A stretch of DNA of 61,700 nt from Methanobacteriota archaeon (lineage in GTDB: Archaea; Thermoplasmatota; Thermoplasmata; RBG-16-68-12). The position numbers and the translations under genes are program-made. The notes under the pieces were generated by a model. The model ran no database searches. It worked only from the letters and a program-made list of their open reading frames with translations, and was not told the DNA's origin. The stretch spans positions 1-61,700 of the forward strand of contig JAIBJG010000013.1 in the NCBI GenBank assembly GCA_020029475.1. The letters are read 5' to 3'. Shown here one piece after another: positions 1 through 61,700 of the stretch. Within the stretch, counting starts at the first letter, position 1. The number at the start of each line of letters is the position of its first letter.

Positions 1-169
1 GGCGGTCCGCAAGCTCAGGGTGCACCCCGCCCGCCAGGAGGGTGGTCCGGAACGCGCTCACGCCGGAGCGGCGCTTCTCGAGGAACCGGAGGAACCCCAT
101 CCCCATGCGGAGGGCGAGGGCGGGGACCTGGACGGCGAACACGAGGGGCAACCGGTCGCCCTCAGGCAT
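1..169 (-). CDS. Hypothetical protein, N-terminal fragment (gene runs off window start)
   Basis: ATG at 169 (minus) opens MPEGDRLPLVFAVQVPALALRMGMGFLRFLEKRRSG... with no stop before position 1. The start overlaps the stop of the 162..515 ORF by 8 nt (operon-like). It is too short in-window to appear in the ORF track. No family recognised. Confidence 0.3.
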   Translation of the reverse strand, partial: MPEGDRLPLVFAVQVPALALRMGMGFLRFLEKRRSGVSAFRTTLLAGGVHPELADR

Positions 170-515
170 CGTCCTCGTCCTTCCCCTTCATTTTCACGCG
201 GATCTCCCGCCGGTCTTCCTCCCCGCCCCGGTGGCGTCCTCGCTCGGACCCCACCGCCCCCTCGATGATCTTCCCGAGGTTCAGGGAGGACATGTACTGC
301 TCCGTGAGACGGAACGCTTGGTCGTCTGTCATCCCGCTGTCCTTCAGGGTGCGGTAGAAGTTCGCGACTGCCTGCCCGTACTTCTCCGCGGACTCCTTTC
401 CGTAAAGGACGTCCGTGAGGCTGTTCAGGAGGGCGGGGACCTTCTCCGAGAAGAGCCCCAGCATCTCCTTCATCTCTTCTGCGTTTGTTCGATGCGACTC
501 ACTCATCCTGTTCAC
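162..515 (-). CDS. Hypothetical small helical protein
   Basis: 117-aa ORF with natural composition (EEMKEMLGLFSEKVPALLNSLTDVLYGKESAEKYGQAVANFYRTLK...). It overlaps the end of the upstream wHTH regulator gene by 17 nt. No family recognised. Confidence 0.55.
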   Translation of the reverse strand: MNRMSESHRTNAEEMKEMLGLFSEKVPALLNSLTDVLYGKESAEKYGQAVANFYRTLKDSGMTDDQAFRLTEQYMSSLNLGKIIEGAVGSERGRHRGGEEDRREIRVKMKGKDEDDA

Positions 516-1017
516 CGTCCGATTTCGTACGTGACCGAGGGGTGTCCTCGTACTTAGGGAATCCGAGCACTTGTGACCAACGGCGCTCGACCTCCGGGGA
601 GACCCGGAACGTGCGGTTCCTCCCTTCCATGGACACGAGGACGAACCCCTGGCGGGCGAGCTCCTCGAGGCGCCTCCGGACGATCCGGCGGGAGGCGGTC
701 CCCCGCCGCTCCTTCACCGCGTCCGTGACCTGGGAGACGTTCCGGTCCCCCCGCTCGAGGAGGACCGCGACGATGTGGCGGGAGATGTCGTCCTTCACCT
801 CGGGGACCGCGAGCCCCGGGGAGACGCCCCCGTACCGCTGGACGAGGTCGAGGATCCGGACGTATCCCCGGGAGAGGCCCTGGAGCTGCTCGACGTACCC
901 GATGAGCTCCGCGTACGGCCTCGCCACCCTCGAGAACGCCTCCCGGAGGGACTCGATCTGCTCCCGGAGCTCGCGGAGGTCCCTTCGGATGTCCTCGCTT
1001 TCCATCCAGGGTCCCAT
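499..1017 (-). CDS. Winged-helix transcriptional regulator with N-terminal coiled-coil
   Basis: Start trimmed to the ATG at 1017 (MGPWMESEDIRRDLRELREQIESLREAF...). The C-terminal half looks like a wHTH (ISRHIVAVLLERGDRNVSQVTDAVKERRGTASRRIVRRRLEELARQGFVLVSMEGRNRTFRVS). The longer ORF-track start at 1215 adds R/A/G-rich sequence that looks non-coding. Confidence 0.65.
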   Translation of the reverse strand: MGPWMESEDIRRDLRELREQIESLREAFSRVARPYAELIGYVEQLQGLSRGYVRILDLVQRYGGVSPGLAVPEVKDDISRHIVAVLLERGDRNVSQVTDAVKERRGTASRRIVRRRLEELARQGFVLVSMEGRNRTFRVSPEVERRWSQVLGFPKYEDTPRSRTKSDGEQDE

Positions 1018-1389
1018 CCCTGCGGAGGGGCTTAACCCCGCGGTTCGGTCCCCTTGGGCGGCCCGGTGAGCGTCTGCTGGACCGCGACGTCCCGACGGAT
1101 CTCCCGCTCGCGGGCGCGCCCGAGATGCCATGCGATCATCCGCGTCTCCGATGCCCACGGACGTGCGGTCCATGTTCTTGTGCTGTGCGGTGATTTGTGA
1201 CCACCCGGCCCTCACGCGTGTTTCGCGGGAAAGGTTCTAGACGAGCGGACACGATGCGGACGCATGGTATCTCATGAGGGAGGCGCGTCCTCTGCGGACG
1301 GATCTCGTTCGTCCGGCTTGAGCAATGCATTGAGCACCTTTGCGGTCGTGTTGGCCGTGATCGCAATCGCCACATCGATCGCAATCTCG

Positions 1390-1554
1390 GGTCCAAGAGG
1401 AGATCCTGGAACACCAGGAACCGCGGGCGACACGGGACCACAGGGACCCGCAGGCCCTGGAGGCCCCACAGGACCACCAGGGTCGGACGGACTCCAGGGA
1501 CCGGGTGGGCCCGCCGGACCCCAAGGACCCGCCGGACCCCAAGGACCGGCGGGT
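1390..1554 (+). repeat. Collagen-like G-X-Y triplet repeat (18 triplets)
   Basis: [55 protein letters not shown] read directly from frame 1. Codons are enriched in GGA/CCA/CCT/AGA, unlike the GC3-rich surroundings. Confidence 0.85.
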
Positions 1555-1575
1555 TTCGGCCTCGAGCGTCCTGGT

Positions 1576-2434
1576 TTCGCGGTCACAGCCATCGACACCG
1601 CGGGCGACGTCGGGCTGTCCACCTCCGTGGCGATCGGATCGGACGGGCTCGGACTAATCAGCTATCAGGACCTCACGAACCACGACCTGAAAATCGCACA
1701 CTGCTCGAACGTGCGCGGCAATCGGCGGCGGGACTTCCGTGACAATCGGCGCCGACGGACTCGGGCTGATCACCTACGAGGGCAGCGGGAACCTCAAGGT
1801 GGCCCACTGCTCCAACGTCGGCTGCACGACGGCGGAAATCAGAACGCTCGACGGAGATCCCGTGGCGAACGTGGGCACGGGCAGCTCCATAACAGTCGGT
1901 GTCGACGGGCTCGGACTCATCAGCTACTGGGACGCCACGAACAGCGACCTCAAGGTCGCGCACTGCATCAACGTGTCCTGCGGGGGCGCGACCAACGTGA
2001 CTCTCGACTCCGCCGGCTCGGTGGGCTGGTGGACCTCCATCGCAATCGGGCGGGATGGACTCGGTCTCATCGCCTACTTCGATGACACGAATCGCGCCGT
2101 CAAGGTCGCCCATTGCGTGGACATGGCCTGCACCGCCGCTAACATCACAACGGTCGATTCCACCAGTCGGTTCAGCCAGGGGCTTTCCGTGACGATCGGT
2201 TCCGACGGATTCGGACTCATCTCCTACTATTACGAGGCCCTCCGGTACGACCTCAAAGTGGCCCACTGCTCGAACGTGCTCTGCACCGCGACGACCAGCG
2301 TGACTGTCGACGACCCGGTCGACGTGGGCTGGTTTAGTTCCGTTACGATTGGGACGGACGGGTTTGGGCTCATCAGCTACTTTGATTCCAACAACCTCGA
2401 CCTCAAAGTGGCTCACTGCTCGAACGTGTACTGC
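1576..2434 (+). repeat. Six tandem blade-like repeats of about 48 aa (blade 2 shortened)
   Basis: The consensus [37 protein letters not shown] recurs six times. Each unit is bracketed by conserved Cys residues. Unit 2 is only about 35 aa and coincides with the frameshift. Confidence 0.75.
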
Positions 2435-2597
2435 ATTCCCTACCATCGAAGTCGCTAGCATCCCCTAGCCGACATGAAGCGTACCAAGCGGGCCGCGGCA
2501 TAGGAGCCGTAGAGATCGCCCCCGTTTGGCGCCTGGGCCGGATCCGGATCTCGACACGTTCCGAACTCCGCGTCGTAGGGCGCACCTCATCCCTCGT

Positions 2598-4007
2598 CTA
2601 CGGCGACATGGGTGCGTCGTGGTCCGGGAGGATCGTCTCCGCGTTGCGGACCGCGCGAACGAAGTACCCGCCGATCCCCACGATCGCCCCGAGGGCGCCG
2701 AAGACGATCAGCATCAGGGCCATCCCGGCGCCCGGACCTGTCCCGACCGCCCACCCGAAGACGCCGGTGAGGCTCCCGCCGACCGCCATCGCGGGCTCGA
2801 AGACCCCGTCGGCAAGGGGGCCGGCGATCACCATCGCGGCGGGCGCCGTGATCTGCGCGATGAGTCGCCGAGCGGCGAACACCTTCCCCTGCACGTCCGG
2901 GGCGACCTTCGCCTGCCAGATCGCCTGGTTCGAGCCGTTGATGAACGGGAGGAGGAAGGACCCGGAGAACGCGGCAATCCCCCAGATCGCGACCTCCCGT
3001 CCGACGCCCATCAGGATCGAGCCGAGGATCCCGGCGAGGGCCATCCCGCCGAGGACCCCGTGGACCCGCCGCTTCGGCCCGCCCCAGAGGCTGAGGGCGA
3101 GCCCGCCCGCGACCCCGCCGATCGCCGCAATCGAGTTCACGGCGCCGAGGACGACGACGTCGTTGCCCGTGCGGGAGAGGATCATCGGGGTGACGACGAT
3201 GAACCCGAGGGGGAAGATGAAATTGATCAGGAAGAACACGAGCTGGAGCCCGAGGAGGCTCCGGCGGGCGGCGATGTACCGGAACCCGTACACGCTCTCG
3301 GAGAGGAGGCTGCCGCGGGCCTTCCGGCCCGTCTCCGTGACCGCGGGCTGCGGGATGTGGACCGCGAGGAGGATGGAGACCGCGATCACGAACGTGACGA
3401 TGTCGATCGCCAGGATCACCGCGATCCCCGGCCCCACCAGGAGGACCCCGAGGATCGCGGCCGCGAAGACCGGGGAGAAGACGCCGGAGATCGACTGGGC
3501 CGTGGAGAGCATCCCGCTCGCCCGCCCGTACTGGGACTTCGGGAGCATCGTGGAGACCGCCGCGGAGTATGCGGGCCACTGGAACGCCTCGAACGCGCCC
3601 TCGAAGGCCCCCAGGACGAACCAGTGCCACACCTGGAGGGCCCCCGGGAGGTAGAGGACCAGGAGGACGATCGTGCCGACCCCCGCCGCGAGGTCGCTGA
3701 GCATCATCGTGAGCTTCCGGTTCCACCGGTCCACGAGCGCGCCCGCGATCGGGCTCAAGATTACGGTCGGTGCAAAGCGGAAGAACGCCGCGAGGGCGAG
3801 GGTCGTCGCCTGGCCCGTCTGGAGGTACGCCCAGATCACGAGGGCGAAGCCCGTCATCCCCGTGCCGAGAAGGGAGAATGTCTGGCCCGCGCACACGAGG
3901 GTGAACGCGCGCATTCCACGGAGGCGGGGCGTCTTCGGTGCGGTGGGCTCCGTCGTGGCGTTCAGGCGGCGTACCTCCCCTCGGGTCCGGGGATCCGCGA
4001 GGCTCAA
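2598..4007 (-). CDS. MFS transporter (EntS/macrolide-efflux-like MFS_3 type)
   Basis: 469-aa polytopic membrane ORF (FTLVCAGQTFSLLGTGMTGFALVIWAYLQTG..., SPIAGALVDRWNRK motif). The start was taken as the TTG at 4007 because it overlaps the TGA of the upstream 30-codon ORF (TTGA). An alternative ATG lies at 3914. Confidence 0.8.
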   Translation of the reverse strand: MSLADPRTRGEVRRLNATTEPTAPKTPRLRGMRAFTLVCAGQTFSLLGTGMTGFALVIWAYLQTGQATTLALAAFFRFAPTVILSPIAGALVDRWNRKLTMMLSDLAAGVGTIVLLVLYLPGALQVWHWFVLGAFEGAFEAFQWPAYSAAVSTMLPKSQYGRASGMLSTAQSISGVFSPVFAAAILGVLLVGPGIAVILAIDIVTFVIAVSILLAVHIPQPAVTETGRKARGSLLSESVYGFRYIAARRSLLGLQLVFFLINFIFPLGFIVVTPMILSRTGNDVVVLGAVNSIAAIGGVAGGLALSLWGGPKRRVHGVLGGMALAGILGSILMGVGREVAIWGIAAFSGSFLLPFINGSNQAIWQAKVAPDVQGKVFAARRLIAQITAPAAMVIAGPLADGVFEPAMAVGGSLTGVFGWAVGTGPGAGMALMLIVFGALGAIVGIGGYFVRAVRNAETILPDHDAPMSP

Positions 4008-4096
4008 CGGATGAGCGGGGCGAACCCCGAGCGCACGTGGGAATCCAGGTACACCGTCATCTCGATTTCCTTTCGGACCGACTTGTCGCGGGACAT
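4004..4096 (-). CDS. 30-codon upstream ORF, copy 1 (MSRDKSVRKEIEMTVYLDSHVRSGFAPLIR)
   Basis: The ATG at 4096 lies 23 nt downstream of a TAAATA box. The stop TGA (4006..4004) overlaps the TTG start of the MFS gene. It is homologous (17/30 identical by hand alignment) to a second copy at 15188..15280. Confidence 0.5.
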   Translation of the reverse strand: MSRDKSVRKEIEMTVYLDSHVRSGFAPLIR

Positions 4097-4119
4097 AGTC
4101 CTCTGGAGATGCCCGCGGC

Positions 4120-4132
4120 TATTTAGGCGAGC
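4120..4132 (-). promoter_or_regulatory. TATA/BRE-like promoter core GCTCGCCTAAATA (copy 1)
   Basis: A 13-nt block identical to 15304..15316. The TAAATA box is followed by exactly 23 nt and then ATG, consistent with a leaderless transcript. Confidence 0.5.
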
Positions 4133-4219
4133 CTCAAGGGAGGGGGCGAGAGGGTCTACCGATGGGGGGACACCCGCAACCCCGGGGTTGAAAAACACGA
4201 TCGATCCCGCCCCGTGCCC

Positions 4220-4936
4220 CTACGAGACGACGACATCGATGAGGAGGAGCTCGGCGTCCGCGTCGGAAACGGTGGTGACGTCCTCCTCGTCCACGATCTT
4301 CGCGGCCCCGAACTGCGGGAGGGATTTGCCCGCCACCGTGATCGGCCCGCCCTCGACGACGTACAGGTACGCGCCGCGGTCCCGGGCAATCTCGTACTCC
4401 AGCGAGCGGCCGTTCTCGAGGAAGCTCGCGTGGACCTGGGCGTCCTGACGGATTGGGAGCGCACCCGGGTGCGTGTTCGAGACGAGGGGGAGCCACCGGT
4501 TCGTCCGCTCCGGCCGCTCCACCGCCTTCTGCTCCACGGAGGGATCGAGCCCCCTCTTCTCCGGGTGGAACCACATCTGGATGAAGCGCATCTCCACGTT
4601 CTTCTTGTGGTTGATCTCGGAGTGCCACATCCCGCGGCCCACGGTCGTGTGCTGGACCCAGCCTTTCTTCAGGATCCCGCCGACGCCGTGCTCGTCCGCG
4701 TGGCGGAACTCCCCCTCCGCGCAGTACGTGACGACCTCGATCTCCCGGTGCGGGTGGAGGGGCCATACGGAGCCCGGGGAGAGGGTGTCGTCATTGAACA
4801 CACGCAGGGTGCCGAACCCCATGTTCTCGGGGTCGTGGTGCTCGCCGAAGCTGAAGTGCCACCGGCCGAGGAACGTGCCGTCCTCGATGACGCCGCTCGC
4901 GAGGTAGATGTCCGCGGGCTTCCGGATCGTGATCAT
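4220..4936 (-). CDS. Pirin-family cupin protein (YhhW-like)
   Basis: WHFSFGEHHDPENMGFGTLRVFNDDTLSPGSVWPLHPHREIEVVTYCAEGEFRH matches the pirin N-terminal cupin and its metal-binding His pattern. The start is set at the ATG at 4936 (MITIRKP...). The ORF-track ATG at 5023 abuts the TATA box. Confidence 0.85.
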   Translation of the reverse strand: MITIRKPADIYLASGVIEDGTFLGRWHFSFGEHHDPENMGFGTLRVFNDDTLSPGSVWPLHPHREIEVVTYCAEGEFRHADEHGVGGILKKGWVQHTTVGRGMWHSEINHKKNVEMRFIQMWFHPEKRGLDPSVEQKAVERPERTNRWLPLVSNTHPGALPIRQDAQVHASFLENGRSLEYEIARDRGAYLYVVEGGPITVAGKSLPQFGAAKIVDEEDVTTVSDADAELLLIDVVVS

Positions 4937-5023
4937 CCCCCGCGCGACTCCGGGATTGGACTTGAACCTTGGGGGCGCGGGAAACAGACCAACATCTTGG
5001 TCCGGAGCGGAGACCCGCCGCAT

Positions 5024-5031
5024 CTATAAGT
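5024..5031 (+). promoter_or_regulatory. TATA-like box (CTATAAGT) upstream of the NFACT gene
   Basis: It is centred about 30 nt upstream of the ATG at 5058. The near-palindromic element could also serve the divergent pirin gene. Confidence 0.4.
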
Positions 5032-5057
5032 AAGCCGACCCGCTTCGGAACCGTCCC

Positions 5058-6953
5058 ATGAAGGAGGCCCTCACGTCCTTCGACCTCATGGCCCTCGTCG
5101 CGGAGTGGCAGGGCCTCGTCGCAGGGTTCGTCGACAAGGTGTACCAGGCGAAGGACGAGGTCACCCTCCGCCTCAACGTCCCCGGGGAAGAGCGGACGGA
5201 GCTGTACTGCAAGGCGGGGAAGTGGCTCGGCCTCCACAAGACGGAGGAGAAGCGCGAGACCCCGGGGCCATTCGCGATGGCCCTCCGGAAGACGATCGAC
5301 AACGCCCGCATCACCGCAATCGAGCAGCCGGGTTTCGACCGCGTCGCAATCCTCCGCCTCGAGAAGGGGGCGACGTACGATCTCGTCTTCGAGATGTTCG
5401 GGAAGGGGAACATCATCCTCGTCCAGGGCGGGAACACGGTCGCCGCGATGCGGACGCAGTCCTTCAAGGGCCGCCAGATCCGGCCCGGGATCGCGTACGA
5501 CTTCCCGCCTCCCGGGACGAACCCTCTCGAGCTCGACCGACAAGGCTTCCACAAGGCGGTCCGGTCCGCAAAAGGGCAGATCGTGAAGGTCCTCGCGTCC
5601 CCCCTGAACCTCGGCGGCACGTACGCGGAGGAACTGTGCCTCCGGGCGGGCGTCACGAAGGACGCGACCGTCGCCTCCCTGAAGGACGCGGACTTCGACG
5701 CCCTCTTCACCGCCCTGAACAACCTCGCCGTGGCGGTGGAGCAGGAGCGCCGGCCCGCCGTCATCCTCGATGGCGGGAAGCCGATCGATGCCGTCCCGAT
5801 CGATCTCCTGATCCACGCGGGGAAGGAACGGCGGGAGTCTCCCACGTTCAACGACGCCCTTTCGTCCTACCTCTCCTCGCTGGCCGCGGAACCCTCCGTC
5901 GCCACGAAGGACGCGACCGCCACCCTCCGGCATCGGATCGAGCAGCTGAAGGAGAACCTTGAGTCCCTCCGGAGGGAGGCGATGGCGGCGGAGGCGAAGG
6001 CGCTGTTCCTGTACAACCACTTCCCCCTCTTCGAGGAGCTCCTCCGGGCGGCGCGGGAGGGCCGCGCGTTCGACGGGGCCCAGATCAAGGGCGTGGACAA
6101 GGAGCGGCACACGGTCACCGTCGCGATCGGGGACTTCGACGACCTGGAGCTCGACTACGACAAGGACGTGAACGGGAACGCGCAGGCTCTATACGAAGCC
6201 CGGCGGGAGGCGCTCCGGAAGGCGGAGCGCGTCGTGGAGGCGATCCAGGCCGCGGAGGACGAGGTCCGCATCGTGGAGAAGAAGGCGGTGCGCGCGGCGA
6301 AGCGCCCGAAGGTGAAGCCCACGAGGCGCCTGTGGTTCGAGGCGTACCGCTGGACCCTCTCCTCGGAGGGATTCCTGATCCTCGGCGGGCGGGACGCGAA
6401 GACGAACGACGCCCTCGTCCGGAAGCACCTGAAGGAGGGAGACCGGTACGCGCACGCGGACGTCCACGGGGCCCCGAGCGTCGTCGTGAAGGACGGGGCG
6501 AAGGCGGGGGAGGCAACCCTGCGGGAGGCGTGCGAGTTCGCCCTGATCTACTCGAAGGCGTGGCCCGCGGGGCTCTCGAGCGGGAGTGCGTTCTGGGTCC
6601 TCCCGGAACAGGTGAGCAAGCAGGCGGAGAGCGGGGAGTTCCTTCCGCGGGGCGGGTTCGTCGTGCGGGGGAAACGGAACTACGTCCACGACATCCCCGT
6701 CCAGATGGCCGTCGGCGAGGTCGAGGTCGAAGGGCACCGCAAGGTGATGGGGGGCCCCGTGAGCGCCCTCGCGGCGCGATCGACGAGGTACGTCGTCCTC
6801 CGCCCTGGGGAAATGGACCGCGACCGGCTCGTCGCGAACCTCGCGAAGGCGTTCGAGGTTCCCGAGGAGGAGGTCTCCCGCGTCCTCCCGTCAGGAGGGT
6901 TCGCGATCCTGAAGGTCCATGGCCTGGAACTCGGGCTCGACGCGGCGGGCTGA
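5058..6953 (+). CDS. NFACT-family ribosome quality-control protein (Rqc2/RqcH/FbpA homolog)
   Basis: 631 aa. It has an NFACT-N-like N-terminus, a central coiled coil, and an NFACT-R/DUF814 block (FLILGGRDAKTNDALVRKHLKEGDRYAHADVHGAPSVVVK). Confidence 0.85.
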   Translation: MKEALTSFDLMALVAEWQGLVAGFVDKVYQAKDEVTLRLNVPGEERTELYCKAGKWLGLHKTEEKRETPGPFAMALRKTIDNARITAIEQPGFDRVAILRLEKGATYDLVFEMFGKGNIILVQGGNTVAAMRTQSFKGRQIRPGIAYDFPPPGTNPLELDRQGFHKAVRSAKGQIVKVLASPLNLGGTYAEELCLRAGVTKDATVASLKDADFDALFTALNNLAVAVEQERRPAVILDGGKPIDAVPIDLLIHAGKERRESPTFNDALSSYLSSLAAEPSVATKDATATLRHRIEQLKENLESLRREAMAAEAKALFLYNHFPLFEELLRAAREGRAFDGAQIKGVDKERHTVTVAIGDFDDLELDYDKDVNGNAQALYEARREALRKAERVVEAIQAAEDEVRIVEKKAVRAAKRPKVKPTRRLWFEAYRWTLSSEGFLILGGRDAKTNDALVRKHLKEGDRYAHADVHGAPSVVVKDGAKAGEATLREACEFALIYSKAWPAGLSSGSAFWVLPEQVSKQAESGEFLPRGGFVVRGKRNYVHDIPVQMAVGEVEVEGHRKVMGGPVSALAARSTRYVVLRPGEMDRDRLVANLAKAFEVPEEEVSRVLPSGGFAILKVHGLELGLDAAG

Positions 6954-7009
6954 CCGGCGGGGCTTCCCGGCAAAGGTTCTCATACCTCGCCCCGGTAGGA
7001 ACCGGTGCC

Positions 7010-7894
7010 ATGGGCGCACGACTCCGCACCGCGGGACTCTTCTTGCTCCTGACGATGATCTTCGTCGGATTCGGCTGGATCATCGGCAGCGTGTTCTTCG
7101 GGAACTGGCTCTCAACCGTCCTCCTCTTCCTCGTCTTCGCGGGGCTGATGAACGGAATCTCGTACTTCTTCGCCGACCGGATCGTCCTCTGGTCGTACCG
7201 GGCCCGCCCGGTGACGGAGGCGGATGCACCGGCCCTCTATCGGGTCGTCCAGAGGGTCGCCGCAATGAGCAACCTTCCGATGCCCCGGGTGTACACCGTG
7301 CCCTCCGCGACCCCGAACGCGTTCGCGACGGGGCGGAACCCGAAGCACGCCGTGGTCGCGGTGACGGAGGGCGCCTTCCGGGTTCTGAACGAACGGGAGC
7401 TCACCGCCGTGATCGCGCACGAGATGGCCCACGTGAAGGACCGGGACATCCTCGTGATGTCTGTCGCGGCCACGATCGCGGGCGCCCTCACGATCCTCGC
7501 GCGGTGGGCGTTCTGGAGCACGCTGTTCGGCGGGGGTCGCCGGGACCGGGAGGGGAACGCCCTCATGTGGGTCCTTGCGATCGTGGGACTGATCCTCGTG
7601 CCGATTGCGGTCGTCCTCATCCAGCTCGCGATCTCTCGGAGCCGGGAGTACAAGGCCGACTATGTCGGGGCAAAGACGATCGGCGCGCCCGACGCGCTCG
7701 CGGACGCGCTGGAGCAGCTCGAGTACCGGAACCGCCTGAACCCGATGGACTTCGGAAGCCCCTCCTCTTCCAGCCTGTGGATCGTCAACCCGTTCGCGGG
7801 GAACTGGCTGTCCCGGATCCAGTCGACCCACCCGCCGGTCGACAAGCGGATCCGAAAGCTCCGCCTCCTCGCTCAAGGGCAGGATACGTACTGA
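7010..7894 (+). CDS. htpX: Zinc metalloprotease HtpX (M48 family)
   Basis: HEMAH zinc motif (VIAHEMAHVKDRD), four TM segments, C-terminal STHPPVDKRI. The start is set at the ATG at 7010. The upstream part of the ORF is R/G/P-rich non-coding-looking sequence overlapping the NFACT gene. Confidence 0.9.
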   Translation: MGARLRTAGLFLLLTMIFVGFGWIIGSVFFGNWLSTVLLFLVFAGLMNGISYFFADRIVLWSYRARPVTEADAPALYRVVQRVAAMSNLPMPRVYTVPSATPNAFATGRNPKHAVVAVTEGAFRVLNERELTAVIAHEMAHVKDRDILVMSVAATIAGALTILARWAFWSTLFGGGRRDREGNALMWVLAIVGLILVPIAVVLIQLAISRSREYKADYVGAKTIGAPDALADALEQLEYRNRLNPMDFGSPSSSSLWIVNPFAGNWLSRIQSTHPPVDKRIRKLRLLAQGQDTY

Positions 7895-7968
7895 CGAGCC
7901 CTGGCAGCAGCCCTCCAGGGGCCCTCCGGGGAAAGGCTAAGTAACCTCCGTCCACTCGGAGGCCCGCC

Positions 7969-8424
7969 GTGGTCGTGAAACTCCTCGACGAACTCGACGT
8001 CGCGATTCTGCGCAGGCTGAACCAGGACGCGCGGAAGAGCTTCCGGGACATCGCGCGGGAGCTGAGGGTGAGCATCAGCACCATCAGCAACCGCGTGAAA
8101 CGGCTCGAGCAGGAGGGGATCATCGTCGGCTACATCCCCGTCCTCGACGAGAAGAAGCTCGGGTACGACGTCCTCGCCGTGATCGGGATCCGGATCTCGA
8201 AGGGGAAGCTCCTCGAGGTCCAGCGGAAGATCGGGCGGGAGGACAAGGTCGTCGACGTGTACGACGTCACGGGCGAGTACGACAGCGTGATCATCGCGCG
8301 CTTCAAGAACACGAAGGAGCTCGACGCGTTCATCAAGCGGCTCGTCGCGATGGAGAACGTCGAGCGGACGTACACGCAGGTCGTCCTGAACGTCGTGAAG
8401 CAGGAGAAACGGTCGCCGATCTAG
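7969..8424 (+). CDS. Lrp/AsnC family transcriptional regulator
   Basis: HTH_AsnC-type N-terminus (LDELDVAILRRLNQDARKSFRDIARELRVSISTISNRVKRLEQEGII) plus a RAM-domain C-terminus. The GTG start lies about 29 nt downstream of CTAAGTAA (7937..7944). Confidence 0.9.
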   Translation: MVVKLLDELDVAILRRLNQDARKSFRDIARELRVSISTISNRVKRLEQEGIIVGYIPVLDEKKLGYDVLAVIGIRISKGKLLEVQRKIGREDKVVDVYDVTGEYDSVIIARFKNTKELDAFIKRLVAMENVERTYTQVVLNVVKQEKRSPI

Positions 8425-8522
8425 GCCGGTTCCTATGGGGAGACCCGGGGGTCCCCGGGAGTTCCATGCACAACTTTTAAGGGGGAGCCTCCCCCTAAGG
8501 AGCTTGACGGAGTGAAGGGGCC

Positions 8523-9188
8523 GTGCCGAACCTTCTCAACTTCAACTCGAACCGGGACCTCGGGTTCTACCACATCCGGGAGCTCCAGTTCGACCTGGAC
8601 CGCCCCCTCGACTTCGACATGAACCGCGAGCTCGTCTTCAACCCGGACCGGGACCTGGGATTCGGAAAAAAGGGGGTCCTCTTCCGCGGGTTTGTGTGCG
8701 AGAAGTGCGACGCGATCGTGTCTGTGGACGCGACCTCGTGCGACGCGTGCGGGGCCGTCTTCGAGAAGCCCAAACTGGTCGGGGTGATGAAAGCGTCGCC
8801 GATGATGACCTCCGACTTCGAGAGGGCGTCGGCCCCAACGACAACCCCCGCCACGAAGCGTGACGGTGCGACCGCCTCTAGCGTTTATCCACCATCGCCG
8901 ACACCGCGGGCGATTCCGCCGACAACGGCCGCCCCTCAGCCTCCAAAGACAGCGCCGCCAACCGCGCCGACCACGGGTTCGGCCTCCCGGTTCTGCCCGA
9001 ACTGCGGCGCCCGCTCGTGGCAAGGAGACGCCTTCTGTTGGAACTGCGGAGCGAGGTTCACGGGGTCGAGCGTGCCGACGCCTCCTTCCGCGGAGAAGGT
9101 CCAGCTTCCCCCGAAGAAAGCGAAGAAAGTCGTGAAGGACTGGCAGGAGACGGGGAAGACGTGGGAGGAGTACTCGGAGGAGAAGTGA
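8523..9188 (+). CDS. Double zinc-ribbon protein with N-terminal 8-aa tandem repeats and a Pro/Thr/Ala-rich linker
   Basis: Two CxxC...CxxC ribbons (FVCEKCDAIVSVDATSCDACGAVFE and RFCPNCGARSWQGDAFCWNCGARF). GTG start. It lies immediately upstream of the NfeD/flotillin pair. Confidence 0.65.
   Translation: MPNLLNFNSNRDLGFYHIRELQFDLDRPLDFDMNRELVFNPDRDLGFGKKGVLFRGFVCEKCDAIVSVDATSCDACGAVFEKPKLVGVMKASPMMTSDFERASAPTTTPATKRDGATASSVYPPSPTPRAIPPTTAAPQPPKTAPPTAPTTGSASRFCPNCGARSWQGDAFCWNCGARFTGSSVPTPPSAEKVQLPPKKAKKVVKDWQETGKTWEEYSEEK
8550..8669 (+). repeat. Five degenerate 24-nt (8-aa) tandem repeats, [ND]R[DE]LxFxx
   Basis: NRDLGFYH / IRELQFDL / DRPLDFDM / NRELVFNP / DRDLGFGK, read in frame from the sequence. 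Confidence 0.7.
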
Positions 9189-9192
9189 TCCG

Positions 9193-9792
9193 ATGGCCGT
9201 CGATCCGGTGTTCGTCTATCTGGTAATTACGATCGTGTTCTCGATCCTCCTGATCACGATGGGGTTCCTCGGAGGGCTGGGGGGAGTCTTCGACATCCAC
9301 CTCGACATCGGCCATGGCATCGATGCGGGCGGCGTCGACGTGGGAGGCGCCGGCCACGACCTCGCGACGGACCAGGGCCAGTTCGCGGGTGCGGGGATCT
9401 CCCCTCTGAGCCTGCCGATCCTGTTCGTCTTCGGGACCTTCTTCGGCGTGTTCGGTACCGTCATGGAAGTCACCCGATTCCTCCCGACGTACGGCGTGCC
9501 GTTCGCAGCGGGCGTCCTCTCCGCGCTCCTCACCGCGATCGTGTACTGGGCGATGGTCAACGTCTTCGTGAAGACCCAGGCCACGAGCGAGTACCGGCTC
9601 AAGGACCTCATCGGGTCTCACGGAGAGATCACCGTGCCCGTAGGACCCGGGAACCGGGGGCAGGTCCTCGTCGTCACGGAGGCGGCGGGACGCACCCTGA
9701 TTTCCGCGGTTTCGAAGGACAGCCTGAAGACGGGCGACCGAGTTCAAGTCACCGGAATGGAGGGAAGCTCCCTCATCGTCGAGAAGGTGTGA
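9193..9792 (+). CDS. NfeD/YqiJ-like membrane protein
   Basis: TM-rich N-terminal part plus a C-terminal OB-like NfeD segment (GEITVPVGPGNRGQVLVVTEAAGRTLISAVSKDSLKTGDRVQVTGMEGSSLIV). It sits directly upstream of a flotillin gene, as in yqiJ-yqiK. Confidence 0.75.
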   Translation: MAVDPVFVYLVITIVFSILLITMGFLGGLGGVFDIHLDIGHGIDAGGVDVGGAGHDLATDQGQFAGAGISPLSLPILFVFGTFFGVFGTVMEVTRFLPTYGVPFAAGVLSALLTAIVYWAMVNVFVKTQATSEYRLKDLIGSHGEITVPVGPGNRGQVLVVTEAAGRTLISAVSKDSLKTGDRVQVTGMEGSSLIVEKV

Positions 9793-9808
9793 AGGGGGAA
9801 GTGAAGGC

Positions 9809-11278
9809 ATGGCAGGCGAAGAGACTATCTTGATCGTGGTGGGCATACTGGGCATCCTGGCCTTCCTGGGACTGGTCGGCGCGTACGCGGCCCGTTACAA
9901 GAAGGTCCCGCCGGATGCGGCGATGGTCGTGTACGGCAGGGGATTCGGAGGAAAGGGATACGACGTCCGGAGGGGCGGCGGGAAGTTCATCGTCCCGATT
10001 CTGGAGAGCTATCGCTTCCTCCCCCTCGGGATCCGGACCCTGGACGTGAACGTGAACGAGCTCGTCACGGACGTCGCGCGGAGCGGCGCCAGGGTGAACG
10101 TGAAGGCCGTCGCACAGGTGCGGATCTCCGACGACGCGGACGTCCTGAGGACGGCGGCGGGGCAGCTCCTCCACAAGACTGACCTCGAGATCAACGAGAT
10201 CGCCCTGAAGACGCTCGAGGGCCACGTCCGTGGCGTGTGCGCGACGCTCACAATCGAGCAGATCAACAGCGAGCGGGACGCGATGGCGTCAAAGATCCTG
10301 ACGATGGCGGGGGAGGACCTCAAGAACATGGGCATCGAGATCCGCTCCTTTGTGATCAAGGAGATCGAGGACGAACACGGCTACCTCGACGCCCTCGGAA
10401 TCAAGAGGACGGAAGAGGTGAAGCGGGACGCCCGCGTCGGGAAGGCGAACGCGAACCGGGAGGCGACGATCGCCGAGGCCATCGCCGCGCAGCAGGCGGA
10501 GAAGGCGAACGCGGACGCGGAGGCGCAGGTCGCCCAATATCACCGGGACCGCGACGTGATTCGGTTCAAGGCGGAGACGGAAGTCGAGACGGAACGGTCG
10601 AACCGGGAGATCGCCTTCCAGATGCAGACCGCCCGCCGGAACCAGGAGCTCGTCGTCGAGCAGACGAAGATCGACATCCGGCAGAAGGAGCAGCAGGTCC
10701 TCGTCCAGACGCAGGAAGTCCTCCGGCGTCAGCAGGAGCAGGCCGCGGATCAGGTCGTCCCCGCGAAGGCGAAGGCGGACGCGGTGGCGGCGGAGGCCGA
10801 CGGCGAGAAGCGCCGGCTCGTGACTACCGCGGAGGGCGAGAAGGAACGCGCAATCCTCGTGGCGGAGGGCGAGAAGGAGCGACTTTCTCGTGTCGCCCAA
10901 GGCGAAGCGGAGCGGATCCGCCAGGAGGGGACCGCGGAGGCGGACATCATCCGGCTCAAGGGCGAGGCGAACGCCTACGCGATCAAGGCGACCGGACTCG
11001 CCGAGGCGGAGGCGATGCGGGCGAAGGCGGCGGCGTGGGAGCAATACGGCAAGGCCGCGATCACGCAGATGATCGTCGAGAAGCTCCCCGAGATCGTCGC
11101 GAACGCCGCGAGGTCCCTCGAGTCCACGGAGAAGCTGATCATCATGGGGGACCGCGGGCCGTCCCAGCTCGTGAGCAGCGTCGTGGACATCGCCGCGACG
11201 GCGCCGGCCCTCGTGAAGAGCCTGACGGGGATGGACCTGTCCGAGCTCGCGGGCAAGCTGAAGGACGTCGTCAAGTAG
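9809..11278 (+). CDS. SPFH/band-7 flotillin-like protein (YqiK/FloT type)
   Basis: N-terminal anchor, SPFH domain, and a long EA-rich coiled coil (AEAIAAQQAEKANADAEAQVAQ..., EGEKERAILVAEGEKERLSRVAQGEAERIRQEG). Confidence 0.9.
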   Translation: MAGEETILIVVGILGILAFLGLVGAYAARYKKVPPDAAMVVYGRGFGGKGYDVRRGGGKFIVPILESYRFLPLGIRTLDVNVNELVTDVARSGARVNVKAVAQVRISDDADVLRTAAGQLLHKTDLEINEIALKTLEGHVRGVCATLTIEQINSERDAMASKILTMAGEDLKNMGIEIRSFVIKEIEDEHGYLDALGIKRTEEVKRDARVGKANANREATIAEAIAAQQAEKANADAEAQVAQYHRDRDVIRFKAETEVETERSNREIAFQMQTARRNQELVVEQTKIDIRQKEQQVLVQTQEVLRRQQEQAADQVVPAKAKADAVAAEADGEKRRLVTTAEGEKERAILVAEGEKERLSRVAQGEAERIRQEGTAEADIIRLKGEANAYAIKATGLAEAEAMRAKAAAWEQYGKAAITQMIVEKLPEIVANAARSLESTEKLIIMGDRGPSQLVSSVVDIAATAPALVKSLTGMDLSELAGKLKDVVK

Positions 11279-11290
11279 GCGGGGCGTCAA

Positions 11291-11325
11291 GGGACGCCGT
11301 AACGGCGTCCCATTCTTCCTTTGTG
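11291..11325 (+). terminator. Perfect 8-bp hairpin followed by a T-rich tract downstream of the flotillin gene
   Basis: GGGACGCC-GTAAC-GGCGTCCC (11291..11311), then ATTCTTCCTTTGTG. It begins 13 nt after the TAG at 11276..11278. Confidence 0.45.
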
Positions 11326-11501
11326 CAGGGGTGTTCCGCGTGAGGATTGCGTCCGCCGAATGGGGTCCGGGGCAGGACCCCGAGTTGATGGTCGAGGTGT
11401 GGAACACGGCCGCCCTCCTGGAAGCCGTGCTCGAGGCGCTGCTGGAGGACCCTCAGGCGATGACGAAGGCGATGGGGCTGTTCCGGCCGACCCGCTGAGG
11501 C

Positions 11502-11750
11502 CTACGTCCCGCCGCCGACGTTCATCACGACGACGTCCTTGATCGCCTTCATCCCGTTGAAGGGGAGGATGATCCGGCCCGCTGGGTCCGTCTTGAACAT
11601 CCTCGGCTCCACCTCTTCCGCGGGAACGACGAGAACGTTCTCCACCTTGCCCGAACGGGTGTCAATGATGAAGTTCTCAATCATCCCGAGGATCTGACCG
11701 TCCTGAGTCATGACGGTCTTGCCTTTCAGCTCCGTAGCGAATTTCTTCAT
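11502..11750 (-). CDS. PRC-barrel domain protein
   Basis: MKKFATELKGKTVMTQDGQILGMIENFIIDTRSGKVENVLVVP... is typical of small archaeal PRC-barrel proteins. Start set at the ATG at 11750. Confidence 0.75.
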   Translation of the reverse strand: MKKFATELKGKTVMTQDGQILGMIENFIIDTRSGKVENVLVVPAEEVEPRMFKTDPAGRIILPFNGMKAIKDVVVMNVGGGT

Positions 11751-11832
11751 CCCATCACGTCCCTTCTGACGCTGGGACCGCATCCGTCGGGGGTCTATTT
11801 GAGGATTGTGCGGGAGGGAGGAGGCCGCGGGC

Positions 11833-14052
11833 TCACCGGAAGTACCCGAGAGCGAGCTCCTCCTTCCGGCGGGCGATCCCCTTCTCGAGGTCCCGGCCGA
11901 TCCGCTCGTAGAACTTCATCGTCTCCTCGTCGATCGATGGCCGGACCGCCTTCGTGGCCTCCTGGAAGTGGACCATGGTGACCTTCTTCGCCTTCTTGTT
12001 CTCCCGGAGGGCGAGCATCGCGGCCTCCCGGCAGAGGCCCTCGATGTCCGCGCCCGTGTACCCCTCGAGCTCCACCGCGAGTTCCTCGATGTCGACCCCC
12101 TCCAGGGGCATCTCTTTCGTGTGGACCTTGAGGATCTCGAGGCGGGCGTTCTTGTCCGGGACGGGGACGAGGATGATCCGGTCGTACCGTCCGCTCCGCA
12201 GGAGTGCCGGATCGATCATGTCCGGCCGGTTCGTGGCGCCGATCACGACGACCCCCTCCATGCTTTCGAGGCCGTCGAGGCTCGTGAGGAGCTGGTTCAC
12301 GACCCGCTCGCTCACCCCGCTGTCCGCGTCGAACCCGCGTCGGTGCGCGATCGCGTCGATCTCGTCGAGGAAGACGACGCACGGTGCGACCTGCTTCGCC
12401 TTCTTGAAGATCATGCGGACCGCCTTCTCGCTCTCCCCGACCCACTTCGACATCACCTCGGGGCCCTTGATCGAGATGAAGTTCGCCTCGCTCTCCGTGG
12501 CGACAGCCTTCGCGAGGAGGGTCTTCCCGGTCCCCGGGGGACCGTAGAGCAGGATGCCGCGGGGCGGGCGGATCCCCATCCGCTTGAACGCGTCCGGGTC
12601 CTTCAGGGGCATCTCGACCGCCTCTTTCAGCTTCAGCTTCACGTCCTCGAGGCCGCCGACGTCCGCCCAGGTGATGTGGGGCACCTCGACGAGGACTTCC
12701 CGCATCGCGCTCGGCTCCACTTCCTTCAGGGCCCCCTTGAAGTCCTCCGTGAGCACCCGCATCTTCTCCAAGATCTCCGCGGGGATCGGCTTCTCGAGGT
12801 CGATGTCCGGGAGGTACCGCCGCAGAGCCTTCATCGCGGCCTCCCGTGCGAGGGCGGCGAGGTCCGCCCCGACGAAACCGTGGGTCACGTTCGCGAGGTC
12901 CGAGAGCAGCCCGTCCCGCTCCTCTTCGGTCCCCTCGATCGGCATCCCTCGGGTGTGGATCTGGAGGATCTCCTTCCGTCCGATGCGGTCCGGCACCCCG
13001 ATCTCGATCTCCCGGTCGAAGCGGCCCGGCCGCCGGAGCGCGGGGTCGATCGCCTCGTCCCGGTTCGTCGCGCCGATCACGATGACCTGCCCGCGGCCGC
13101 TGAGGCCGTCCATCAGGGTGAGGAGCTGTGCGACGACGCGTCGCTCCACTTCCCCGGTGACCTCCTCCCGCCGCGGGGCGATGGAGTCGAGCTCGTCGAT
13201 GAACAGGATCGAGGGCGCGTTCTTCTGGGCCTCCTCGAACTTCTCCCGGAGCCGCTCCTCGGACTGACCGTAGTACTTCGACATGATCTCCGGGCCCTGG
13301 ATGGAGTAGAAGTTCGCCCCCGCCTCGTTCGCGACCGCCTTCGCGATCAGGGTCTTCCCGGTGCCCGGGGGCCCGAAGAGGAGGACGCCCTTCGGCGGGT
13401 CGATGCCGAGGCGCTCGAAGAGCTCCGCGTGCTTCAGCGGGAGCTCGATCATCTCGCGGACCTTCCGGAGCTCCTCCTTCAGGCCGCCGATGTCCTCGTA
13501 CGTGACCGTCGGTGTGAGGACCTCGCCCTCGCGGACGGGCTCCTCCTTCATCTCGATGATCGTGTCGTCCACGATCTGGACGACGCCCTTCGGGATTACC
13601 TTGATCACCATGAACGGGAGGGCGCCGCCCATCAGCGCGATCCCGGGGACGATCACGACGTCCCCCTTCGTGAGCGGGCGCTTCAGGAGGCCGCGCTTCA
13701 CGAAGTTCTCGATCCCCTGGCCGAAGCTGATCTTGTGGCCCTCGGAGATGATCGGCGCGATCGTCACCCGCTCCGCGGGGAAGACGTCCGCCTTCCGGAC
13801 TTCGACCTTGTCCCCGATCGACACGCCGACGTTCCGGCGGACGAGGCCGTCGATCCGGATGATCCCCTTGCCCTCGTCCTCCTGCATCACTCGGAACAGT
13901 TTCGCTGCGGTGGACTTCTTCCCGATGATCTCGATGATCTCGCCCACGTCCACGCCGAGAGCCATCCGCGTCTTCGTGTCCACCCGCGCGCGGCCGAGGC
14001 CCACGTCGGACTGGGGCGCTTCGGCGACCTTGAGAACAACCCTTTCGGGCAC
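11833..14052 (-). CDS. cdc48: CDC48/VCP-type AAA+ ATPase
   Basis: N-domain plus two AAA modules with Walker A GPPGTGKT (twice) and DELD/DEID Walker B. The start was moved to the GTG at 14052, about 28 nt downstream of the TATA box. The ORF-track TTG at 14073 lies only 4 nt from the TATA box, too close for a start. Confidence 0.95.
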
Positions 14053-14076
14053 GCGAGATTCCAACCCAGACAACCC

Positions 14077-14084
14077 TTATAAAA
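14077..14084 (-). promoter_or_regulatory. TATA box (TTTTATAA on the minus strand) for cdc48
   Basis: A strong AT-rich octamer in an otherwise GC-rich intergenic region, about 28 nt upstream of the GTG at 14052. Confidence 0.5.
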
Positions 14085-14099
14085 GTGTCCACCCGATTG

Positions 14100-15191
14100 T
14101 CAATCCGAGGACGGGCCCTCCGGCGGCACCGGAGGCGCGGGCGGACTCGGCGGGGATGGCGGGGCCGCGGGAGCTGGCGGAGGAGGTGCGCCGCTTCCTC
14201 GGTACCCCGCTTGAGCATCAATGGCCCCGCGGGTCAGGGGCCTGCGTTCCTTCACCTCGGAGGACTCGTGGACGGTGAGGTCGCGGGCCTCGACGGCCCC
14301 GATCCGGCAGTGCGGGCCGATCACGACCTCCTCGCCGACGACGAGGTTCGCGATCGTGCACTCCAGGTTCACCTCGCGGGCCGCGATCCGGTCCGCTCGG
14401 AGTTCGCAGCGGCCGCGGAAGAACCCGCCGGGCCGGCGGACGTTCACCTCTGTCCCGTGGATCACCGGCGCGCTCACGTCCCCGCCGAGTTCGATGTCGA
14501 CCTCCTGGGCCTCGATGGGGCCGCCGAAGTTCCCCCCGCCGGCGAGCCGGAACTCCTGCGCGGTCGTTCGTCCGCCGACGCTCATGCTTCCGCGGACGTG
14601 GACCTCGTGGGCCTCGACGTCCCCGCCGACGGAGAGGGAGCCGGAGCTGTGGACCTCCTGTCCCTTCAGGTCCCCGTTCACCTTGGCGGAGCCCGCGGTG
14701 TGGAACTCCCGCGCGGTCACGTTCCCCTCGAACATGCAGGATCCCGCCGCCTTCGCGAGGTCCGCCTCGAGGTCCCCGGCGACCCGGCCGGACCCCGCGG
14801 ACTTGAACTCGTGGGCGCGCACGGGGTTCCCCGAGACGACGCCCGAACCGACGATCTTCACGTTCCCGTTCCGGGACTGGACCCCCTCGCCGAAGTCCCC
14901 GAAACGCATGCCGGAGATCGCGGGGTCCACGGACTCGCGGATCCTCCGCTCGAGGTCCGGCATGCCCCGGAGCATCGGCTCGACGGACTCGCGGATCGTC
15001 CGCTCGATCAGCATGCCGAGGTCCTCGGGGTGGCCCGCGTGCCCGGCGTGCCCCACCTGCGAGGACTCCTGGGGCTCGGGCTCGTCGGGCTCCGCCTCGT
15101 ACCGGCCCTTGATCTCCACGTACGTCTTCTCGGAGATCTCGCCCCGTGCGAGCCGCTCCTCGAGCCGCCGGAGGATCTCGGACCGCTTCAC
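14100..15191 (-). CDS. SHOCT-like domain plus bactofilin-like (polymer-forming, beta-helical repeat) protein with a Pro-rich tail
   Basis: The GTG start at 15191 overlaps the TGA of upstream ORF copy 2. The N-terminus ILRRLEERLARGEISEKTYVEIKGRY is SHOCT-like. The middle has repeated xEFxxxGSxxVxGD-type segments. The C-terminus is PPPPAPAAPPSPPSPPAPPVPP. Confidence 0.65.
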   Translation of the reverse strand: MKRSEILRRLEERLARGEISEKTYVEIKGRYEAEPDEPEPQESSQVGHAGHAGHPEDLGMLIERTIRESVEPMLRGMPDLERRIRESVDPAISGMRFGDFGEGVQSRNGNVKIVGSGVVSGNPVRAHEFKSAGSGRVAGDLEADLAKAAGSCMFEGNVTAREFHTAGSAKVNGDLKGQEVHSSGSLSVGGDVEAHEVHVRGSMSVGGRTTAQEFRLAGGGNFGGPIEAQEVDIELGGDVSAPVIHGTEVNVRRPGGFFRGRCELRADRIAAREVNLECTIANLVVGEEVVIGPHCRIGAVEARDLTVHESSEVKERRPLTRGAIDAQAGYRGSGAPPPPAPAAPPSPPSPPAPPVPPEGPSSD

Positions 15192-15280
15192 CGCAGCACC
15201 ACGCTGAAGGGTGGGCGGACCTCGACATCGAGGTAGATCGTCATCTCGTGTTCCTTTCCGACCGACTTCTTGCCGGACAT
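15188..15280 (-). CDS. 30-codon upstream ORF, copy 2 (MSGKKSVGKEHEMTIYLDVEVRPPFSVVLR)
   Basis: The ATG at 15280 lies 23 nt downstream of TAAATA. The stop TGA overlaps the GTG start of the downstream gene (GTGA). It is a paralog of 4004..4096. Confidence 0.5.
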   Translation of the reverse strand: MSGKKSVGKEHEMTIYLDVEVRPPFSVVLR

Positions 15281-15303
15281 GAGAGAGACCAAGCACGTGG
15301 GCG

Positions 15304-15316
15304 TATTTAGGCGAGC
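15304..15316 (-). promoter_or_regulatory. TATA/BRE-like promoter core GCTCGCCTAAATA (copy 2)
   Basis: Identical 13-mer and identical 23-nt spacing to the ATG as at 4120..4132. Confidence 0.5.
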
Positions 15317-15409
15317 TTCACGGAGCGCGAAGAAAGCCTCCACGCGTCGGAGGACAACGTCAACCCGAGGGTTGAAGAAGGTTGATTTGCGCCGCGCCGA
15401 TGCGGGCGC

Positions 15410-15832
15410 GTGCCGGACGACCCCCTGGAGCTCATCCGCATCGTGGCCTCCGCGACCCGGCTCCAGATCCTGAAGCTGCTCCAGCAGGGGTTCGACCATC
15501 CCGAGGACCTCGCGAAGAAGATGAAGATCCGCCGCCAGGCAGTGGACAAGCAGCTCGTCGAGCTGTTCGACTGGGGCCTTGTGGACCGGGCCGCGGTGTT
15601 CCCGCCCACGGGCCGGCCCCGGATCGTGTACCAGGTCACGCTGCGGGGGAAGGACCTCGTCGAACTCCTCGACCGCGCGGCGAAGGAGCACCACGACGGA
15701 TTCCGCCAGGACTTCCAGCGGGAGATGGACGACCTCGAGGCGAAGCTTGCGGCGGGGGAGATCGCGGAGGAGATGTACTTCAAGAAGCGAAAGGAGATCG
15801 AGGCCCGCTACAAGCGGGTCGTGGGCCCATGA
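15410..15832 (+). CDS. ArsR-family wHTH regulator with a C-terminal SHOCT-like helix
   Basis: LELIRIVASATRLQILKLLQQGFDHPEDLAKKMKIRRQAVDKQLVELFDWGLV is ArsR/SmtB-like. The C-terminus is LEAKLAAGEIAEEMYFKKRKEIEARY. GTG start. It is divergent from the SHOCT-bactofilin-like gene. Confidence 0.8.
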   Translation: MPDDPLELIRIVASATRLQILKLLQQGFDHPEDLAKKMKIRRQAVDKQLVELFDWGLVDRAAVFPPTGRPRIVYQVTLRGKDLVELLDRAAKEHHDGFRQDFQREMDDLEAKLAAGEIAEEMYFKKRKEIEARYKRVVGP

Positions 15833-15841
15833 CCCCGGGCC

Positions 15842-16585
15842 TCATTCGAGGTGTCTCTGCTTCCGGATCGCCTCGTCCAGCGTGATCTCCCCGCGGGCGA
15901 CGCGGGACGCGAGGTCCTTCGAGATCGTGACGCCCCCCTCGCTCGACACCCGGCTCCTCCGCTGGATCTCCCGCACCTCTCCCGGCGTGGGCTCCACGTC
16001 GTACGGCGGGGTCGCGCGCACCCCGGGGACGAACGCAATCTTGATCGCGGCGTCAATGTCCGGCTCCTGGGTCCGGTCCGTCGTGCCCGCCTCGTCGACG
16101 ATCTCCGTCGGGAGGCTCTCCCGCGCGAGCGCGTTCAGGATCCGGTTCCGGTTCGTCCGGTCCCCGTGGCCGATCCGGACCCGCCGCCTCGCGGACGGGA
16201 ACGTCCCGAGGGCGTCCCGCACAATCCCCGCGACCGCCTCCGGCGAGGGCGCGTGGTACGTCGCGAGGACCTGTCCGTCCCCCACGACCGCGACCCCGGG
16301 CTCCTCGCCCGGGTCGATCCCCACGAGGACCTCCTCCCACTCCGTCTTCCCATGGAGGACCTGGACCGCGCGGGCGATCGCCGCGCCGATGTCCCCCTCC
16401 GCGACGACATGGGGCCTCCGGACCCGGTCCGCTTCCTTCGGGGAGGTGACGATGACCCCGACGTTCTCCGGGATCCGGCGGGAGAAGGAGAGGCTGACGA
16501 ACGGGATGTCGCGGGCCTTCAGCTCCGCGACGAGGTCGTGGTACAGGCGGAAGTCCTCCGTCATCACCCCGAGGACCTTCGGCAT
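15842..16585 (-). CDS. Conserved hypothetical protein with a possible RNase H-like (RuvC/YqgF-type) fold
   Basis: 247-aa ORF with natural composition. VLVGIDPGEEPGVAVVGDG resembles the first strand and acidic motif of RNase H-fold nucleases. The function call is tentative. A TATA-like GTTTTAGC lies about 25-30 nt upstream. Confidence 0.55.
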   Translation of the reverse strand: MPKVLGVMTEDFRLYHDLVAELKARDIPFVSLSFSRRIPENVGVIVTSPKEADRVRRPHVVAEGDIGAAIARAVQVLHGKTEWEEVLVGIDPGEEPGVAVVGDGQVLATYHAPSPEAVAGIVRDALGTFPSARRRVRIGHGDRTNRNRILNALARESLPTEIVDEAGTTDRTQEPDIDAAIKIAFVPGVRATPPYDVEPTPGEVREIQRRSRVSSEGGVTISKDLASRVARGEITLDEAIRKQRHLE

Positions 16586-16691
16586 CGACCTCGAAAGCCC
16601 GGGTGGCGGCTAAAACGTTGCGAGCGTGCCGCGATGTTCACGGACGTGAAAATCGGCGTCGATAGCCGTTTCACATCCTATTCATACACGG

Positions 16692-16868
16692 ATGCCCCAT
16701 CCGGCGGGCGTTCCGAGGGAGACTCTGGCCCAGGCGGAGAAAATCGTCCAGGAACGGCCGACGATTGGCCGAGACCTCGTGATCATACTGATCGTCGCCT
16801 GCGGCCTCCTCGGCTTCTACGCGCTCTTCAAGGCCGTCTCGATCCTCGCCGGCCTGCCGTTCCCGTGA
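16692..16868 (+). CDS. Possible 58-aa single-TM protein (below the ORF-track length cutoff)
   Basis: Hand translation gives MPHPAGVPRETLAQAEKIVQERPTIGRDLVIILIVACGLLGFYALFKAVSILAGLPFP. It has one clear hydrophobic helix and GC3-rich codons. It ends one nt before the dnaJ stop on the other strand. Confidence 0.35.
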   Translation: MPHPAGVPRETLAQAEKIVQERPTIGRDLVIILIVACGLLGFYALFKAVSILAGLPFP

Positions 16869-18035
16869 TCACCGATCGCGGGACGGGGGCCGGGATTCCG
16901 GCGGCCGCGGATCCCCGACGAGCGTGTCGAGCCGGTCCAGGAGCTTCCGGGCTTCCCCATCCAGCCGCTCTGGGGTCACGACGGTGACGTGGACGAGCTC
17001 GTCTCCTCGGCGCCCTGTCTCCAGGTCCGGCAGCCCCTTCCCCCGGAGGCGGAACACGGTACGGGTCTGGGTCCCCGGCGGGATTCTCACCCGCGCGGAC
17101 CCGTCGAGCGTCGGGACCTCGACCTCTCCCCCGAGGGCCGCCCTCGGGAACGAGATCGGCCAGTCCAGGAGGAGGTCCCTTCCTTCCCGCCGGAACCGGG
17201 GATGCTCCCGGGTCCGGACGACGACGTACAGGTCCCCCGGCGGCGCACCGGGGTCTCCGGCGTCCCCCTTCCCGGGGACCCGCAACTGGAGGCCGTCGGG
17301 AGCCCCCGCGGGGATCTCCACGTGCAGGGTCGACGTCGTCTGGATCCGGCCCGCGCCCCGGCACGTCGGACACGCGGCCTCCGGGTACCGGCCCCGCCCC
17401 TGGCACTTCGGGCACGTCGTGATGCTGATGAACTGGGAGAATCCGCGGCTCTGGCTCCGGCTCACCTGGCCCTGGCCGTTGCACTGGGGGCACGTCACGA
17501 GCTTGCCCCCGCGCGCTCCCGTCCCCCCGCACGCATCGCACGGCGCGGACCGGGGGACGCGGATCTCCTCACGGATGCCGTGGACGAGCCCCTCGAGGGG
17601 GACGTCCACCTCGACCTGGAGGTCCTGGCCCCGCCGCGGGCTCCGCCGACGCCCGCCGCGGCCGCCGAGGAGGTCCTCGAACAGGCTCCCGCCGAACGGA
17701 GAGCGGCCGAAGAAGGACTGGAACAGCTCGTCGCCGAAGAGGTCGCGGATGTCCCCGGCGTGGGTGAAGCGGGACCAGTCGAAGTCCTGGCCGCCCCAGA
17801 CCTGCTGCTTCAGGCCGTCGTGGCCGTACGTGTCGTAGATCTTCCGCTTCCCCTCGTCCGCGAGGACCTCGTACGCCTCGGAGAGCTCCTTGAACCGCTC
17901 CTCGGCGACCTTCTTGTCCCCCTTCGCCATGTCGGGGTGGTACTCCTTCGCGAGCCGACGGTACGCCTTCTTGATCTCCTCCGCGCTCGCGGTCTTCGGG
18001 ATCCCGAGGACCTCGTAGTAGTCGCGCTTGCCCAT
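16869..18035 (-). CDS. dnaJ: Molecular chaperone DnaJ
   Basis: J-domain with HPD ([10 protein letters not shown]...EYHPDM), G/F region, four CxxCxGxG zinc repeats, C-terminal domains. Start set at the ATG at 18035. Confidence 0.95.
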
Positions 18036-18082
18036 CGCGGATTGCGATTCCCGCGCCATGCCTTATGGGTTCCTACCTGTGT

Positions 18083-19954
18083 TTACTTGTCGACTTCCTC
18101 GAAGTCCGCGTCCACGACCTTCGGGCCGCTCGCGCCGCCACCGTCCCCGGAGTCGCCGGAGCCGCCGCCGGACCCGTCCCCCCCGGAGGGCGGCGGGGCT
18201 GCGGCCGCCTGGGACCGCTGGTAGATCTCGATCCCGATCTTCTGGGCCTCCGTGTTCAGCGCGTCGATCGCCTTCCGCAGGGTCGAGAGGTCCTTCGAGT
18301 CGAGCGCCTTCCTCACGTCCTCCACGCGCTCCTGGACGGACTTCTTCGTCGCCTCGGAGATCTTGTCTCCCATCTCGCGGAGCATCTTCTCCGTCGCGTA
18401 GATCAGGGAGTCCGCCTGGTTCCGCGTCTCCACGAGCTCCTTCGCACGGCGGTCGTCCTCCGCGTGGCTTTCCGCGTCCCGCATCGCGCGGTCGATCTGG
18501 TCCTTCGAGAGCCGCTGCGGGGCCATGATCGTCAGCTTCTCGGACTTCCCGGTCCCCTTGTCCGTCGCGGTCACCGTGAGGATCCCGCTCGCGTCGATGT
18601 CGAACGTGACCTCGATCTGCGGCAACCCGCGGGGCGCGGGCGGCAACCCGGTGAGGTAGAACTTCCCCAGGCTGATGTTGTCCGAGGCCATCGACCGCTC
18701 CCCCTGGAGCACGTGGACCTCGACCGTGGACTGGCCGTCCGCGGCGGTCGTGAAGATCTCCGACTTCCGGGTCGGGATCGTCGTGTTCCGCTCGATGAGC
18801 TTGTGGAAGACGCCGCCGAGGGTCTCGACGCCCAGGGACAGCGGGGTGACGTCGAGGAGCAGGATGTCCTTCACCTCGCCGCTCAGGATCCCCGCCTGGA
18901 TTGCGGCGCCGAGGGCGACGCACTGCATCGGGTCGACGCCCCGCTCCGCGGGCCGGCCGAGGATCCTCTCGAACCGCCCCCGCACGACGGGCATCCGCGT
19001 CGGGCCCCCGACGAGGATCACGTGGTTCACGTCGGAATACTTCCAGCCGCCGTCCTTGAACGCCTGCTTGATCGGCCCCTCGAGGCGGGTGAGCACGGGC
19101 TCGACGAGCTCCTCGAGCTTCGCGCGGGTGAGCCGCTTCTCCAGGTGGAGGGGCTTGTCCCCCTTCTGGGTGAGGAACGGCAGGTTGATCGTCGTCTCGA
19201 GCGTGCTGGAGAGCTCGATCTTCGCCTTCTCTCCCCCGTCCCGGATCCGCTGCATCGCCTGGCGGTCCTTGGACACGTCGACACCGGTCTCGGCCCGGAA
19301 CTCGGAGACGAGCCACGTCACGAGGGCGTTGTCCATGTCCATCCCCCCGAGCTGGGTGTCGCCGCTCGTCGAGACGACCTCGAACACTCCGTCCCCCATT
19401 TCCATGAGGGTGACGTCGAACGTCCCGCCCCCGAGGTCGAGGACGCAGATCTTCCCCTCGCCTTTCCTGTCGAGGCCGTACGCGAGGGCGGCCGCCGTGG
19501 GCTCGTTCACGAGCCGCTGGACCTCGAGTCCCGCGATTTTCCCGGCGTCCCGCGTCGCCTGACGCTGGTTGTCGTTGAAGTACGCGGGGACCGTGATCAC
19601 CGCCTGGGTGACCTTGTCCCCGAGGAACGCCTCCGCGTCCGTCTTGATCTTCCGCAGGATCATCGCGCTGATCTCCTGCGGCGTGTACGACTTCCCGTCG
19701 ATCGTGACCTTGAAGTCCGTCCCCATCTTGCGCTTGATCTGCATCACCGTGCGTTCGGGGTTCAGCACGGCCTGCCGCTTCGCGGGTTCGCCGACGAGGA
19801 TCTGCCCGTCCTTCGTGAACGCGACGACGGACGGGAACATCTTCCCGCCGTACGTCGAGCCCTCCGCGCTCGGGATGATCTTCGGCGCCCCGCCCTCCAT
19901 GTAGGCGGCTTCCGAGTTCGTCGTTCCCAGATCGATTCCTATGATCTTAGCCAT
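18083..19954 (-). CDS. dnaK: Molecular chaperone DnaK (Hsp70)
   Basis: [18 protein letters not shown], and full-length Hsp70 architecture. The ATG at 19954 overlaps the grpE stop by 8 nt. Confidence 0.97.
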
Positions 19955-20486
19955 CTTGATCACCTTCGGATTCCGTGGTCTTGTGCTTCACGACCGCGAC
20001 CCGGGCGGGTCGCAGTACCCTCTTCTGGAACGTGTACCCCTTCTGGACGACCTCCTTCACCTGGCCGTCCGGCAGGGTGTTGTCCTCCACGAGCTGGATG
20101 CACTCGTGGACGAACGGGTCGAAGGGCCGCGCTTCCGCGGGGATCTCCTCCAGACCGGCTTCTCTCAGGGCCTTCACGATGTTCTCCCGGATCATGTCCA
20201 AACCCTTCCCCTCTTTCCCCTTTGCGGATTGGACCGCCGCGTCCATGTCGTCGAGGACGGGGAGGAGTCGCGCGACGAGGGCTTCGTTCGCGTAGAGGAC
20301 CGCCTGGTCCATCTCCCGCGCCGCCCGCTTCCGGGTGTTCTCGAGCTCCGCCTGGAGGTACGCGAGGCGGGTGAGGACCTCCTCGAACCGCTTCTTCGTC
20401 TCCTCGAGCTCCCCCTCGAGCCGGACCGCGTCCGGCGACGCGGCGACCGTCTCCGCCGTTTCGGGGTCCGGGGCCTCGTTCGCCAT
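19947..20486 (-). CDS. grpE: Nucleotide exchange factor GrpE
   Basis: Coiled-coil N-terminus and GrpE C-terminal beta-domain ([13 protein letters not shown]...[20 protein letters not shown]). Start set at the ATG at 20486, 8 nt after the hsp20 stop. Confidence 0.9.
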
Positions 20487-20494
20487 CGCCCACC

Positions 20495-20920
20495 TCACCG
20501 GATAGGAACGTTCCATTTCCGATCCTTCCTCTCGAGGGACACGTCGAGGACCCCGTTCTTGTACGTCGCCCGGATGATGTCCGTCCTCACGGGCGCGGGA
20601 AGCGGGATCTCCCGGGAGTACGTTCGCCTCGGCGAGTCCGCGCTGACGACGAGGGTCCCCTCCGTCGCTCTCAGGTGGATGTCCTTCCGGGTCACGCCGG
20701 GGAGCTCGATCGTAACGAAGACTGTGTGGATTCCCTCGATCACGTCCGTGACGGGTTCGATCTCTCGGCCATGAAGGTCAAGGCTCACGGCCCCGGGTCC
20801 CAGGCGTGGGATCGGGCCCGTGCCGGGGGGAAGGGGCGCGAAGCGCTCGAGACGCTCGAGGAGCCGCCGGAACGCTTCCGGAACGGAGGGCCACCGGAGG
20901 GCTCCGTCCTCACCGTCCAT
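20495..20920 (-). CDS. Hsp20/alpha-crystallin small heat-shock protein
   Basis: Alpha-crystallin domain (HTVFVTIELPGVTRKDIHLRATEGTLVVSADS...IIRATYKNGVLDVSLER). Confidence 0.85.
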   Translation of the reverse strand: MDGEDGALRWPSVPEAFRRLLERLERFAPLPPGTGPIPRLGPGAVSLDLHGREIEPVTDVIEGIHTVFVTIELPGVTRKDIHLRATEGTLVVSADSPRRTYSREIPLPAPVRTDIIRATYKNGVLDVSLERKDRKWNVPIR

Positions 20921-20945
20921 GGGAATCCCGGGCCCTGCAGGGACC

Positions 20946-22595
20946 CTAGAACTCCTCTCCGTCTCCGCCGCCGTCCTCGCCGCCCTTCGGGCCGCCGGCG
21001 CCCCCGCCGGCCCCGCCCGCCTTCGCGGCGATAACGTCGTCGATCCGGATGATCATCACGGCCGCCTCCGTGGCGGAGGCGATCGCTTGCGCGCCCACGC
21101 GGATCGGCTCCACGACGTTCTCCTTCCGCATGTCGGAGACCTTCCCCGTGAAGACGTTCACGCCGGCGTGCTTGCTGCCTTTCTTGTGCTCCTTGCGGAT
21201 CGCAATCAGGGTGTCGATCGGGTCGAGTCCCGCGTTCTCCGCGAGGGTGCGGGGGATGATCTCGACCGCGTCCGCGAACGCCTCGATCGCGATCTGCTCG
21301 CGGCCGCCGACCGTGGACGCGTAGTCCCGCAGGCCGAGGGCGATCTCCGCGGCAGACGCGCCGCCTCCCGTGATCACCTTGCCGTCCTCGACCGCGCACG
21401 CGACGACGCTGAGGGCGTCCTCGAGGGACCGCTCCACTTCGTCGACGACGTGCTCCGTCCCGCCGCGGATCAGGATCGAGACCGCGTGGGGGTCCTTGCA
21501 ACCCGTCACGAACGTCATCTGGTCGTCCCCGATCTTCTTCTCGTACACGAGCTTCGCATGTCCGAGGTCGTCCTTCGAGAGCTCGTCCAGCTTCGTGACG
21601 AGCTTCCCGCCCGTCGCCTTCGCGAGCTTCTCCATGTCGGACTTCTTCACCCGACGGACCGCGTAGATCCCCGCCTTCGCGAGGAAGTGCTGCGAGAGAT
21701 CGTCGATCCCCTTCTGGCAGAACAGGACGGTCGCGCCGGACTTGTGGACCGTGGCGACCATCCGGCGGAGCATGTTCTCCTCCTCAGAAAGGAACGCCTG
21801 GAGCTGGCTCGGGTCCGTAATCTCGATCTTCGCGTCAATCTCTGTCTTCTTCACCTCGAGGGCGACGTCGATCAAGGCGATCTTCGCGTTCTCGACCTGG
21901 GCGGGCATGCCCGGGTGGACGCGCTCCTTGTCCACGATGACCCCTTCGACGAGCTCCGTGTCCGCGATGGAGCCGCCCTGCTTCTTCGTGATCTGGATGT
22001 CGTCGTCATCGACGTAGTGGGAGCCGTCCGCTCGCTCCTCCGCGACCATCGTGACGGCCTTCACGACGACGTTCGCGAGGAGATCCCGGTGGCCGCTGGA
22101 CGACTTGGAAGCCATCGCGGTGATTGCGACCTTCCGCAGGACGTCCGTGTCCGTCATCGACACCTTCGTGGCGATCTTGTCCAGGACCTCGCGGGCCTTC
22201 TCGCTCGCGAGCCGGTACCCGCCCGCGATCACGGTCGGGTGGATGTTCTGCTCGATCATGTCCTCCGCCTTCTTCAGCAGCTCCCCCGCCAGGATCACGG
22301 CGGTCGTCGTGCCGTCCCCGGCCTCCTCGTCCTGGGTCTTCGCGACCTCGACGAGCATCTTCGCGGCGGGGTGCTCGATGTCCATCTCCTTCAGGATCGT
22401 CACGCCATCGTTCGTGATGACGACGTCCCCGAGGGAGTCGACGAGCATCTTGTCCATCCCCCGCGGGCCGAGAGTGCTCCGGACCGCGTCCGCGACCGCT
22501 TTCGCGGCCGCGATGTTGTTGAACTGGGCCCCTTTGCCCTTCTCCCGGCGCGTCCCTTCCTTCAATACCAAGATCTGCGTTCCTGCAGGCATCAT
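20946..22595 (-). CDS. ths: Thermosome subunit (group II chaperonin)
   Basis: [48 protein letters not shown], and a C-terminal GGAGG-rich tail. GGAGGAG lies 7-8 nt upstream of the ATG ATG. Confidence 0.97.
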
Positions 22596-22642
22596 AAAGC
22601 GACTCCTCCGACGTCTGAGTCGGCCGAACTAAGTAAGGACTT

Positions 22643-22650
22643 CTATATAA
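22643..22650 (-). promoter_or_regulatory. TATA box (TTATATAG on the minus strand) for the thermosome gene
   Basis: The only strongly AT-rich octamer in the 22596..22702 intergenic region. It lies about 50 nt upstream of the ATG, implying a 5' UTR of about 25 nt carrying the SD-like GGAGGAG. Confidence 0.55.
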
Positions 22651-22702
22651 GCATGTCCCTCACCTCGGGAGGGTTCTTTACCCGGGGTTCCCTCGTCCTC
22701 CC

Positions 22703-23494
22703 GTGAAGGCCGTCCTGGAGGGAGCCGCGGACGCGATCCAAGCCGCGATCCGCGGGTTCGCGGGGGACCTCGGGGAGATTGTCGGGAGGGGGGCGACGGG
22801 GGCGGACACCCAGCGGATCGACCTCGTCGCCGAGCGGGCCGCCTTCGCGTTCCTCAGGGACCGGGGCCTCCCATACACGGTCGTGAGCGAGGAAGCGGGG
22901 CGGGTGGACGGGGAGGGCGAGTGGACCCTCGTCCTCGACCCCGTGGACGGCACGCACAACGCGGTTCGGGGGTTTCCCGCGTACGCGGTCTCGATCGCCG
23001 CAGTCCCGCGGGGGAGGCGGGGGAAGGTCGAACGTCTCCGGGATGTCGCCGCCGGACTCGTTCGGGACCTCGTGACAAGCCACACGTACTTCGCGGAGGC
23101 GGGAAAGGGGGCGTCCCTCGACGGGAGGCCGATCCGCGTCCGGAATCCGTTCGCCGCACGGGACACCGTCTTTGACGTGTATCTCGGGGAAAAGGCGCAT
23201 ACGGACGCACTCCTCGTGGCAAACGCCGCACGCCGGGTCCGGAACCTCGGCGCCGCCTCCCTCGATCTGTGCATGGTCGCGAGGGGCGCCGTTGACCTTT
23301 ATTATCTCCATAGCACTGAGGTCGGTCACGAGTTGCGCGCGATGGATGTCGCTGCGGGCGTCCTCATCGTCCGGGAGGCGGGAGGGGAGGTCGTCGGACT
23401 CGACCGGGAGCCCCTCGACATGGACCTCAGCCCGGAGGCCCGGGCGAACGTGATCGCGTACGGGGACTCGCAGATCCTGGGGATGCTCCCATGA
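22703..23494 (+). CDS. suhB: Inositol monophosphatase/FBPase-family phosphatase (SuhB-like, possible NADP phosphatase)
   Basis: VLDPVDGTHNA and MDVAAG (WD-x-AAG-like) IMPase motifs. GTG start. The stop overlaps the NAD kinase start (ATGA). Confidence 0.85.
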   Translation: MKAVLEGAADAIQAAIRGFAGDLGEIVGRGATGADTQRIDLVAERAAFAFLRDRGLPYTVVSEEAGRVDGEGEWTLVLDPVDGTHNAVRGFPAYAVSIAAVPRGRRGKVERLRDVAAGLVRDLVTSHTYFAEAGKGASLDGRPIRVRNPFAARDTVFDVYLGEKAHTDALLVANAARRVRNLGAASLDLCMVARGAVDLYYLHSTEVGHELRAMDVAAGVLIVREAGGEVVGLDREPLDMDLSPEARANVIAYGDSQILGMLP

Positions 23495-24297
23495 GGATCG
23501 GGATCACCGCGAACCCGAAAATCCCGGGGACGATGGAGCTCTGCCTGCGGATCGTGAAGTCCATCGGGAAGGGGCACGAGGTCGTCCTCGAGAAGGAGAT
23601 CGCGGACCAGCTGAAGGCGAAGGGCGTCCCGTTCCAGGGGGAGAGGTTCGACGTGATCCTCGCCGTGGGCGGGGACGGGACAATCCTCCGGGCGTTCCAG
23701 CTCGCGGACGGGGACCTCCTCGGGATCAACAGCGGCTCCCTGGGGTTCCTCGCGGAGATCATGGCGGACGAGGTGGACGCGTACCTTCCGAAGGTCCTCG
23801 CCGGGGAGTACCGCGTGCAGCCCCGGATGCGGGTCCGCGTGAGCGTAGACGGCCGCCGGATGCCGGACTGCCTGAACGAAGGGGTCGTCCACACGGCCCA
23901 CGTCTCGAAGATCCGCGCGTTCCAAATCGAGGTCGACCGCCAGGTCGCGGCGCGGGTCCGAGCGGACGGGATCATCGTCGCGACCCCGACGGGTTCCACG
24001 TCGTACTCGATGTCCGTCGGCGGGCCCATCGTGGACCCCCGGGTGGACGCCCTCATCGTGTCCGCGATCGCCCCGTTCTCGCCGTACTTCCGGCCCATCG
24101 TCTTCCCGCCGAAGAGCACGGTGAAGGTCCGCCTGACGAAGCCGAAGGAATGCCTCCTCGTCCTGGACGGCCAGAAGGAAGTCCCGCTCTCGGGGACCGC
24201 GGACCTCGCGTTCACCGCGAGCGAGAAACCCGCCAGGTTCATCCGGTTCCGCGACGACTTCTACCAGCGCATCGAGCAGAAGCTCGCGAAGCCGTGA
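23491..24297 (+). CDS. nadK: NAD kinase
   Basis: GGDGT motif (ILAVGGDGTILRA), NEGVV, and the ATPTGSTSYSMSVGGPIV conserved block. Confidence 0.92.
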   Translation: MRIGITANPKIPGTMELCLRIVKSIGKGHEVVLEKEIADQLKAKGVPFQGERFDVILAVGGDGTILRAFQLADGDLLGINSGSLGFLAEIMADEVDAYLPKVLAGEYRVQPRMRVRVSVDGRRMPDCLNEGVVHTAHVSKIRAFQIEVDRQVAARVRADGIIVATPTGSTSYSMSVGGPIVDPRVDALIVSAIAPFSPYFRPIVFPPKSTVKVRLTKPKECLLVLDGQKEVPLSGTADLAFTASEKPARFIRFRDDFYQRIEQKLAKP

Positions 24298-24304
24298 GGA
24301 CGAA

Positions 24305-24688
24305 ATGCCCGCCTTCCAGCGCCCGACCGCGATCCGGCGGAAGACCCTGCGGATGATCCTCGGCGCGTCGAAGGACGCATACCCGAACGAGTTCGGGGCG
24401 ATCCTCCGGGCGGAGAACGGCGTGATCACGGAGCTCCTCCTGATCCCCGGGACGATCGGGGGGAACCGCCACGCGATCTTCCGGCTGCACAACATGCCTC
24501 CGGACTTTAGCGTCGTGGGCACCGTCCACAGCCACCCGAGCGGGGCGTTCCACCCGTCGGATGAGGACCGGCACTTCTTCTCGAAGTTCGGAGGCGTCCA
24601 CATCATCGCGGGGAAGCCGTACGACGAGACCACGTGGGCCGCGTGGGACAACACGGGGCGTCCCGTGACGCTCGAGGTCGTACCCTAG
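24305..24688 (+). CDS. JAB/MPN (JAMM) domain metalloprotease
   Basis: NEFGAIL (Glu) plus HSHPSGAFHPSDED (HxHx7Sx2D JAMM motif). Confidence 0.85.
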   Translation: MPAFQRPTAIRRKTLRMILGASKDAYPNEFGAILRAENGVITELLLIPGTIGGNRHAIFRLHNMPPDFSVVGTVHSHPSGAFHPSDEDRHFFSKFGGVHIIAGKPYDETTWAAWDNTGRPVTLEVVP

Positions 24689-25827
24689 GGAGACTCCCCC
24701 TGCCCGACGAGATCCCGGTACACCTGCTCGATCTGGTCCACGACGGTCCGGACGGAGAAGTTCCTCTCCACGGTCTCCCGCCCCGCCCGCCCCATCGCGG
24801 ATCGCTTGCGGTCGTCCGCGAGGAGGATCCGGATCTTGCCCGCCACGCTCTCAGGGTCCACGGGGTCCGCGAGGAGCCCCTCCTTCCCGTCCGCGATCAC
24901 CTCTCGGACGCCGGGGATGTCGCTGACGACGACGGGCTTCCCGGACGCCATCGCCTCGAGGGCGACGATCCCGAACGCCTCCAGGCGGGAGACGGATGGC
25001 AGGACGAACACGTCACACGCCGCGAAGTAGGAGGGCAGGTCCTCCCCGGAGACCTGGCCCGTGAAGATGACCCGCCCCGCGACCCCGAGGCGAGCGGCGA
25101 CGCGGCGGAGGGAGTCGAGCTCTGGACCCCCGCCGACGAGGAGGAACTTCGCGTAGGCGACGGACCTCGCGGCCTCGATGAGGGTCTCGATGCCCTTGTG
25201 CGCGACCATCCGGCCGACAAACAGGACGACCGATTCTCCCTCGCGTATCCCGTGGCGGGCGCGAATCGCGCTCCCGTCATTCTCCGGACGATACCGCTCC
25301 AGGTCGACCGCGTTCGGGATCACTGCGGGACGATACGCCCACACCGCGCGGCTCGTCGCCGCGTACGTCGCGGTCGTCACGATGATCCGGTCCGCCCGGC
25401 GAATCGTCGAGTATCCCAGGGTATGGCGGTACACGGGCTCGACGAGGGGGCCGAACACAGAGGGGGCCTCGATGTCGCAGTGGTACGTGATCACGAACGG
25501 GAGGCGCAGCCGGGAACTCGCCCTCGCGGCGTAATACGACGTGAGGGGCGGTGGAGAGTGGGCGTGGACCACCTCCGCCTCCATGGAGGCGAGCGCGGCC
25601 TTCGTTGCGGGAGCGATCGGCGTGCGGAGCCAGACCGCGCGGGTCTTCACGCGCCGGACGTGGATCCCGTTGAGATCCTCCCTTTCGGGCAGACCGCGGT
25701 CCGCCCGGCTCGTGAGGACGGTCACCTCGTGCCTGCGGCGGACGAGCTCCGAGGACAGCGTGGCGACGTGGGTCTCGACGCCCCCGACGTACGGCTCGAA
25801 CCAGGGGCACACTTGGACGATCCGCAT
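24685..25827 (-). CDS. Glycosyltransferase, GT4 (GT-B) family
   Basis: MRIVQVCPWFEPYVGGVETHV N-terminus and a C-terminal EAFGIVALEAMASGKPVV E-x7-E-type block. Confidence 0.88.
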   Translation of the reverse strand: MRIVQVCPWFEPYVGGVETHVATLSSELVRRRHEVTVLTSRADRGLPEREDLNGIHVRRVKTRAVWLRTPIAPATKAALASMEAEVVHAHSPPPLTSYYAARASSRLRLPFVITYHCDIEAPSVFGPLVEPVYRHTLGYSTIRRADRIIVTTATYAATSRAVWAYRPAVIPNAVDLERYRPENDGSAIRARHGIREGESVVLFVGRMVAHKGIETLIEAARSVAYAKFLLVGGGPELDSLRRVAARLGVAGRVIFTGQVSGEDLPSYFAACDVFVLPSVSRLEAFGIVALEAMASGKPVVVSDIPGVREVIADGKEGLLADPVDPESVAGKIRILLADDRKRSAMGRAGRETVERNFSVRTVVDQIEQVYRDLVGQGESP

Positions 25828-25831
25828 GGAA

Positions 25832-27058
25832 TCAGTAGATCCGGCTGCGAGGCGCGATGACCCCCCGGGCGACCGCGCCGGGCCCGATGAACGTCTCTTC
25901 CCCGATGATCGTCCCGACGTCGATTGACGCGTTGATCCCCGTCTTCACGTCGTCCCCCATGATCACTCCGAGCTTCCGGAGTCCCGTATCGATCATCGCG
26001 CCGCGCCACGACACCTTCACGTTCTCCTCGTCGAGCCGGAGGTTCGCGACCTTCGTCCCTGCCCCGAGGTTGCACCGCTCCCCGAGAATCGAGTCCCCGA
26101 CGTAGTTCTGGTGCGGTACGTGGGTGCCGTCCATCAGGATGCTGTTCTTCACCTCGCACGCGTTCCCGACCTTGCACTTCCGCCCGATCGTCGTCGCGGG
26201 GCGGATGAAGCAGTTCGGTCCGATCTCCGAATCCCTCCCGATGAACGTCGGGCCCTGGACGTACGCACCGTCGAGGACCTTGGCGCCCGACTCGACGACG
26301 ACCTCGCCGACGAGGCTCGCGCCCTTCGCCACCTCGCCGTCGATCCGGCCCTTCAGGCCCCGCATCAGGATCGCGTTCGCCTCGAGGAGGTCCCACGGCC
26401 GACCCACGTCGATCCACGGGTCCGGGAGCCGGTACGCGAACACGTCCCGGTTCTCCATGAGGAGGCGAATCGTGTCCGTGATCTCGTACTCCCCGCGCGG
26501 GGACTTTGTGGTGCGGTCGATGAACGAGAAGATGTCCGCGGGGAACAGGTACACGCCTGCGTTGATCAGCTTCGACTTCGGGGCCTTCGGCTTCTCCTCG
26601 AGCCCGACGACCCGGTCTCCCTCGATCTCCACGACCCCGAACGCGGCGGGGTTCCCGACCTCCGCGACCGCCATCACGGGTCCCTTCACTTTCCTGTGGA
26701 ACTCCAGGAGGCCCTTCACGGCCTTCGCGGAGAACACGACGTCCCCATTTACGCTCAGGAAGTCGCCCGAGACGTGATCGCGCGCCATCCCGATCGCGTG
26801 GGCGGTGCCGAGCCGCTCCGCCTGCTCTTCGTACGACAGCTTCACGCCGAAGGCGTCCCCGCGCCCGAAGTACTCCTTCACACGGCGGCCCTGCCACCCG
26901 ATGAGCACGGCGAGCTCCGTGACCCCCGCATCCCGGAGGGCCTCGACGGTGTGCGCGAGGAACGGCTTCCCCGCCACGGGGAGAAGCGGCTTCGGAAGGT
27001 TCGCGGTGAGGGGGCGCATCCGCGTGCCCTCCCCCGCGCTCAGGATCCACGCCTTCAT
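25832..27058 (-). CDS. glmU: Bifunctional sugar-1-phosphate nucleotidyltransferase/acetyltransferase (archaeal GlmU-like)
   Basis: ILSAGEGTRMRPLTANLPKPLLPV nucleotidyltransferase signature plus C-terminal left-handed beta-helix hexapeptide repeats. The ATG at 27058 overlaps the upstream stop (ATGA). Confidence 0.85.
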   Translation of the reverse strand: MKAWILSAGEGTRMRPLTANLPKPLLPVAGKPFLAHTVEALRDAGVTELAVLIGWQGRRVKEYFGRGDAFGVKLSYEEQAERLGTAHAIGMARDHVSGDFLSVNGDVVFSAKAVKGLLEFHRKVKGPVMAVAEVGNPAAFGVVEIEGDRVVGLEEKPKAPKSKLINAGVYLFPADIFSFIDRTTKSPRGEYEITDTIRLLMENRDVFAYRLPDPWIDVGRPWDLLEANAILMRGLKGRIDGEVAKGASLVGEVVVESGAKVLDGAYVQGPTFIGRDSEIGPNCFIRPATTIGRKCKVGNACEVKNSILMDGTHVPHQNYVGDSILGERCNLGAGTKVANLRLDEENVKVSWRGAMIDTGLRKLGVIMGDDVKTGINASIDVGTIIGEETFIGPGAVARGVIAPRSRIY

Positions 27059-28167
27059 GTCGCCGCCTTCACCTTCGATGAGGCGAGTTCGTAAAGCTCT
27101 TTCGCCCGCACCTCCGTGCGGGCCTCCGCGGTGATCCGGACCTTGGGCTCCGTCCCGGAGACCCGGACGAGGAACCAGCCGTCCTCGAAGCCCAGCCGCC
27201 ATCCGTCCACGGTCTCGAGCTTCCCGTCGATCTGCCGCAGCGCCGCGTCGAGCTTCGCGACGACGGACTCACGCTCCGCGGTGGGGAACGGGACCCCACC
27301 CCGGAGGATCGGGAACTGGGGGACCTGGGCGACGAGCTCGGAGAGCGAGGTCTCCTTCACGATCGAGACGAGGTGGGCGGCCGCGTACACGCCGTCCGGG
27401 CACATCGTGACCCGCGGGAACAGCCACGTCCCGGAGGGTTCCCCGCCGAAGTCCGCCTTCCGCCGGCGGACCTCCTGCGCGACGTACACGTCCCCGACCC
27501 GCGTGCGGTACACCTTCGCCCTCGGGAGCATCTCGTCGATCGCCATCGAGGTGTCCACGGGGACGACCACGGATTTCTTCACCTCCCGCCTCGCGAACAC
27601 CGCCAGGAGCTTGTCCCCGCCGACGAACTGCCCCTTCTCGTCCACCGCGACCATCCGGTCCCCGTCCCCGTCGTGCGCGATCCCGATGTCCGCCTCGAGC
27701 GCGCGGACGGTCCTGCGGAGGAGCTCGAGGTTCTCTTCCGTGGGCTCCGGGTCCCTCCCGGGGAAGTGCCCGTCCGGCTCGGCGTTCAGAGCGGTGACCT
27801 TGCACCCCATCCCCTTCAGGACGGCGGGGGTGATCTCGGACGTCGCGCCGCTCCCGCAGTCCACGACGACTTTGAGGGCCGCGTGGCCCACGACGGCGAG
27901 GATCGATTCCTTGTGGAGCTCCGCGAGGTCCCCGCGCGTATGGCGGGTCCCGACCTTGTTCCATGCTGCGTGGGCGAACGACTTCCGTTCGAGGGTGAGG
28001 CGGGGGTCGCGACCCACGATCGCGGACCCGTGCACGGAGCCCAGGACCCGGCCCACCGCCATCGCGAGGTCGGCCGTCACGTCCACGTTCGCAATCCCCC
28101 TGATCCCCGAGGAACCGAACAGCCGCACGCCGGGTCTATCCGCCCCGCTCTCAAAACCCTTGCCCAC
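27055..28167 (-). CDS. Phosphohexomutase-family protein (GlmM/PMM-like) lacking the phosphoserine loop
   Basis: DGDGDR metal loop, GGEPSG sugar loop and RVSGTEPKVRI phosphate loop are present. No T/SASHNP loop is found anywhere. The protein is 370 aa versus the roughly 450 aa typical of the family. Confidence 0.75.
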   Translation of the reverse strand: MGKGFESGADRPGVRLFGSSGIRGIANVDVTADLAMAVGRVLGSVHGSAIVGRDPRLTLERKSFAHAAWNKVGTRHTRGDLAELHKESILAVVGHAALKVVVDCGSGATSEITPAVLKGMGCKVTALNAEPDGHFPGRDPEPTEENLELLRRTVRALEADIGIAHDGDGDRMVAVDEKGQFVGGDKLLAVFARREVKKSVVVPVDTSMAIDEMLPRAKVYRTRVGDVYVAQEVRRRKADFGGEPSGTWLFPRVTMCPDGVYAAAHLVSIVKETSLSELVAQVPQFPILRGGVPFPTAERESVVAKLDAALRQIDGKLETVDGWRLGFEDGWFLVRVSGTEPKVRITAEARTEVRAKELYELASSKVKAAT

Positions 28168-28276
28168 CGGAGCGCGGGCGCGCTCGTTGCCGGATCCGCG
28201 ACTCGCCTCCGAATCGTTAAATAGGAACCCTCAAATGCATCGCCATCCCCGGTCGAGGACCCGCGGAGGCGTTCAC

Positions 28277-28501
28277 ATGGTGATGGAACCGATCAGCGTC
28301 GAGGCCGCGAAGGAGAAGGCCCGCAAGGCGGGGCTCAAGCCCGGACGGGTGAAGGGGACGGACGGCGCGATCCAGTTCACGAAGGGGCGGAACGGCCGCA
28401 TCGAGATCATCAGCTGGGAGGAGTTCACGGACGTCCTCCTGAAGAGGAACCTCCACGTCTGCGAGTCGAACGGGTTCCTCAAGATCATGAAGAAAGCGTA
28501 G
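28277..28501 (+). CDS. Hypothetical 74-aa Lys-rich protein
   Basis: MVMEPISVEAAKEKARKAGLKPGRVKGTDGAIQFTKGRNGRIEIISWEEFTDVLLKRNLHVCESNGFLKIMKKA. Natural composition. An AT-rich GTTAAATAGG lies upstream at about 28215. Confidence 0.5.
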   Translation: MVMEPISVEAAKEKARKAGLKPGRVKGTDGAIQFTKGRNGRIEIISWEEFTDVLLKRNLHVCESNGFLKIMKKA

Positions 28502-28677
28502 GCGGCGGAACGTTCCCCGTCGTCGCCTAGCTGCAGCACGGGCACGCCTTCCACTCCGGGGCGAGTCCCGCACCGCACCTTGACCACGATTCCCTCCATG
28601 CCGGGGGTGGGAATAGAGTTCGCACGGAATCCCCACCGCAACGTTCTTGCAGACCCCGCGCATGGAGCGCCACCCGT

Positions 28678-28762
28678 GCGGCGGTAGCCAAGCCCGGTCA
28701 AAGGCGTCAGATTCAGGGTCTGATCTCGCAGGGGTTCCCAGGTTCAAATCCTGGCCGCCGCA
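28678..28762 (+). tRNA. tRNA-Leu (anticodon CAG), class II with long variable arm
   Basis: Hand-folded: acceptor GCGGCGG/CCGCCGC, anticodon stem TCAGA/TCTGA with loop TTCAGGG (CAG), 14-nt variable arm, T-arm CCAGG-TTCAAAT-CCTGG, discriminator A. CCA is not encoded. Confidence 0.9.
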
Positions 28763-28768
28763 TTCCTC

Positions 28769-30115
28769 TCACCGGGGCCCGTTCCGGAGCCCACGGACGG
28801 CGCCTACGGGCTCCCGCTCCTTCTTCCGCCCAAGGACGAAGAACCGCACCATCAGGAGGACGGCGAGGGCGATCAGGCCGAGGGACAGGAAGAACAATCC
28901 CTGGAGGGCGCCTCCGATCGCGTTGCGGACCTCGTCGACGGACGGGTTTGGCGGGAGCGAGGACGCGTACACCGCGATGATCACGAGCCCGCTGAGTTCC
29001 GCGACGAAGAACCCGAACCCGAGGGCGAAGGAGTACAGGCCCATCGTCGCCCCGTACTTCGTCTGCGGGGCGGTGTCCGCCATCAAGGCGAGGGCGGACG
29101 GGACGAACGCGCCCGACCCCAGGGCGAGGAGTCCGACGGGGGCGAGGTACAGGGGCTCGCGCGCGAGGATACGCTCCCAGAACAGGGCCGCCATCAGGAT
29201 CACGCCGAGGATGCTCAGGATCCCGTAGAACATCACGGGCACCCGGCCGACGATGTCGGAGATCTTCCCCCAGAGGGGCTGGAGCAAGAGGAGGGCCAAG
29301 CCGACCCCGCCGAACAGGAGGGCGATGTCGAGGGCCTGGACGTTCGCCTCGTACAGGACCCGCGGCAGGTACGTGAGGGCGATCCCGAGGATCGTGGAGA
29401 TGATCAGCCACACCGGGAGGAGGACGCTGATCTCGCGCACCTTCAGGACCTCTCGGAGGTCCCGGAAGTCGAAGAGCTTTGCACGGACCGCGGTGACCTT
29501 CTCCCGGCGGACGTAGATCTGGAGGATGATCGCGGAGAGCCCGAGGAAGAAGGCGACGGGGAAGAACGTCAGGCGGACCGCGCCGAACTGGCTATACCCG
29601 AGCCCCTCGAAGAGGACGATCAGGATGCCCGCGAAGACGGCCCCGATGATGTAGCCCGCGAACGTCGAGTAATCGTAGAACCCCATCTGGCGGCCGCGGT
29701 CGTGGGGGTCCGCATAGTCCGCGATCATCGCGATCGACGGCGCGACCGTGGCGGCGGCCCCGATCCCGTGGAGCCCGTGGATCGCGGCAAGGGCGAGGGT
29801 GTCCTGGGTGAACGGGTACAGGAGGACCATGAGCATCGCCCACACGGAGCCGCTCACGATCACGCGCTTCCGGCCGAGCTTGTCGGAGACGGACCCGAAC
29901 CAGTTCGCGGTGAGCATCTCCGCGAACGGATACGGCACCGCGATGATCGCGACCTGGAGGAGCGTGTTGTACTTGAACCGCGGGTCCGGGCTCACGTAGA
30001 ACGGGAGGGTGAGGAGGACGAACCCGAAGGCGAGGCGCAGGATGAAGTTCGAGAGATACAGCACCCGGAGGTACGCGTGGGTTTTCCCGCGGCGGGTGAC
30101 GAGGCTCCGGAACAC
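28769..30115 (-). CDS. MFS transporter
   Basis: 448-aa, 12-TM-like ORF with the GSVSDKLGRKRV loop 2-3 MFS signature. GTG start. Confidence 0.85.
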   Translation of the reverse strand: MFRSLVTRRGKTHAYLRVLYLSNFILRLAFGFVLLTLPFYVSPDPRFKYNTLLQVAIIAVPYPFAEMLTANWFGSVSDKLGRKRVIVSGSVWAMLMVLLYPFTQDTLALAAIHGLHGIGAAATVAPSIAMIADYADPHDRGRQMGFYDYSTFAGYIIGAVFAGILIVLFEGLGYSQFGAVRLTFFPVAFFLGLSAIILQIYVRREKVTAVRAKLFDFRDLREVLKVREISVLLPVWLIISTILGIALTYLPRVLYEANVQALDIALLFGGVGLALLLLQPLWGKISDIVGRVPVMFYGILSILGVILMAALFWERILAREPLYLAPVGLLALGSGAFVPSALALMADTAPQTKYGATMGLYSFALGFGFFVAELSGLVIIAVYASSLPPNPSVDEVRNAIGGALQGLFFLSLGLIALAVLLMVRFFVLGRKKEREPVGAVRGLRNGPR

Positions 30116-30169
30116 TGCGGGCCGCCCATCATGGACTTTCTAGATAAGGATGGCGCGGAGGCACCCGTC

Positions 30170-31443
30170 CTACGACGTCGAACCGGGCAGGCCCAGGAGG
30201 AAAGCGCCGACGACGATGAACGCGGAGGACGCGAAGATTCCCGCCGCGAACCCGAACAGGTGTGCGACGAAGCCCCCCGTCAGCGGGCCGAGGATGGCAC
30301 CGAACCCCTGGACCGCGTTGAAGGCGCCCATCACGCCGGACCGCTCCCCGGCCGGCGCGAGCTCGGAGACGATCGTGGACCCCGCGACGTTGATCGCGGC
30401 CCAGCACAGACCGACGAGCCCGTGGAACCCGAGGATCATCGCGAACATCGCCAGGGGCCCCCCGGGGAGGAGGGGCAGGAGGAGGAAGGCAGGGAAGAGC
30501 CCGGCCCGGGCCACGGACGCGTACAGCTGCACGCGCCGCCCTCCCCGGTTCCGGATCCATCCGCCGACCTGCCCGTACGCGATCGCGGACGCGACCTGGC
30601 TCGCGAGGAAGACCGCGAAGACCTGCGGCGTGGAGAGGCCCACGACGTCCCGCAGGTACACGGGGAAGATCGCGTAGAACGCCGTGAACCCGGAGAACAG
30701 GAGGAACACGACCATGAGGTATCTCCGGAGGGCGCCGGAGTACCTCCGAGACCCGCCGACGTGGTTCCGGAGGTCGAGGAGGTGGAGGATCCGCATCGGG
30801 AGGTACCGGACGCGCTCCACCCGCCAGTGGAGGTCCACGAAGTCGAGCCGCTTCCGGTCGACCTTCTCCGGGGGCTCGCGGATCCATCGCCATGCGAGGA
30901 GGGCGGAGAGGAGGGCGAGGGCGGCCCCGATCACGAAGAGGGCCCGCATCCCGCCGGCCTCCGGGAGCGGGGCGAGGACGAGCCACGCGGCCCCGAGAAC
31001 GAGGCCCGTGATCCATCCGACGCCGCCGATTCGAGAGAAGACCGCGATGCGGGAGGCCCATCCCTCCTGCTTCGTCGTCTCCAAGATCAGGACCGTGCCG
31101 ACGGGGGCGCTCGCGGCCCCCAGGACCCCCGCGAGGAGTTCGCTAGGTAAAAGTCGGAGACGCCCCGGCTCAGCCCCATCCCAAGGAGGGATAGGGCGGT
31201 CCCGAGGAACCCCACGAGCACGAAGACCTTCCTGCGGCTGAGGCGGTCCGAGAGATTCCCCCATCCGATGAACGCGGGGACGGACGCGATGCTCGATGCG
31301 GCAGCGACGGCCCCGACATCCGCAACGGACCCGCCAAGGATCCGGGTGAACAGGGGGATCAGGGGCGAGGTCGCGCCGCCCGCCATCCCGTTCGGGAGGT
31401 ACGCGTAGAACCACTTCTGGCCGTTGCTCGAGGGTCGACCCAT
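30170..31443 (-). pseudogene. MFS transporter interrupted by a single-nt frameshift near 31135..31146
   Basis: The N-terminal 100+ aa (NLSDRLSRRKVFVLVGFLG..., ORF 31087..31464) and the remaining about 320 aa (ORF 30170..31414) are in adjacent frames. The join FYLAN|LLAGVLGAAS is restored by adding one C in AAC(C)TCC. A TATA-like box lies about 35 nt upstream of the ATG at 31443. Confidence 0.7.
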
Positions 31444-31495
31444 CCCATCCCGGGGGCGCCGCACGTCCGAGATGGATATGAACGTTTGTCGCGGC

Positions 31496-32311
31496 TCACG
31501 CCAACAGGTCGTAGACGAGCTTCGCGGCGGCGATGAACAGGACGAGGACGAAGATGAGGGCGACGGGGCGGGTGCGGAGGGCCTGCAGCCCCCAACGGGA
31601 CCCGAGGTACGCCCCCGCGAACACGACGGGGAACAGGATCGGGATCAGGACGAGCTCGGAGGGCAACGGGAACCCGCCGGACTGGAGCGCATGGCTCACG
31701 AGGTACGCCGCGAACCCCATCGTCGCGGTCGGGATGATCAGGAGGGAGGAGGTCCCGATTGCCTTCCGCGTCTTCCGGCCCAGACCGTACACGAGCAGGG
31801 GGACGTTCAGGATTCCTCCGCCGATCCCCATGCTCCCGCTGAGGAACCCGGAGCCGAGGGTCGCGGCGTTCACGGCGGCGAGCCGCGACGGGGTCAACTT
31901 CGTATCGTCGTCCCGGTCCACGTCCCGCGCGTTGCGGACCCAGTCCAGGACCATGTACGCGCCGAAGACGATGAGGACGGCGGTGAAGAACGCCTTGAAC
32001 GTCCGCTCGTCGACGAGGACGTAAATCGTGAAGAGGGTCCCGATCACCGCGCCGACGAGCGCTCCCGCCACGAGGGACCGGCCGAGGCGGAAGTCGACGA
32101 GGCCCTTCCGGTGATGGTTCAGCACGGAGGAGGCCGCGGTCGCAATCGTCAAGGTGAGGGAGATCGGGACCGCGACGTCGCTGCGCGTGACCCCCGTGGA
32201 GAGGAGGATCGGGACGAACAGGAGCCCACCCCCCATGCCCAGGTTCGAGTAGATGAACGCGACTGCGAACACGAGGGCGATCTGGAGAAGGAGGAGGACG
32301 GCGGGGTCCAC
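31496..32311 (-). CDS. TauE/SafE (TSUP) family membrane transporter
   Basis: 271 aa, polytopic, with two GMGGG/GIGGG repeats (SNLGMGGGLLFVPILL and GSMGIGGGILNVPLLV). Confidence 0.85.
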   Translation of the reverse strand: MDPAVLLLLQIALVFAVAFIYSNLGMGGGLLFVPILLSTGVTRSDVAVPISLTLTIATAASSVLNHHRKGLVDFRLGRSLVAGALVGAVIGTLFTIYVLVDERTFKAFFTAVLIVFGAYMVLDWVRNARDVDRDDDTKLTPSRLAAVNAATLGSGFLSGSMGIGGGILNVPLLVYGLGRKTRKAIGTSSLLIIPTATMGFAAYLVSHALQSGGFPLPSELVLIPILFPVVFAGAYLGSRWGLQALRTRPVALIFVLVLFIAAAKLVYDLLA

Positions 32312-32385
32312 GGCGGCGCGGATTCGGCCCGCTCAGATAAAGACTCGCGCGACCCTTTATCGAGGGCGGGGGGTTCCACGGGGCG

Positions 32386-33243
32386 ATGGTCCTCCTGGTC
32401 CGGTTCGGGGAGCTCGCCCTGAAGAGCCCGTACGTCCGGCGCCAGCTCCGGGACCGGCTCGTCGCGAACATCCAGGACCTCTTCGCCGTGGACGAAATCG
32501 AGTGCCTCACCCGGGCGGACCATGCGCGGGTCTACGTGGACGTGGACGACATCCCCGCCGCATCCTCGGCCCTGAGGCGGGTCTTCGGGATCGTGTCCTT
32601 CAGCCCCGCACGGGAGACGACGAGCGACCCCGAGGACATCGCGAAGGTGGTCCTCGAGCTCGCGAAGGACCGACTGCGGGATGGCGGGAGCTTCGCGATC
32701 CGCGCAAGGAGGTCCGGGACCCACCCGTACACGAGCCAGGACCTGGCGAAACTCCTCGGCCGGCGGATTCAGGACGCGGTACCGAAGGCGACCGTGAACC
32801 TCAACGCGCCAGAGGTCGAGATCCACGCGGAGGTGCGGGAGAACCGCGGGTTCGTGTTCACGGAGATCGTGGACGGGCCCGGAGGCCTCCCGTTGGGGAG
32901 CCAGGGTCGCGGCCTTGCCCTCGTGGACTCCGACGCGGGGATGGTCGCCGCGTGGCTCGCGATGAAGCGGGGGTGCAAGGTCACCGTCGCCGCCGCGAAC
33001 GGGACGAAGGCCCACGACGCCCTCCGGCGGTGGGACCCCCATCTCAAGGTCCTCTCCTGGGAGCGCGACGTAGACCTCCAGGAGCTCGTGCGGGTGTCCC
33101 GCTCGGAAGCCGTGTTCCTCGGCTCCCGAATCGCGGAGGTCGAATCGACGAAGCCGGCCCTCGAGGTGCCCGTCTTCCATCCCGTCGTCGGGCTCGACGA
33201 CGTCCGCCTCCGGGAGATCGCGGCTCGGATCCGGTCCGCCTGA
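32386..33243 (+). CDS. THUMP-domain ThiI-like protein with degenerate PP-loop
   Basis: ThiI-like N-terminus (LLVRFGELALKS..., THUMP region, GGLPLGSQGRGLAL). Where ThiI has SGGIDS this protein reads VDSDAG. The C-terminal domain is only about 110 aa. Confidence 0.65.
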   Translation: MVLLVRFGELALKSPYVRRQLRDRLVANIQDLFAVDEIECLTRADHARVYVDVDDIPAASSALRRVFGIVSFSPARETTSDPEDIAKVVLELAKDRLRDGGSFAIRARRSGTHPYTSQDLAKLLGRRIQDAVPKATVNLNAPEVEIHAEVRENRGFVFTEIVDGPGGLPLGSQGRGLALVDSDAGMVAAWLAMKRGCKVTVAAANGTKAHDALRRWDPHLKVLSWERDVDLQELVRVSRSEAVFLGSRIAEVESTKPALEVPVFHPVVGLDDVRLREIAARIRSA

Positions 33244-33246
33244 ACT

Positions 33247-33903
33247 CTACTTGCCCTTCCGGTCGTGGGCCCCGATGCTCGGGCGGGCCCGCTCCGCGCC
33301 CTTCCCCTTGTACATGAGGCCGCGGCCCTTCCGGCCCGCGCTCGTGAGCCCGCGGAACGCGCGCCCGCGGTGCTGGGGCTCGCAGATCCAGTTGATCTTC
33401 GGGTCGTTCTTGATCGAGGGGTGCTGCGGGTCCACGAGGATCACCTCGTAGTACTTGTGGCCGCCGTCCTCCCCGACCCAGTACGAGTTCAGGACCTCCA
33501 TGTTCGGGTGGCGCTTCGAGACCCGCTCCTCCGCCATCCGCTGGATCGACTTCCCCATCGTGATCTTGTTCATCCCGCGGCGCTTCGGGTGGCGCCCGCC
33601 CATCGGCCACGGCTTCCGCCGCCCGCCGCGGCGCACGCGGGCCCGCACGACCACGTACCCGGGCTTCGCACGGAACCCGAGCTCCCGAGCGCGGTCGATC
33701 CTCAGAGGATGTTCGACCCGCACGAAGGACGGCCCCCGGCGCCACTCGATCTGGCGGCGCCAGGCGAGCTCCTTCACGTAGGACTTCGAAGGAATCTTCC
33801 ACGCCTGCCGCACGTACCCGTACAGGTTCCGGGGCCTCTTCGGCGTCTTCTCGGCTTCCTCGCCCGTGATCGAGACGGGCTCCGTCGGCTTCTCGTCCGG
33901 CAT
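33247..33903 (-). CDS. rpl15e: 50S ribosomal protein L15e
   Basis: [12 protein letters not shown]...[17 protein letters not shown]...[10 protein letters not shown]...[12 protein letters not shown]. Start taken at the ATG at 33903. A GTG at 33942 would add 13 aa. Confidence 0.92.
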
Positions 33904-34103
33904 GGTGCTCACCCCTGGATTTGCGGATTCACCCGGAGGCACATCTCCCGACCAGGGTCGCCGCCCCGTGGGGCGGTAGCGGGGTCGAAGAGGGGCGGGC
34001 TATAAAGCGTTTTGGCCGCGCCCGGGTCTCCCGCCGTTTATCCATCTTGCAAACGGAAATCCATATCGGGTGGGCCGGGCCTCCGGAGGGTCGGATTCCT
34101 GCC

Positions 34104-34628
34104 ATGGCGGTCCCCGGCCTGTTCTGGATCGAGCTCGGCCTTGGCGTCGTCCTTCTCTTCCTGAGCGCGAAGGCCCACGGACGCCAGATCCGACTCGAAC
34201 GAGAGCGCGAGGGCTACATGGAGGTCGATTTCATGAAGGAGAACCCGCCGTGGGTCGAAGCCCTCTGGCGGAAGGACCGCCGGCGATACTGGGCCACGGT
34301 CCCTGTCGCGATCGCGGTCCTCCTGCTGCTCGGTGTCCCGACTCTCCCGTTGCGATTCGGGACGGAGCCCCTGGGGAACCCGATACTCGGCACGATCATC
34401 GTCGCCGGGTTCCTCTGGCCCCTAGTCGTCGCGTTCACGTCCAACGGGATTCAAAGTGCGCTTCGCCTTCGCACCGCCCTGAACCAGGGAGGACGAGATC
34501 GCCCAGAAGGACCGCCCGAACATCCGGAAAGTACCCCGTGGCGGAGAGCCGCTCGTCGTGTCACCATCTGGTACTGGGCACTAGTACTCGCGATTGGGGG
34601 TGTTGCCGTCGTTGTCGCCTTTATCTGA
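34104..34628 (+). CDS. Hypothetical membrane protein (about 4 TM)
   Basis: MAVPGLFWIELGLGVVLLFLSAK..., WATVPVAIAVLLLLGV, ILGTIIVAGFLWPLVVAF, IWYWALVLAIGGVAVVVAFI. No family recognised. Confidence 0.55.
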   Translation: MAVPGLFWIELGLGVVLLFLSAKAHGRQIRLEREREGYMEVDFMKENPPWVEALWRKDRRRYWATVPVAIAVLLLLGVPTLPLRFGTEPLGNPILGTIIVAGFLWPLVVAFTSNGIQSALRLRTALNQGGRDRPEGPPEHPESTPWRRAARRVTIWYWALVLAIGGVAVVVAFI

Positions 34629-34646
34629 CGAAGGACGGGCCGTGGC

Positions 34647-34880
34647 TCAGGTGGGACGAAAGCCGTTCAATCGGCGCTCGAAGGCGGCGAATCGGCCGTC
34701 GATGTCTGCCGCCGCGAATTCCAGCGCTTCACGAAACTCTCGTAGTCGTCCGGGGACAACTCTCTCCGCAACATCAAGAACAACGCCCGCCCGAGTGAGG
34801 AGCGCGTCAACGGTTCTTGCGACATCGAGCGCGAAATCCTCGTACGTCGCTTTAGGTCTTTTCCACTCGTCATCGTCCAA
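34647..34880 (-). CDS. Hypothetical 77-aa helical protein (TTG start only)
   Basis: The ORF follows the upstream gene after an 18-nt spacer. Codon usage is atypical for the window (AGA, CGA, GTT, CTT, TTG). There is no in-frame ATG or GTG. Confidence 0.35.
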   Translation of the reverse strand: MDDDEWKRPKATYEDFALDVARTVDALLTRAGVVLDVAERVVPGRLREFREALEFAAADIDGRFAAFERRLNGFRPT

Positions 34881-34898
34881 CTCTCTTCACGTCCGCGC

Positions 34899-35327
34899 CT
34901 AGCCCAGAGGCAATCTGGCTTGGTGCGCGCTGCCCTGCCGACTGCGCCGCGCGCGGTGGCGCGTACGGACAGGAGTCTCGTAGCTCTGGCGAATCAACGA
35001 CAGGGCGGCCTTTCCATGACCGTTCCCGACGACGTGGAATTTCGTGCGGAACCAGTTCCATCCTTGGGTCCTCGGCGAGGGCCGGGCGATCCCCGCAGGG
35101 TCCGAGAGACTCCGCCGCTCCGGGAGGATGAACACCTCTACCCGATGGCGGGTCGGCCGGATCTCCGCGAACGCCCGCTGTTGGTTCTCGCTCCGGAACG
35201 CGATCCAATTCCGGTTCACCCGCATCACGACGTGGTCGCCGCGTCCCGCCGCGACCTTCTGCAGGCTCGCAAGCCACTCGTTGATCAGTTGGCGGGGTTC
35301 CCGCCCCGCGCGCTTCCATGCCGTCAT
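34899..35327 (-). CDS. Hypothetical protein resembling DUF5655-type domains
   Basis: RVNRNWIAFRSENQQRAFAEIRPTRHRVEVFILPE...DPAGIARPSPRTQGWNWFRTKFHV resembles the pattern I recall for that family. The ATG overlaps the methyltransferase stop (ATGA). Confidence 0.5.
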   Translation of the reverse strand: MTAWKRAGREPRQLINEWLASLQKVAAGRGDHVVMRVNRNWIAFRSENQQRAFAEIRPTRHRVEVFILPERRSLSDPAGIARPSPRTQGWNWFRTKFHVVGNGHGKAALSLIRQSYETPVRTRHRARRSRQGSAHQARLPLG

Positions 35328-36118
35328 TCGAACGCTCCCTCCGACGGTCGCGCACCGGGCTTCCTCAGGATGAAGAGATACTTGAATCCCCGAAGGTAGA
35401 AGCCGAACCGCCTCGCCCGGTGTTCCCACATTGGATTCGCGGACCGGTCGTTGTGGCGGGCAACGCAGACCACATCCACGGGCTCGAAATACTTCGCGAG
35501 CATCTCGAACGTGAGGAATCCCAGGGGCGTGAACCGGCCGTGGCGGTACGCGTCGCTCGTCAGCCATCCGAGGGCATGGCGGGGCTTGAGCGTGCGGAGG
35601 AGCTCCCGCGCGATCATCTCCATCGCCTCGAGGAACTCCTCCTCGCGACAGGAGATTCTCCCCAGGCACGCGGCCTCGTCGCTGTACCGCACGTTGTCCG
35701 AATACGGCGGATCGACGAAGTGGAGGTCGACGGAGTCGTCAGGGAGCGGGAGGTGGCGGGCGTCGTTCCTCGCGATATCCGGACGGCGGGGAGCGAGATC
35801 GAAGGCGAGAACCCTGCGTCCGAGGGTGCGTGCGACATCCAAGGTTGTGCCCGATCCGGCCATTGCGTCCACGACGAGGTCCCCGGGTCGCGAGTACCGT
35901 CGCACGAGGTTCATCACGAGGGATGCGGGCGTCACCCCGTTGAACCGGTGGTCCCCGAAGTCCACGGGGCCCGGGCTCTGGGCGGGGAAATCCCAGAGCG
36001 TCGTCGCCTCGAGGTCGTAGTCGCGGAGCGCGTCCCATCCTTTCAGGACCGGGACCGCGAGGTCGCGCGGCCGGTCCATCGTCGCATTCATCGTGGGAGA
36101 GGTCCAAGGGGCGTCCAT
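35324..36118 (-). CDS. SAM-dependent methyltransferase with DPPY motif (probable N6-A/N4-C DNA methyltransferase)
   Basis: Motif I VVDAMAGSGTTLDVA, then about 45 aa later motif IV FVDPPYSDNVRY, followed by EEFLEAMEMIARELLRTLKP. The motif order I then IV is permuted relative to classic beta-class enzymes. Start taken at the ATG at 36118. Confidence 0.7.
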   Translation of the reverse strand: MDAPWTSPTMNATMDRPRDLAVPVLKGWDALRDYDLEATTLWDFPAQSPGPVDFGDHRFNGVTPASLVMNLVRRYSRPGDLVVDAMAGSGTTLDVARTLGRRVLAFDLAPRRPDIARNDARHLPLPDDSVDLHFVDPPYSDNVRYSDEAACLGRISCREEEFLEAMEMIARELLRTLKPRHALGWLTSDAYRHGRFTPLGFLTFEMLAKYFEPVDVVCVARHNDRSANPMWEHRARRFGFYLRGFKYLFILRKPGARPSEGAFE

Positions 36119-36240
36119 ACTTGGAGTCGGGCGGGGGAGGGGAGTGAAAGTGAACGACACATTTCGTTCAAGGGCGGTGAAAGTACTCGCCCTTCGTTTG
36201 GCGGGTGCAACGTTATACGCCCGGGCGGGGTAGCCGCGGC

Positions 36241-37194
36241 GTGGCCACGCGTCTCACGTACGGCGCCGCGTTCACGATGCTCTGTGCGATCTGGGGCTCC
36301 ACGTGGCTCGTGATCAAGATCGGCCTCCAGGGGGCGCCCCCGCTCCTCGCCGCCTCCCTCCGGTTCGTCGTCGCGTCCGTGGTCCTCCTTGTCGCGTGCC
36401 TCGTGTTCCGCTCGAAGCTCCCGAAGGGACGCACGGAGTGGGCGCTCGTCGCATTCTACGGAGTCGTGCTGTTCGGCGCGGACTACGGCCTGATCTATTG
36501 GGGGGAGGGGAACCACGTCGACAGCGGGCTCTCCGCGGTCCTCTTCGCGACGTTCCCGTTCCAGACCGCGATCGCCGCCCACGCGCTACTGAAGACGGAG
36601 AGGCTCTCCGCACAGAAGCTCGTCGGGATTGCGCTCGGGTTCGCGGGGATCGCGTTCATCTTCCGGGCCCAGCTGGCGGCGTCCGCGGACCTGTTCTTCC
36701 CGATGCTCGCGATTGTGCTCGCCGCCACGTGCGCCGCGGCCGCGAGCGTCGCGGTGAAACGGTGGGGCCACGACATGGATCCCGTGAGCCTGAACGCGTT
36801 CTCGATGGGGGCGGGGGCAGTCACCTTGGCGGCAGCCTCCCTCGGCGCGGGGGAGACCTGGGCCGTGCCCTCCTGGCCCACGGGGATCCTCGCGATCGTG
36901 TACCTGAGCCTCGCGGGTTCCGTCGTCGCGTTCGTCACGTACCTCTGGCTCCTGAAGCGAATCGAGGCGACCTCCCTCTCGTACATCGCGTTCGTGAACC
37001 CGGTCGTCGCGGTGCTCCTCGGGTTCCTCGTCGGCGACGAGAGGCTCGATGCGCTCGTCCTCGCCGGGGCGGGGATGACCTTGGCGGGGATCTGGCTCGC
37101 GACGTCGAAGCGGGTCGGGGCGTGGATCCGGATCGCGATGGGCACGGGGGTCGTCCCGGGGACCGCCGGGGACCCTCCCGGAAAGGATCCCTGA
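36241..37194 (+). CDS. EamA/DMT-family transporter
   Basis: Ten-TM-like ORF with two EamA halves (AIWGSTWLVIKIGL..., AFVTYLWLLKRIEATSLSYIAFVNPVVAVLLG). The GTG at 36241 lies about 28 nt downstream of TTATAC (36213..36218). Confidence 0.85.
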   Translation: MATRLTYGAAFTMLCAIWGSTWLVIKIGLQGAPPLLAASLRFVVASVVLLVACLVFRSKLPKGRTEWALVAFYGVVLFGADYGLIYWGEGNHVDSGLSAVLFATFPFQTAIAAHALLKTERLSAQKLVGIALGFAGIAFIFRAQLAASADLFFPMLAIVLAATCAAAASVAVKRWGHDMDPVSLNAFSMGAGAVTLAAASLGAGETWAVPSWPTGILAIVYLSLAGSVVAFVTYLWLLKRIEATSLSYIAFVNPVVAVLLGFLVGDERLDALVLAGAGMTLAGIWLATSKRVGAWIRIAMGTGVVPGTAGDPPGKDP

Positions 37195-37371
37195 TTCGGG
37201 TCGGCCAGACCTCTCGGTAGCACATGGAACAGAAAAAGGAGGGAGCGGCGGAGATTCGATTCCCTTGCCGTGGGAGACCGCCCGCCATCCCATAGCCTCC
37301 AGGGATGAAGGTGTGCGGATGCGTGTTCGCCCGTGCCTGGGTCCGTGAAGTACCTCGCGATGGGACCGGGT

Positions 37372-38325
37372 CTAGGGAGGGCCAAGCGACATCTGGAAAC
37401 GGGCCCTGAGGTCGCGGAGACTCGGGTACGGTTTCGAGGGGTTCTCCAGGTGCCATGCGGCCGCCGCGTTCGCGAACCGGAGACGATCTCCCAGGGTCCG
37501 CCCCGCCAGGGAGGCCCGGACGTACCCCGCATTGAACACGTCCCCGCAACCCGTTGGATTCAAGGCTCGGACCCGGAACCCGCGCGAGGTGGTGGGTCCG
37601 GCCGCGGTGAACACCGTCGACCCGCGGCGGCCCTCGTGGACGACGACCTCGCCCACGCCCCTCCCCAAGAGGACCCGCGCCGCCCCGCGAAGGGAGGGGG
37701 AGCTCGCGAGGCGGGTGACCTCCTCCGCGTTCCCGAAGAACGTGTCCACGTGCGGGAGGGCGGAGAGCGCCGCCTCCCGGCGGTGCATCGGCCACCCTTC
37801 GGGGTCCGTCGAGAGGTCCAGGGAGGTCGTCGCGCCCGCCGCCCGGGCCCGGGCGAGGAGCCGCACCGTGGGCGCGCCGATCAGCCCGGAGGCCCACCAG
37901 TATCCCGATCGGTGGAGATGGCGGGTGCCCGCAATCCACGAGGCGGGGACCTGTGGCAGGCGGAGGTCCGCGTTCGCGCCGGGTGCGGTGATCAGATGGC
38001 GGGTGCCATTGGAGAACGTCACCGCGACGGTCGTCCCTGTGCCGCGAGACGCTGAGGCCCGGAGGCGGGTCCGCACATGCCCCGTTCGATACGCGATCCT
38101 CAGGACCTCGCCCGCCCAGTCCTTTCCGAGGGACGCGACCAGCCCCGCGCGGCCTCCGAGGGCCGCGAACGCGAGGGCGAAGTTCGTTGCGTTCCCGCCG
38201 GGAAGGTATCGGAACCGTTCCACGCGGGACTGCCGGTCCCCCGCTCCCGCGGGGTGCAGGGGCGGGTTCACGATGTCGAGGATCGCGTCGCCCACCGCCA
38301 CGACATCGAACCGCGGGTGGGCCAC
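37372..38325 (-). CDS. PfkB-family carbohydrate kinase
   Basis: DVVAVGDAILDIV N-terminus and the C-terminal NPTGCGDVFNAGY (PfkB signature 2-like) block. Confidence 0.85.
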   Translation of the reverse strand: MAHPRFDVVAVGDAILDIVNPPLHPAGAGDRQSRVERFRYLPGGNATNFALAFAALGGRAGLVASLGKDWAGEVLRIAYRTGHVRTRLRASASRGTGTTVAVTFSNGTRHLITAPGANADLRLPQVPASWIAGTRHLHRSGYWWASGLIGAPTVRLLARARAAGATTSLDLSTDPEGWPMHRREAALSALPHVDTFFGNAEEVTRLASSPSLRGAARVLLGRGVGEVVVHEGRRGSTVFTAAGPTTSRGFRVRALNPTGCGDVFNAGYVRASLAGRTLGDRLRFANAAAAWHLENPSKPYPSLRDLRARFQMSLGPP

Positions 38326-38332
38326 CCTCCCC

Positions 38333-38473
38333 TCACTCCCGCCAGAGTCCCTGCTTCTTCAACTCCTCGACGACGATCTTGTAGTCCGCGGGGCGCCCGC
38401 ACTCCGGGCAGAATATGGAGCCGTGCGCGTCCCGGGAGGGGTTCGGGCCTTCCCACCCGCAGAACCGGCACAC
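38333..38473 (-). CDS. Possible 46-aa zinc-ribbon protein downstream of polB
   Basis: GTG start 18 nt after the polB stop: VCRFCGWEGPNPSRDAHGSIFCPECGRPADYKIVVEELKKQGLWRE (CxxC...CxxC). It is below the ORF-track cutoff as an independent ORF. Confidence 0.4.
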   Translation of the reverse strand: MCRFCGWEGPNPSRDAHGSIFCPECGRPADYKIVVEELKKQGLWRE

Positions 38474-38490
38474 GGCGTCGTGGACGGAGG

Positions 38491-40914
38491 TCAGAAGAAG
38501 TCCTCCAGGGTGAGCTCTTTCTTCGTCTTCTGCACCTCCAGCTTCCGGGGCTTCTCCTCCTCGCCCTCGAACCCCGTGTGGAACAGGTCCGCCTGGACCG
38601 TGCCCATCAGGAGGGCCCGTTCGTCCCAGCCGTAGATCTCCGTGACGTACGACAGGGTCTGCGCGACCCGCCGGGCGTAGTACTCCCAGTCCGGCTTCGA
38701 CGTGAAGGGGCGGCCCGAGACCCATGGCTCCACGTGCATCGGGGCCTTCTTCGCGTCCACGACGACCCAGGAGACCTTCATCCCGGGGACGACCTCGTAC
38801 CCAAGTTCTTTCATCTTCCGGGCCGCGAGGACGTTCGACATCGAGTCCGGGTTCACGTACCGGCTGTCCTCCGCGACGGTGCGGGAGATCACGAGGGGCT
38901 CCAACGGGTCCCCGTCGTCGGGCAGCATGTCCTGCGGGATCCGGCCCGTCTTGATCTCCGCGACGAGCTCCTTCGCGAGCCGCACGGCCCCCTCGATGTC
39001 GTTCTCGAGGACCCGGTCGAACACCCGCTTCTGGGCCTCGCTCTGGAGGTCGAACGCGTCCGTCCTCCGGATCTCGTACCCCCGGACGATGAGTTCGTCC
39101 TCCACGGGCCATGCGGTCTTCGCGGCGTACCGCTTCTTCTTCCCGTGGCTGAAGAACGTGCGGAAGATCCGCTCGAGCTCCATGTTCACGTTCGCGGTGC
39201 TGAACCGCTCCGCCACCTTCCGTCCGAACTCGAGGGACTTCTCCTTGTCCTTGTGCGGGCTTTCCAGGAAGATGGAGTCCGTGTCGCTGTAGATTACCCG
39301 CACTCCGTCCGCCTCGAGCTGGCTGATCACGGACTTGATGTTCTCCCGTGCGAAGGCGGTGATGCTCGCCCCGATCTGGGGGTTCGTGAATCGGTAGAAC
39401 GAGGAGGCGAGGACGCCGTAGAAGGCGTTCATCAGGACCTTCACCGCGTCCTGGAGACGGCCATAATACTTCTTCCTCTCCGGGTCCGTCTCGGCTTTCA
39501 GTTTCGCCTTCACATCCCGTCGTTGCCGCATCAGGTCCCCGAGGATCGTGGGCAGGAGGCCGACCCGCTGCTGCGCGTTCAGGAAGCGCACGCCAATGGG
39601 GCTCTCGACGGTCCCCGCGTCGCTCAGGGTCGTGAAGCATATGTTCTTCTCGATAATAATCGACGGATACATCGAAGAGAAGTCGAGGGCGATCACCCAT
39701 TCGTAGAGCCCGGGCTCCAGGCTGTGGACGTACCCGCCCTCGATCGACTTCCCGCCGGAGCCCGAGCGGGTCATCGGGACCGCGACCCCCTGCCGGTCCG
39801 CGGCCCGGATCAGGATCGAGTCAATCATCGTGGACGTGCGGCTGTTGAACGTGTCGTCGACCGGGAGCTTCGAGACGACGCCGAGGTCCATCGCCTTGTC
39901 GAGGCGCGCGACCTTCTCGAGGACCCGGAGGGCGAGCTCCGCATCCTTTTTGCAGTACTCCAGGACCTTCTCCCGGTTCCGGGCCCACTCGTCCTCCATG
40001 TGGACCCGGTCCACGTCGTGCTTCCCCTCGCCGAGGAGCCACCGGGCGACCGCGTCCAGGGTCTCCTGCTTCGGGTGGAGCTCGAGTTTCACCGCCCACC
40101 ACGCGTCCGCGATGATCCGCCCGTGGGCCCGCCAGAACCGTTCGCTGATGTTGCTGATCCCCTGCCCGTCCCGGGAGAGCGGCAGGTTCATGATCCCGTG
40201 GACACGCGCCCGCTGCTCGAGGATCGGGAGGTCGTACCCGTCGATGTTGTACCCCGTGATCACGTCCGGGTCCATCTTCGTGATGAAATCGATGAACCGA
40301 CGGATGATCTCCTTCTCGTCTCCCGTGAGGATGTCCGTCTTCAGGGCGCCGTCCTCCCGCCACGCGAGGCCGAGGCACAGGACCGTCGGGTCCGTGATCG
40401 TGTTCTCGATGTCGAAGGAGACGACCTTCAGGGCGGGGTTGAACACCTCGCAGGGCTCGAACCGCTCCGCCCGGACGACGAGGTCCGTCGTGTACCGGCC
40501 CTTCGCGAGCGCGCCATGGATCCGGACGCACGCGGCGATGTCCATGTCGTAGATGAAGCGATGCGCGAACGGGATGTCCGCCGCCATCACCTCGGACCCG
40601 TGCTTGCGGGCCCGCTCCCGGTATTCGGGGGTCTTCCACGGGTGCTGGAGGGTGACCTTCGCGCACGGCGCCTTGCGGCCCTGGACCTCGAGCTCGACGG
40701 TCTCCACTTTCAGGACCTCGGAGTCCCGCTGGAGGTAGTTGAGGAGGACCTGCGAGGGCCTCACCGCGTAGAAATACGGCTTGAAGCCCCAGTACTCCGC
40801 CGCGATCGACCGGCCCTCCCGGGTCCGCCCGAAGAGCTCGATCACGGGCTCCTCCTGCGGCCCGTCCCGGCGGTACGACGCCGTCAGTATCCGAACGTCC
40901 CAGGACTCCGTCAT
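38491..40914 (-). CDS. polB: Family B DNA polymerase
   Basis: Exo I FDIEN, Exo II YNIDGYDLPIL, Pol A DFSSMYPSII, Pol B KVLMNAFYGV, Pol C YSDTDS. 807 aa with no intein-sized insertion. The ATG at 40914 overlaps the upstream GTPase stop (ATGA). Confidence 0.95.
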   Translation of the reverse strand: MTESWDVRILTASYRRDGPQEEPVIELFGRTREGRSIAAEYWGFKPYFYAVRPSQVLLNYLQRDSEVLKVETVELEVQGRKAPCAKVTLQHPWKTPEYRERARKHGSEVMAADIPFAHRFIYDMDIAACVRIHGALAKGRYTTDLVVRAERFEPCEVFNPALKVVSFDIENTITDPTVLCLGLAWREDGALKTDILTGDEKEIIRRFIDFITKMDPDVITGYNIDGYDLPILEQRARVHGIMNLPLSRDGQGISNISERFWRAHGRIIADAWWAVKLELHPKQETLDAVARWLLGEGKHDVDRVHMEDEWARNREKVLEYCKKDAELALRVLEKVARLDKAMDLGVVSKLPVDDTFNSRTSTMIDSILIRAADRQGVAVPMTRSGSGGKSIEGGYVHSLEPGLYEWVIALDFSSMYPSIIIEKNICFTTLSDAGTVESPIGVRFLNAQQRVGLLPTILGDLMRQRRDVKAKLKAETDPERKKYYGRLQDAVKVLMNAFYGVLASSFYRFTNPQIGASITAFARENIKSVISQLEADGVRVIYSDTDSIFLESPHKDKEKSLEFGRKVAERFSTANVNMELERIFRTFFSHGKKKRYAAKTAWPVEDELIVRGYEIRRTDAFDLQSEAQKRVFDRVLENDIEGAVRLAKELVAEIKTGRIPQDMLPDDGDPLEPLVISRTVAEDSRYVNPDSMSNVLAARKMKELGYEVVPGMKVSWVVVDAKKAPMHVEPWVSGRPFTSKPDWEYYARRVAQTLSYVTEIYGWDERALLMGTVQADLFHTGFEGEEEKPRKLEVQKTKKELTLEDFF

Positions 40915-42101
40915 GCCTTCGCCACGATCTTGATCACGTCGCCATCCTGGACCGCATAGTCGTGCCCGACGACCATCCTGGTGCGGGCGTTGATGGCGCG
41001 GATGAACCCTCTTCCGAGGTCCGTATGCACGCGAAACGCTAAATCCTTCGCAGTCACACTGCGCGGGACGAGGAACGCGTCGGGCAGGACGTTCCCCTTC
41101 TTGTCCGTCCAGTGCGTCTCGTCCTCCACAGGGAACACGACGATCAGGTTCAGGAGGTCCCGCCCCGCGCGCTCGATGCACGGCTGCACCCCCGTGGACC
41201 CGTGGGTCCCGAGGAACGCCTCGATCTTCTTCAGGCCCGCGAGCTGCTCCGCGGAGAGTTTCCCGGGGTCCAGGATCCGGAACGACGGCGCCCCGGGCTC
41301 GTACGCGATGAGCCCCGCCTTCGCGGCGCGCCGGAGCGCGAGCTCGTACGCGGCGGCCGTCGGGACGACGATCGTCCCCGCCTCCTTCGTCAGCCGCTCG
41401 ATCGCCTCGGCGGGAGCAATGTCCGCCTTGTTCGCGGCGACCATCATCGGCTTCCCCCGCTGGAGGATCCGCTTCGAGAGCCGGAGGGCGTCCTCCGCGG
41501 TCCACTTCGAGGGGCGCGGGTCCATCCCCGCCTCCAGGAGGGCGGTGTGGATCTGGTTCTCCGTCACGCCGAGCCCCGCGAGCCGATCGTGGAGGACGCG
41601 TTCGATCGGGGTCTCCTCGAGCTCCGCGCGCCGGGCGACCTTCTCCAGGTCCCGCGAAAGGATCCCCCGGACCCAGTGCGCGAGCTCATCCTCCAAGAAC
41701 CGCACGTCTTCGAGGGGGTCGTGGGTCCCGGGTTTCACGGGGTTCCCCTCGAAGTCCGTGGACCCGCTCGCGTCCACGACGTGGATGAACGCGGCGGCCT
41801 GGCGGAGATCGTCGAGGAACTTGTTCCCGAGGCCCCGCCCTTCGTGGGCCATGGGGACCAGGCCCGCGACGTCGAGGACGTCCACGGGGACGAACCGCTT
41901 CCCGTCCTGGCAGCCGCCGTGGATCGGCGCGCACGGCTTCCCGAGTTCCACGTGCGGGCACGGGACGCGGATGAACGCGACCCCGCGGTTCGGTTCGATC
42001 GTCGTGAACGGGTAGTTCGCGATCTGCGCAGGGGCCAGCGTCGCGGCGGAGAAGAACGTCGACTTCCCCACGTTCGGCTTCCCGACGATCCCGAGTTCCA
42101 C
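40911..42101 (-). CDS. Obg-like GTPase/ATPase with C-terminal TGS domain (YchF/OLA1/Drg-like)
   Basis: G1 GKPNVGKST, YPFTTIEPN, DVAGLV, NKAD, and a TGS-like VQDGDVIKIV end. The start was moved to the GTG at 42101, about 29 nt downstream of TTTATTTG. The TTG at 42128 lies inside the TATA box. Confidence 0.88.
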   Translation of the reverse strand: MELGIVGKPNVGKSTFFSAATLAPAQIANYPFTTIEPNRGVAFIRVPCPHVELGKPCAPIHGGCQDGKRFVPVDVLDVAGLVPMAHEGRGLGNKFLDDLRQAAAFIHVVDASGSTDFEGNPVKPGTHDPLEDVRFLEDELAHWVRGILSRDLEKVARRAELEETPIERVLHDRLAGLGVTENQIHTALLEAGMDPRPSKWTAEDALRLSKRILQRGKPMMVAANKADIAPAEAIERLTKEAGTIVVPTAAAYELALRRAAKAGLIAYEPGAPSFRILDPGKLSAEQLAGLKKIEAFLGTHGSTGVQPCIERAGRDLLNLIVVFPVEDETHWTDKKGNVLPDAFLVPRSVTAKDLAFRVHTDLGRGFIRAINARTRMVVGHDYAVQDGDVIKIVAKA

Positions 42102-42143
42102 GGCCCGCCGAACACGGCCGTGACACAAATAAACTTAGGCGGG

Positions 42144-45100
42144 TCAGGGGGACCCGCGATCGCGTCTCCGGCCCCTCCGGAGGGCCAGCACGACGACCAG
42201 GACAAGCGCCGCGGGAACCGCGACCTCGTGGAACTCCGGGAGCGGGACCGGGCCGCCGTCGGTCCGGGTCGACGGGGGATCCGCGGAACGTGTGACGATC
42301 ACGTCTGTGACGTCTCCGTTCCCGGACCAGTCGCTCGTCTGGAACGCCATCCGCGTGCCGTTCAGCTGGGACGGGTTCAGTCCGATGGAACCCTCCATCG
42401 CGGTCGTGTTCTTCGCGACCTGCAGCGAGAGGAGGGCGGGCACCCAGCCCGATTGCCATCGGAACAAGTCCTGGCGGGTCATCCTGCCATTCGACCCGCG
42501 GACTTCCACCATGTAATCGGCGAGCATGCCGGCGAACGGGAGCCCCGCGGTATCCGTCGCGTTCGAATCGATGTACACCCGCGCGATGTCCTCGCCCGTG
42601 ATCCTCGGAGGGGGAGAGCCGGATCCCCCGCCACCGCCGCCCCCGCCCTGGACCGCGCGAGGGACCTTCTGCGGGACGGGGACGCCCTCGACGAGCGCGC
42701 CCGCGACCTGGAGCATGAAGAACGTGCCGGACGCGTTCGCGGCTCCTCCGTGGGACCGGATGTCCAGCCCCGCCCGGGGGATCGCGACGGAATCGGAATC
42801 GAGGACCGTGAGGCCGGCCCAGTCCGCGAACAGCCCGTCGATCCGGATCCCCGCCGGCGGGGCGAGGAAGTACGCGTCGAGCCCGGGACCGGTCACGGTG
42901 ACGGGGCGCGGGGCGGGCGCGGACCGGAGGGCGACGGAGACGGGGGAGCCGGAGGGGAATCCCGTCACGGTGACGGAGACCGTCACGGACGCCGTCGGGG
43001 TGGCCCGCATGAGGGGGACCGTCGAGAGGGATGGACTCACCGTGACCCCGGTCGTCGCGGTGAACCCGAAGGGACCCACGACCCACGTGCTCCCCTCTGG
43101 GATCTGTCCCAGGGCGACGACGTCGAGCCGGAGGGCCTGGGTCGTCCCGGACGGGAGGACGGTGGCGAGGGGGGTCTGCCGGATCCGGATCGCTCCGAAC
43201 GTCGCGGAGAGGGCGACGCTCGCGCGGGACACGGACCCCTCGAAGTCGTCCGCGACGATGAGGATCGTCGAGACGCTCGTGGAGAACGCGGCGAAGTCGT
43301 CCGTGGAGACCCGGAACTCGAGGGTCGGCCCGGAGGCCGCGGCGGGGAGCCCCGCGACCGCGGCCCGGCGGCTCCAGTTCAGCTCCGCGTTCGCCGGGAA
43401 CTCAAAGAGGCGGGCGGACTCCACGCGGCCCGAGCCGCCGAGGACCTCCGCGACGTACTCCGCCCCGAGGGCCTGCACCTGGTACCCCGTCACGGCGGAC
43501 CCGTCCGCGTCGAAGAACGCGTAGAACGCGTCGTTCCCCACGGAGTCCCCGAGGGCCGTGCCGGAGACCTGGACGAGGAACGAGAGGAGATTCCCCTCCG
43601 GGTAGACGCCGTACGACTGGATTGTGACGTTGGGGTTCGAGGCTGCCGCCGGATCCGAGTACCTGGGGAGGGCGGACCAGTCCGTCGGGTTCCCGTCGAT
43701 CGCGACCGCGGTCGCGGGGCCCGTCGGGGGCGGGAGGAGGGCGGCGACGATCGCGAACACGAGCAGAAGGGAGCCCGCGATCACGCCGTACCGGAACAGG
43801 AGGGACCGCGGCGGGAGACCGAAGTCCGTGATCGCGCTCGTGTCCATGAACCCGAAGCCGTTCACGAGGCCGTTCACCCGGCCGCTCCCGTTGATCAGGC
43901 CGTGACCGTTGATGAGACCGCGGCGGAGGCGGGTCTGCGGGGCGGGGAGGACGCGGGCGCGGGGCGCCGGCGCCTCCATCGGGCGGCGGGGCGGGGGCTC
44001 CGGGACGACTTCCGGCTCGGCCTCCGGCGTCTCCTCGTCGAGCTCCTCCACGTCGACCTCCTCCCCGGGCACCGGGATGGGTTCTGGAGCGCGCTTCGGT
44101 GTGAATTTCGGGATGAGCTCCGGAGAGGGCTCCGGCTCCTTCGCCGGCGCCGGGGCGAGATCGCGGTCGGCGGGCGCCTGCTGGAAGATCCTCTCCAGTT
44201 CCTTGATTGCGACGAGCTCCGGCGTGAGGGGCTCGTCCGGCTCTGCCGGCTCCGCCGCCGGCGCGGGCGGCGCCTCGACGTCGAGCTCCTCCGCGGGCAC
44301 GCGGGGGGCGGCCTCGGGCTCGACCTTGTGGCCGCACGCCGGGCACACCTGCGCATCCGGAAGGACGCCCTCCCCGCAGATCGGGCACTCCCGTTCCGCG
44401 AGGGAGGACAGGGCCGCAAGGGCGTCCGTGGCGGCCTCGACCTCCTCCTCTGGGGGCCTCTCTTGCTCCGGCGGAGCGGCCGCCAGGGCCTCCCCCGCCA
44501 CAGGGATCGTCCTTAGGGTCCCGCGGAGGACCTGGGACGCCTGTTTAATCTCCCGCATCGCTGCGAGGACCCGGGAGCGGACCGTCATCACCCGCCGGGA
44601 CTCGGGGTCGAGGCGGGCCGCCATGTCGATGGAGCGCATCGCCTCCTGGAGCTCCTGGATGTCGAGCAGGACGAGGGCCCGGGCGTACCACAGGTCCCCG
44701 TCCTTCGGGGTCTCCTCGAGGTGGACGTCGTAGAACGCGAGGAGTCCCTTCTCGAGCTCCTTCGTGACCTCCCGCCGGAGCTCGTCGTCAATCTCCTCCT
44801 CGTCGAACACCGCCCCGCAGTCCGAGCAGCCCTTCGCGAACAGGGACGTGACGCACTCGCACAGGGGGCACGCGTACTCCTCGGAGAGGACCTCCTCCTT
44901 CGACTTCCGTCGCGGGAGGAGGAGGATGAACCGGAGGGAGTCCTTCACCATCTTCGCGCCGCGGGGTCCGATCAGCCGGACCCGTCCGAGCTCCTCGTCG
45001 GACGCCCGCTTGATCCGCCATATCGCGTTGTACCCCGCGCGGCACAGGGCCTCCGCCTTCGCGCGCCCCACGCCGGGGATCCGGGCGATCTCGTCCACGT

Positions 45101-45479
45101 CCGCGTCCGTGTACTCGCCCCGGATCTTCCGCTTCGGACGCACCTTCTTCGCGGCCGGCGCGCCTGCCGCCTCCTCCTCGAAGACGGCGCCGCAGGCGGG
45201 ACAGGACTTCGCGTCCGCGTCGACGAACGTGCCGCACAGGAGGCACGCGAACTGCTCCTTGTGGGGGCCCGCGACCTCCTCGAACAGGAACCGGTTGTCG
45301 CACTTCTCGCACACGAAGAGGGTGGGGTTCTCCGTCTTGCACTCCGTGCACACGATCCGGCGGTCCACCTCCGTCGAGTCCGCGCGGACCGCGACGCTCC
45401 CGCACGTGTTGCAGATGGAGACGGGGACGACCTTTGAGGCGCAGTTCGGACAGGGGCGCACGTCCGCGGTGCGGACCAT
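42144..45479 (-). CDS. 1111-aa multi-zinc-ribbon / HhH / TPR-like / TM protein with a large extracytoplasmic domain and a PEF-CTERM-like tail
   Basis: The real start is the ATG at 45479 (MVRTADVRPCPNC...). The upstream part of the 1296-aa ORF is antisense-frame overlap with the TPR gene. It has ten CxxC pairs, HhH-like IARIPGVGRAKAEAL, a Pro/Glu linker, GLING-type mini-repeats, the TM helix LLFRYGVIAGSLLLVFAIVAALL, two IDGxxxDW-containing regions, and a C-terminal PEF+TM+RRGRRR. Confidence 0.8.
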   Translation of the reverse strand: MVRTADVRPCPNCASKVVPVSICNTCGSVAVRADSTEVDRRIVCTECKTENPTLFVCEKCDNRFLFEEVAGPHKEQFACLLCGTFVDADAKSCPACGAVFEEEAAGAPAAKKVRPKRKIRGEYTDADVDEIARIPGVGRAKAEALCRAGYNAIWRIKRASDEELGRVRLIGPRGAKMVKDSLRFILLLPRRKSKEEVLSEEYACPLCECVTSLFAKGCSDCGAVFDEEEIDDELRREVTKELEKGLLAFYDVHLEETPKDGDLWYARALVLLDIQELQEAMRSIDMAARLDPESRRVMTVRSRVLAAMREIKQASQVLRGTLRTIPVAGEALAAAPPEQERPPEEEVEAATDALAALSSLAERECPICGEGVLPDAQVCPACGHKVEPEAAPRVPAEELDVEAPPAPAAEPAEPDEPLTPELVAIKELERIFQQAPADRDLAPAPAKEPEPSPELIPKFTPKRAPEPIPVPGEEVDVEELDEETPEAEPEVVPEPPPRRPMEAPAPRARVLPAPQTRLRRGLINGHGLINGSGRVNGLVNGFGFMDTSAITDFGLPPRSLLFRYGVIAGSLLLVFAIVAALLPPPTGPATAVAIDGNPTDWSALPRYSDPAAASNPNVTIQSYGVYPEGNLLSFLVQVSGTALGDSVGNDAFYAFFDADGSAVTGYQVQALGAEYVAEVLGGSGRVESARLFEFPANAELNWSRRAAVAGLPAAASGPTLEFRVSTDDFAAFSTSVSTILIVADDFEGSVSRASVALSATFGAIRIRQTPLATVLPSGTTQALRLDVVALGQIPEGSTWVVGPFGFTATTGVTVSPSLSTVPLMRATPTASVTVSVTVTGFPSGSPVSVALRSAPAPRPVTVTGPGLDAYFLAPPAGIRIDGLFADWAGLTVLDSDSVAIPRAGLDIRSHGGAANASGTFFMLQVAGALVEGVPVPQKVPRAVQGGGGGGGGSGSPPPRITGEDIARVYIDSNATDTAGLPFAGMLADYMVEVRGSNGRMTRQDLFRWQSGWVPALLSLQVAKNTTAMEGSIGLNPSQLNGTRMAFQTSDWSGNGDVTDVIVTRSADPPSTRTDGGPVPLPEFHEVAVPAALVLVVVLALRRGRRRDRGSP

Positions 45480-46204
45480 CAGCCCTCCCCTCCCTCCGCG
45501 CGGGCCCGCTCGAGGGCCTCGACAGCCTCCGCGAAGTCGGGCCGCAGGTCGATCGCCTTCTCCAGGCAGATCACCGCCGGGTCCGGCTGTCCGGATTCCA
45601 GGAGCGCACGTCCCTTGAAGTACCAGGCGTCCGGGAGGTCCGGCCGTCGCCGGAGGGCGACGTTGTACACGTCGATCGACTCCTCGTATCGGCCGAGGGC
45701 GAAGAGAGAGGACGCCCGGTTGAACGCGGCGAGCGCGAACGCGGGGTCCGCCTCGAGGGCCTTGTTGTAGAGCTCCAGGGCCTCCTCGTGCTCCCCCTGG
45801 CGGGAGCGGAGGACCCCCTTGTCCATCAGCGCGACGGGGTGGCGGGGGTTCACCTTGAGGACTGTGTCGAAGCACTCGAGGGCCCGGTCCAGCCGGGCCA
45901 TGTGCATCAGCGCGATCCCCTTGTTGCACCACGCCTCGAGGTACGCGGGGCGGAGGCGGATCGCGCGGTTGTGGCACTTCAGGGCCTCCTCCGGCTTCCC
46001 GAGGGTCTCGAGGATGATCCCGCGGTTGTTCCACGCGGCCTCGTTGTCCGGGTCGATGTCGAGCGCCTTGTTGAACGCCTTCATCGCGGCCGCGAGCTCG
46101 CCGCGGCGGAGGAGGTGGTTCCCGCGGGCGACCTCCCTCCGGGCCCGCTGCGCCTTCGTGAGGCCAAAGGGTGCCCTAGCCAATCGCACGATTCGACCGA
46201 GCAT
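45479..46204 (-). CDS. TPR-repeat protein
   Basis: Six or seven 34-aa TPR units (AAAMKAFNKALDIDPDNEAAWNNRGIILETLGKPEEALKCHNRAIRLRP...). The stop overlaps the start of the 1111-aa gene (TGATG). The exact start is uncertain because the TATA-like box is only about 14 nt from the ATG. Confidence 0.85.
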   Translation of the reverse strand: MLGRIVRLARAPFGLTKAQRARREVARGNHLLRRGELAAAMKAFNKALDIDPDNEAAWNNRGIILETLGKPEEALKCHNRAIRLRPAYLEAWCNKGIALMHMARLDRALECFDTVLKVNPRHPVALMDKGVLRSRQGEHEEALELYNKALEADPAFALAAFNRASSLFALGRYEESIDVYNVALRRRPDLPDAWYFKGRALLESGQPDPAVICLEKAIDLRPDFAEAVEALERARAEGGEG

Positions 46205-46274
46205 TCGCGCTGACCAGCTTTATTAGGGCTTAAGCAAGTTCTCCCGCGATTATCGGGTCTGAAAGTGAAAACGT

Positions 46275-47333
46275 ATGGAGAGCGCACTCGTTCTTTGCGA
46301 AGGGGCCTTCGGTCGCACGCTGGGGAAGACCGCGAACGGGCTCGTCCGGTATTCGAAGCGGTACCGGATCCTCGGCGTCCTCGACAGCACGACGGCGGGC
46401 CGGGACGCGGGGGAGGTCCTGGACGGACGTCGGAACGGGATCCCGATCTTCGCGGGCCTGCGCGAGGCGCTCTCGCAGCTCCCCGAGAAGCCCGCCACGT
46501 TAATCGTCGGGGTCGCGACGTTCGGCGGGTACATCCCGAAGGAGTTCCGTCCCGTGATCCGCGAGGCGATCGAGGCGGGGCTGAACGTGGCGGCGGGGCT
46601 CCATGAATACCTCTCCGACGACGCCGAGTTCTCGGCCCTCGCCGCCCGCCACGGGGTCGCGCTGATCGACGTGCGGAAGCCGAGGCCCCTCCGGGAGCTC
46701 GCGCAGTTCAGCGACCTCTCCCGCCACCTCCCCTGCCTCCGCATCCCCGTCCTCGGCACGGACGGGGCGATCGGGAAGCGGACGACCGCGATCCTGCTGA
46801 CGGAAGCGCTCCGCGGGGCGGGGATTCCCGCCGAGTTCGTGGCGACGGGGCAGACGGGCCTCCTGCAGGGCGCCCGCTACGGCGTGCCGCTGGACTCGAT
46901 CAAGGGGGACTTCATGGTCGGGGAGCTCGAGCGGGAGGTCGTGCGGGCGTTCGAGGAGAACCGGCCCCGCGTCGTCGTGGTTGAGGGACAGGGTAGCATC
47001 TCCCACCCCGCGTACGTGGCGGGGACGCGGGCGATCATCATGGCGTCGATGCCGAGCGGGATCGTCCTGCAGCACGCGCCCGGCCGGAAGACGCGGAACT
47101 TCCGGAGGGACGTCGTGGCGTGGCCGATGCCCACGGTCGAAAAGGAGATTGCGATGCTCGAGATGTTCTCCGAATCGAAGGTGATCGCCCTCGCGTTGAA
47201 CCACGAGAACCTCACGCCGGAGGAGGTGCGGCGCACCGAGCAAGAGTATGAGGCCCGCTACGGGCTGCCGACGACGGACCCGCTCCTCGACGGGTGCGAG
47301 AAGCTCGTGATTAAAATTCGGTCGATGTTATGA
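46275..47333 (+). CDS. DUF1611-family P-loop protein (COG3367-like)
   Basis: GTDGAIGKRTT Walker-A-like loop, with overall length and pattern as I recall for DUF1611. The stop overlaps the next gene's start (ATGA). Confidence 0.7.
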   Translation: MESALVLCEGAFGRTLGKTANGLVRYSKRYRILGVLDSTTAGRDAGEVLDGRRNGIPIFAGLREALSQLPEKPATLIVGVATFGGYIPKEFRPVIREAIEAGLNVAAGLHEYLSDDAEFSALAARHGVALIDVRKPRPLRELAQFSDLSRHLPCLRIPVLGTDGAIGKRTTAILLTEALRGAGIPAEFVATGQTGLLQGARYGVPLDSIKGDFMVGELEREVVRAFEENRPRVVVVEGQGSISHPAYVAGTRAIIMASMPSGIVLQHAPGRKTRNFRRDVVAWPMPTVEKEIAMLEMFSESKVIALALNHENLTPEEVRRTEQEYEARYGLPTTDPLLDGCEKLVIKIRSML

Positions 47334-48097
47334 AAATACCCTCCTCCCATCCCAGGTACCGGTCCCTCGTGACCCGCGAGAGGCTCGTCCAGGCGTGGAA
47401 GGCCGGGATCGTCGTGCCGGAGGGGCTGATCGCCCACGGCCGGGGGGAGGCGTTCGACTATCTCCTCGGGGAGGAGACGAGCGCGCCCGCCCTCGTCGCG
47501 GAGAAGGCCGCGGCCGCGTTCCTCGTGCGCGCGGCGTCCCCCGTGATCTCCGTGAACGGGAACGTCGCCGCGCTGGCCGCGAAGGAGGTCGTGCGCCTCG
47601 CGGCGGCAATCCCCGCCAAGATCGAGGTGAACCTGTTCCACCGGACGCAGCCCCGCGTGCGCCGGATCGCACAGGTGCTCCGGAAGGCGGGAGCGAATAG
47701 GGTGCTCGGGCTCCGCCCGGACGCCCGGATCCCGGGCCTCGACTCGAAGCGGGCGCTCGCCCAGCGGGCCGGAATCTACGGCGCGGACGTAGTCCTCGTG
47801 CCCCTCGAGGACGGGGACCGCACGGAGGCCCTCGTCCGGATGGGGAAGGTCGTCATCGGCGTGGACCTGAACCCGCTCTCCCGGACTTCCCGCCACGCCA
47901 CGGTCCCGATCGTGGACGAGCTCACCCGCGCGATCCCGAACGTCGGGAAGTTCGTGCGGGAACTCCACAGAAACCCGAAGGAGGGCGCGCGGATCGTACG
48001 GACATGGAACAAGTCGGGGAACCTGCGCGCGTCGTACTCGTTCTTGAACTGGCGGCTCCGGACCCTCGCCCGGGGACCGCGGAAGCGCAGCCGGTGA
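47330..48097 (+). CDS. Archaeal phosphopantothenate synthetase (4-phosphopantoate--beta-alanine ligase, COG1701)
   Basis: HPRYRSL..., GLIAHGRGEAFDYLLGE, VISVNGNVAAL, VPLEDGDRTEALVRMGK and DLNPLSR blocks match the TK1686-type enzyme as I recall it. Confidence 0.85.
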   Translation: MKIPSSHPRYRSLVTRERLVQAWKAGIVVPEGLIAHGRGEAFDYLLGEETSAPALVAEKAAAAFLVRAASPVISVNGNVAALAAKEVVRLAAAIPAKIEVNLFHRTQPRVRRIAQVLRKAGANRVLGLRPDARIPGLDSKRALAQRAGIYGADVVLVPLEDGDRTEALVRMGKVVIGVDLNPLSRTSRHATVPIVDELTRAIPNVGKFVRELHRNPKEGARIVRTWNKSGNLRASYSFLNWRLRTLARGPRKRSR

Positions 48098-48103
48098 GCG
48101 GCC

Positions 48104-48634
48104 TCACTTGAAGTGGGCGGACTTCCACTTGATCGAGCAGCCCATCGGGGGCGCGAACGTGACCGGCGGCTCCTTCCCCGCCACGAGCGCGTCGAGGACC
48201 TCCCGCATGTGGCGGCGCTTCACGCCCTTCGGATCCTTCGAGTCGTCGAGACGGCCCCGGTACCGGAGCCGGCGGTTCCGGTCGAACACGAAGAAGTCCG
48301 GGGTGCAGACACCCCCGTACGCCTCCGCGACCTTCTGGCTCTCGTCCCTCAGGTACGGGAACGGGTATCCCTTCGCCTCCGCCCGCTCGACCATGTGCGG
48401 GAAGTCGTCCTCCGGATACCCCTCTGTCTCGTTCGGGTTGATCGCGACGAACTGGACGCCCTTCGCGGCGTACTCCTTCTGGGTCGCAATCGTGCGGTCC
48501 TCCCACGCCTGGACGTACGGGCAGTGGTTGCACCAGAACGCGACGACGAGAATCGGCTTGTCCTTGAAGGAGACGAGGGAGTATGTGGAACCGTCCACGC
48601 CGGGGAGGGAGAAGTCCGGCGCCCGCTCGCCCAT
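48104..48634 (-). CDS. Thioredoxin-fold redoxin (AhpC/TSA or thiol-disulfide oxidoreductase family)
   Basis: APDFSLPGVDGSTYSLVSFKDKPILVVAFWCNHCPYV with a CxxC active site. Confidence 0.85.
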   Translation of the reverse strand: MGERAPDFSLPGVDGSTYSLVSFKDKPILVVAFWCNHCPYVQAWEDRTIATQKEYAAKGVQFVAINPNETEGYPEDDFPHMVERAEAKGYPFPYLRDESQKVAEAYGGVCTPDFFVFDRNRRLRYRGRLDDSKDPKGVKRRHMREVLDALVAGKEPPVTFAPPMGCSIKWKSAHFK

Positions 48635-48753
48635 CGGAAGCCCCTGGTACTGGGTCAGTTCCAGACGATCACCGAGGCGAATTAGGCGTCGGCGCCGATA
48701 AGGCTTTGCCCCATGCGCGGAAGACTTTTCTCTAGAGGAACGATGGATGCATC

Positions 48754-49116
48754 GTGGGAAAGAGCGTCGCGGTGTTCTATCTCCCGCGGAGGGCGCAAGA
48801 GGAGATTCTAGGGGCCGCCATCGCGTTCGCCGGGGAGGAACGACTCCGCGTGGAAACGAACGGCCCGAATCACGTCCACCTCTCGAGGGGGAGCATCTGG
48901 TGGACGGGGAAGCGGGTCGTCACGGTCGTGGCGTGGAACGTCCCCGGCGGAGCGAACGTCCACGTCGAGGTGTGGGTAGTGGAGGGGCTCGTCACGCTGA
49001 ACGCGGACCCGAATGTGTTCTTCGGGTTCGTACCCCGCCGGGCCGCGTGGCGGACCGTCTCCGCGTTTGTCTCGCGGCTCGGCGTCCCCCCGGAATCCGT
49101 GTTCGTCCACTACTGA
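48754..49116 (+). CDS. Hypothetical protein
   Basis: 120-aa ORF (GTG start) with natural, beta-rich composition. No family recognised. Confidence 0.45.
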
Positions 49117-49177
49117 GCGACCTCGTGACACACAACCTTTATCTGAGCACCGCGGAATGGGTCATTCCCGTGGGACG

Positions 49178-50770
49178 ATGAAATACGTCGTGGTCACGGG
49201 TGGTGTTCTCAGTGGCCTCGGGAAGGGCATCTCGACGTCGTCGATCGGCGTCCTCCTGAAGTCCCGCGGCGTCAAGGTCAGTCCGGTGAAGATCGACCCC
49301 TACCTGAACGTCGACGCGGGCACGATGAACCCGTACCAGCACGGGGAGGTGTTCGTCCTCGACGACGGCGCGGAGGCGGACCTCGACCTCGGGAACTACG
49401 AGCGGTTCCTCGACGTGAACCTCACGGGCGACCACAACATCACGACGGGGAAGGTGTACCGCACCGTCATCGAGAAGGAGCGGCGCGGGGACTACCTCGG
49501 GAAGACCGTCCAGATCATCCCGCACATCACGGACCAGATCAAGGGGATGATCAAGGCCGTCGGCGAGAAGGAGCGCGCGGACGTCGTCCTTATCGAGGTC
49601 GGCGGCACGGTGGGGGACATCGAGGGCATGCCGTTCGTCGAGGCCCTCCGGCAGGTCGCGCTTGAGGAGGGGAAGGAGAACGTCCTGTTCGTCCACACGA
49701 CCCTGGTCCCGATCATGGGGGCCGTCGGGGAACAGAAGACGAAGCCCACGCAGCAGAGCGTACGGGAGCTCCGGTCCATGGGGGTCCAGCCGAGCGTGAT
49801 CATCGCGCGCGGGGAGCGGAGCCTGGAGCCCGAGATCAAACAGAAGATTGCGTTCTTCTGCGACGTCCCCGTGGAAGGGGTGATCAGCGCCCCGGACGCG
49901 ACGACGATCTACGACGTCCCGCTGATCTTCGAGGGCCAGGGCCTCACCGACTACATCATGGACCGGCTCCACCTGCAGCCGAAGGGGGAGGACCTCCAGG
50001 AGTGGCGGGCGTACCTGGATCGGCTGAAGAACCCGAAGGGCGAGGTGACGATCGCGCTCGTGGGGAAGTACACGCATCTAAAGGACTCCTACATCAGCCA
50101 CATCGAGGCGTTCCACCACGCGTCCGCCGCGGCGGGCGTACAGGTGAACATCAAGTGGGTCGAATCGATGGACATCGAGAAGAAGGGTACCTCGGTGCTG
50201 GAGGGCGTCCAGGGGATCCTCGTCCCCGGAGGGTTCGGGGACCGCGGGATTGAGGGGAAGATCAAGGCGATCGAGTACGCCCGGGAGAACGAAATCCCGT
50301 TCCAGGGAGTGTGCCTTGGGTTCCAGCTCGCCACGGTGGAGTTCGCCCGCCATGTCCTCGGGTTCGACGACGCGAACAGCACGGAGTTCAACCCGAAGAC
50401 GAAGCACCCCGTGATCGACCTCCTCCCGGAGCAGCGGGGCGTGAAGTCGATGGGCGCGACGATGCGCCTCGGCGCCCATCTCGTCGACGTGGACGCGAAT
50501 TCGAAGACCGCGAAACTGTACGCCGGGGAGCCCGTGAAGGAGCGGCACCGCCACCGGTACGAGGTGCACCCGGACTACATTGCGAAGCTCGAGGGCGCGG
50601 GACTGAAGTACGTCGGCCGATCCGACGACGGCCGGCGGATGGAGATCCTCGAGCTGCGGGGCCACCCGTACTTCGTCGCGTCCCAGTTCCACCCGGAGCT
50701 GAAGTCCCGCCCGCTGCGGCCGTCGCCAATCCACCTGGGACTCGTGCGTGCGGCCGCGGGGTCGAAGTAG
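49178..50770 (+). CDS. pyrG: CTP synthase
   Basis: [18 protein letters not shown], synthase domain, and a GATase domain with GVCLGFQ and HRHRYEV. Start set at the ATG at 49178. Confidence 0.97.
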
Positions 50771-50825
50771 CCTCCCGCCCGGGGGCGGCAAAGCTCTATA
50801 CCCGATAGGGACTTGCTCGCGCCGC

Positions 50826-51443
50826 ATGGGCGGCGACTATGATCAGCTCCTGAAGCGCGCGAAGTCCGCGCTCCCCCAGGCCCTGTCCTCCGGCGAGCGG
50901 TTCCAGGTCCCGGAACCGGACGTCGTCACGGAGGGGAAGACGACGATCCTCCGGAACTTCCTGGAGATCACCCAGGCGATCCGGCGGGACCCGAACATGG
51001 TCCTCACGTACCTGCTCCGCGAGCTCGGGACCGCGGGCGCTCAGGACGGACCCCGGGTCGTGTTCAAGGGGAAGGTGACCGCCCAGCAGGTCGCGGACCG
51101 ACTCAAGGCGTACATCGACAGCTACGTGATCTGCTCGGAGTGCGGCCGGCCGGACACCCATCTCGTGAAGGAGGACCGCATCCAGATGCTGGAGTGTGAG
51201 GCGTGCGGCGCCCGGAGACCGGTGAAGGCGATCAAGAAGCCCGCCAAGGTGGAGGAGAAGGTCCTCGAGGAGGGGAAGGTGTACGAGGTGATGATCCAGG
51301 ACGTGGGGAAGAAGGGGGACGGGATCGCCCGCCGGGAGCCCTACATCATCTACATCCCGGGGACCGCGAAGGGCTCCGTCGTGAAGGTGTACATCGAGAA
51401 GATCGCCGGGACGGTCGCGTTCGGCAAGGTCCACCGGGAGTAG
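50826..51443 (+). CDS. eif2b: Translation initiation factor aIF2 beta subunit fused to a C-terminal TRAM-like domain
   Basis: eIF2-beta/eIF5 core with a C4 zinc ribbon (ICSECGRPDTHL...LECEACGA), then EGKVYEVMIQDVGKKGDGIARREPYIIYIPGTAKGSVVKVYIEKI (TRAM-like). Confidence 0.85.
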   Translation: MGGDYDQLLKRAKSALPQALSSGERFQVPEPDVVTEGKTTILRNFLEITQAIRRDPNMVLTYLLRELGTAGAQDGPRVVFKGKVTAQQVADRLKAYIDSYVICSECGRPDTHLVKEDRIQMLECEACGARRPVKAIKKPAKVEEKVLEEGKVYEVMIQDVGKKGDGIARREPYIIYIPGTAKGSVVKVYIEKIAGTVAFGKVHRE

Positions 51444-51446
51444 GGC

Positions 51447-52409
51447 ATGCGGAGGGACCTCGCCTCGATCGCGGCGATGGCGGGGATGCTCGTCGTCTCC
51501 CAGCTGATCGCGCTCCTCCTCGCGCCGATCTTCCTGGACCTGAACTTCCAGGCGTTCCCGGACGCGAGCAACCCCGTGAATCCCCTCCTGTACATCCTCC
51601 TGATCCTCGCGTTCACCGGGGTGATCCTCCTCCTCGTTCGGTACCGAAAGAGGAACCTCACGAAGTACGTGATCCTCGGGTCGATCTTCTTCACGATCGC
51701 GTTCGTGTTCGTCGTCCCTCTGTACCTCGCGACGTACTGGTGGATGGACCTCGAGCTCGCGGGGAACGTCTCGACGATAGGGGCATTCCTCCTTGCGATC
51801 CTGATCGTGTACGCACTGTACAAGTACCCGGAATGGTACCTCGTGGACACCGTCGGGATCGCAATCGCGGCGGGCGTCACCGCCGTCCTCGGGATCTCGT
51901 TCGCGATCCTCCCCGCGTTCCTCCTCCTCATCGGGCTCGCACTGTACGACGCGTGGGCCGTATACCGATCGAAGCACATGGTCACCCTCGCCGACGAGAT
52001 GACGAGCCAGAGGCTGCCGATCCTTCTCGTCGTCCCGAAGAAGGCGTCGTACTCGTACCTCGAGCAGAAGAGCCTCAAAGAGCAGATCGCGAAGGGGGAG
52101 GAACGGGAGGCGATGTTCATGGGGCTCGGGGACATCATCATCCCCGGCGTCCTCGTCGTCGCCGCGTCGATCTTCCTCCGGCCCCAGTTCGGGTACCCGG
52201 ACGTCACGGTGCTCGGGCTCCCGGGATATCTGTTCGTCGCGTTGATGACGATGGTCGGGACCCTAGTCGGGTTCTCGATCCTGATGCGGTTCGTGATGAA
52301 GGGGAACCCGCAAGCGGGCCTCCCGCTCCTGAACGGCGGCGCGATCGCGGGATACCTTGTGTCCTTCGCGATCGTGTTCGGCACCATGAAGGCGTTCGGG
52401 CTCGCCTGA
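51447..52409 (+). CDS. Presenilin/signal-peptide-peptidase-like intramembrane aspartyl protease (A22 family)
   Basis: Polytopic, with YD (LALYDAWAVY) and GxGD (FMGLGDIIIPG) catalytic motifs and a PAL-like GLPLL near the C-terminus. Confidence 0.8.
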   Translation: MRRDLASIAAMAGMLVVSQLIALLLAPIFLDLNFQAFPDASNPVNPLLYILLILAFTGVILLLVRYRKRNLTKYVILGSIFFTIAFVFVVPLYLATYWWMDLELAGNVSTIGAFLLAILIVYALYKYPEWYLVDTVGIAIAAGVTAVLGISFAILPAFLLLIGLALYDAWAVYRSKHMVTLADEMTSQRLPILLVVPKKASYSYLEQKSLKEQIAKGEEREAMFMGLGDIIIPGVLVVAASIFLRPQFGYPDVTVLGLPGYLFVALMTMVGTLVGFSILMRFVMKGNPQAGLPLLNGGAIAGYLVSFAIVFGTMKAFGLA

Positions 52410-52410
52410 G

Positions 52411-53049
52411 GTGGAGCGGGTGCGAATCTTGATGGCGACGGACCTCCACGGTTCCCGCCCCGCGCTGGACACGATCCGCGCCGCGATCCGGGAGCACGTC
52501 CCGGACCTCTTCGTCGCGGCCGGGGACATCACGCACTTCGGACGCCCGCCCTCGTACGCGGAGGACCTCCTCGGGCGGATGCCCGTCCAGACCCTGGCGG
52601 TCCCCGGGAACTGCGACCCGCCCGCGCTCCTCGAGGTCCTCGATCGGCTTGGGGTGAACCTCCACATGAAGAAGGTGAAGATCGCGGGCGAGACGCTCGT
52701 TGGACTAGGCGGGGCGAACCCGACCCCGTTCCGCACTCCGTTCGAGATCGAGGAGGACGAAATCTGGCGGGGCCTCGACGGGGTGATGGAGCCTCGGGCG
52801 ATCCTCGTCAGCCACCCGCCGCCGCATGGCCATCTCGATGTCGTGCCCGGTGCGGGCCATGTGGGGAGCCGATCCGTCGCGCGCATCGTCGAGAAGTATC
52901 GCCCGAAGGCGGTCCTCTGCGGTCACATCCACGAGGCGGCGGGGATCGTGGAGGGAGACGTCACGATGATGAATCCCGGGCCCGCGATGGACGGCCACCT
53001 CGGGCTCGTCGACATCGGAGACCGGGTCGTCGCCCGCATCCTCGGGTGA
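52411..53049 (+). CDS. Metallophosphoesterase (calcineurin-like)
   Basis: ILMATDLHG, AAGDITHFG, VPGNCD, SHPPPHG and CGHIHE motifs. GTG start 1 nt after the upstream stop. Confidence 0.85.
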   Translation: MERVRILMATDLHGSRPALDTIRAAIREHVPDLFVAAGDITHFGRPPSYAEDLLGRMPVQTLAVPGNCDPPALLEVLDRLGVNLHMKKVKIAGETLVGLGGANPTPFRTPFEIEEDEIWRGLDGVMEPRAILVSHPPPHGHLDVVPGAGHVGSRSVARIVEKYRPKAVLCGHIHEAAGIVEGDVTMMNPGPAMDGHLGLVDIGDRVVARILG

Positions 53050-53058
53050 GGACGCGGA

Positions 53059-53490
53059 CTATCGGGCCCGCATCCGGTTATTCTTCGGGTTGTGCTCGAC
53101 CTCGGCGAGGTTCAGCGCCTCCATCACCGGAGGCACGTACATCCCGAACCGGCCCCGGAGCCCCTTCTTCAGGCCATACCAGCCGCCGACGGGGTTCTCC
53201 GAGGATCTCCCCCAGGCCTCGACGGTCCCCTCTGCGGCGGGCTTCTGCTCGTCCGCGGACCCGAGGAGCATCCAGTCCCCGTGCGCCTTCAACATCGAGC
53301 GGAGGTCGTCGATCCACCGGAGGTGATACCGGAGCTCCGTCGATCCGGACTTCACGACGAGGGCGGGGGGATCGAGCGCTCCGTCGCGGAACGCCAAGAA
53401 CTCGGATGTCCCGCTCGGCGTCTTCAGTTTCCACGGATGCTCGCGCGTTCCCTCGCCCGACCCACTTCCGGACTTCCCTTTCGTCGCCAT
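53059..53490 (-). CDS. Conserved hypothetical protein
   Basis: HPWKLKTPSGTSEF...GDWMLLGSADEQKPAAEGTVEAWGRSSENPVGGWYGLKKGLRGRF looks like a widespread uncharacterised family. Start set at the ATG at 53490. Confidence 0.55.
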   Translation of the reverse strand: MATKGKSGSGSGEGTREHPWKLKTPSGTSEFLAFRDGALDPPALVVKSGSTELRYHLRWIDDLRSMLKAHGDWMLLGSADEQKPAAEGTVEAWGRSSENPVGGWYGLKKGLRGRFGMYVPPVMEALNLAEVEHNPKNNRMRAR

Positions 53491-53681
53491 GAACGTCCCC
53501 CGATTGCGTCGGTCACCCCGGCGCCCGGTGGCAACCTCCCGCACCCTATTTCAACGATTCGCCGCCTTCGGGTGGCGGTCTTCATGGAGGGAATTCGCCT
53601 CCCCGGAGGAACCGTCACATCCAACCACGAGCTAAACCTTTTATAGCGACCGCCACTTCGCACGGCCTCCCGAGGTCACGA

Positions 53682-54134
53682 ATGGCTCTATGGCAAGGCC
53701 GATCCCGCCGCAAGTCCACGGGCGGACGCTACCGGCCGTTCCGCAAGAAGCGGAAGTTCGAGATCGGAGTCGAGCAGCAGTACGCGTTCCTCGGTCCCCA
53801 GAAGGTGAAGCTGTACCGCACGCGGGGCCGGAACCAGAAGGTCCGGATCCTGAACGCGGAGTTCGCGAACGTGATCGACCCGAAGACCGGGAAGACGTCG
53901 AAGTCGAAGATCGTCACCGTGCGGGAGAACCCGAGCAACCCGCACTTCGTCACGCGGAACATCATCACCCGCGGTGCCGTGATCCTGACGGAGGCGGGGC
54001 TCGCGAAGGTCCGGAGCCGCCCGGGTCAGGACGGCGTCGTGAACGCCGTGCTCTTCGAGGGTGCGAAGGCAGAGGCGCCCGCCCCGCCGAAGGAGAGCCC
54101 GAAGCCCGCCCCGACTACTCCGCGGACCTCGTAA
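53682..54134 (+). CDS. rps8e: 30S ribosomal protein S8e
   Basis: WQGRSRRKSTGGRYRPFRKKRKFEIG N-terminus, with an A/P/K-rich C-terminal extension. Confidence 0.9.
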   Translation: MALWQGRSRRKSTGGRYRPFRKKRKFEIGVEQQYAFLGPQKVKLYRTRGRNQKVRILNAEFANVIDPKTGKTSKSKIVTVRENPSNPHFVTRNIITRGAVILTEAGLAKVRSRPGQDGVVNAVLFEGAKAEAPAPPKESPKPAPTTPRTS

Positions 54135-55428
54135 TCCCGATGTCGCGGGCCAGCGCGTACGGCGCGAACGTCGGAACGTACACCTCGCCCCACCACTGGA
54201 CCTGGTCCACGTTCTTGCTCAGGCCCTCGACGGACTTCCACACGTTGATCAGGTTGTCCGTGAGCCGGATGTCCTTCCACGTCCCGACGACCTCGCCGTT
54301 CTTGATCCGGAAGATCCCGTCCCGAGGGATCGTCGAGAAGTCCCCGGTCACGTAGCTCTGATACCGCGTGTACCAGGTGTTCGTGAGCCACAGCCCGTCC
54401 TTGCACTCCTCGAAGATCTCATCCCGGGTCCACGTGCCCGGCTTGCAGAACAGGGCGTGCGCGTCGGGGGAGATGAGGCCCGCGTTCCCCGTCGTCCTCG
54501 TCTTGAACTTCTTCGCGGTGGAGGTGTTGTGGAGGTACGTCTTCAGGATCCCCTTGTTCACGATCGCGTGCTTCTTCGTGGGCACGCCCTCCGCGTCGAA
54601 CCGCTTCCTCCCGATGGAATCCGCGGAGCCGTCGTCGATGATCGTGACCGCGTCCGAGGCGACCTTCTTCCCGAGCTTCTTCGCGTACGGCGAGAGGCCC
54701 GCCATCACGGTCCATGCGCCGGCCCGGCCCCCGACCTGGTCGATCAGGGAGCCGAAGATCAGCGGGTCGAACACGATATCGAACTTCCCCGCCTCCCCGC
54801 CCACGGGGTTTTTCGCGAGGGCGGCGATCTTCCCCGCCTTGTGTCCCGCCTTCTCGGGGTCGAACTGGCTCGCCTTCGTCGCGCACGCGACCCCGTGTCC
54901 GCTGGACTCGAGGGACATCAGGGCCCGGATCGACAGGTAGAGGCTCGCCCGCCGGTCCACGCCCCGGGCGCCGTTCGACGTCCGGAGGAAGTGCTCTTCG
55001 TCGTACTTCCAGAAGGACCCCGCGCACTCCTTCGCGCCCTCCTCGATCGCGGCGTTCACGGCGGCCTGCACGTGGTCGGAACCGTCCATGAGGTCCACGA
55101 TCTTCTTGTCCACGCTGGGCCGGTCGTACTTGAACGGGCCCTTCGCGATCCCCGCGTAGTCCGGGTTCTCCTGGGAGACCTTCGCGATCTTCACGAGGTT
55201 CTCGACCTGGGCCTCGATCCTCGTCATGTCCTTGATGTCCGAGGCGACGACCCGCTTCTTGTACACGATGAACACGGAGGCGGTCGTCTCCCGCCACCGG
55301 TTGCTGATCACGATCTGGTTCTGGGCGAACCGGATCTGGTACGAGCGGTTCACCGCGACGTCCGCGACGGCGTCCTGGCATCCGAGCGCGATCGCCTTGT
55401 CGACAATCCTCTCCGCGTAGTCCTCCAT
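54115..55428 (-). CDS. pmbA: TldD/PmbA family metalloprotease (PmbA-like)
   Basis: 437 aa, paired with the adjacent TldD-like gene. It has the typical C-terminal GxFxIxNGE block (GIFRIKNGEVVG). Confidence 0.85.
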   Translation of the reverse strand: MEDYAERIVDKAIALGCQDAVADVAVNRSYQIRFAQNQIVISNRWRETTASVFIVYKKRVVASDIKDMTRIEAQVENLVKIAKVSQENPDYAGIAKGPFKYDRPSVDKKIVDLMDGSDHVQAAVNAAIEEGAKECAGSFWKYDEEHFLRTSNGARGVDRRASLYLSIRALMSLESSGHGVACATKASQFDPEKAGHKAGKIAALAKNPVGGEAGKFDIVFDPLIFGSLIDQVGGRAGAWTVMAGLSPYAKKLGKKVASDAVTIIDDGSADSIGRKRFDAEGVPTKKHAIVNKGILKTYLHNTSTAKKFKTRTTGNAGLISPDAHALFCKPGTWTRDEIFEECKDGLWLTNTWYTRYQSYVTGDFSTIPRDGIFRIKNGEVVGTWKDIRLTDNLINVWKSVEGLSKNVDQVQWWGEVYVPTFAPYALARDIGITRSAE

Positions 55429-55432
55429 CCGA

Positions 55433-56848
55433 TCACCTCAGGTACACGTTCCGGAGCCGCATCGAGGCCCCGCCCAGGGCCGCGTCCAGCGCCTGCCCCG
55501 GGTCCGACTTCCCGCAGAAGCCCGCGTGGAAGATCTCGAGGTCCTTCCCGACGGCGTCCACGGCCCCCCAGAACGTCGGCGTCGTGAGCTCGATCACGGT
55601 CTTCCGGACGGGGGTCGTCACCTCCCCGTTCTCGATCAGGTACGCCTCCCGGCCGACGTACTTCCCGTTGAACCGCTTGTCGTCGATGTTCCACTCCATG
55701 AAGGACTTCATGTAGACGCCGAACTTCACGCCGGAGATCATCTCCTCGAGGCCCCAGTCCTTTGGCTCGACGAACGTGTTCGCCATCCGGACGATCGCCT
55801 CGACGTTGTACGTCGTCGCCCGGGCGGACCCGTTCGAGCGGGTCCCGAGAATCGCGGCGGTCTCCCGGTTCTGGAGGAACTCGTTGATGATGCCGTCCTT
55901 GTACAGGTACCGCCGGCGGGCCTTCACGCCCTCGTCGTCGTACGCGTAGAACGCGATCCCGTGCTCCATCGTGGGGTCGTCGCACACGTTCACGACGGGA
56001 GAGCCGACCCGCTGCCCGATCGATGCCGGGGTGATGAAGGACTTCCCGGCCTGCGCCGCCTCGCGGCCAAGGACGCGGTCCGCCTCCGTGGGGTGGCCGC
56101 ACGACTCGTGCGCCGCGATCCCGGAGACCTGCGGTCCCGCGACGAGGTCCATCTTCCCCTCCGGGGACTTCTTCCCGTGCTCCAGGGAGTTCTCCATCGA
56201 CTTCGCCTCGTCGATCACCCGCCGCCGCATCTGGAGCTCGTTCAGGGCCTCCCAGCCGCCCGACCACCCGTAGTTCTGGTACGTCTGCTCGACGTTCCCG
56301 TTGTGCGCGACGGTGAGGAAGTAGAACAGCCGGACCCTCGGGGAGAAGGACCGGATCTTCGACCCCTCCGAGTTCACGAAGTACTTGTCGATCTGCTTGT
56401 TCGACTGCTGGAAGTACCGGGCGGGGATCTTGAACTTCAGGTCCTTGAGCTCCCGGTCGATGTGCGTGATCTCCTCGATCTTCTCCTCGACGGGGACGTC
56501 GGAGAGCTTCTTCACTTGGGGGACGGACCAGTTCGTGACGACGGGCTTCTCCGGTGCGAACGAGATCGGGTCCTTCCGGTGGGCCGCCTTCGCGATCTTG
56601 ACGGTGTCCTCCACGAGGGCCTTCACGTCCCCCTTCGTCATCGAGTTCGTCGCGCCGAAGCCGAGGCCGCCGTTCGCGAGGACCCGGACGCCGATCCCGG
56701 CGTCCTCCCCGAAGTACAGGGCGTCGAGGACGGAGTTCTTGAGGATGAAGTCCTCGTTCGTCTGGTGCTCGAACCGCGCCTCCGCGTACGTGGCGCCCTT
56801 CTGTCGCGCGTAGTCCACCGCAAAGTCCACGAGATCGAGGTCCGCCAT
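55433..56848 (-). CDS. tldD: TldD family metalloprotease
   Basis: HESCGHPTEAD (HExxxH-like TldD motif) and the C-terminal YLIENGEV block. Confidence 0.88.
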   Translation of the reverse strand: MADLDLVDFAVDYARQKGATYAEARFEHQTNEDFILKNSVLDALYFGEDAGIGVRVLANGGLGFGATNSMTKGDVKALVEDTVKIAKAAHRKDPISFAPEKPVVTNWSVPQVKKLSDVPVEEKIEEITHIDRELKDLKFKIPARYFQQSNKQIDKYFVNSEGSKIRSFSPRVRLFYFLTVAHNGNVEQTYQNYGWSGGWEALNELQMRRRVIDEAKSMENSLEHGKKSPEGKMDLVAGPQVSGIAAHESCGHPTEADRVLGREAAQAGKSFITPASIGQRVGSPVVNVCDDPTMEHGIAFYAYDDEGVKARRRYLYKDGIINEFLQNRETAAILGTRSNGSARATTYNVEAIVRMANTFVEPKDWGLEEMISGVKFGVYMKSFMEWNIDDKRFNGKYVGREAYLIENGEVTTPVRKTVIELTTPTFWGAVDAVGKDLEIFHAGFCGKSDPGQALDAALGGASMRLRNVYLR

Positions 56849-56933
56849 GTCCTTCCCCCGGGTAGGGCGGGGAATGCTTGCGCCACCATAAAGGCTCAGG
56901 CCCGGCGACGGGCGGTGTCCGCGGGAAGCCCGC

Positions 56934-57236
56934 TCAGCCCTCGACCCGATACCCGCGCTGGGAGAGCCAGGCCTTCACTTCGTCCCGGTGGTCCCCCTGA
57001 AGCTCGATCCAGCCCTTCTTCGCCGTGCCCCCGGTCGCCATCGCCCGCTTCAGCTCCCGGGCCATCTCCTTGAGGGCGCCCGTGTCCTCGAACCCCTCGA
57101 TCCGGGTCACGGCCTTGCCGTATCGCCGCGTATCCATGGAAATCCGCAGGACCGTCTGCTCCGTCTCGAGGTCCTGACAGACGCAGACCTCCTTGGGCAG
57201 GCCGCAGGTATCGCATACCTCACCCGCCAGACGCAT
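56934..57236 (-). CDS. Translation initiation factor aSUI1 (eIF1 homolog)
   Basis: N-terminal CxxC...CxC knuckle plus a SUI1 fold (RISMDTRRYGKAVTRIEG..., GTAKKGWIELQGDHRDEV). Confidence 0.9.
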   Translation of the reverse strand: MRLAGEVCDTCGLPKEVCVCQDLETEQTVLRISMDTRRYGKAVTRIEGFEDTGALKEMARELKRAMATGGTAKKGWIELQGDHRDEVKAWLSQRGYRVEG

Positions 57237-57357
57237 CCCCCCGTCTAGGCTGCGCTCTCCGGGTCCCGGGCCGCGCGCACATGTGTCGGTGCAAGTCCAC
57301 CTTGAAGAAAATCAATGCGGCGCGGGTATATGTAGCCTCGCTCCGGGGGCCCGGAAC

Positions 57358-57365
57358 CTATTTAC
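57358..57365 (+). promoter_or_regulatory. TATA-like box (CTATTTAC) for srp19
   Basis: Centred about 28 nt upstream of the ATG at 57390 (leaderless geometry). Confidence 0.4.
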
Positions 57366-57389
57366 CCCGTATTCCTCTGGGCCGGGGGG

Positions 57390-57677
57390 ATGGCGGAGGA
57401 CCGCCCGATCGTCCTGTACCCGGCGTACTTCGACCTGAAGCGGTCCCGGCAGGAGGGGCGGCGGGTCCCGAAGTCCCTCGCCGTGGACGCGCCCACCGCG
57501 GAGGAAATCGAGAAGGCCGCGAAGGCCCTCGGGCTGAGCCCGAAGGTGGAGCCGGACACGGCGTTTCCCTCGTCCCACTGGCGGAAGGAAGGGCGGGTCC
57601 TCGTGAAGGCGGACTTCTACAAGACGTCCGTGATCCGGAAGGTCGCGGAGCGGATCAAGGGCGCCCGCCAGGCGTAG
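57390..57677 (+). CDS. srp19: Signal recognition particle protein SRP19
   Basis: IVLYPAYFDLKRSRQEGRRVPKSLAV is the SRP19 signature N-terminus. Confidence 0.9.
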   Translation: MAEDRPIVLYPAYFDLKRSRQEGRRVPKSLAVDAPTAEEIEKAAKALGLSPKVEPDTAFPSSHWRKEGRVLVKADFYKTSVIRKVAERIKGARQA

Positions 57678-57679
57678 GC

Positions 57680-57970
57680 TCAGCGGTGCTGGGGGACGCG
57701 GACGTCCTCGACGAGCTTCTTCCCGGCGGAGACGCTGTCCACGGAGTGGATCACGGCCCCGCCCTCCCGCAGGGTCTGCTCGACCTTCTCGAAGTCGATT
57801 GCCGGCCCCTCGATCGTGATCCGGACGCTCTCCGTGTCCTGGTCCACCTCGTCGAGGGTGCAGTTCACGCCTTCGACGCCCTTGATTGTCGTGAGCTTCT
57901 GGCACATCTCGACGATCGACGGTTTGTGAGGCTTCAGGACGTCGAGGACGATCCGCTTGATGTCGCTCAA
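57680..57970 (-). CDS. DUF211-family protein
   Basis: IKRIVLDVLKPHKPSIVEMCQKLTTIKGVEGVNCTLDEVDQDTESVRITIEG matches the small archaeal DUF211 pattern. Confidence 0.8.
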   Translation of the reverse strand: MSDIKRIVLDVLKPHKPSIVEMCQKLTTIKGVEGVNCTLDEVDQDTESVRITIEGPAIDFEKVEQTLREGGAVIHSVDSVSAGKKLVEDVRVPQHR

Positions 57971-58027
57971 AGGGCAGGCCCTCCGGGGAAGGGGGTTCCG
58001 AACCGGGCGTGTGCGTATTAAAGGTTC

Positions 58028-59005
58028 CTAGCGCACGAGGTGGTTCCGGAGCCACGGGTCCGGATCCCCGCCGTCCTCGAACCCCGCGGCCTTCAGGGCG
58101 GGGACCTGGTGGGCGCGGACCGTCGTGCGGAAGCGGGCGACGCGGTGCCGCTTCCCGACGTGGTCCACCGCCGCGGCGACCGCCCGCCGGAGCCAGGGGA
58201 GGTTCCCGAGGGCCGCCATGGGCACCCAGAGGTCGAACTCCGCCTCCCGTTCCGGAAGCCAAGTCGCCACCCGCCCCGTGACCCCGACGGTCGCGAAGTC
58301 GACCCGAAGGAGGGCGCCGAACGGCTTCGAGACCTCCGCGAGGAGACCTGCAGACCACTCGTTCACGAGGTTCCCGATCCGGAACCCGGGCGGCTCCGTG
58401 TGGTCGAGCGCGACGAACTCCTTGAGCTCCGTGTACGAGGGCGCCGTGCTCACGACGGAGTACTCCGGCGGATCCGGCTTCCGACCTGCCTCGAGGTGGA
58501 CAGTCCGGTGCTCGGCGAGGACCGCGTACCCGTCCGCGAGGAGACGGGCCGCGTCCCCGCCCGCGTGGGCGGGCGCAATGTCGAGGCCCCGGAGGTCCCG
58601 GCCGCGGGCCTCCCGCGCCGCCGCGGCGAGGAGGGCGGGCTCGACGTCCCGGGCGACGGCCCGCTTCGCGGTGAGGGTCACGACGCCGAGATACGCGCCC
58701 ATCGGGAGGGGCTCCGCGGAGGGCCACAGCTCCGCGATCCCCGCGAGGGCGCCTCCCCGCTCCGCGGCGAGGACGACGCCGAGCGCGTCGTAGATCCGGT
58801 CGTGGTGGAGGGCGAGGAGCCCCGGGTCCATCCAGGGCCCGCCATGGAGCCACCGCTGGGCGGGGGTGAGGTCCTCGACCTTCGCCTCCTTCCCGCTGGC
58901 AAACGGGTTCTCGAACCAGCGCCCGCCGAACTCGTTGTCCGACACGTGCAGGGCGACGAGGGCGGGGATGTCCTCCTTCGTCGCGGCGCGGACGGTCACG
59001 TCCAC
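58028..59005 (-). CDS. GNAT-like acetyltransferase (possibly tandem GNAT)
   Basis: VRAATKEDIPALVALHV N-terminus and the GIAELW/LGVVTL core. The assignment is moderate. Confidence 0.55.
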   Translation of the reverse strand: MDVTVRAATKEDIPALVALHVSDNEFGGRWFENPFASGKEAKVEDLTPAQRWLHGGPWMDPGLLALHHDRIYDALGVVLAAERGGALAGIAELWPSAEPLPMGAYLGVVTLTAKRAVARDVEPALLAAAAREARGRDLRGLDIAPAHAGGDAARLLADGYAVLAEHRTVHLEAGRKPDPPEYSVVSTAPSYTELKEFVALDHTEPPGFRIGNLVNEWSAGLLAEVSKPFGALLRVDFATVGVTGRVATWLPEREAEFDLWVPMAALGNLPWLRRAVAAAVDHVGKRHRVARFRTTVRAHQVPALKAAGFEDGGDPDPWLRNHLVR

Positions 59006-59009
59006 GGGC

Positions 59010-59774
59010 TCACCGGGTCGTCACCTCGACCCCGCCGTCGTCCACGATCATCGTGTGCTCCGTCTGCGCGACGATCCCGCGGCCCGCGTCGAGGAGGGAC
59101 TCGTACGTCATGATCCGCCCCGCACGGAGGAGCCGGCTGAGGTGCGCGGGGGCCTTCCGGTCCAAGGCGTACGCCCACCGCTCCGCGAACGGGAGCCCCT
59201 TGAACGAGGTGTCGAGCTTCCGGAGGAACTCGTTCACGGCGCCGGGGGCGATCTCCCGGGTGCTCAGGACCCGGTAGATGTTCCCGGACTTCTTCCCCTC
59301 CACCTTCCCCGCCCCGTTCGTCGAGAACGGTTCGATCGCGATCGTGTCCCCCGCCTCGACGACGTCGTCCCCGAGCCCGCCGACGTTCGGGATCGACTTC
59401 CCGGCGTGGAGGTGGTACCGCTCGATCGTGTGGCCCGTGAGGTTCGAGATCGGCTTGAACCCGTAGCTCTCGATCGCCCGTTCGATCGCGGACCCGAGGA
59501 GGCGGGTCGGGGTCTTCGGGCGGCACACCTCGATCGCGGTCTCCAGGGCGACCTCGGAGGCCTTGATCAGGTCCGTCCAGTTCCGGGTGCCGACCTCCAC
59601 GGTCACCGCGGTGTCCGCGATGTACCCGTCCACCTGGGCCCCGAGGTCGAGCTTCACGACGTTCCCCCGCCTCAGGGTGAGCTTGTCGTCCTTGCAGAGG
59701 GCGACGCCGGCCCGGCGGGCATCCGCTGCGACCCGCCCCGCCACCCGGAGATTCTCCCTCGCGCCGTCGTCCAT
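59010..59774 (-). CDS. map: Type 2 (archaeal) methionine aminopeptidase with an N-terminal internal deletion of about 41 aa
   Basis: VVKLDLGAQVDGYIADTAVTV, PISNLTGHTIERYHLHAGKSIPNV, IAIEPF and GIVAQTEHTMIV match archaeal MetAP. The segment containing PAFP...[10 protein letters not shown] is absent (254 aa versus about 295 aa). Confidence 0.8.
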   Translation of the reverse strand: MDDGARENLRVAGRVAADARRAGVALCKDDKLTLRRGNVVKLDLGAQVDGYIADTAVTVEVGTRNWTDLIKASEVALETAIEVCRPKTPTRLLGSAIERAIESYGFKPISNLTGHTIERYHLHAGKSIPNVGGLGDDVVEAGDTIAIEPFSTNGAGKVEGKKSGNIYRVLSTREIAPGAVNEFLRKLDTSFKGLPFAERWAYALDRKAPAHLSRLLRAGRIMTYESLLDAGRGIVAQTEHTMIVDDGGVEVTTR

Positions 59775-60395
59775 CTAGAGGTCCTCGCGTCCTAGGGCGC
59801 CCTCTCTAATGACCTTTGGCGCGTCGCCGCTCGCGTCCACGATGGTGGACTCCTTCCTGAGGGGAGTGGGGCCGCAGTCGATGTACAGGTCCACGGTGTC
59901 CCCGAGCTGTGCCCGGGCGTCCTCGCACGTGACCGGGGAGGGCCCGCCATGGAGATTCGCGCTCGTCGTCGTAATCGGTCCGAACGCCTTCGTGATCGCC
60001 TGGGCGACGGTGTGGTCCGGGACGCGAATCCCAATCAATCCGGTGGAGGAGACGAGAGGAAGGGGGGCCTCCTTCGTGGCCCGGAGGAGGAGGGTGACGG
60101 GACCCGGAAGGTGCTTCGCGATGATCCCCTGCGCGATCCGCGTGACGTGAGCGTACTTCGGAATCTGGTCCGAGATCGTCAGGGCGAGGGCGATCGGTTG
60201 CTCTGCGGGGCGTCGCTTCACCTCGAACACCCGCTCCACAGCGGGGACCTCGAACGGGTCGCAACCGAGGCCATACAGGGTGTCGGTCGGGTACACGATC
60301 AGGTTCCCCTTATCGAGGGCATCGCAGACGGTCTCGTAGTCCTCTCTAGAGAGGACCCATCGACCCGCCTTCATCCGGCCCGGGATTGTCCTCAT
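59775..60395 (-). CDS. sua5: L-threonylcarbamoyladenylate synthase (Sua5/YrdC/TsaC family, YrdC domain only)
   Basis: IVYPTDTLYGLGCDPF, KRRPAEQPIAL, LPGPVTLLL, IGIRVPDH, TTSANLHG. Confidence 0.9.
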   Translation of the reverse strand: MRTIPGRMKAGRWVLSREDYETVCDALDKGNLIVYPTDTLYGLGCDPFEVPAVERVFEVKRRPAEQPIALALTISDQIPKYAHVTRIAQGIIAKHLPGPVTLLLRATKEAPLPLVSSTGLIGIRVPDHTVAQAITKAFGPITTTSANLHGGPSPVTCEDARAQLGDTVDLYIDCGPTPLRKESTIVDASGDAPKVIREGALGREDL

Positions 60396-60504
60396 CCTCG
60401 CGAACTCTCCGCGGTGCCCGGAGGATTCCGCCCTTCCGGCTTAACGATTTGGAACTCCTCGGGAGGATCGGACCGGACGACCCCACAAGCTCGCGTACCA
60501 CCAA

Positions 60505-61071
60505 TTGGATGTGCACGGTCTACCCTCCCGCCCATGGAGGGAACTCGTGCTGAAGAGTGCCCTGATCGTCGCGGCGGTCGTCGTGGTCGGATCCCTCGCT
60601 ATCGTCGCCGTTGCCTTCCATCCCGGCGTGCCCACGCCCGCTCAGCCCCCGTCGGGTCAGGGGGGCGAGAGGTTCGACGTTACGATCCCGACGATTGAGA
60701 TCGCTTGGGCGCGGGTCGGTGGAGACATCGTCATCACCGTGACCCGAGCGGACCCCCCGAAGCCGTTGGATTGCCGCTGGGCGACATGGGTTTTCGACAT
60801 CACCAACGGCAACGCCCTAGGGTTTGGAATCAATCTCACGAACGGAGTGGAACCGCTGGGGCCACCTCCTGGCGGGGGCGTGTGCACTCGGACGGACCCG
60901 GGGCTCGAGTTCTCAGACGCTAATGGGGACCACATGCTCTCAGCGGGGGATCGGTGGGTCCTCCACGACATCCCGGAAGGGACGGAGTGGAATTTAGAAT
61001 TCGTCCTCACCTACTGGGGGATGCAGGACGCTCGATTCCGGTGGGGCGAGCCGGGAACTCAGGCCCCCTAG
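60505..61071 (+). CDS. Hypothetical N-terminally anchored extracytoplasmic protein
   Basis: Single N-terminal hydrophobic helix (KSALIVAAVVVVGSLAIVAVAF) followed by a beta-rich domain. The likely true start is the GTG at 60547 rather than the TTG at 60505. Confidence 0.5.
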   Translation: MDVHGLPSRPWRELVLKSALIVAAVVVVGSLAIVAVAFHPGVPTPAQPPSGQGGERFDVTIPTIEIAWARVGGDIVITVTRADPPKPLDCRWATWVFDITNGNALGFGINLTNGVEPLGPPPGGGVCTRTDPGLEFSDANGDHMLSAGDRWVLHDIPEGTEWNLEFVLTYWGMQDARFRWGEPGTQAP

Positions 61072-61085
61072 TCGCCCGGGGACCG

Positions 61086-61700
61086 TCACGGTCCAAGGGT
61101 GCGTCGGTAGAAGCGGAGAACTCGGTCCCAGGCGTCCAGGGCCGCCTCCTTCCGGTACATCGTCGGGTTCGCGTCGTTGAAGAACGCGTGGCCGGCGTCC
61201 GGGTAGATCCGCATCTCGAAGTCCTTCTTGTGCTCCGCCATCGCCTTCACGAGGTCCCCGAGCCCCGCGTTGATCCGCGTGTCCTCCGCGCCGTACAGGC
61301 CGAGGACGGCCCCGCGGATGTCCTTCACCTTCTCGATGGGGGATGGGTTCTCCCCGTAGAAGACGACGCAGGCCGCGATGTCCGCCTCGCACGCGAGCCG
61401 GAGGGACATCGCCCCGCCGAAGCAGAAGCCCACGGAGCCGACCCGGTCATTTGCGACGACGGGTTGTTCGCGGAGGAACGCGACGGCGGACACGAGGTCC
61501 TTCGCGAGTCGGTCCTTGGGGAGACCGCCGATCAGCATCGCGACCGTCGGAGCGGTGGCCACTCGGTCTTCGATGGGCATCTTCGCGAGCTCCTCCTCCG
61601 CGAGGGCGGGGTCCCGGCGCGGGAGCTTGGAGAGGAGCTGCTGCGCGGCCCGCACCTTCGCGGGCGTGAGGACGGAGGCGAGCTCTGGGCTCCCGAACAG
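61086..61700 (-). CDS. Dienelactone hydrolase family protein (5' end beyond the window)
   Basis: VGSVGFCFGG nucleophile elbow and the C-terminal YPDAGHAF block. The frame stays open upstream of 61655 to the window edge. Confidence 0.8.
   Translation of the reverse strand: MFGSPELASVLTPAKVRAAQQLLSKLPRRDPALAEEELAKMPIEDRVATAPTVAMLIGGLPKDRLAKDLVSAVAFLREQPVVANDRVGSVGFCFGGAMSLRLACEADIAACVVFYGENPSPIEKVKDIRGAVLGLYGAEDTRINAGLGDLVKAMAEHKKDFEMRIYPDAGHAFFNDANPTMYRKEAALDAWDRVLRFYRRTLGP

Follow-up and report, generated by a model that had tools for sequence, protein, structure and literature searches.

We found that the window (the whole stretch of 61,700 nucleotides analysed here) carries on its forward strand, at 1264-2458, a damaged copy of a gene that probably specifies a surface protein held in the membrane by a type II anchor (N-in, C-out), a stalked propeller whose head would bind a ligand. 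The region encodes a short N-terminus, one transmembrane (TM) helix, a run of G-X-Y triplets and six AHC-type repeats. Its head belongs to a family whose typical members carry seven such repeats, and a segment of about one blade is missing from it at the point where the reading frame changes.

Layout of the gene and its missing segment

The protein is spread over two overlapping open reading frames, 1264..2085 (frame 1) and 1739..2458 (frame 2). Reading across the frame change gave a repaired protein of 398 aa with the following features:

1264..1329, +: start codon (first ATG of the ORF) and short N-terminal segment, aa 1-22, probably cytoplasmic
1330..1389, +: single TM helix or signal anchor, aa 23-42, a hydrophobic stretch of 20 residues (AlphaFold helix 20-38)
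1390..1560, +: collagen-like stalk, aa 43-99 (regex count, Pfam PF01391, PDB collagen matches, TRF, GC3)
1561..1713, +: linker and propeller blade 1, whole up to 'KIAHCSNV' (alignment A1; four model strands, E106-145)
1705..1725, +: junction with a +1 frame change and ~188 nt absent relative to intact homologues (three-frame translation, gap in A1, low pLDDT, end of contig L084)
1712..1825, +: truncated blade of 38 residues, lacking its first strand (three-frame translation, motif positions, alignment A1)
1826..2434, +: four complete blades (52, 50, 51 and 50 aa), each closing in H-C-x4-C (blade split; pLDDT >90)
2435..2458, +: C-terminal tail IPYHRSR and stop codon (tail survey of 120 homologues)

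The earlier note on this DNA had described a membrane anchor, 18 G-X-Y triplets, the repeats and a frameshift, in an arrangement of anchor, collagen-like stalk and globular propeller-like head. All of these were recovered, the frame change being placed at about 1705-1725 by three-frame translation and the head being modelled as a β-propeller. Counting by regular expression within aa 43-99 gave 18 uninterrupted triplets, or 19 if GFG is counted; by the definition of a collagen triple-helix repeat (PF01391 / IPR008160) as at least six contiguous Gly-X-Y triplets (PMC11923368), these 19 contiguous triplets qualify. The Pfam Collagen model PF01391 scored 27.3 bits (E 3.2e-6), a marginal pass of its cut-off of 27.2, and TRF found a perfect 18-nt tandem duplication at 1510-1547 in the stalk DNA. 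In searches with the repaired protein, Pfam and NCBIfam recognised the collagen part alone, and a PDB sequence search matched the G-X-Y segment alone (to collagens). No second copy of a stalk-propeller gene was present in the window.

Analysis of the head revealed six repeats of ~50 aa, each with DG-LGLISY ... DLKVAHC-x4-C. The 'AHC' motifs of the repaired protein lie at aa 145, 181, 233, 283, 334 and 384, that is 50-52 aa apart, with a shorter first interval of 36 aa. Thus, the six blade repeats counted earlier hold as six motifs, but the array is a damaged seven-repeat design, and the missing blade had gone unnoticed. At the junction, 'AHCSNV' of frame 1 runs straight into a 13-residue stretch of frame 2, which after 'KIAHCSNV' reads on for 19 residues. 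Alignment A1 with intact relatives showed a gap of 61-63 columns at this place. It takes out the inter-blade linker, blade 2 in full and strand 1 of blade 3, a loss of ~188 nt (62 codons + 2 nt). In agreement, the head measured from the end of the G-X-Y run to the C-terminus is ~365 aa in the seven-blade homologue P0001 vs 302 aa in the window, and in the AlphaFold model of the repaired protein pLDDT was >90 in the complete blades and <50 at aa 147-152. The copy in the window, with its six motifs and one blade minus a strand, therefore has neither the seven blades of a closed propeller nor an uninterrupted reading frame. The simplest lesion would be one deletion of ~188 nt. Having lost blade 2 together with the opening strand of blade 3, and being shifted in frame, the copy most likely makes no functional protein and, judged from one assembly, is probably a pseudogene. 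Programmed frameshifting was rejected as an explanation, as the lesion also removes ~62 codons of conserved structure.

A metagenome scan detected three independent contigs from the same population as the window:

L084: window 1-1705, 100% identical, ending at 1705, 6-10 nt short of the junction
L088: window 1-1565, 100% identical, ending at 1565
L086: window 2108-4689, 99.88% identical, beginning at 2108

None of the three crosses the junction, and 1705-2108 is spanned by none of them. A mis-join across a hard-to-assemble region could have made both the frame change and the missing blade, in which case the organism has an intact seven-blade gene; that all three contigs break inside the gene speaks for such an error, and we consider it a real possibility, if a somewhat improbable one. 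The junction, however, is out of register, with 'AHCSNV' leading into strand 2 of a blade further on, whereas repeat collapse would join in register. Furthermore, the blades share merely ~65-74% DNA identity, the longest exact repeat in the sequence is 15-16 nt and TRF detects no blade repeat, making a simple repeat collapse unlikely. Breaks in other assemblies would be expected equally if intact and deleted alleles coexist in the population. A real deletion is the reading that we consider probable; it would leave a pseudogene or, if the population is mixed, one of its alleles. A further contig from the scan, L091, was set aside as it encodes an unrelated collagen protein.

The seven-blade family and the fold of its head

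To place the head, we searched with it alone by phmmer and recovered 1,455 proteins at E<=1e-3 in a 90%-clustered collection, with a best E of 3e-160, indicating that the repeats are not a chance resemblance. The best relatives, typically 480-500 aa long, are 40-58% identical in the head and have in common with the window protein the blade motif and the C-terminal tail; the copy in the window differs from them in its six motifs against seven, its blade without a first strand and its frameshift. Extending the phmmer search to 1.84 billion representatives gave 9,356 clusters at E<=1e-3, of which 2,207 reach E<=1e-30. Some of the proteins found are multi-propeller giants as long as 7,237 aa. Family examples are P0001, P0009, P0027 and P0045, the Thermoplasmata copies in locus L003 and a gene of Candidatus Lucifugimonas marina JH545 (L035). 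We used the tandem ~50-aa repeat with its consensus as the family mark, and six copies of it are present in the window protein; a consensus derived from 292 blades begins with Thr or Ser, and the same polar residues are conserved in all seven blades and across phyla. Seven H-C..C motifs were found in 93 of the 120 best matches. At least six G-X-Y triplets were found in 46 of these 120 (~40%, with an anchor preceding the stalk) and in 29 of the 63 genes of genome loci. The two cysteines of a blade co-vary, both being present in 1,342 blades, neither in 33 and a single one in 17, and are spaced as C-x4-C in 1,335, a pattern that fits a disulfide in an exported protein.

The C-terminus of the window protein, YCIPYHRSR with the last Cys, fits the family tail 'FC[VI]PY.RRR' (120 homologues surveyed). 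A Cys-less form of this tail (FG[IA]PY..) was considered as an archaeal marker and rejected, as P0028 has it on a bacterial contig. The layout of the window gene is matched by an intact tandem pair in a Thermoplasmata MAG (L003 3364-5133 and 5335-7092; 589 and 585 aa). There, a short N-terminus and a TM helix lead directly into the stalk, of 63 or 38+ G-X-Y triplets, and after it come seven blades and a basic tail. P0045, from a JGI metagenome, has a Cys-bracketed insert in common with the L003 copies. Among 79 loci in GTDB species genomes, 78 have bacterial or unassigned titles and the remaining one is the Thermoplasmata MAG; bacterial carriers are Dehalococcoidia/SAR202, Anaerolineales, Nitrospirota, Actinomycetes and Thermoanaerobaculia. 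The rarity that the earlier note had suggested by calling collagen-like repeats uncommon in archaea was therefore overstated, considering a head family of at least 9,356 clusters, a stalk in 46 of its 120 best matches, two intact Thermoplasmata copies and an existing catalogue of archaeal collagen-like domains (PMC11923368).

Analysis of the gene neighbourhood by ORF clustering of 80 loci revealed no neighbour gene conserved across clades, clade-local synteny being all that was found, and comparison of the window with the fetched loci (blastn and tblastn) and of L080 with L003 (tblastx) gave no matches outside the gene. Literature searches for the motif LKVAHC, for collagen in Thermoplasmata and for collagen in SAR202 found no papers. 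The Pfam model DUF1936 (PF09151; 34 positions, 25-bit threshold) was rejected as the identity of the family. It gave no match to the window protein at E<=1, and some homologues pass its threshold only via summed partial matches of model positions 13-30 over 'DLKVAHC', which is probably a coincidence at the level of the motif.

To characterize the fold, we modelled the intact homologue P0045 with AlphaFold from a 120-sequence alignment. The model shows 28 strands, i.e. 7 x 4, with a head pLDDT of ~97, while pLDDT of the G-X-Y region was <50 in the monomer predictions of both P0045 and the window protein. Searched by Foldseek, the P0045 model gave Photorhabdus PLL/PHL seven-bladed lectins as its ten best PDB matches (E 1e-13 to 1e-12; TM 0.67-0.73 normalised to the lectin; 12-17% identity), followed by GH145 glycosidases, the CV39L lectin and LGI1 EPTP. 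The repaired window protein gave generic propeller matches only. In the P0045 model, the head resembles PLL/PHL lectins (PDB 5c9o, 6rgg, 8q83, 5mxg; PMC6943638, PMC5584973) in having seven blades of four strands each, formed by repeats within the sequence, a state of which the window copy itself is a truncated version. Unlike the window family, these lectins are soluble and have neither an anchor nor a collagen stalk, and the H-C-x4-C pair is specific to the window family. The family profile found no meaningful match among PDB sequences (best E 0.11) and no PLL/PHL lectin at E<=1; together with the 12-17% identity in structural alignment, this puts the relation of the modelled head to these lectins at the level of the fold only. 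Seven-bladed propellers resemble one another generically in fold, and glycosidases and sialidases matched too. The head family is very large and uncharacterised, and has neither a good Pfam model nor a sequence relative in the PDB.

Proposed design and role of the protein

Going by intact relatives, a complete member of the type found in the window would consist, in order, of a short cytoplasmic N-terminus, a TM helix, a G-X-Y stalk, a seven-bladed propeller and a basic C-terminal tail, each blade being a ~50-aa repeat of four strands closed by the conserved H-C-x4-C pair. The N-terminal helix would anchor the chain with its C-terminus outside. We infer this N-in, C-out orientation from the signal-anchor-like N-termini of bacterial homologues, the collagen segment and the pairing of 14 cysteines. 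The window protein's own N-terminus, which resembles that of P0045 (45% identity over 40 aa) and those of the L003 copies from Thermoplasmata, follows the positive-inside rule only weakly. Three membrane-anchored chains would then wind their G-X-Y segments into a triple helix. With the rise of a collagen triple helix, 0.286 nm per residue, the 57 residues of the stalk would span ~16 nm and keep three propeller heads away from the cell surface. Like tandem-repeat propeller lectins (PMC6943638, PMC5584973), each propeller would present its binding sites in multiple copies. The head may bind a repeated ligand such as a glycan, making the protein a stalked adhesin or ligand-capture protein, and its likely role is that of a trimeric stalked surface binding protein. 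Binding of a repeated ligand appears the most likely function since one set of polar residues is found in each of the seven blades and the solved structures closest in fold are those of multivalent propeller lectins.

Foldseek also returned sialidases, the GH145 enzyme BT3686, GH43 enzymes and lactonases with E values of 1e-7 to 1e-11, as might be expected if the head were a stalk-displayed enzyme (a sialidase-like or GH145-like glycosidase or a lactonase) with no binding module. We regard this as very unlikely. Seven blades with identical conserved residues are typical of structural or multivalent-binding repeats, unlike a single asymmetric active site; moreover, lectins rank first for the intact model P0045, and no enzyme family was matched in Pfam or NCBIfam. 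It is less far-fetched, yet still unlikely, that the protein is mainly a structural element of the envelope that has no specific ligand and forms a hair-like nap or a spacer layer, much as BclA filaments do. Tandem paralogues are frequent (two in L003; three each in L014, L037 and L044), stalk length in the family is highly variable (7-63 triplets) and a rigid wall is often absent in Thermoplasmata, all of which would suit such a layer. Polar residues of surface type are, however, strongly conserved in each blade and in different phyla, which suggests instead a conserved interaction.

The order of parts proposed here for a ligand-binding surface protein is that of the colmedins and other animal transmembrane collagens: a cytoplasmic N-terminal tail, a TM helix, collagen and a C-terminal globular head. 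In the window protein the TM helix (aa 23-42) stands directly before the G-X-Y run, as in these proteins, its type II orientation being the one argued for above. The head of colmedins is an olfactomedin domain, a five-bladed propeller, as against the seven blades of the window family. Besides the olfactomedin domain, for which Pfam gave no match at E<=1 in the window protein, the latter lacks a juxtamembrane coiled coil, a furin site and a prolyl hydroxylation system. Gliomedin, a type II TM protein with a collagen domain and a C-terminal olfactomedin domain, forms a trimer, and the animal transmembrane collagens share the logic of anchor, collagen and head and trimerise (PMC2064815). The likeness of the window protein to colmedins is best regarded as analogy, not homology.

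Among prokaryotic proteins, Scl1/Scl2, Lcl and BclA likewise present a globular domain at the cell surface on a G-X-Y stalk. Matches to the corresponding NCBIfam models were weak and covered the G-X-Y segment only (NF038329, NF038330 and NF046116; 29.7, 23 and 25 bits vs cut-offs of 325, 400 and 500), and the PDB sequence search matched BclA through G-X-Y only. Scl, which is anchored by a C-terminal LPXTG signal, has a helical V domain in place of the propeller. The window protein has an N-terminal anchor and no LPXTG, ending in CIPYHRSR. BclA likewise differs in carrying a C1q-like jelly-roll head; the likeness to C1q-like display proteins named in the earlier note does not hold for the head of the window protein, which is a propeller of four-stranded blades and no jelly-roll trimer. 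Together, the data place the window copy as a probably inactivated member of a family that pairs a known principle of display with a propeller repeat unmodelled by Pfam, and not as a new kind of system.

Should the design proposed here be right, a very large family, with thousands of clusters and no useful annotation, common in SAR202/Chloroflexota, Nitrospirota, Actinomycetota and some Thermoplasmata, would consist of stalked, multivalent binders displayed on the surface of cells. Prokaryotes would then have come independently to the logic of anchor, collagen stalk and propeller head known from animal colmedins and transmembrane collagens, and the family would offer a handle on the attachment of uncultured environmental microbes to particles, polymers and other cells. 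A bolder proposal, which we put forward tentatively and rate as rather doubtful when all its parts are taken jointly, is that the family represents a widespread, undescribed prokaryotic class of membrane-anchored, collagen-stalked, trimeric seven-bladed lectins, a counterpart of animal colmedins and collectins, shared among Chloroflexota, Nitrospirota, Actinomycetota, Acidobacteriota and Thermoplasmata by ancient inter-domain transfer; the window would then hold one allele, and its deletion together with the contig breaks in three independent assemblies would come from strains differing in whether this surface gene is on or off, or in how many blades it encodes, as a result of diversifying selection. 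The message of the window itself is more modest and chiefly points to the family.

Host, codon usage and origin of the gene

A thermosome subunit, an archaeal-type RqcH (RqcH_arch), CDC48 and a family B DNA polymerase are encoded in the window, confirming the archaeal host that the earlier note had assumed. The predicted proteome is not acidic, indicating that the host is not a halophile. The codon contrast described for the G-X-Y segment, rich in codons of the GGA/CCA type, is equally real: GC3 is 0.47 in this segment, compared with 0.80-0.82 for the head and, across 54 genes of the window, 0.90 +/- 0.06, and GGA accounts for 13 of its 22 Gly codons vs a background of 12%. For codon fit, the DNA of the stalk and of the N-terminus ranks within the lowest ~2% of stretches of equal length, and the head is ordinary (z = -1.2; 3 of 47 window genes have a lower score).

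To see whether the dip in GC3 is peculiar to this gene, we compared stalk and head of the homologues. In all 29 homologous genes bearing G-X-Y, in hosts of 36-74% GC, GC3 of the G-X-Y segment is below that of the same gene's head (e.g. 0.54 vs 0.87 in L003, 0.30 vs 0.51 in L035 and 0.61 vs 0.86 in L044). Given that the dip occurs in every one of these genes whatever the GC content of the host, it is a general property of DNA coding for Gly-Pro-rich triplets and no mark of recent transfer. Its cause may be that A/T at third positions would avoid long runs of G/C.

The foreign origin that had been read from this codon usage is thus not borne out, and a recent acquisition, e.g. from bacteria or a virus, appears quite improbable. 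The low codon fit of the stalk and N-terminal DNA would agree with it, and a family so overwhelmingly bacterial makes inter-domain transfer at some time plausible. Against a recent event stand the universal dip and the ordinary codon fit of the head. The flanking genes are of the housekeeping type (MFS transporter, pirin, RqcH), and no integrase, transposase or other mobile-element gene lies beside the locus. In addition, the Thermoplasmata copies have a similar N-terminus and the same layout, in which G-X-Y follows the TM helix without a break; this suggests that the gene is resident in the lineage. A viral origin was rejected: among 2.9 million viral contigs of IMG/VR a single locus encodes a family member, and BFVD gave generic propeller matches only. 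An old inter-domain transfer, by contrast, is plausible on the heavily bacterial distribution of the family; the last 205 aa of the window head are 48-61% identical to bacterial and archaeal members alike and so do not single out a source lineage. Collagen-like domains of archaea have already been catalogued, and the triplet QGP was noted as typical of them (PMC11923368). This triplet is abundant in the window gene and in the Thermoplasmata copies of L003.

Stalk and C-terminal tail of the propeller proteins

Comparison with relatives of the gene revealed that the collagen region of the copy at 5335-7092 of L003, a Thermoplasmata MAG locus, is split by a Cys-bracketed insert rich in Asp, Asn and Gly (aa ~88-130). 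An insert of the same kind lies at aa 66-96 in the collagen region of P0045 (L080 6001-7431), an intact homologue from a JGI metagenome. The pattern in these two copies, CWDLNGNG.GDPATED.NGD....DC, resembles the calcium-binding loops of dockerins or thrombospondins; the window copy carries no such insert. At the extreme C-terminus, the tail FC[VI]PY.RRR (window 2432-2455) is strongly conserved in all family members. The protein ends with this tail and no hydrophobic segment comes after it, so the tail corresponds to no known C-terminal sorting signal.

Repetitive DNA and contig breaks within the gene

Within the G-X-Y segment, positions 1510-1547 hold a perfect 18-nt tandem duplication (CCCGCCGGACCCCAAGGA, 2.1 copies), a sign of recent slippage. 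Two long antisense ORFs overlap the gene:
1272-1622 (-), long antisense ORF with a G-X-Y-like reading
1673-2461 (-), long antisense ORF
The G-X-Y-like reading of the former arises because GGN and CCN codons are self-complementary, and both ORFs were rejected as genes, being composition artefacts. Comparison of window 1-4689 with metagenome contigs of the same population showed that three independent contigs (L084, L086 and L088) break inside the gene, at window positions 1705, 2108 and 1565 respectively, which suggests strain-level heterogeneity or gene-specific assembly trouble.

Annotation and reach of the family

Four family members (P0002, P0004, P0013 and P0078) pass the gathering score of Pfam DUF1936 (PF09151) only through summed partial matches, which are many and all fall at model positions 13-30. 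DUF1936 in public annotations of family members looks spurious, as do JGI names such as Sec61beta, MreC and Roadblock/LC7. The blade repeat also occurs in the giant proteins P0121 (5999 aa), P0156 (7237 aa), P0126 (4301 aa) and P0251 (4003 aa), in which up to 9-11 stretches matched separately, and these multi-propeller giants therefore belong to the family. The only member in the viral contig collection (L081 1-1566; IMGVR_UViG_2508501111_000002) encodes a 521-aa protein with a signal peptide, degenerate blades and an additional C-terminal domain; its gene sits at the extreme end of a 34-kb contig and may be host DNA beside a prophage.

Other genes on the contig

Elsewhere on the contig, a family B DNA polymerase gene adjoins a 1,296-aa ORF for which no NCBIfam match was found, and parts of both show atypical codon usage:
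38491-41505 (-), family B DNA polymerase
42144-46034 (-), 1,296-aa ORF with zinc ribbon and helix-hairpin-helix motifs

In addition, this archaeal contig has a bacterial-type DnaK gene adjoining one for a thermosome subunit:
18083-19963 (-), DnaK
19947-20516 (-), short ORF next to DnaK
20946-22595 (-), thermosome subunit

What the first reader, a model, noticed from the sequence alone, without database searches (positions are those of the whole stretch)
4004..4135. Duplicated promoter plus 30-codon upstream-ORF cassette, copy 1, overlapping the start of an MFS transporter
On the minus strand, GCTCGCCTAAATA is followed by exactly 23 nt and then a 30-codon ORF, MSRDKSVRKEIEMTVYLDSHVRSGFAPLIR. 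Its TGA overlaps a TTG start of the MFS gene (TTGA). The same 13-mer, the same 23-nt spacing and a homologous peptide occur 11 kb away at 15188..15316, in front of an unrelated gene. That peptide is MSGKKSVGKEHEMTIYLDVEVRPPFSVVLR, 17/30 identical by my hand alignment, with about 83% nt identity over the first 54 nt. Several differences are synonymous (CTG/CTC, GTG/GTC, CGT/CGG) or conservative (V/I, I/L), which favours a translated peptide over a purely RNA element. TATA-to-ATG spacing implies a leaderless mini-ORF. I do not recognise this peptide family. It could be a regulatory leader peptide or a shared cis-regulatory module defining a small regulon.
Basis: seen in the sequence. Interest (0 to 1): 0.75.

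Follow-up and report, generated by a model that had tools for sequence, protein, structure and literature searches.

The report
Duplicated archaeal promoter plus 30-codon ORF
A soil archaeon carries two copies of a 190-bp unit (a probable regulator-binding site, a promoter and a translated 30-codon mini-gene): the original sits in front of a cytoskeleton-type (bactofilin) gene and the copy drives a transporter gene that probably came from bacteria, which makes it a tidy but not revolutionary case of promoter reuse.

Summary

The organism is an uncultured Thermoplasmata archaeon. The 13-mer is a BRE/TATA promoter that places the ATG at the expected transcript 5' end, so the ORF is leaderless. 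The homology also extends upstream to an invariant-arm palindrome, CAACC-N4-GGTTG.

Copy 2 is the ancestral locus. It lies between a conserved divergent wHTH regulator and a SHOCT-like/bactofilin gene. In all 17 distinct related loci read, the upstream ORF (30 codons, or 59-68 in distant relatives) ends in a 4-nt stop/start overlap with that gene.

Copy 1 is a derived duplicate in front of a DHA3 MFS transporter that is 60-69% identical to Chloroflexota proteins.

The ORF looks translated:
- dN/dS is 0.31 and 0.45 in frame, against 0.85-3.9 out of frame.
- All indels are whole codons.
- 23 peptide clusters of 29-31 aa were found, in only these two contexts.

The MFS more likely starts 38 nt (SD-preceded CTG) or 89 nt (ATG) downstream.

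No Pfam, Rfam or significant RNA-structure match was found. The role of the peptide is untested.

The parts
4177..4190 (-). Copy 1 palindrome CAACCCCGGGGTTG (CAACC-N4-GGTTG), a putative operator. Its centre lies about 87 nt upstream of the mini-ORF ATG.
   Evidence: The arms are invariant in 10 of 12 related loci while the 4 central bases vary. The spacing to the TATA box is the same in both paralogues.
4120..4132 (-). Copy 1 BRE/TATA 13-mer GCTCGCCTAAATA. The TATA box CCTAAATA is centred about -27 from the ATG.
   Evidence: The 13-mer is invariant in the 6 copy-2 orthologues (0/13 variable sites) and nearly invariant in copy-1 orthologues.
4004..4096 (-). Copy 1 leaderless 30-codon ORF MSRDKSVRKEIEMTVYLDSHVRSGFAPLIR plus TGA.
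   Evidence: In the copy-1 group, dN/dS is 0.31 in frame against 1.38 and 3.94 out of frame, and variable sites by codon position are 7:4:15.
3915..4003 (-). 89-nt stretch between the mini-ORF stop and the MFS ATG. It contains an SD-like GGAGG (3978-3974) followed 8 nt later by a CTG (3965-3963) in the MFS frame.
   Evidence: The CTG-to-ATG distance is 51, 93 or 48 nt in different lineages, always a multiple of 3. The distance from the mini-ORF stop to the CTG is 38, 37, 34, 28 or 14 nt.
2598..3914 (-). DHA3-type MFS transporter (438 aa from the ATG; possibly 455 aa from the CTG at 3965).
   Evidence: It is 60-69% identical to proteins named as Chloroflexota (Anaerolineae, Dehalococcoidia).
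15361..15374 (-). Copy 2 palindrome CAACCCTCGGGTTG, a putative operator lying between the two divergent promoters.
15304..15316 (-). Copy 2 BRE/TATA 13-mer.
15188..15280 (-). Copy 2 leaderless 30-codon ORF MSGKKSVGKEHEMTIYLDVEVRPPFSVVLR plus TGA. The stop overlaps the GTG start of the next gene (GTGA).
   Evidence: dN/dS is 0.45 in frame against 0.85 and 1.16 out of frame.
14100..15191 (-). SHOCT-like N-terminus plus bactofilin-domain protein (363 aa). It is the gene coupled to copy 2.
15410..15832 (+). Divergent 140-aa winged-helix (ArsR-like) regulator with a C-terminal helix. It is the candidate binder of the palindrome.
   Evidence: It is 70-76% identical and divergently placed in all 11 genome loci that keep the region upstream of the bactofilin gene.

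Best explanation
This is a roughly 190-bp archaeal expression module. It consists of a palindromic operator (CAACC-N4-GGTTG), a BRE/TATA promoter and a leaderless, translated 30-codon first cistron.

Ancestral locus (copy 2). The module lies between a conserved divergent wHTH regulator gene and a SHOCT-like/bactofilin gene. Transcription is expected to start at or within a base or two of the ATG. The ribosome loads on the 5'-terminal AUG, reads 30 codons and terminates on a UGA that overlaps the bactofilin start codon (GTGA or ATGA). Bactofilin synthesis is therefore coupled to mini-ORF translation by termination-reinitiation.

Derived locus (copy 1). The whole module, from the operator to the stop codon, was duplicated in front of a DHA3 MFS transporter gene that probably came from bacteria. 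This gave that gene an archaeal promoter and put it under the same operator. At this copy the mini-ORF is a true upstream ORF. The MFS is most likely initiated independently, at an SD-preceded CTG or at the downstream ATG.

Shown here: the sequence anatomy, its conservation, the coding-type substitution pattern, the two genomic contexts and the polarity of the duplication.

Inferred: the transcription start site, binding of the neighbouring regulator to the palindrome, the coupling itself, and any role of the peptide sequence.
For: Anatomy and duplication.

Organism and orthologous loci.

Leaderless geometry:
- The TATA box is centred about -27 from the ATG, with a 23-nt spacer (22 nt in two loci) in every locus read.
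- Many other genes in the window have an A/T-rich box 22-25 nt upstream of their start codon.

Translation:
- dN/dS is 0.31 (copy-1 group) and 0.45 (copy-2 group) in frame, against 0.85-3.94 in the other two frames.
- Conserved residues T, Y, L, R and F carry synonymous codon differences.
- All length variants are whole codons, 29-31 aa, while the adjacent non-coding spacers show 1-nt indels.
- The internal ATG (M13) is GTC, GTG or AAG in relatives, so it is not the start.

Coupling at copy 2:
- All 17 distinct related loci upstream of the bactofilin gene (6 with the 30-codon form counting the window, 9 with a 59-68-codon form, plus near-identical duplicates) have the TATA-proximal ATG in frame with a stop that overlaps the [AG]TG start.
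- ATGA-type overlaps give strict coupling in Haloferax volcanii and E. coli (PMC6728339).

Operator:
- The arms are invariant and the centre variable in 12 loci. The spacing to the TATA box is retained in the paralogue that has no regulator gene next to it.
- The regulator is always divergent at the ancestral locus.

Polarity of the duplication:
- The regulator, mini-ORF and bactofilin arrangement extends to relatives whose bactofilin is only 45-52% identical.
- The MFS copy is confined to the close clade. Its earliest-branching form (L030) still has a copy-2-like promoter flank.

Only two contexts:
- The profile search found 23 clusters. Every context inspected is either bactofilin or MFS.
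Against: - No transcriptome or ribosome-profiling data exist for this uncultured lineage, so the transcription start and translation are both inferred.
- In the copy-2 group, variable sites are spread 6:7:9 over the codon positions. Synonymous divergence (0.24) is about half that of the neighbouring genes (0.36-0.54). This points to an added nucleotide-level constraint and only moderate peptide-level selection.
- The copy-2 mini-ORF is no better conserved (85% between the window and L022, counted) than the surrounding 6 kb (89.8%).
- At copy 1 there is no stop/start overlap. Coupling is lost beyond about 20 nt in the tested systems (PMC10666635). 'Needed for coupling' therefore cannot explain why the copy-1 peptide is still under purifying selection.
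- Distant relatives lack the CAACC palindrome. They carry TCTCC-N6-GGAGA instead, so assigning the palindrome to the neighbouring regulator is circumstantial.
Confidence: 0.62

Rival explanations
1. The 30-aa product is a micro-protein that acts in trans. It could be a partner of the bactofilin protein, for example a strand-like cap or assembly factor, or a partner of the wHTH regulator. On this reading the second copy simply supplies more of it, or a diverged version.
For: - Both paralogues are under purifying selection and share a conserved core, T[IV]YL[DEN]xx[VAI]Rx[PG]F.
- 4-nt overlaps are enriched among subunits of heteromeric complexes (PMC10666635).
- In distant relatives the 59-68-aa positional equivalent has protein-like conserved N- and C-termini.
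- In Bacillus, a regulator of bactofilin genes binds bactofilins directly (PMC13649987).
Against: - The AlphaFold model of the peptide is unstructured (pLDDT 66, no secondary structure).
- There is no family match.
- The long and short forms are barely alignable.
- The C-terminal conservation of the long forms (RW-x-R) coincides with an SD-like GGTGG and the overlapping start. Their KE-x-YF motif coincides with an A/T-rich box. Part of the 'protein' conservation may therefore be at the nucleotide level.
Confidence: 0.25
2. The mini-ORF is a regulatory leader peptide that acts in cis. Ribosome stalling on the nascent chain or at its stop codon, in response to a small molecule, would control expression of the downstream gene. 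This would be analogous to bacterial leader peptides of macrolide-resistance genes.
For: - At copy 1 the ORF is a genuine upstream ORF in a roughly 130-180-nt leader of a DHA3 (macrolide-efflux-like) MFS gene.
- The peptide sequence, including the terminal Arg before the stop, is conserved even where there is no overlap with the next gene.
- A hairpin spanning the stop codon is predicted in copy-1 orthologues.
Against: - Folding energies are not better than shuffled controls (z from -1.5 to +1.7), and the covariation term is about zero.
- There is no oligo-T terminator and no alternative-structure pair.
- The module originated at a bactofilin operon, where drug sensing has no obvious rationale.
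- There is no Rfam hit.
Confidence: 0.1
3. The conserved sequence is a purely cis-acting DNA or RNA element (a downstream promoter or operator element, or a 5' mRNA signal), and the open frame is incidental in a genome with 67% G+C.
For: - Synonymous divergence in the copy-2 ORF is lower than in flanking genes, and variable sites show no clear 3-periodicity there.
- Long open frames are common by chance at this G+C content.
Against: - In-frame dN/dS is lower than out-of-frame dN/dS in both groups, and periodicity is clear in the copy-1 group (7:4:15).
- Only whole-codon indels are seen in the ORF, against 1-nt indels just downstream.
- The frame from the TATA-proximal ATG to the overlapping stop is preserved across at least 6 length classes (30, 59, 61, 66, 67, 68 codons).
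- A 5'-terminal AUG on a leaderless mRNA would be expected to be translated in any case.
Confidence: 0.08

Closest known systems
Translationally coupled overlapping gene pairs (termination-reinitiation at ATGA/GTGA), as tested in Haloferax volcanii and E. coli (PMC6728339, PMC10666635)
   Same: Copy 2 and all its orthologues have a 4-nt stop/start overlap between the mini-ORF and the bactofilin gene. An SD-like GGTG(G) lies 5-8 nt upstream of the downstream start.
   Different: The upstream partner here is only 30 codons and is the leaderless first cistron. Copy 1 has no overlap (38-89 nt to the next start), a distance at which coupling was essentially lost in the tested pairs.
Bacterial regulatory leader peptides and upstream ORFs of resistance or efflux genes (erm and mef-type leaders; peTrpL, PMC7298713)
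   Same: A short conserved ORF sits in the 5' leader of an efflux-type MFS gene (copy 1).
   Different: It is archaeal and leaderless, with no demonstrable attenuator structure and no known arrest motif. The same ORF family primarily precedes a cytoskeletal gene.
Leaderless archaeal BRE/TATA promoters with an adjacent palindromic operator for a divergently encoded wHTH (ArsR/TrmB-like) regulator
   Same: The TATA box is centred about -27 from the start codon. The palindrome has invariant arms and a variable centre and sits between divergent promoters. The regulator gene is next to its target.
   Different: The operator, promoter and first cistron were copied together as one unit to a second locus. 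Binding has not been shown.
BacR (YhbD)-bactofilin regulatory switch of Bacillus subtilis (PMC13649987)
   Same: A small DNA-binding regulator is encoded next to bactofilin genes and controls them.
   Different: The regulator belongs to an unrelated family (DUF4004 against wHTH), the domain of life differs, and no interaction data exist here. The analogy is only a lead.

Membership tests
Archaeal leaderless BRE/TATA promoter | A/T-rich TATA box centred about 26-27 nt upstream of the transcription start, with the start codon at the transcript 5' end | tested here: met
   CCTAAATA spans -31 to -24 relative to the ATG, with a 23-nt spacer (22 nt in L027 and L029) in every locus. The same geometry is seen at many other genes of the window. 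This is sequence geometry only.
Archaeal leaderless BRE/TATA promoter | Mapped transcription start at the A of the ATG | not testable with these tools
   No transcriptome data are available for this uncultured lineage.
Termination-reinitiation coupled gene pair | Stop and start codons overlap by 4 nt or 1 nt | tested here: met
   For copy 2: GTGA in the window, and ATGA or GTGA in all related loci.
Termination-reinitiation coupled gene pair | Stop and start codons overlap by 4 nt or 1 nt (copy 1 with the MFS gene) | tested here: not met
   The TTGA in the window is not conserved (CTGA, or out of frame, in orthologues). The next plausible start is 38 nt (CTG) or 89 nt (ATG) downstream.
Termination-reinitiation coupled gene pair | Downstream translation depends on upstream translation | not testable with these tools
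   This needs reporter constructs with premature stops.
Attenuator-type regulatory leader peptide | Short ORF inside the 5' leader of the regulated gene | tested here: met
   Met at copy 1. At copy 2 it is better described as an overlapping first cistron.
Attenuator-type regulatory leader peptide | Conserved alternative RNA structures or a terminator that respond to ribosome position | tested here: not met
   The RNAalifold covariation term is -0.23. z-scores for 14 junction regions range from -1.5 to +1.7. There is no oligo-T tract.
Attenuator-type regulatory leader peptide | Ligand- or amino-acid-dependent ribosome stalling | not testable with these tools
   There are no runs of a regulatory amino acid in the peptide. 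Stalling can only be tested experimentally.
Curated protein families (Pfam-A) | Significant profile match to the peptide | tested here: not met
   No family matched either the 30-aa or the 67-aa forms, even at E up to 1. All database relatives are unnamed or labelled 'hypothetical protein'.
Curated RNA families (Rfam 15) | Covariance-model match | tested here: not met
   No match at E up to 1 in window 1-20000.
wHTH-regulator operator | Dyad-symmetric site with conserved arms and a free centre, close to the regulator gene | tested here: met
   CAACC-N4-GGTTG: 2 substitutions in 120 arm positions across 12 loci, while all 4 central columns vary. It abuts the regulator's own putative BRE/TATA.
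wHTH-regulator operator | Binding by the neighbouring regulator | not testable with these tools
   This needs EMSA, footprinting or DAP-seq.

The most novel reading that the evidence does not exclude
The conserved peptide may be an active third component of a regulator-bactofilin circuit. It could act as a nascent-chain sensor, or as a micro-protein that binds the wHTH regulator or the bactofilin through their shared SHOCT-like helices. The operator-promoter-mini-ORF unit would then work as a portable 'plug-in' that lets leaderless-mRNA archaea express and co-regulate genes acquired from bacteria.
Probability: 0.15. Interest if true: 0.65.

Novelty: new member of a known kind. Interest (0 to 1): 0.4.

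Why it matters
It gives a concrete, comparatively well-supported example of a translated leaderless mini-ORF family in uncultured Thermoplasmata. It also shows how a complete expression module (operator, promoter and first cistron) can be copied to wire a probably bacterial transporter gene into an existing archaeal regulatory unit. In addition it yields testable predictions about an archaeal regulator-bactofilin pair, and about a possible SD-dependent CTG start. It does not reveal a new kind of mechanism.

Tried and rejected
- Third copy in the window. The nhmmer/tblastn hit at 61178-61226 lies inside a 189-aa dienelactone-hydrolase-like ORF, so it is chance.
- Internal ATG (M13) preceded by AAGGAA as the real start. 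The codon is GTC, GTG or AAG in relatives.
- Long ORF 14100..15296 from the GTG at 15296 as the real bactofilin start. That GTG lies between the TATA box and the ATG in the variable spacer and is absent in orthologues.
- TTG at 4007 as the MFS start. It is not conserved.
- Conserved RNA structure or a known RNA family. Nothing scored above controls. A CUUCA...UGAAG hairpin over the bactofilin start recurs in some loci but not all.
- First genome-contig scan with the 2-peptide alignment. It found no relatives because the patterns were too strict.
- The search for homologous proteins refuses queries shorter than 40 aa. I got round this with a profile padded by the 13 in-frame upstream codons.
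- L016/L019, which appeared to place the peptide in front of an OpuAC gene, is a chimeric contig that matches the window for only 831 nt.
- The AlphaFold model of the peptide is low confidence with no secondary structure.
- BLASTP between the regulator and the bactofilin protein is not significant. The SHOCT-like resemblance (9/15 identical) was judged by eye only.
Full report
OBSERVATION. All coordinates in this paragraph are on the minus strand. GCTCGCCTAAATA occurs at 4120-4132 and 15304-15316 and nowhere else in the window, even with two mismatches allowed. Each 13-mer is followed by 23 nt and then an ATG that opens a 30-codon ORF: 4096..4007 with TGA at 4006-4004, and 15280..15191 with TGA at 15190-15188. 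Within the window the two find each other by tblastn at E = 9.5e-7. nhmmer with a model of both copies finds no credible third copy; a weak hit at 61178-61226 lies inside a hydrolase-like ORF.

ORGANISM AND SURROUNDINGS. The window is 64-72% G+C. Relatives of the gene downstream of copy 2 come from Thermoplasmata and Methanomassiliicoccales-type MAGs. Contigs that are 99.8-100% identical to the window occur in several JGI metagenomes, where the gene callers called both 30-aa ORFs.
- Copy 2 lies between two genes. One is a divergent 140-aa winged-helix regulator (15410-15832, + strand; weak ArsR, HxlR and HVO_A0261_N matches). The other is a 363-aa protein with a SHOCT-like N-terminus and a bactofilin domain (14100-15191, minus strand).
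- Copy 1 lies between a pirin gene (4220-5023) and a DHA3-type MFS transporter.

THE PROMOTER. With a 23-nt spacer, the box CCTAAATA is centred about 27 nt upstream of the A of the ATG. By established knowledge of archaeal promoters, that is the distance from a TATA box to the transcription start. The ATG should therefore sit at the 5' end of the mRNA. A survey of the likely genes in the window found many other start codons preceded by an A/T-rich box at the same distance, for example ctataagta-N24-ATG at 5058 and ttttataagg-N24-GTG at 14052. Leaderless transcripts thus appear to be the norm in this genome. In six copy-2 orthologues the 13-mer is invariant (0/13 variable sites). In contrast, 17 of the 23 spacer positions vary, without any indel. 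Two copy-1 orthologues have a 22-nt spacer.

THE COPY-2 LOCUS IS ANCESTRAL AND WIDELY CONSERVED. Twelve GTDB genome loci and the metagenome loci were read.
- In close relatives (bactofilin 77-80% identical), the same 30-codon ORF follows the same 13-mer. It ends in ATGA or GTGA overlapping the bactofilin start.
- In distant relatives (bactofilin 45-52% identical), a homologous promoter (GGCTTGCATAAGTA plus 23 nt) opens a longer ORF of 59-68 codons, which again ends in ATGA on the bactofilin start.
- The TATA-proximal ATG is therefore in frame with the overlapping stop across at least six length classes (30, 59, 61, 66, 67, 68 codons). Frame-neutral indels would not be expected to produce this.
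- The regulator gene is divergent from this ORF in all 11 genome loci that keep the upstream region. At 70-76% identity it is better conserved than the bactofilin protein.
- The long forms make up a small family of 18 database clusters, all unnamed or 'hypothetical', with no Pfam domain. They have a conserved N-terminus (MYxxKTAGI..LMNALS), a variable Arg-rich middle and a conserved C-terminus (KE[MT]YF..AR..RWxR).
- The short and long forms are positional equivalents and are barely alignable.

THE COPY-1 LOCUS IS DERIVED. A related 56.6-kb contig carries both copies about 11.7 kb apart, so the duplication predates that split. Orthologues of the MFS at 72-94% identity all have the module directly upstream, after either a pirin or a cyclase gene. 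The most divergent of them, L030, has a 29-codon ORF. Its promoter flank resembles copy 2, while the C-terminal half of its peptide resembles copy 1. That pattern fits an origin of copy 1 by duplication of the copy-2 region. Homology between the two copies begins at the palindrome and ends at the stop codon. Beyond the Thermoplasmata clade, the MFS is 60-69% identical to proteins labelled Chloroflexi, Anaerolineae or Dehalococcoidia. I take this as a probable acquisition from bacteria, but I built no tree to test it.

IS THE MINI-ORF TRANSLATED? The evidence favours translation with moderate purifying selection on the peptide.
- Nei-Gojobori estimates give dN/dS of 0.31 for five copy-1 orthologues, against 1.38 and 3.94 in the other two frames. 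For six copy-2 orthologues the value is 0.45, against 0.85 and 1.16.
- Variable sites by codon position are 7:4:15 in the copy-1 group, which is coding-like, but 6:7:9 in the copy-2 group.
- Conserved residues carry synonymous codon differences: T ACG/ACC, Y TAC/TAT, L CTC/CTG, R CGC/CGG and F TTC/TTT.
- A padded-profile search of the 5.8-billion-cluster protein database found 23 clusters. All are 29-31 aa from the ATG, so every indel is a whole codon. The spacer just downstream of copy 1 shows 1-nt indels.
- The internal Met13 is Val or Lys in relatives, so the first ATG is the start.
- Caveats: synonymous divergence in the copy-2 ORF (0.24) is lower than in the bactofilin gene (0.36-0.54). 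The ORF as a whole is no better conserved than its surroundings. Some constraint therefore acts at the nucleotide level, and selection on the peptide is only moderate.

THE PUTATIVE OPERATOR. In 12 loci the arms CAACC and GGTTG show two substitutions in 120 positions, while the four central bases vary freely. This is the pattern expected of a site bound by a dimeric regulator. Its centre is about 61 bp upstream of the TATA centre of the mini-ORF promoter. At copy 2 it abuts the regulator's own putative BRE/TATA (GAAGAAGGTTGATTT, 21 nt before the GTG at 15410). Copy 1 has no regulator gene next to it but keeps the palindrome at the same spacing. Distant relatives carry a different invariant-arm palindrome, TCTCC-N6-GGAGA. 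Their regulators differ in the predicted recognition helix (RRTSVDKQ against RRQAVDKQ). This is compatible with co-evolution of regulator and site but does not prove it. No other occurrence of the palindrome is found in the 61.7-kb window.

THE MFS START. The codon is CTG in L025, L027 and L029, and in L028 a 1-nt indel puts the TTG out of frame. Gene callers and most homologues start at the ATG at 3914. However, bacterial homologues have 12-22 residues before the GM-x-F motif. In addition, six lineages keep a GGAGG followed 6-8 nt later by a CTG in the MFS frame. The CTG-to-ATG distance is 51, 93 or 48 nt in different lineages, always a multiple of three, whereas the distance from the stop to the CTG is 38, 37, 34, 28 or 14 nt. 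The MFS may therefore start at an SD-led CTG (3965-3963). Either way the gap is too long for termination-reinitiation as measured in H. volcanii and E. coli, where about 20 nt almost abolishes it (PMC10666635).

MECHANISM.
- Best-supported model. The neighbouring wHTH regulator binds the palindrome and controls three promoters: its own and the two mini-ORF promoters. Transcripts start at the ATG. The 30 codons are translated. At copy 2, termination on the overlapping UGA hands the ribosome to the bactofilin start (PMC6728339). At copy 1, the module mainly supplies promoter and operator to a foreign gene that initiates on its own.
- Shown: the anatomy, the conservation, the coding signature, the two contexts and the polarity of the duplication.
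- Inferred: the transcription start, regulator binding, the coupling and any function of the peptide.
- Unexplained: the copy-1 peptide stays under purifying selection without an overlap, so the peptide sequence itself probably matters. That keeps two rivals alive, a trans-acting micro-protein and a cis-acting leader peptide.
- Against a structured RNA or attenuator: no Rfam match, no covariation, and folding energies within the range of shuffled sequences.
- The peptide model is unstructured.

COMPARISON AND NOVELTY. The parts are all of known kinds: a leaderless BRE/TATA promoter, a dyad operator next to a divergent wHTH regulator gene, a 4-nt overlap for coupling, and an upstream ORF. The peptide family itself is undescribed, with no Pfam match and only 'hypothetical' labels. 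The copying of operator, promoter and first cistron as one unit in front of a probably horizontally acquired transporter is a neat and little-documented route of promoter capture in archaea. A Bacillus regulator that controls and binds bactofilins (PMC13649987) is an analogy worth testing for the regulator-bactofilin pair here. I rate this a new member of a known kind, of moderate interest.

Noticed in passing
window 3963-3978 (minus strand); L027, L028, L029, L030, L034, L036 spacers: A conserved SD-like GGAGG lies 6-8 nt upstream of a CTG that is in frame with the MFS ATG in six lineages. The CTG-to-ATG distance is always a multiple of 3 (48, 51 or 93 nt). This suggests a non-canonical, SD-dependent CTG start for the transporter.
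   Followed up: partly
L025:3090-3230 against window 1205-3930: On the related contig the MFS gene is deleted. Its first codons are fused to its last ~12 codons (ETILPDHDA) at a GRAGACG microhomology. A further ~1.4 kb (window ~1215-2600) is also absent. The copy-1 mini-ORF is still intact there.
   Followed up: partly
window 2598-3914 (minus strand): The DHA3 MFS transporter is 60-69% identical to proteins labelled Chloroflexi, Anaerolineae or Dehalococcoidia. This suggests inter-domain gene transfer; no phylogeny was built.
   Followed up: partly
window 15725-15805 (+ strand, regulator C-terminus) and 15100-15185 (minus strand, bactofilin N-terminus): The regulator (LEAKLAAGEIAEEMYFKKRKEIEARY) and the bactofilin protein (LEERLARGEISEKTYVEIKGRYEAE) share a SHOCT-like helix motif by eye (9/15 identical). 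BLASTP does not score it and Pfam SHOCT is below threshold. It could be an interaction surface.
   Followed up: partly
L003-L011, about 230-260 nt upstream of the bactofilin ATG: Distant relatives have an invariant-arm palindrome TCTCC-N6-GGAGA instead of CAACC-N4-GGTTG. Their regulators differ at two residues of the predicted recognition helix (TS against QA).
   Followed up: partly
L004, L006, L008, L009, L010: 35-45 nt upstream of the bactofilin ATG (L007: 56-61 nt): The conserved KE-x-YF motif of the long upstream ORFs coincides with an A/T-rich box (AAGGAAAnnTATTT) in an otherwise G+C-rich region. This could be an internal promoter for the bactofilin gene rather than protein-level conservation.
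   Followed up: no
window, e.g. 14052 (minus strand), 42101 (minus strand), 7969 (+), 22565 (minus strand): Many apparent leaderless genes in this genome have GTG or TTG rather than ATG at the TATA-proximal start. This is unusual compared with what is known from haloarchaea. The start assignments are mine and unverified.
   Followed up: no
L016 / L019 (JGI Ga0209843_1010956): This is a chimeric metagenome contig. It is identical to the window for 831 nt, then switches inside the bactofilin gene to an unrelated OpuAC-type gene.
   Followed up: yes
window 4192-4196 (minus strand), just upstream of the copy-1 palindrome: A T5 run follows the pirin stop codon (4220) and is conserved as T3-T5 in orthologues. 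It is probably the pirin terminator and marks the 5' edge of the duplicated module.
   Followed up: no

What the first reader, a model, noticed from the sequence alone, without database searches (positions are those of the whole stretch)
15188..15316. Copy 2 of the promoter/30-codon ORF cassette, overlapping the start of a SHOCT-bactofilin-like gene
The architecture matches 4004..4135: TAAATA, 23 nt, ATG at 15280, 30 codons, and a TGA overlapping the GTG start (GTGA) of the downstream 363-aa gene. Both copies end in an xTGA overlap with a non-ATG start. This suggests that downstream translation depends on termination-reinitiation after the mini-ORF. A conserved internal AAAGGAA(n5)GAGATG could alternatively act as an SD for an 18-codon version starting at Met13.
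Basis: seen in the sequence. Interest (0 to 1): 0.75.

Follow-up and report, generated by a model that had tools for sequence, protein, structure and literature searches.

The report
Conserved archaeal leader mini-gene, translationally coupled
A 30-codon mini-gene sits at the very start of the messenger RNA for a cytoskeleton-like (bactofilin) gene in uncultured soil archaea, always ends exactly on that gene's start codon, and recurs with its promoter in front of an unrelated transporter gene: a tidy but fairly ordinary case of coupled translation, with an undescribed small-peptide family.

Summary
All features lie on the minus strand: TAAATA at 15309-15304, a 23-nt spacer, ATG at 15280, 30 codons, and a TGA whose GTGA overlaps the start of a 363-aa SHOCT-bactofilin gene. 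The organism is a high-GC soil Thermoplasmata archaeon.

In every orthologous locus read, an upstream ORF ends in ATGA or GTGA on the bactofilin start. That covers 12 distinct 30-codon versions and 3 loci of a sister clade with a 60-61-codon version.

Met1 is the conserved start.

The frame looks coding: it is open in 17/17 members, and GC by codon position is 0.56/0.36/0.89. The peptide itself is only weakly constrained, with pN/pS 0.5-0.75 against 0.14 for the neighbouring SHOCT codons. A conserved SD-like GGTG lies 5-6 nt before the bactofilin start.

The module of palindrome, promoter and mini-ORF is an old paralogue pair. A second subfamily precedes a DHA3-type MFS transporter in at least three lineages, and other genes in two more loci.

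Best reading: the leaderless first cistron of a coupled (termination-reinitiation) gene pair, within a reused regulatory module. No experiment supports this yet. Interest is moderate.

The parts
15361..15376 (.). Operator-like palindrome TTCAACCCTCGGGTTG. It lies between the divergent wHTH regulator gene and the mini-ORF, and ends 80 nt upstream of the mini-ORF ATG.
   Evidence: It is conserved in all bactofilin-type and MFS-type cassettes. The 80-nt spacing is the same in copy 1.
15304..15316 (-). BRE/TATA-like promoter element GCTCGCCTAAATA (TAAATA at 15309-15304).
   Evidence: It is invariant in the 14 aligned loci retrieved with a search pattern containing this 13-mer, so that invariance is by construction. 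Cassettes found independently keep a TATA-like box here with small variants. Function as an archaeal TATA box is inferred from sequence and spacing, not mapped.
15281..15303 (-). 23-nt spacer between the TATA box and the ATG. The length is conserved (22-23 nt) but the sequence is not.
   Evidence: (mean pairwise identity 0.52). This geometry implies that the transcript starts at or next to the ATG, i.e. a leaderless mRNA (inference).
15188..15280 (-). 30-codon mini-ORF (MSGKKSVGKEHEMTIYLDVEVRPPFSVVLR) plus its TGA stop. Proposed first cistron.
   Evidence: Its frame is the only one open in 17/17 family members, and GC by codon position is 0.56/0.36/0.89. pN/pS is 0.5-0.75. Gene callers call it as a gene in several metagenomes, but no source names it.
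15197..15200 (-). SD-like GGTG inside codons 27-28 of the mini-ORF, 5 nt before the downstream GTG start.
   Evidence: It is conserved in both the 30-codon and the 60-codon clade, and is replaced by GGAGTGA in L030. Fuller SD-like matches such as GAGGTGATC precede other genes in the window.
15188..15191 (-). GTGA stop/start overlap: the TGA of the mini-ORF and the GTG of the bactofilin gene.
   Evidence: It is ATGA or GTGA in all orthologous loci.
14100..15191 (-). 363-aa SHOCT-like plus bactofilin-domain gene, proposed second cistron.
   Evidence: Pfam Bactofilin scores 36.9 bits against a cut-off of 27.9. SHOCT scores 16.5 bits, below its cut-off of 27. There are 205 homologues, mostly from Thermoplasmata metagenome-assembled genomes (MAGs). 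Amino-acid conservation starts at codon 2.
15410..15832 (+). Divergently transcribed winged-helix regulator (weak ArsR / HVO_A0261_N / Lrs14-Sta1-like). Candidate binder of the palindrome.
   Evidence: It is syntenic in all bactofilin loci. Binding to the palindrome is inference only.
4004..4192 (-). Paralogous cassette (copy 1): palindrome 4177-4192, GCTCGCCTAAATA 4120-4132, mini-ORF 4096-4004 (MSRDKSVRKEIEMTVYLDSHVRSGFAPLIR), ending in TTGA.
   Evidence: Members of the same subfamily precede MFS genes in L026/L027 and L028/L029.
2598..4007 (-). DHA3-type MFS transporter downstream of copy 1. The start is either the TTG at 4007, overlapping the mini-ORF stop, or the ATG at 3917.
   Evidence: The start is unresolved.

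Best explanation
The 93-nt ORF at 15280-15188 (minus strand) is a genuinely translated small gene.

**Proposed mechanism**
- It is the first cistron of a leaderless mRNA. Transcription starts about 23 nt downstream of an archaeal TATA box, so the 5'-terminal AUG is the ribosome entry point.
- After 30 codons the ribosome terminates on a TGA that overlaps the GTG (ATG in relatives) of the SHOCT-bactofilin gene.
- Translation of the bactofilin gene is coupled to this termination event by termination-reinitiation. An SD-like GGTG embedded in codons 27-28 probably assists.

**The wider module**
- Palindrome, promoter and mini-ORF form a module of about 190 bp that has been duplicated as a unit.
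- One old paralogue drives the bactofilin gene. Another drives a DHA3-type MFS transporter, and in other lineages other genes.
- The two loci in this window are probably co-regulated through the shared palindrome by the divergently encoded winged-helix regulator.

**Shown versus inferred**
- Shown: the anatomy, its conservation, the coding-like composition, the weak peptide constraint and the reuse of the module.
- Inferred: the transcription start, translation of the mini-ORF, coupling, and regulator binding.
For: 1. **Overlap is universal.** An ATGA or GTGA overlap is present in every orthologous locus examined. These cover two clades whose upstream ORFs differ in length (30 versus 60-61 codons) and in sequence.
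2. **Promoter geometry.** The TATA-to-ATG distance is fixed at 22-23 nt while the spacer sequence drifts to 0.52 identity.
3. **The frame looks coding.** It is open in 17/17 members, whereas the other sense frames carry stops in 12 and 5 of 17. GC by codon position is 0.56/0.36/0.89, like real genes in the window at 0.66-0.73/0.49-0.51/0.93-0.96.
4. **The ORF is constrained.** It is more conserved than the adjacent spacer (0.79 versus 0.52). Its third-position identity equals that of the SHOCT codons (0.74 versus 0.75), so there is no extra nucleotide-level constraint.
5. **The peptide is only weakly constrained.** pN/pS is 0.5-0.75 for the mini-ORF against 0.14 for SHOCT.
6. **An SD-like motif is kept.** GGTG is conserved at -9..-6 or -10..-7 in both clades, even though the peptides encoded there differ.
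7. **No RNA element was found.** There is no Rfam match and no covariation in the transcript alignment.
8. **The module recurs before unrelated genes.** It precedes MFS genes in the window/L020, L026/27 and L028/29; a 50-aa ORF operon in L031; and an unknown membrane gene in L025.
9. **The mechanism has precedent.** Overlapping pairs of this kind were strictly coupled in 13 of 14 tested cases in H. volcanii and E. coli, with a variable contribution from the SD motif (PMC6728339).
Against: - There is no transcript, ribosome-profiling or peptide evidence. All organisms involved are uncultured.
- The SD-like GGTG could support initiation independent of the mini-ORF.
- The invariant 30-codon length in 24 distinct peptides is not explained by a pure ribosome-delivery role. 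Neither are the near-invariant residues S2, S6, V7, K9, T14, R22 and R30.
- The MFS-type cassettes lack an SD-like motif, and their true downstream start is uncertain.
- In L025 the stop context is CTGA, and the next called gene starts 33 nt later, behind a strong hairpin.
- Cdc48, immediately downstream of the bactofilin gene, has its own TATA-like box. The operon is therefore probably only two genes.
Confidence: 0.6

Rival explanations
1. The mini-ORF encodes a trans-acting micro-protein. It could be a small partner of the downstream products or a modulator of the winged-helix regulator. On this reading the overlap serves stoichiometric co-expression rather than ribosome delivery.
For: - The length is fixed at 30 residues in 24 distinct peptides.
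- Substitutions at the core are conservative: T-[IV]-[YF]-[LV]-[DE], R22, [PG]24, [FY]25 and R30. Synonymous variation occurs at conserved residues.
- The 60-aa clade has conserved N- and C-terminal blocks.
- Gene pairs coupled by termination-reinitiation often encode subunits of heteromeric complexes (PMC10666635).
Against: - The same peptide family precedes unrelated proteins: bactofilin, an MFS transporter and others. That argues against a dedicated partner.
- pN/pS of 0.5-0.75 is high for a folded protein.
- AlphaFold2 gives no confident fold: pLDDT 62.8 and no secondary structure.
- There is no Pfam, NCBIfam or PDB relative.
Confidence: 0.2
2. The mini-ORF is a sensory leader peptide. The nascent 30-mer, still inside the exit tunnel when the ribosome reaches the stop, would stall termination in response to a ligand or stress. 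That stall would gate reinitiation or occlude the overlapping start, in the manner of TnaC, SpeFL or the fungal arginine attenuator peptide. The comparison with these peptides is from my own knowledge, plus 10.1101/604074, PMC8450073 and PMC11890864.
For: - The length of 30 residues is close to the capacity of the exit tunnel (own knowledge).
- The C-terminal Arg followed by a stop is invariant, using the codons CGG, CGA, CGT, CGC and AGG, so the constraint is at the amino-acid level.
- Conserved residues are spaced through the C-terminal 17 residues.
- The module is reused upstream of unrelated genes, including a DHA3 'macrolide-efflux-like' transporter. This is a class often controlled by leader peptides in bacteria (own knowledge).
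Against: - No archaeal precedent was found.
- No alternative RNA structures and no covariation were detected.
- The sister clade uses a 60-61-aa ORF with a different C-terminus, RWNQ.
- Nothing in the sequence points to a ligand.
Confidence: 0.1
3. The ORF is fortuitous. On this reading the conserved sequence is only promoter-proximal DNA or a 5'UTR, and the bactofilin gene is translated independently from its own SD-like GGTG.
For: - An SD-like motif sits at a suitable distance from the downstream start.
- Open frames are easy to obtain at 68 % GC.
- The antisense frame 0 is also open in 15/17 members.
Against: - The frame has a strong coding-type GC3/GC2 contrast and is the only sense frame open in all members.
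- The ATG is invariant at a fixed 22-23 nt from the TATA box.
- The stop always lands on the start, in two clades with different ORF lengths.
- There are no indels in 24 peptides, although the adjacent spacer is unconstrained.
Confidence: 0.06
4. The upstream ORF is a split-off remnant of the bactofilin N-terminal tail, i.e. the membrane-targeting sequence. It would now be made as a separate peptide or rejoined by frameshifting.
For: The N-termini are MFGxKNA in the 60-aa clade and MSGKKSV in the 30-aa clade. These resemble the global bactofilin membrane-targeting consensus MFSKKKK (PMC12448750).
Against: - The resemblance is short and was not tested statistically.
- Phe2, which is critical in BacA (PMC12448750), is Ser or Asn in the 30-aa clade.
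- There is no slippery site at the overlap (sequence).
- None of 120 orthologues is fused.
- The same peptide family also precedes MFS and other genes.
Confidence: 0.04

Closest known systems
Overlapping co-directional gene pairs coupled by termination-reinitiation (Huber et al. 2019, PMC6728339; PMC10666635)
   Same: Both have a 4-nt ATGA/GTGA stop/start overlap and an SD-like motif inside the upstream gene. Both occur in an archaeal setting where first cistrons are commonly leaderless.
   Different: Here the upstream partner is only 30 codons (60-61 in a sister clade) and belongs to a small family. That family is re-used together with its promoter in front of unrelated genes. Coupling has not been measured.
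[quoted passage not shown]
   Same: Both are unannotated short ORFs that start at the 5' end of the transcript and precede operon genes. In both, one sORF type occurs upstream of several operons.
   Different: The domain of life differs. The peptide has no run of a single amino acid (such as poly-Cys) that would suggest amino-acid-sensing attenuation. The stop/start overlap is the conserved feature here.
Termination-arrest leader peptides (TnaC, SpeFL, PepNL; PMC8450073, 10.1101/604074, PMC11890864)
   Same: Both are short (14-34 aa) upstream ORFs. Regulation in the known cases acts at the stop codon, and the C-terminal residue is conserved.
   Different: No stalling, ligand or downstream RNA switch is shown here, and all known examples are bacterial or eukaryotic. 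This is a lead only.
Promoter reuse / putative mobile promoters in prokaryotes (own knowledge: Nijveen, Matus-Garcia and van Passel, 2012)
   Same: A promoter-containing segment of about 190 bp is found upstream of non-homologous genes within one genome and across relatives.
   Different: The reused unit includes an operator-like palindrome and a translated leader ORF. No terminal repeats or target-site duplications were seen.
Bactofilin N-terminal membrane-targeting sequence (PMC12448750)
   Same: Both are Lys-rich N-termini beginning M-[F/S]-[G/S]-x-K, associated with a bactofilin gene.
   Different: Here the sequence is encoded in a separate, frame-shifted ORF. It also occurs upstream of non-bactofilin genes. 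Phe2 is absent in the 30-aa clade.

Membership tests
Termination-reinitiation coupled overlapping gene pair | Co-directional genes with a 4-nt (ATGA/GTGA) or 1-nt stop/start overlap | tested here: met
   GTGA at 15191-15188. The overlap is ATGA or GTGA in all orthologous loci.
Termination-reinitiation coupled overlapping gene pair | Translation of the downstream gene depends on translation of the upstream gene | not testable with these tools
   This needs reporter or ribosome-profiling experiments. Here there is only evolutionary conservation of the overlap.
Termination-reinitiation coupled overlapping gene pair | SD-like motif within the 3' end of the upstream gene (frequent, not obligatory) | tested here: met
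   GGTG lies 5-6 nt upstream of the start in both clades. It is absent in the MFS-type copies.
Leaderless first-cistron short ORF | Transcription start at or within a few nt of the start codon | not testable with these tools
   Inferred from the invariant 22-23 nt between TAAATA and the ATG. There are no transcript data.
Leaderless first-cistron short ORF | ORF is translated and has coding character | tested here: inconclusive
   Composition and frame openness are coding-like, and pN/pS is 0.5-0.75. There is no peptide or footprint evidence.
Amino-acid-sensing attenuator sORF (e.g. poly-Cys leaderless sORFs, classical leader peptides) | Run or enrichment of codons for one regulatory amino acid | tested here: not met
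   No such run appears in the 24 peptides.
Ribosome-arrest leader peptide | Conserved arrest motif and demonstrated stalling | not testable with these tools
   Conserved R30-stop and the T14-D18/R22 core are compatible with this. No alternative RNA structures were found.
Structured cis-regulatory RNA (riboswitch or other Rfam family) | Match to a covariance model or covarying base pairs | tested here: not met
   There are no Rfam hits at gathering threshold or at E<=1. The RNAalifold covariation term is +1.83, i.e. unfavourable.
Bactofilin (PF04519), downstream gene | Pfam Bactofilin domain above the gathering score | tested here: met
   36.9 bits against a cut-off of 27.9.
SHOCT domain (PF09851), downstream gene | Pfam SHOCT above the gathering score | tested here: not met
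   16.5 bits against a cut-off of 27, at residues 7-24. It is SHOCT-like only.
Bactofilin membrane-targeting sequence | N-terminal MFSKKKK-like motif at the N-terminus of the bactofilin polypeptide itself | tested here: not met
   The motif-like sequence is in a separate ORF in another frame. All 120 orthologues start at M[KN]R..IL.RLEERL.
Ribbon-helix-helix / antitoxin-like small protein | Profile match to an RHH family | tested here: not met
   No Pfam, NCBIfam or PDB match was found.

The most novel reading that the evidence does not exclude
The palindrome-promoter-mini-ORF unit could be a portable archaeal expression and regulation cassette. Its 30-residue nascent peptide would stall at its own stop codon and so gate reinitiation on the overlapping start. 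It would be an archaeal counterpart of TnaC/SpeFL-type leader peptides, recruited in front of unrelated and possibly horizontally acquired genes (bactofilin, a DHA3 efflux pump, others).
Probability: 0.1. Interest if true: 0.75.

Novelty: new member of a known kind. Interest (0 to 1): 0.4.

Why it matters
Small ORFs are systematically under-annotated in archaea, and very few archaeal upstream or leader ORFs have a defined role.

This one is unusually well supported by comparative data:
- Its position relative to the promoter is fixed.
- Its stop/start overlap is invariant across two clades.
- It has been co-opted, together with its promoter and a candidate operator, in front of unrelated genes.

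If coupling is confirmed, it would be a clean natural example of how leaderless archaeal mRNAs translate a second cistron. It would also show how a ready-made promoter-plus-leader module can be reused to express other genes.

If only the ordinary reading holds, the practical value is smaller. It would amount to a corrected annotation: a new 30-aa gene family, the Met1 start, and the bactofilin start at the GTG/ATG.

Tried and rejected
- **Word-indexed protein search with the 30-aa alignment.** It was replaced by an exhaustive HMM search with the two window peptides.
- **AlphaFold of a mini-peptide-linker-bactofilin fusion, to test docking.** The peptide alone gave pLDDT 62.8 with no secondary structure, which is uninformative.
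- **RNA-element hypothesis.** Rfam gave nothing at gathering threshold over the whole window, nor at E<=1 over 15050-15450. RNAalifold on 8 orthologous transcripts gave no covariation. Folding of the intercistronic regions of the MFS-type copies was not better than shuffles, except in L025.
- **Met13 / internal SD alternative.** Rejected because position 13 varies.
- **Programmed frameshift fusing the mini-ORF to bactofilin.** Rejected because there is no slippery site and no fused orthologue.
- **Genome-wide check for leaderless geometry.** I measured the spacing between A/T hexamers and ORF starts in the window. There were too few sites and the starts were too ambiguous to be informative.
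- **Strict cassette pattern in GTDB species representatives.** Only 2 loci were found, so counts of cassettes per genome were not possible.
- **Viral contigs.** No match.
- **True start of the MFS gene downstream of copy 1.** This remains unresolved.
  - For the extension: in-frame extensions of 90, 78 and 84 nt, a conserved K-T-P-R-L-[SR]-G motif, and only one possible start codon.
  - Against it: a conserved GMR[AT]F Met, a 1-nt indel in L027, and mixed GC3.
Full report
**1. The observation**

The feature lies on the minus strand. Reading 5' to 3', it contains:
- GCTCGCCTAAATA at 15316-15304;
- a 23-nt spacer;
- ATG at 15280;
- 30 codons encoding MSGKKSVGKEHEMTIYLDVEVRPPFSVVLR;
- TGA at 15190-15188.

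The G before the TGA completes a GTG at 15191. That GTG opens a 363-aa ORF, 14100-15191.

Copy 1 (4132-4004) has the same layout and ends in TTGA. An alignment of the two regions shows a further shared element, the palindrome TTCAACCCnnGGGTTG, ending exactly 80 nt upstream of each ATG.

The shared strings occur only at these two places in the window and are not expected by chance.

**2. Context**

The downstream protein has a Pfam Bactofilin domain above threshold and a sub-threshold SHOCT-like N-terminus. A winged-helix regulator is encoded divergently at 15410-15832, with weak ArsR, HVO_A0261_N and Lrs14/Sta1-like matches.

The closest homologues of the bactofilin protein come from uncultured soil Thermoplasmata. 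The locus is syntenic in all relatives read: dnaK, dnaJ, a 247-aa gene, the divergent regulator, the upstream ORF, bactofilin, cdc48.

**3.

I read the DNA upstream of bactofilin orthologues spanning 99 % to 49 % protein identity. I added loci from one pattern scan of GTDB genomes and one of JGI metagenomes.

- Twelve distinct 30-codon versions were found upstream of bactofilin. Every one ends in ATGA or GTGA on the bactofilin start.
- A more distant clade (L004/5, L007, L008; bactofilin identity 49-55 %) has a 60-61-codon upstream ORF instead. It has conserved ends, MFGxKNAGLxExLxRFR ... VLVRKETYFAxxxxxRWNQ, and again ends in ATGA.
- None of 120 called orthologues has the upstream peptide fused in frame.
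- Met1 is invariant, while position 13 is Val, Arg or Ile in most bactofilin-type sequences. The 18-codon alternative is therefore rejected.

**4. Is it coding?**

- Across 17 family members with DNA in hand, the mini-ORF frame is the only sense frame open in all of them.
- Its GC content by codon position is 0.56/0.36/0.89. This is the pattern of real genes in this 68 %-GC genome, which show 0.66-0.73/0.49-0.51/0.93-0.96.
- The ORF is much better conserved than the untranscribed 23-nt spacer next to it (0.79 versus 0.52 identity).
- Its third-position identity equals that of the adjacent SHOCT codons (0.74 versus 0.75). There is thus no sign of extra nucleotide-level constraint.
- Peptide constraint is weak. 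Pooled pN/pS is 0.5-0.75, against 0.14 for the SHOCT segment in the same loci.
- Even so, all 24 distinct peptides are exactly 30 residues. The consensus is MSGKKSVxKExExTIYLDxEVRx[PG]Fxxx[LI]R, with M1 and R30 invariant and S2, S6, V7, K9, T14 and R22 nearly so.
- No RNA family matches the region, and the transcript alignment shows no covariation.

**5. Promoter and start geometry**

The TATA-to-ATG distance is 22-23 nt in every member, although the intervening sequence is not conserved.

Archaeal TATA boxes are centred about 26-27 nt upstream of the transcription start (established knowledge). That places the start at the A of the ATG, giving a leaderless mRNA. This step is inferred, not measured.

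**6. The downstream start**

A GGTG sits 5-6 nt upstream of the bactofilin start in both clades, although the peptides encoded there differ (VVLR versus RWNQ). In L030 it is replaced by GGAGTGA. Fuller SD-like matches such as GAGGTGATC precede other genes in the window.

In H. volcanii and E. coli, overlapping gene pairs were strictly coupled in 13 of 14 cases. The contribution of the internal SD varied from none to essential (PMC6728339). The anatomy here fits that mechanism, but the SD-like motif also leaves independent initiation possible.

**7. The cassette is an old, reused module**

An exhaustive HMM search with the two window peptides found further 30-residue ORFs. Their contexts show a second subfamily, ending in RxGFxxLxR, with the same palindrome and promoter layout:
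- It lies upstream of DHA3-type MFS transporters in at least three lineages: the window and L020, L026/27, and L028/29.
- In L031 it lies upstream of a different small-gene operon, with a GTGA overlap onto a 50-aa ORF.
- In L025 it lies upstream of a low-GC membrane gene.

A second genome probably carries both cassettes on one 56.6-kb contig.

In the MFS loci, the stretch between the mini-ORF stop and the conserved GMRAF motif has these properties:
- it is 90, 78 or 84 nt long, in frame and open;
- it has only one possible start codon, which overlaps or abuts the stop;
- it carries a conserved K-T-P-R-L-[SR]-G motif with synonymous differences.

This favours coupling there too. Against it stand a 1-nt indel in L027, mixed GC3 values and a conserved internal Met. 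I leave this unresolved.

**8. Interpretation**

The best-supported reading is a translated leaderless first cistron. Its termination is coupled to initiation of the next gene. It is embedded in a module of candidate operator, promoter and leader ORF of about 190 bp that has been duplicated in front of unrelated genes. The divergently encoded regulator probably controls it.

The weak peptide constraint and the reuse before unrelated genes favour a cis role over a dedicated protein partner. The fixed length and conserved residues keep a peptide function open, either as a trans-acting micro-protein or as a termination-arrest sensor.

The N-terminus resembles the bactofilin membrane-targeting consensus MFSKKKK (PMC12448750). 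I note this as an untested lead.

**9. Novelty and score**

The peptide family is unnamed and matches no family in Pfam or NCBIfam and no PDB sequence. The mechanism it most likely uses is well known. Leaderless first-cistron sORFs have been described in mycobacteria (PMC4633059; 10.1101/834739).

I rate it a new member of a known kind, with interest 0.4. There is a small chance, about 0.1, that it is an archaeal nascent-peptide regulatory cassette, which would be much more interesting.

Noticed in passing
L025:1090-1503: In this relative the pirin-cassette arrangement is kept, but the mini-ORF ends in CTGA. It is followed by a strong hairpin (GAGACCGG...CCGGTCTC; -27 kcal/mol, z = -2.5) and then by a markedly lower-GC membrane-protein gene with no Pfam match. 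This may be a foreign gene inserted behind the cassette.
   Followed up: partly
window 2598-3917 (-): The MFS transporter behind copy 1 is a DHA3 'macrolide-efflux-like' protein. Its homologues at 60-65 % identity include proteins named from Chloroflexota (Anaerolineae, Dehalococcoidia). This suggests inter-domain gene transfer.
   Followed up: no
L026:3094 versus L027:3094: Two near-identical contigs differ by one extra G (GTGGGAC versus GTGGGGAC) just after the mini-ORF stop. The extra base breaks the in-frame N-terminal extension of the MFS gene in L027. It could be an assembly error, or evidence that the extension is not translated.
   Followed up: partly
L004:2725-2750; L007 and L008, about 250 nt upstream of the bactofilin start: The clade with the 60-aa upstream ORF has a different palindrome, CATCTCCC-N4-GGGAGATG, overlapping the start of the divergent regulator gene. 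It takes the place of TTCAACCC-N2-GGGTTGA, which may reflect operator-regulator co-evolution.
   Followed up: no
window 15325-15345 (-) and orthologues (alignment): A second conserved element, GTGGAGGCTTTCCTCC, lies between the palindrome and the TATA box of the bactofilin-type cassettes. It contains the inverted repeat GGAGG-CTTT-CCTCC. The MFS-type cassettes and the L006 clade carry GGTAGACCCTCTCGCC instead.
   Followed up: no
window 15842-16585 (-): A 247-aa protein is conserved in synteny between dnaJ and the regulator in every locus read. It has no significant Pfam or NCBIfam family, only a weak DUF460 match.
   Followed up: no
window 14074-14099 (-): The 26-nt gap between the bactofilin stop and cdc48 contains a TATA-like CTTTTATAA. 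Cdc48 therefore probably has its own promoter and is not part of the mini-ORF-bactofilin transcript.
   Followed up: partly
window 1264-2458 (+): An ORF with a collagen-like GPxGPxG stretch overlaps an ORF with five or more repeats of a unit of about 45 aa ending in [10 protein letters not shown]. This looks like an unusual repeat protein near the window start.
   Followed up: no
window 28677-28763 (+): tRNA-Leu (CAG) is the only RNA gene detected in the window.
   Followed up: yes
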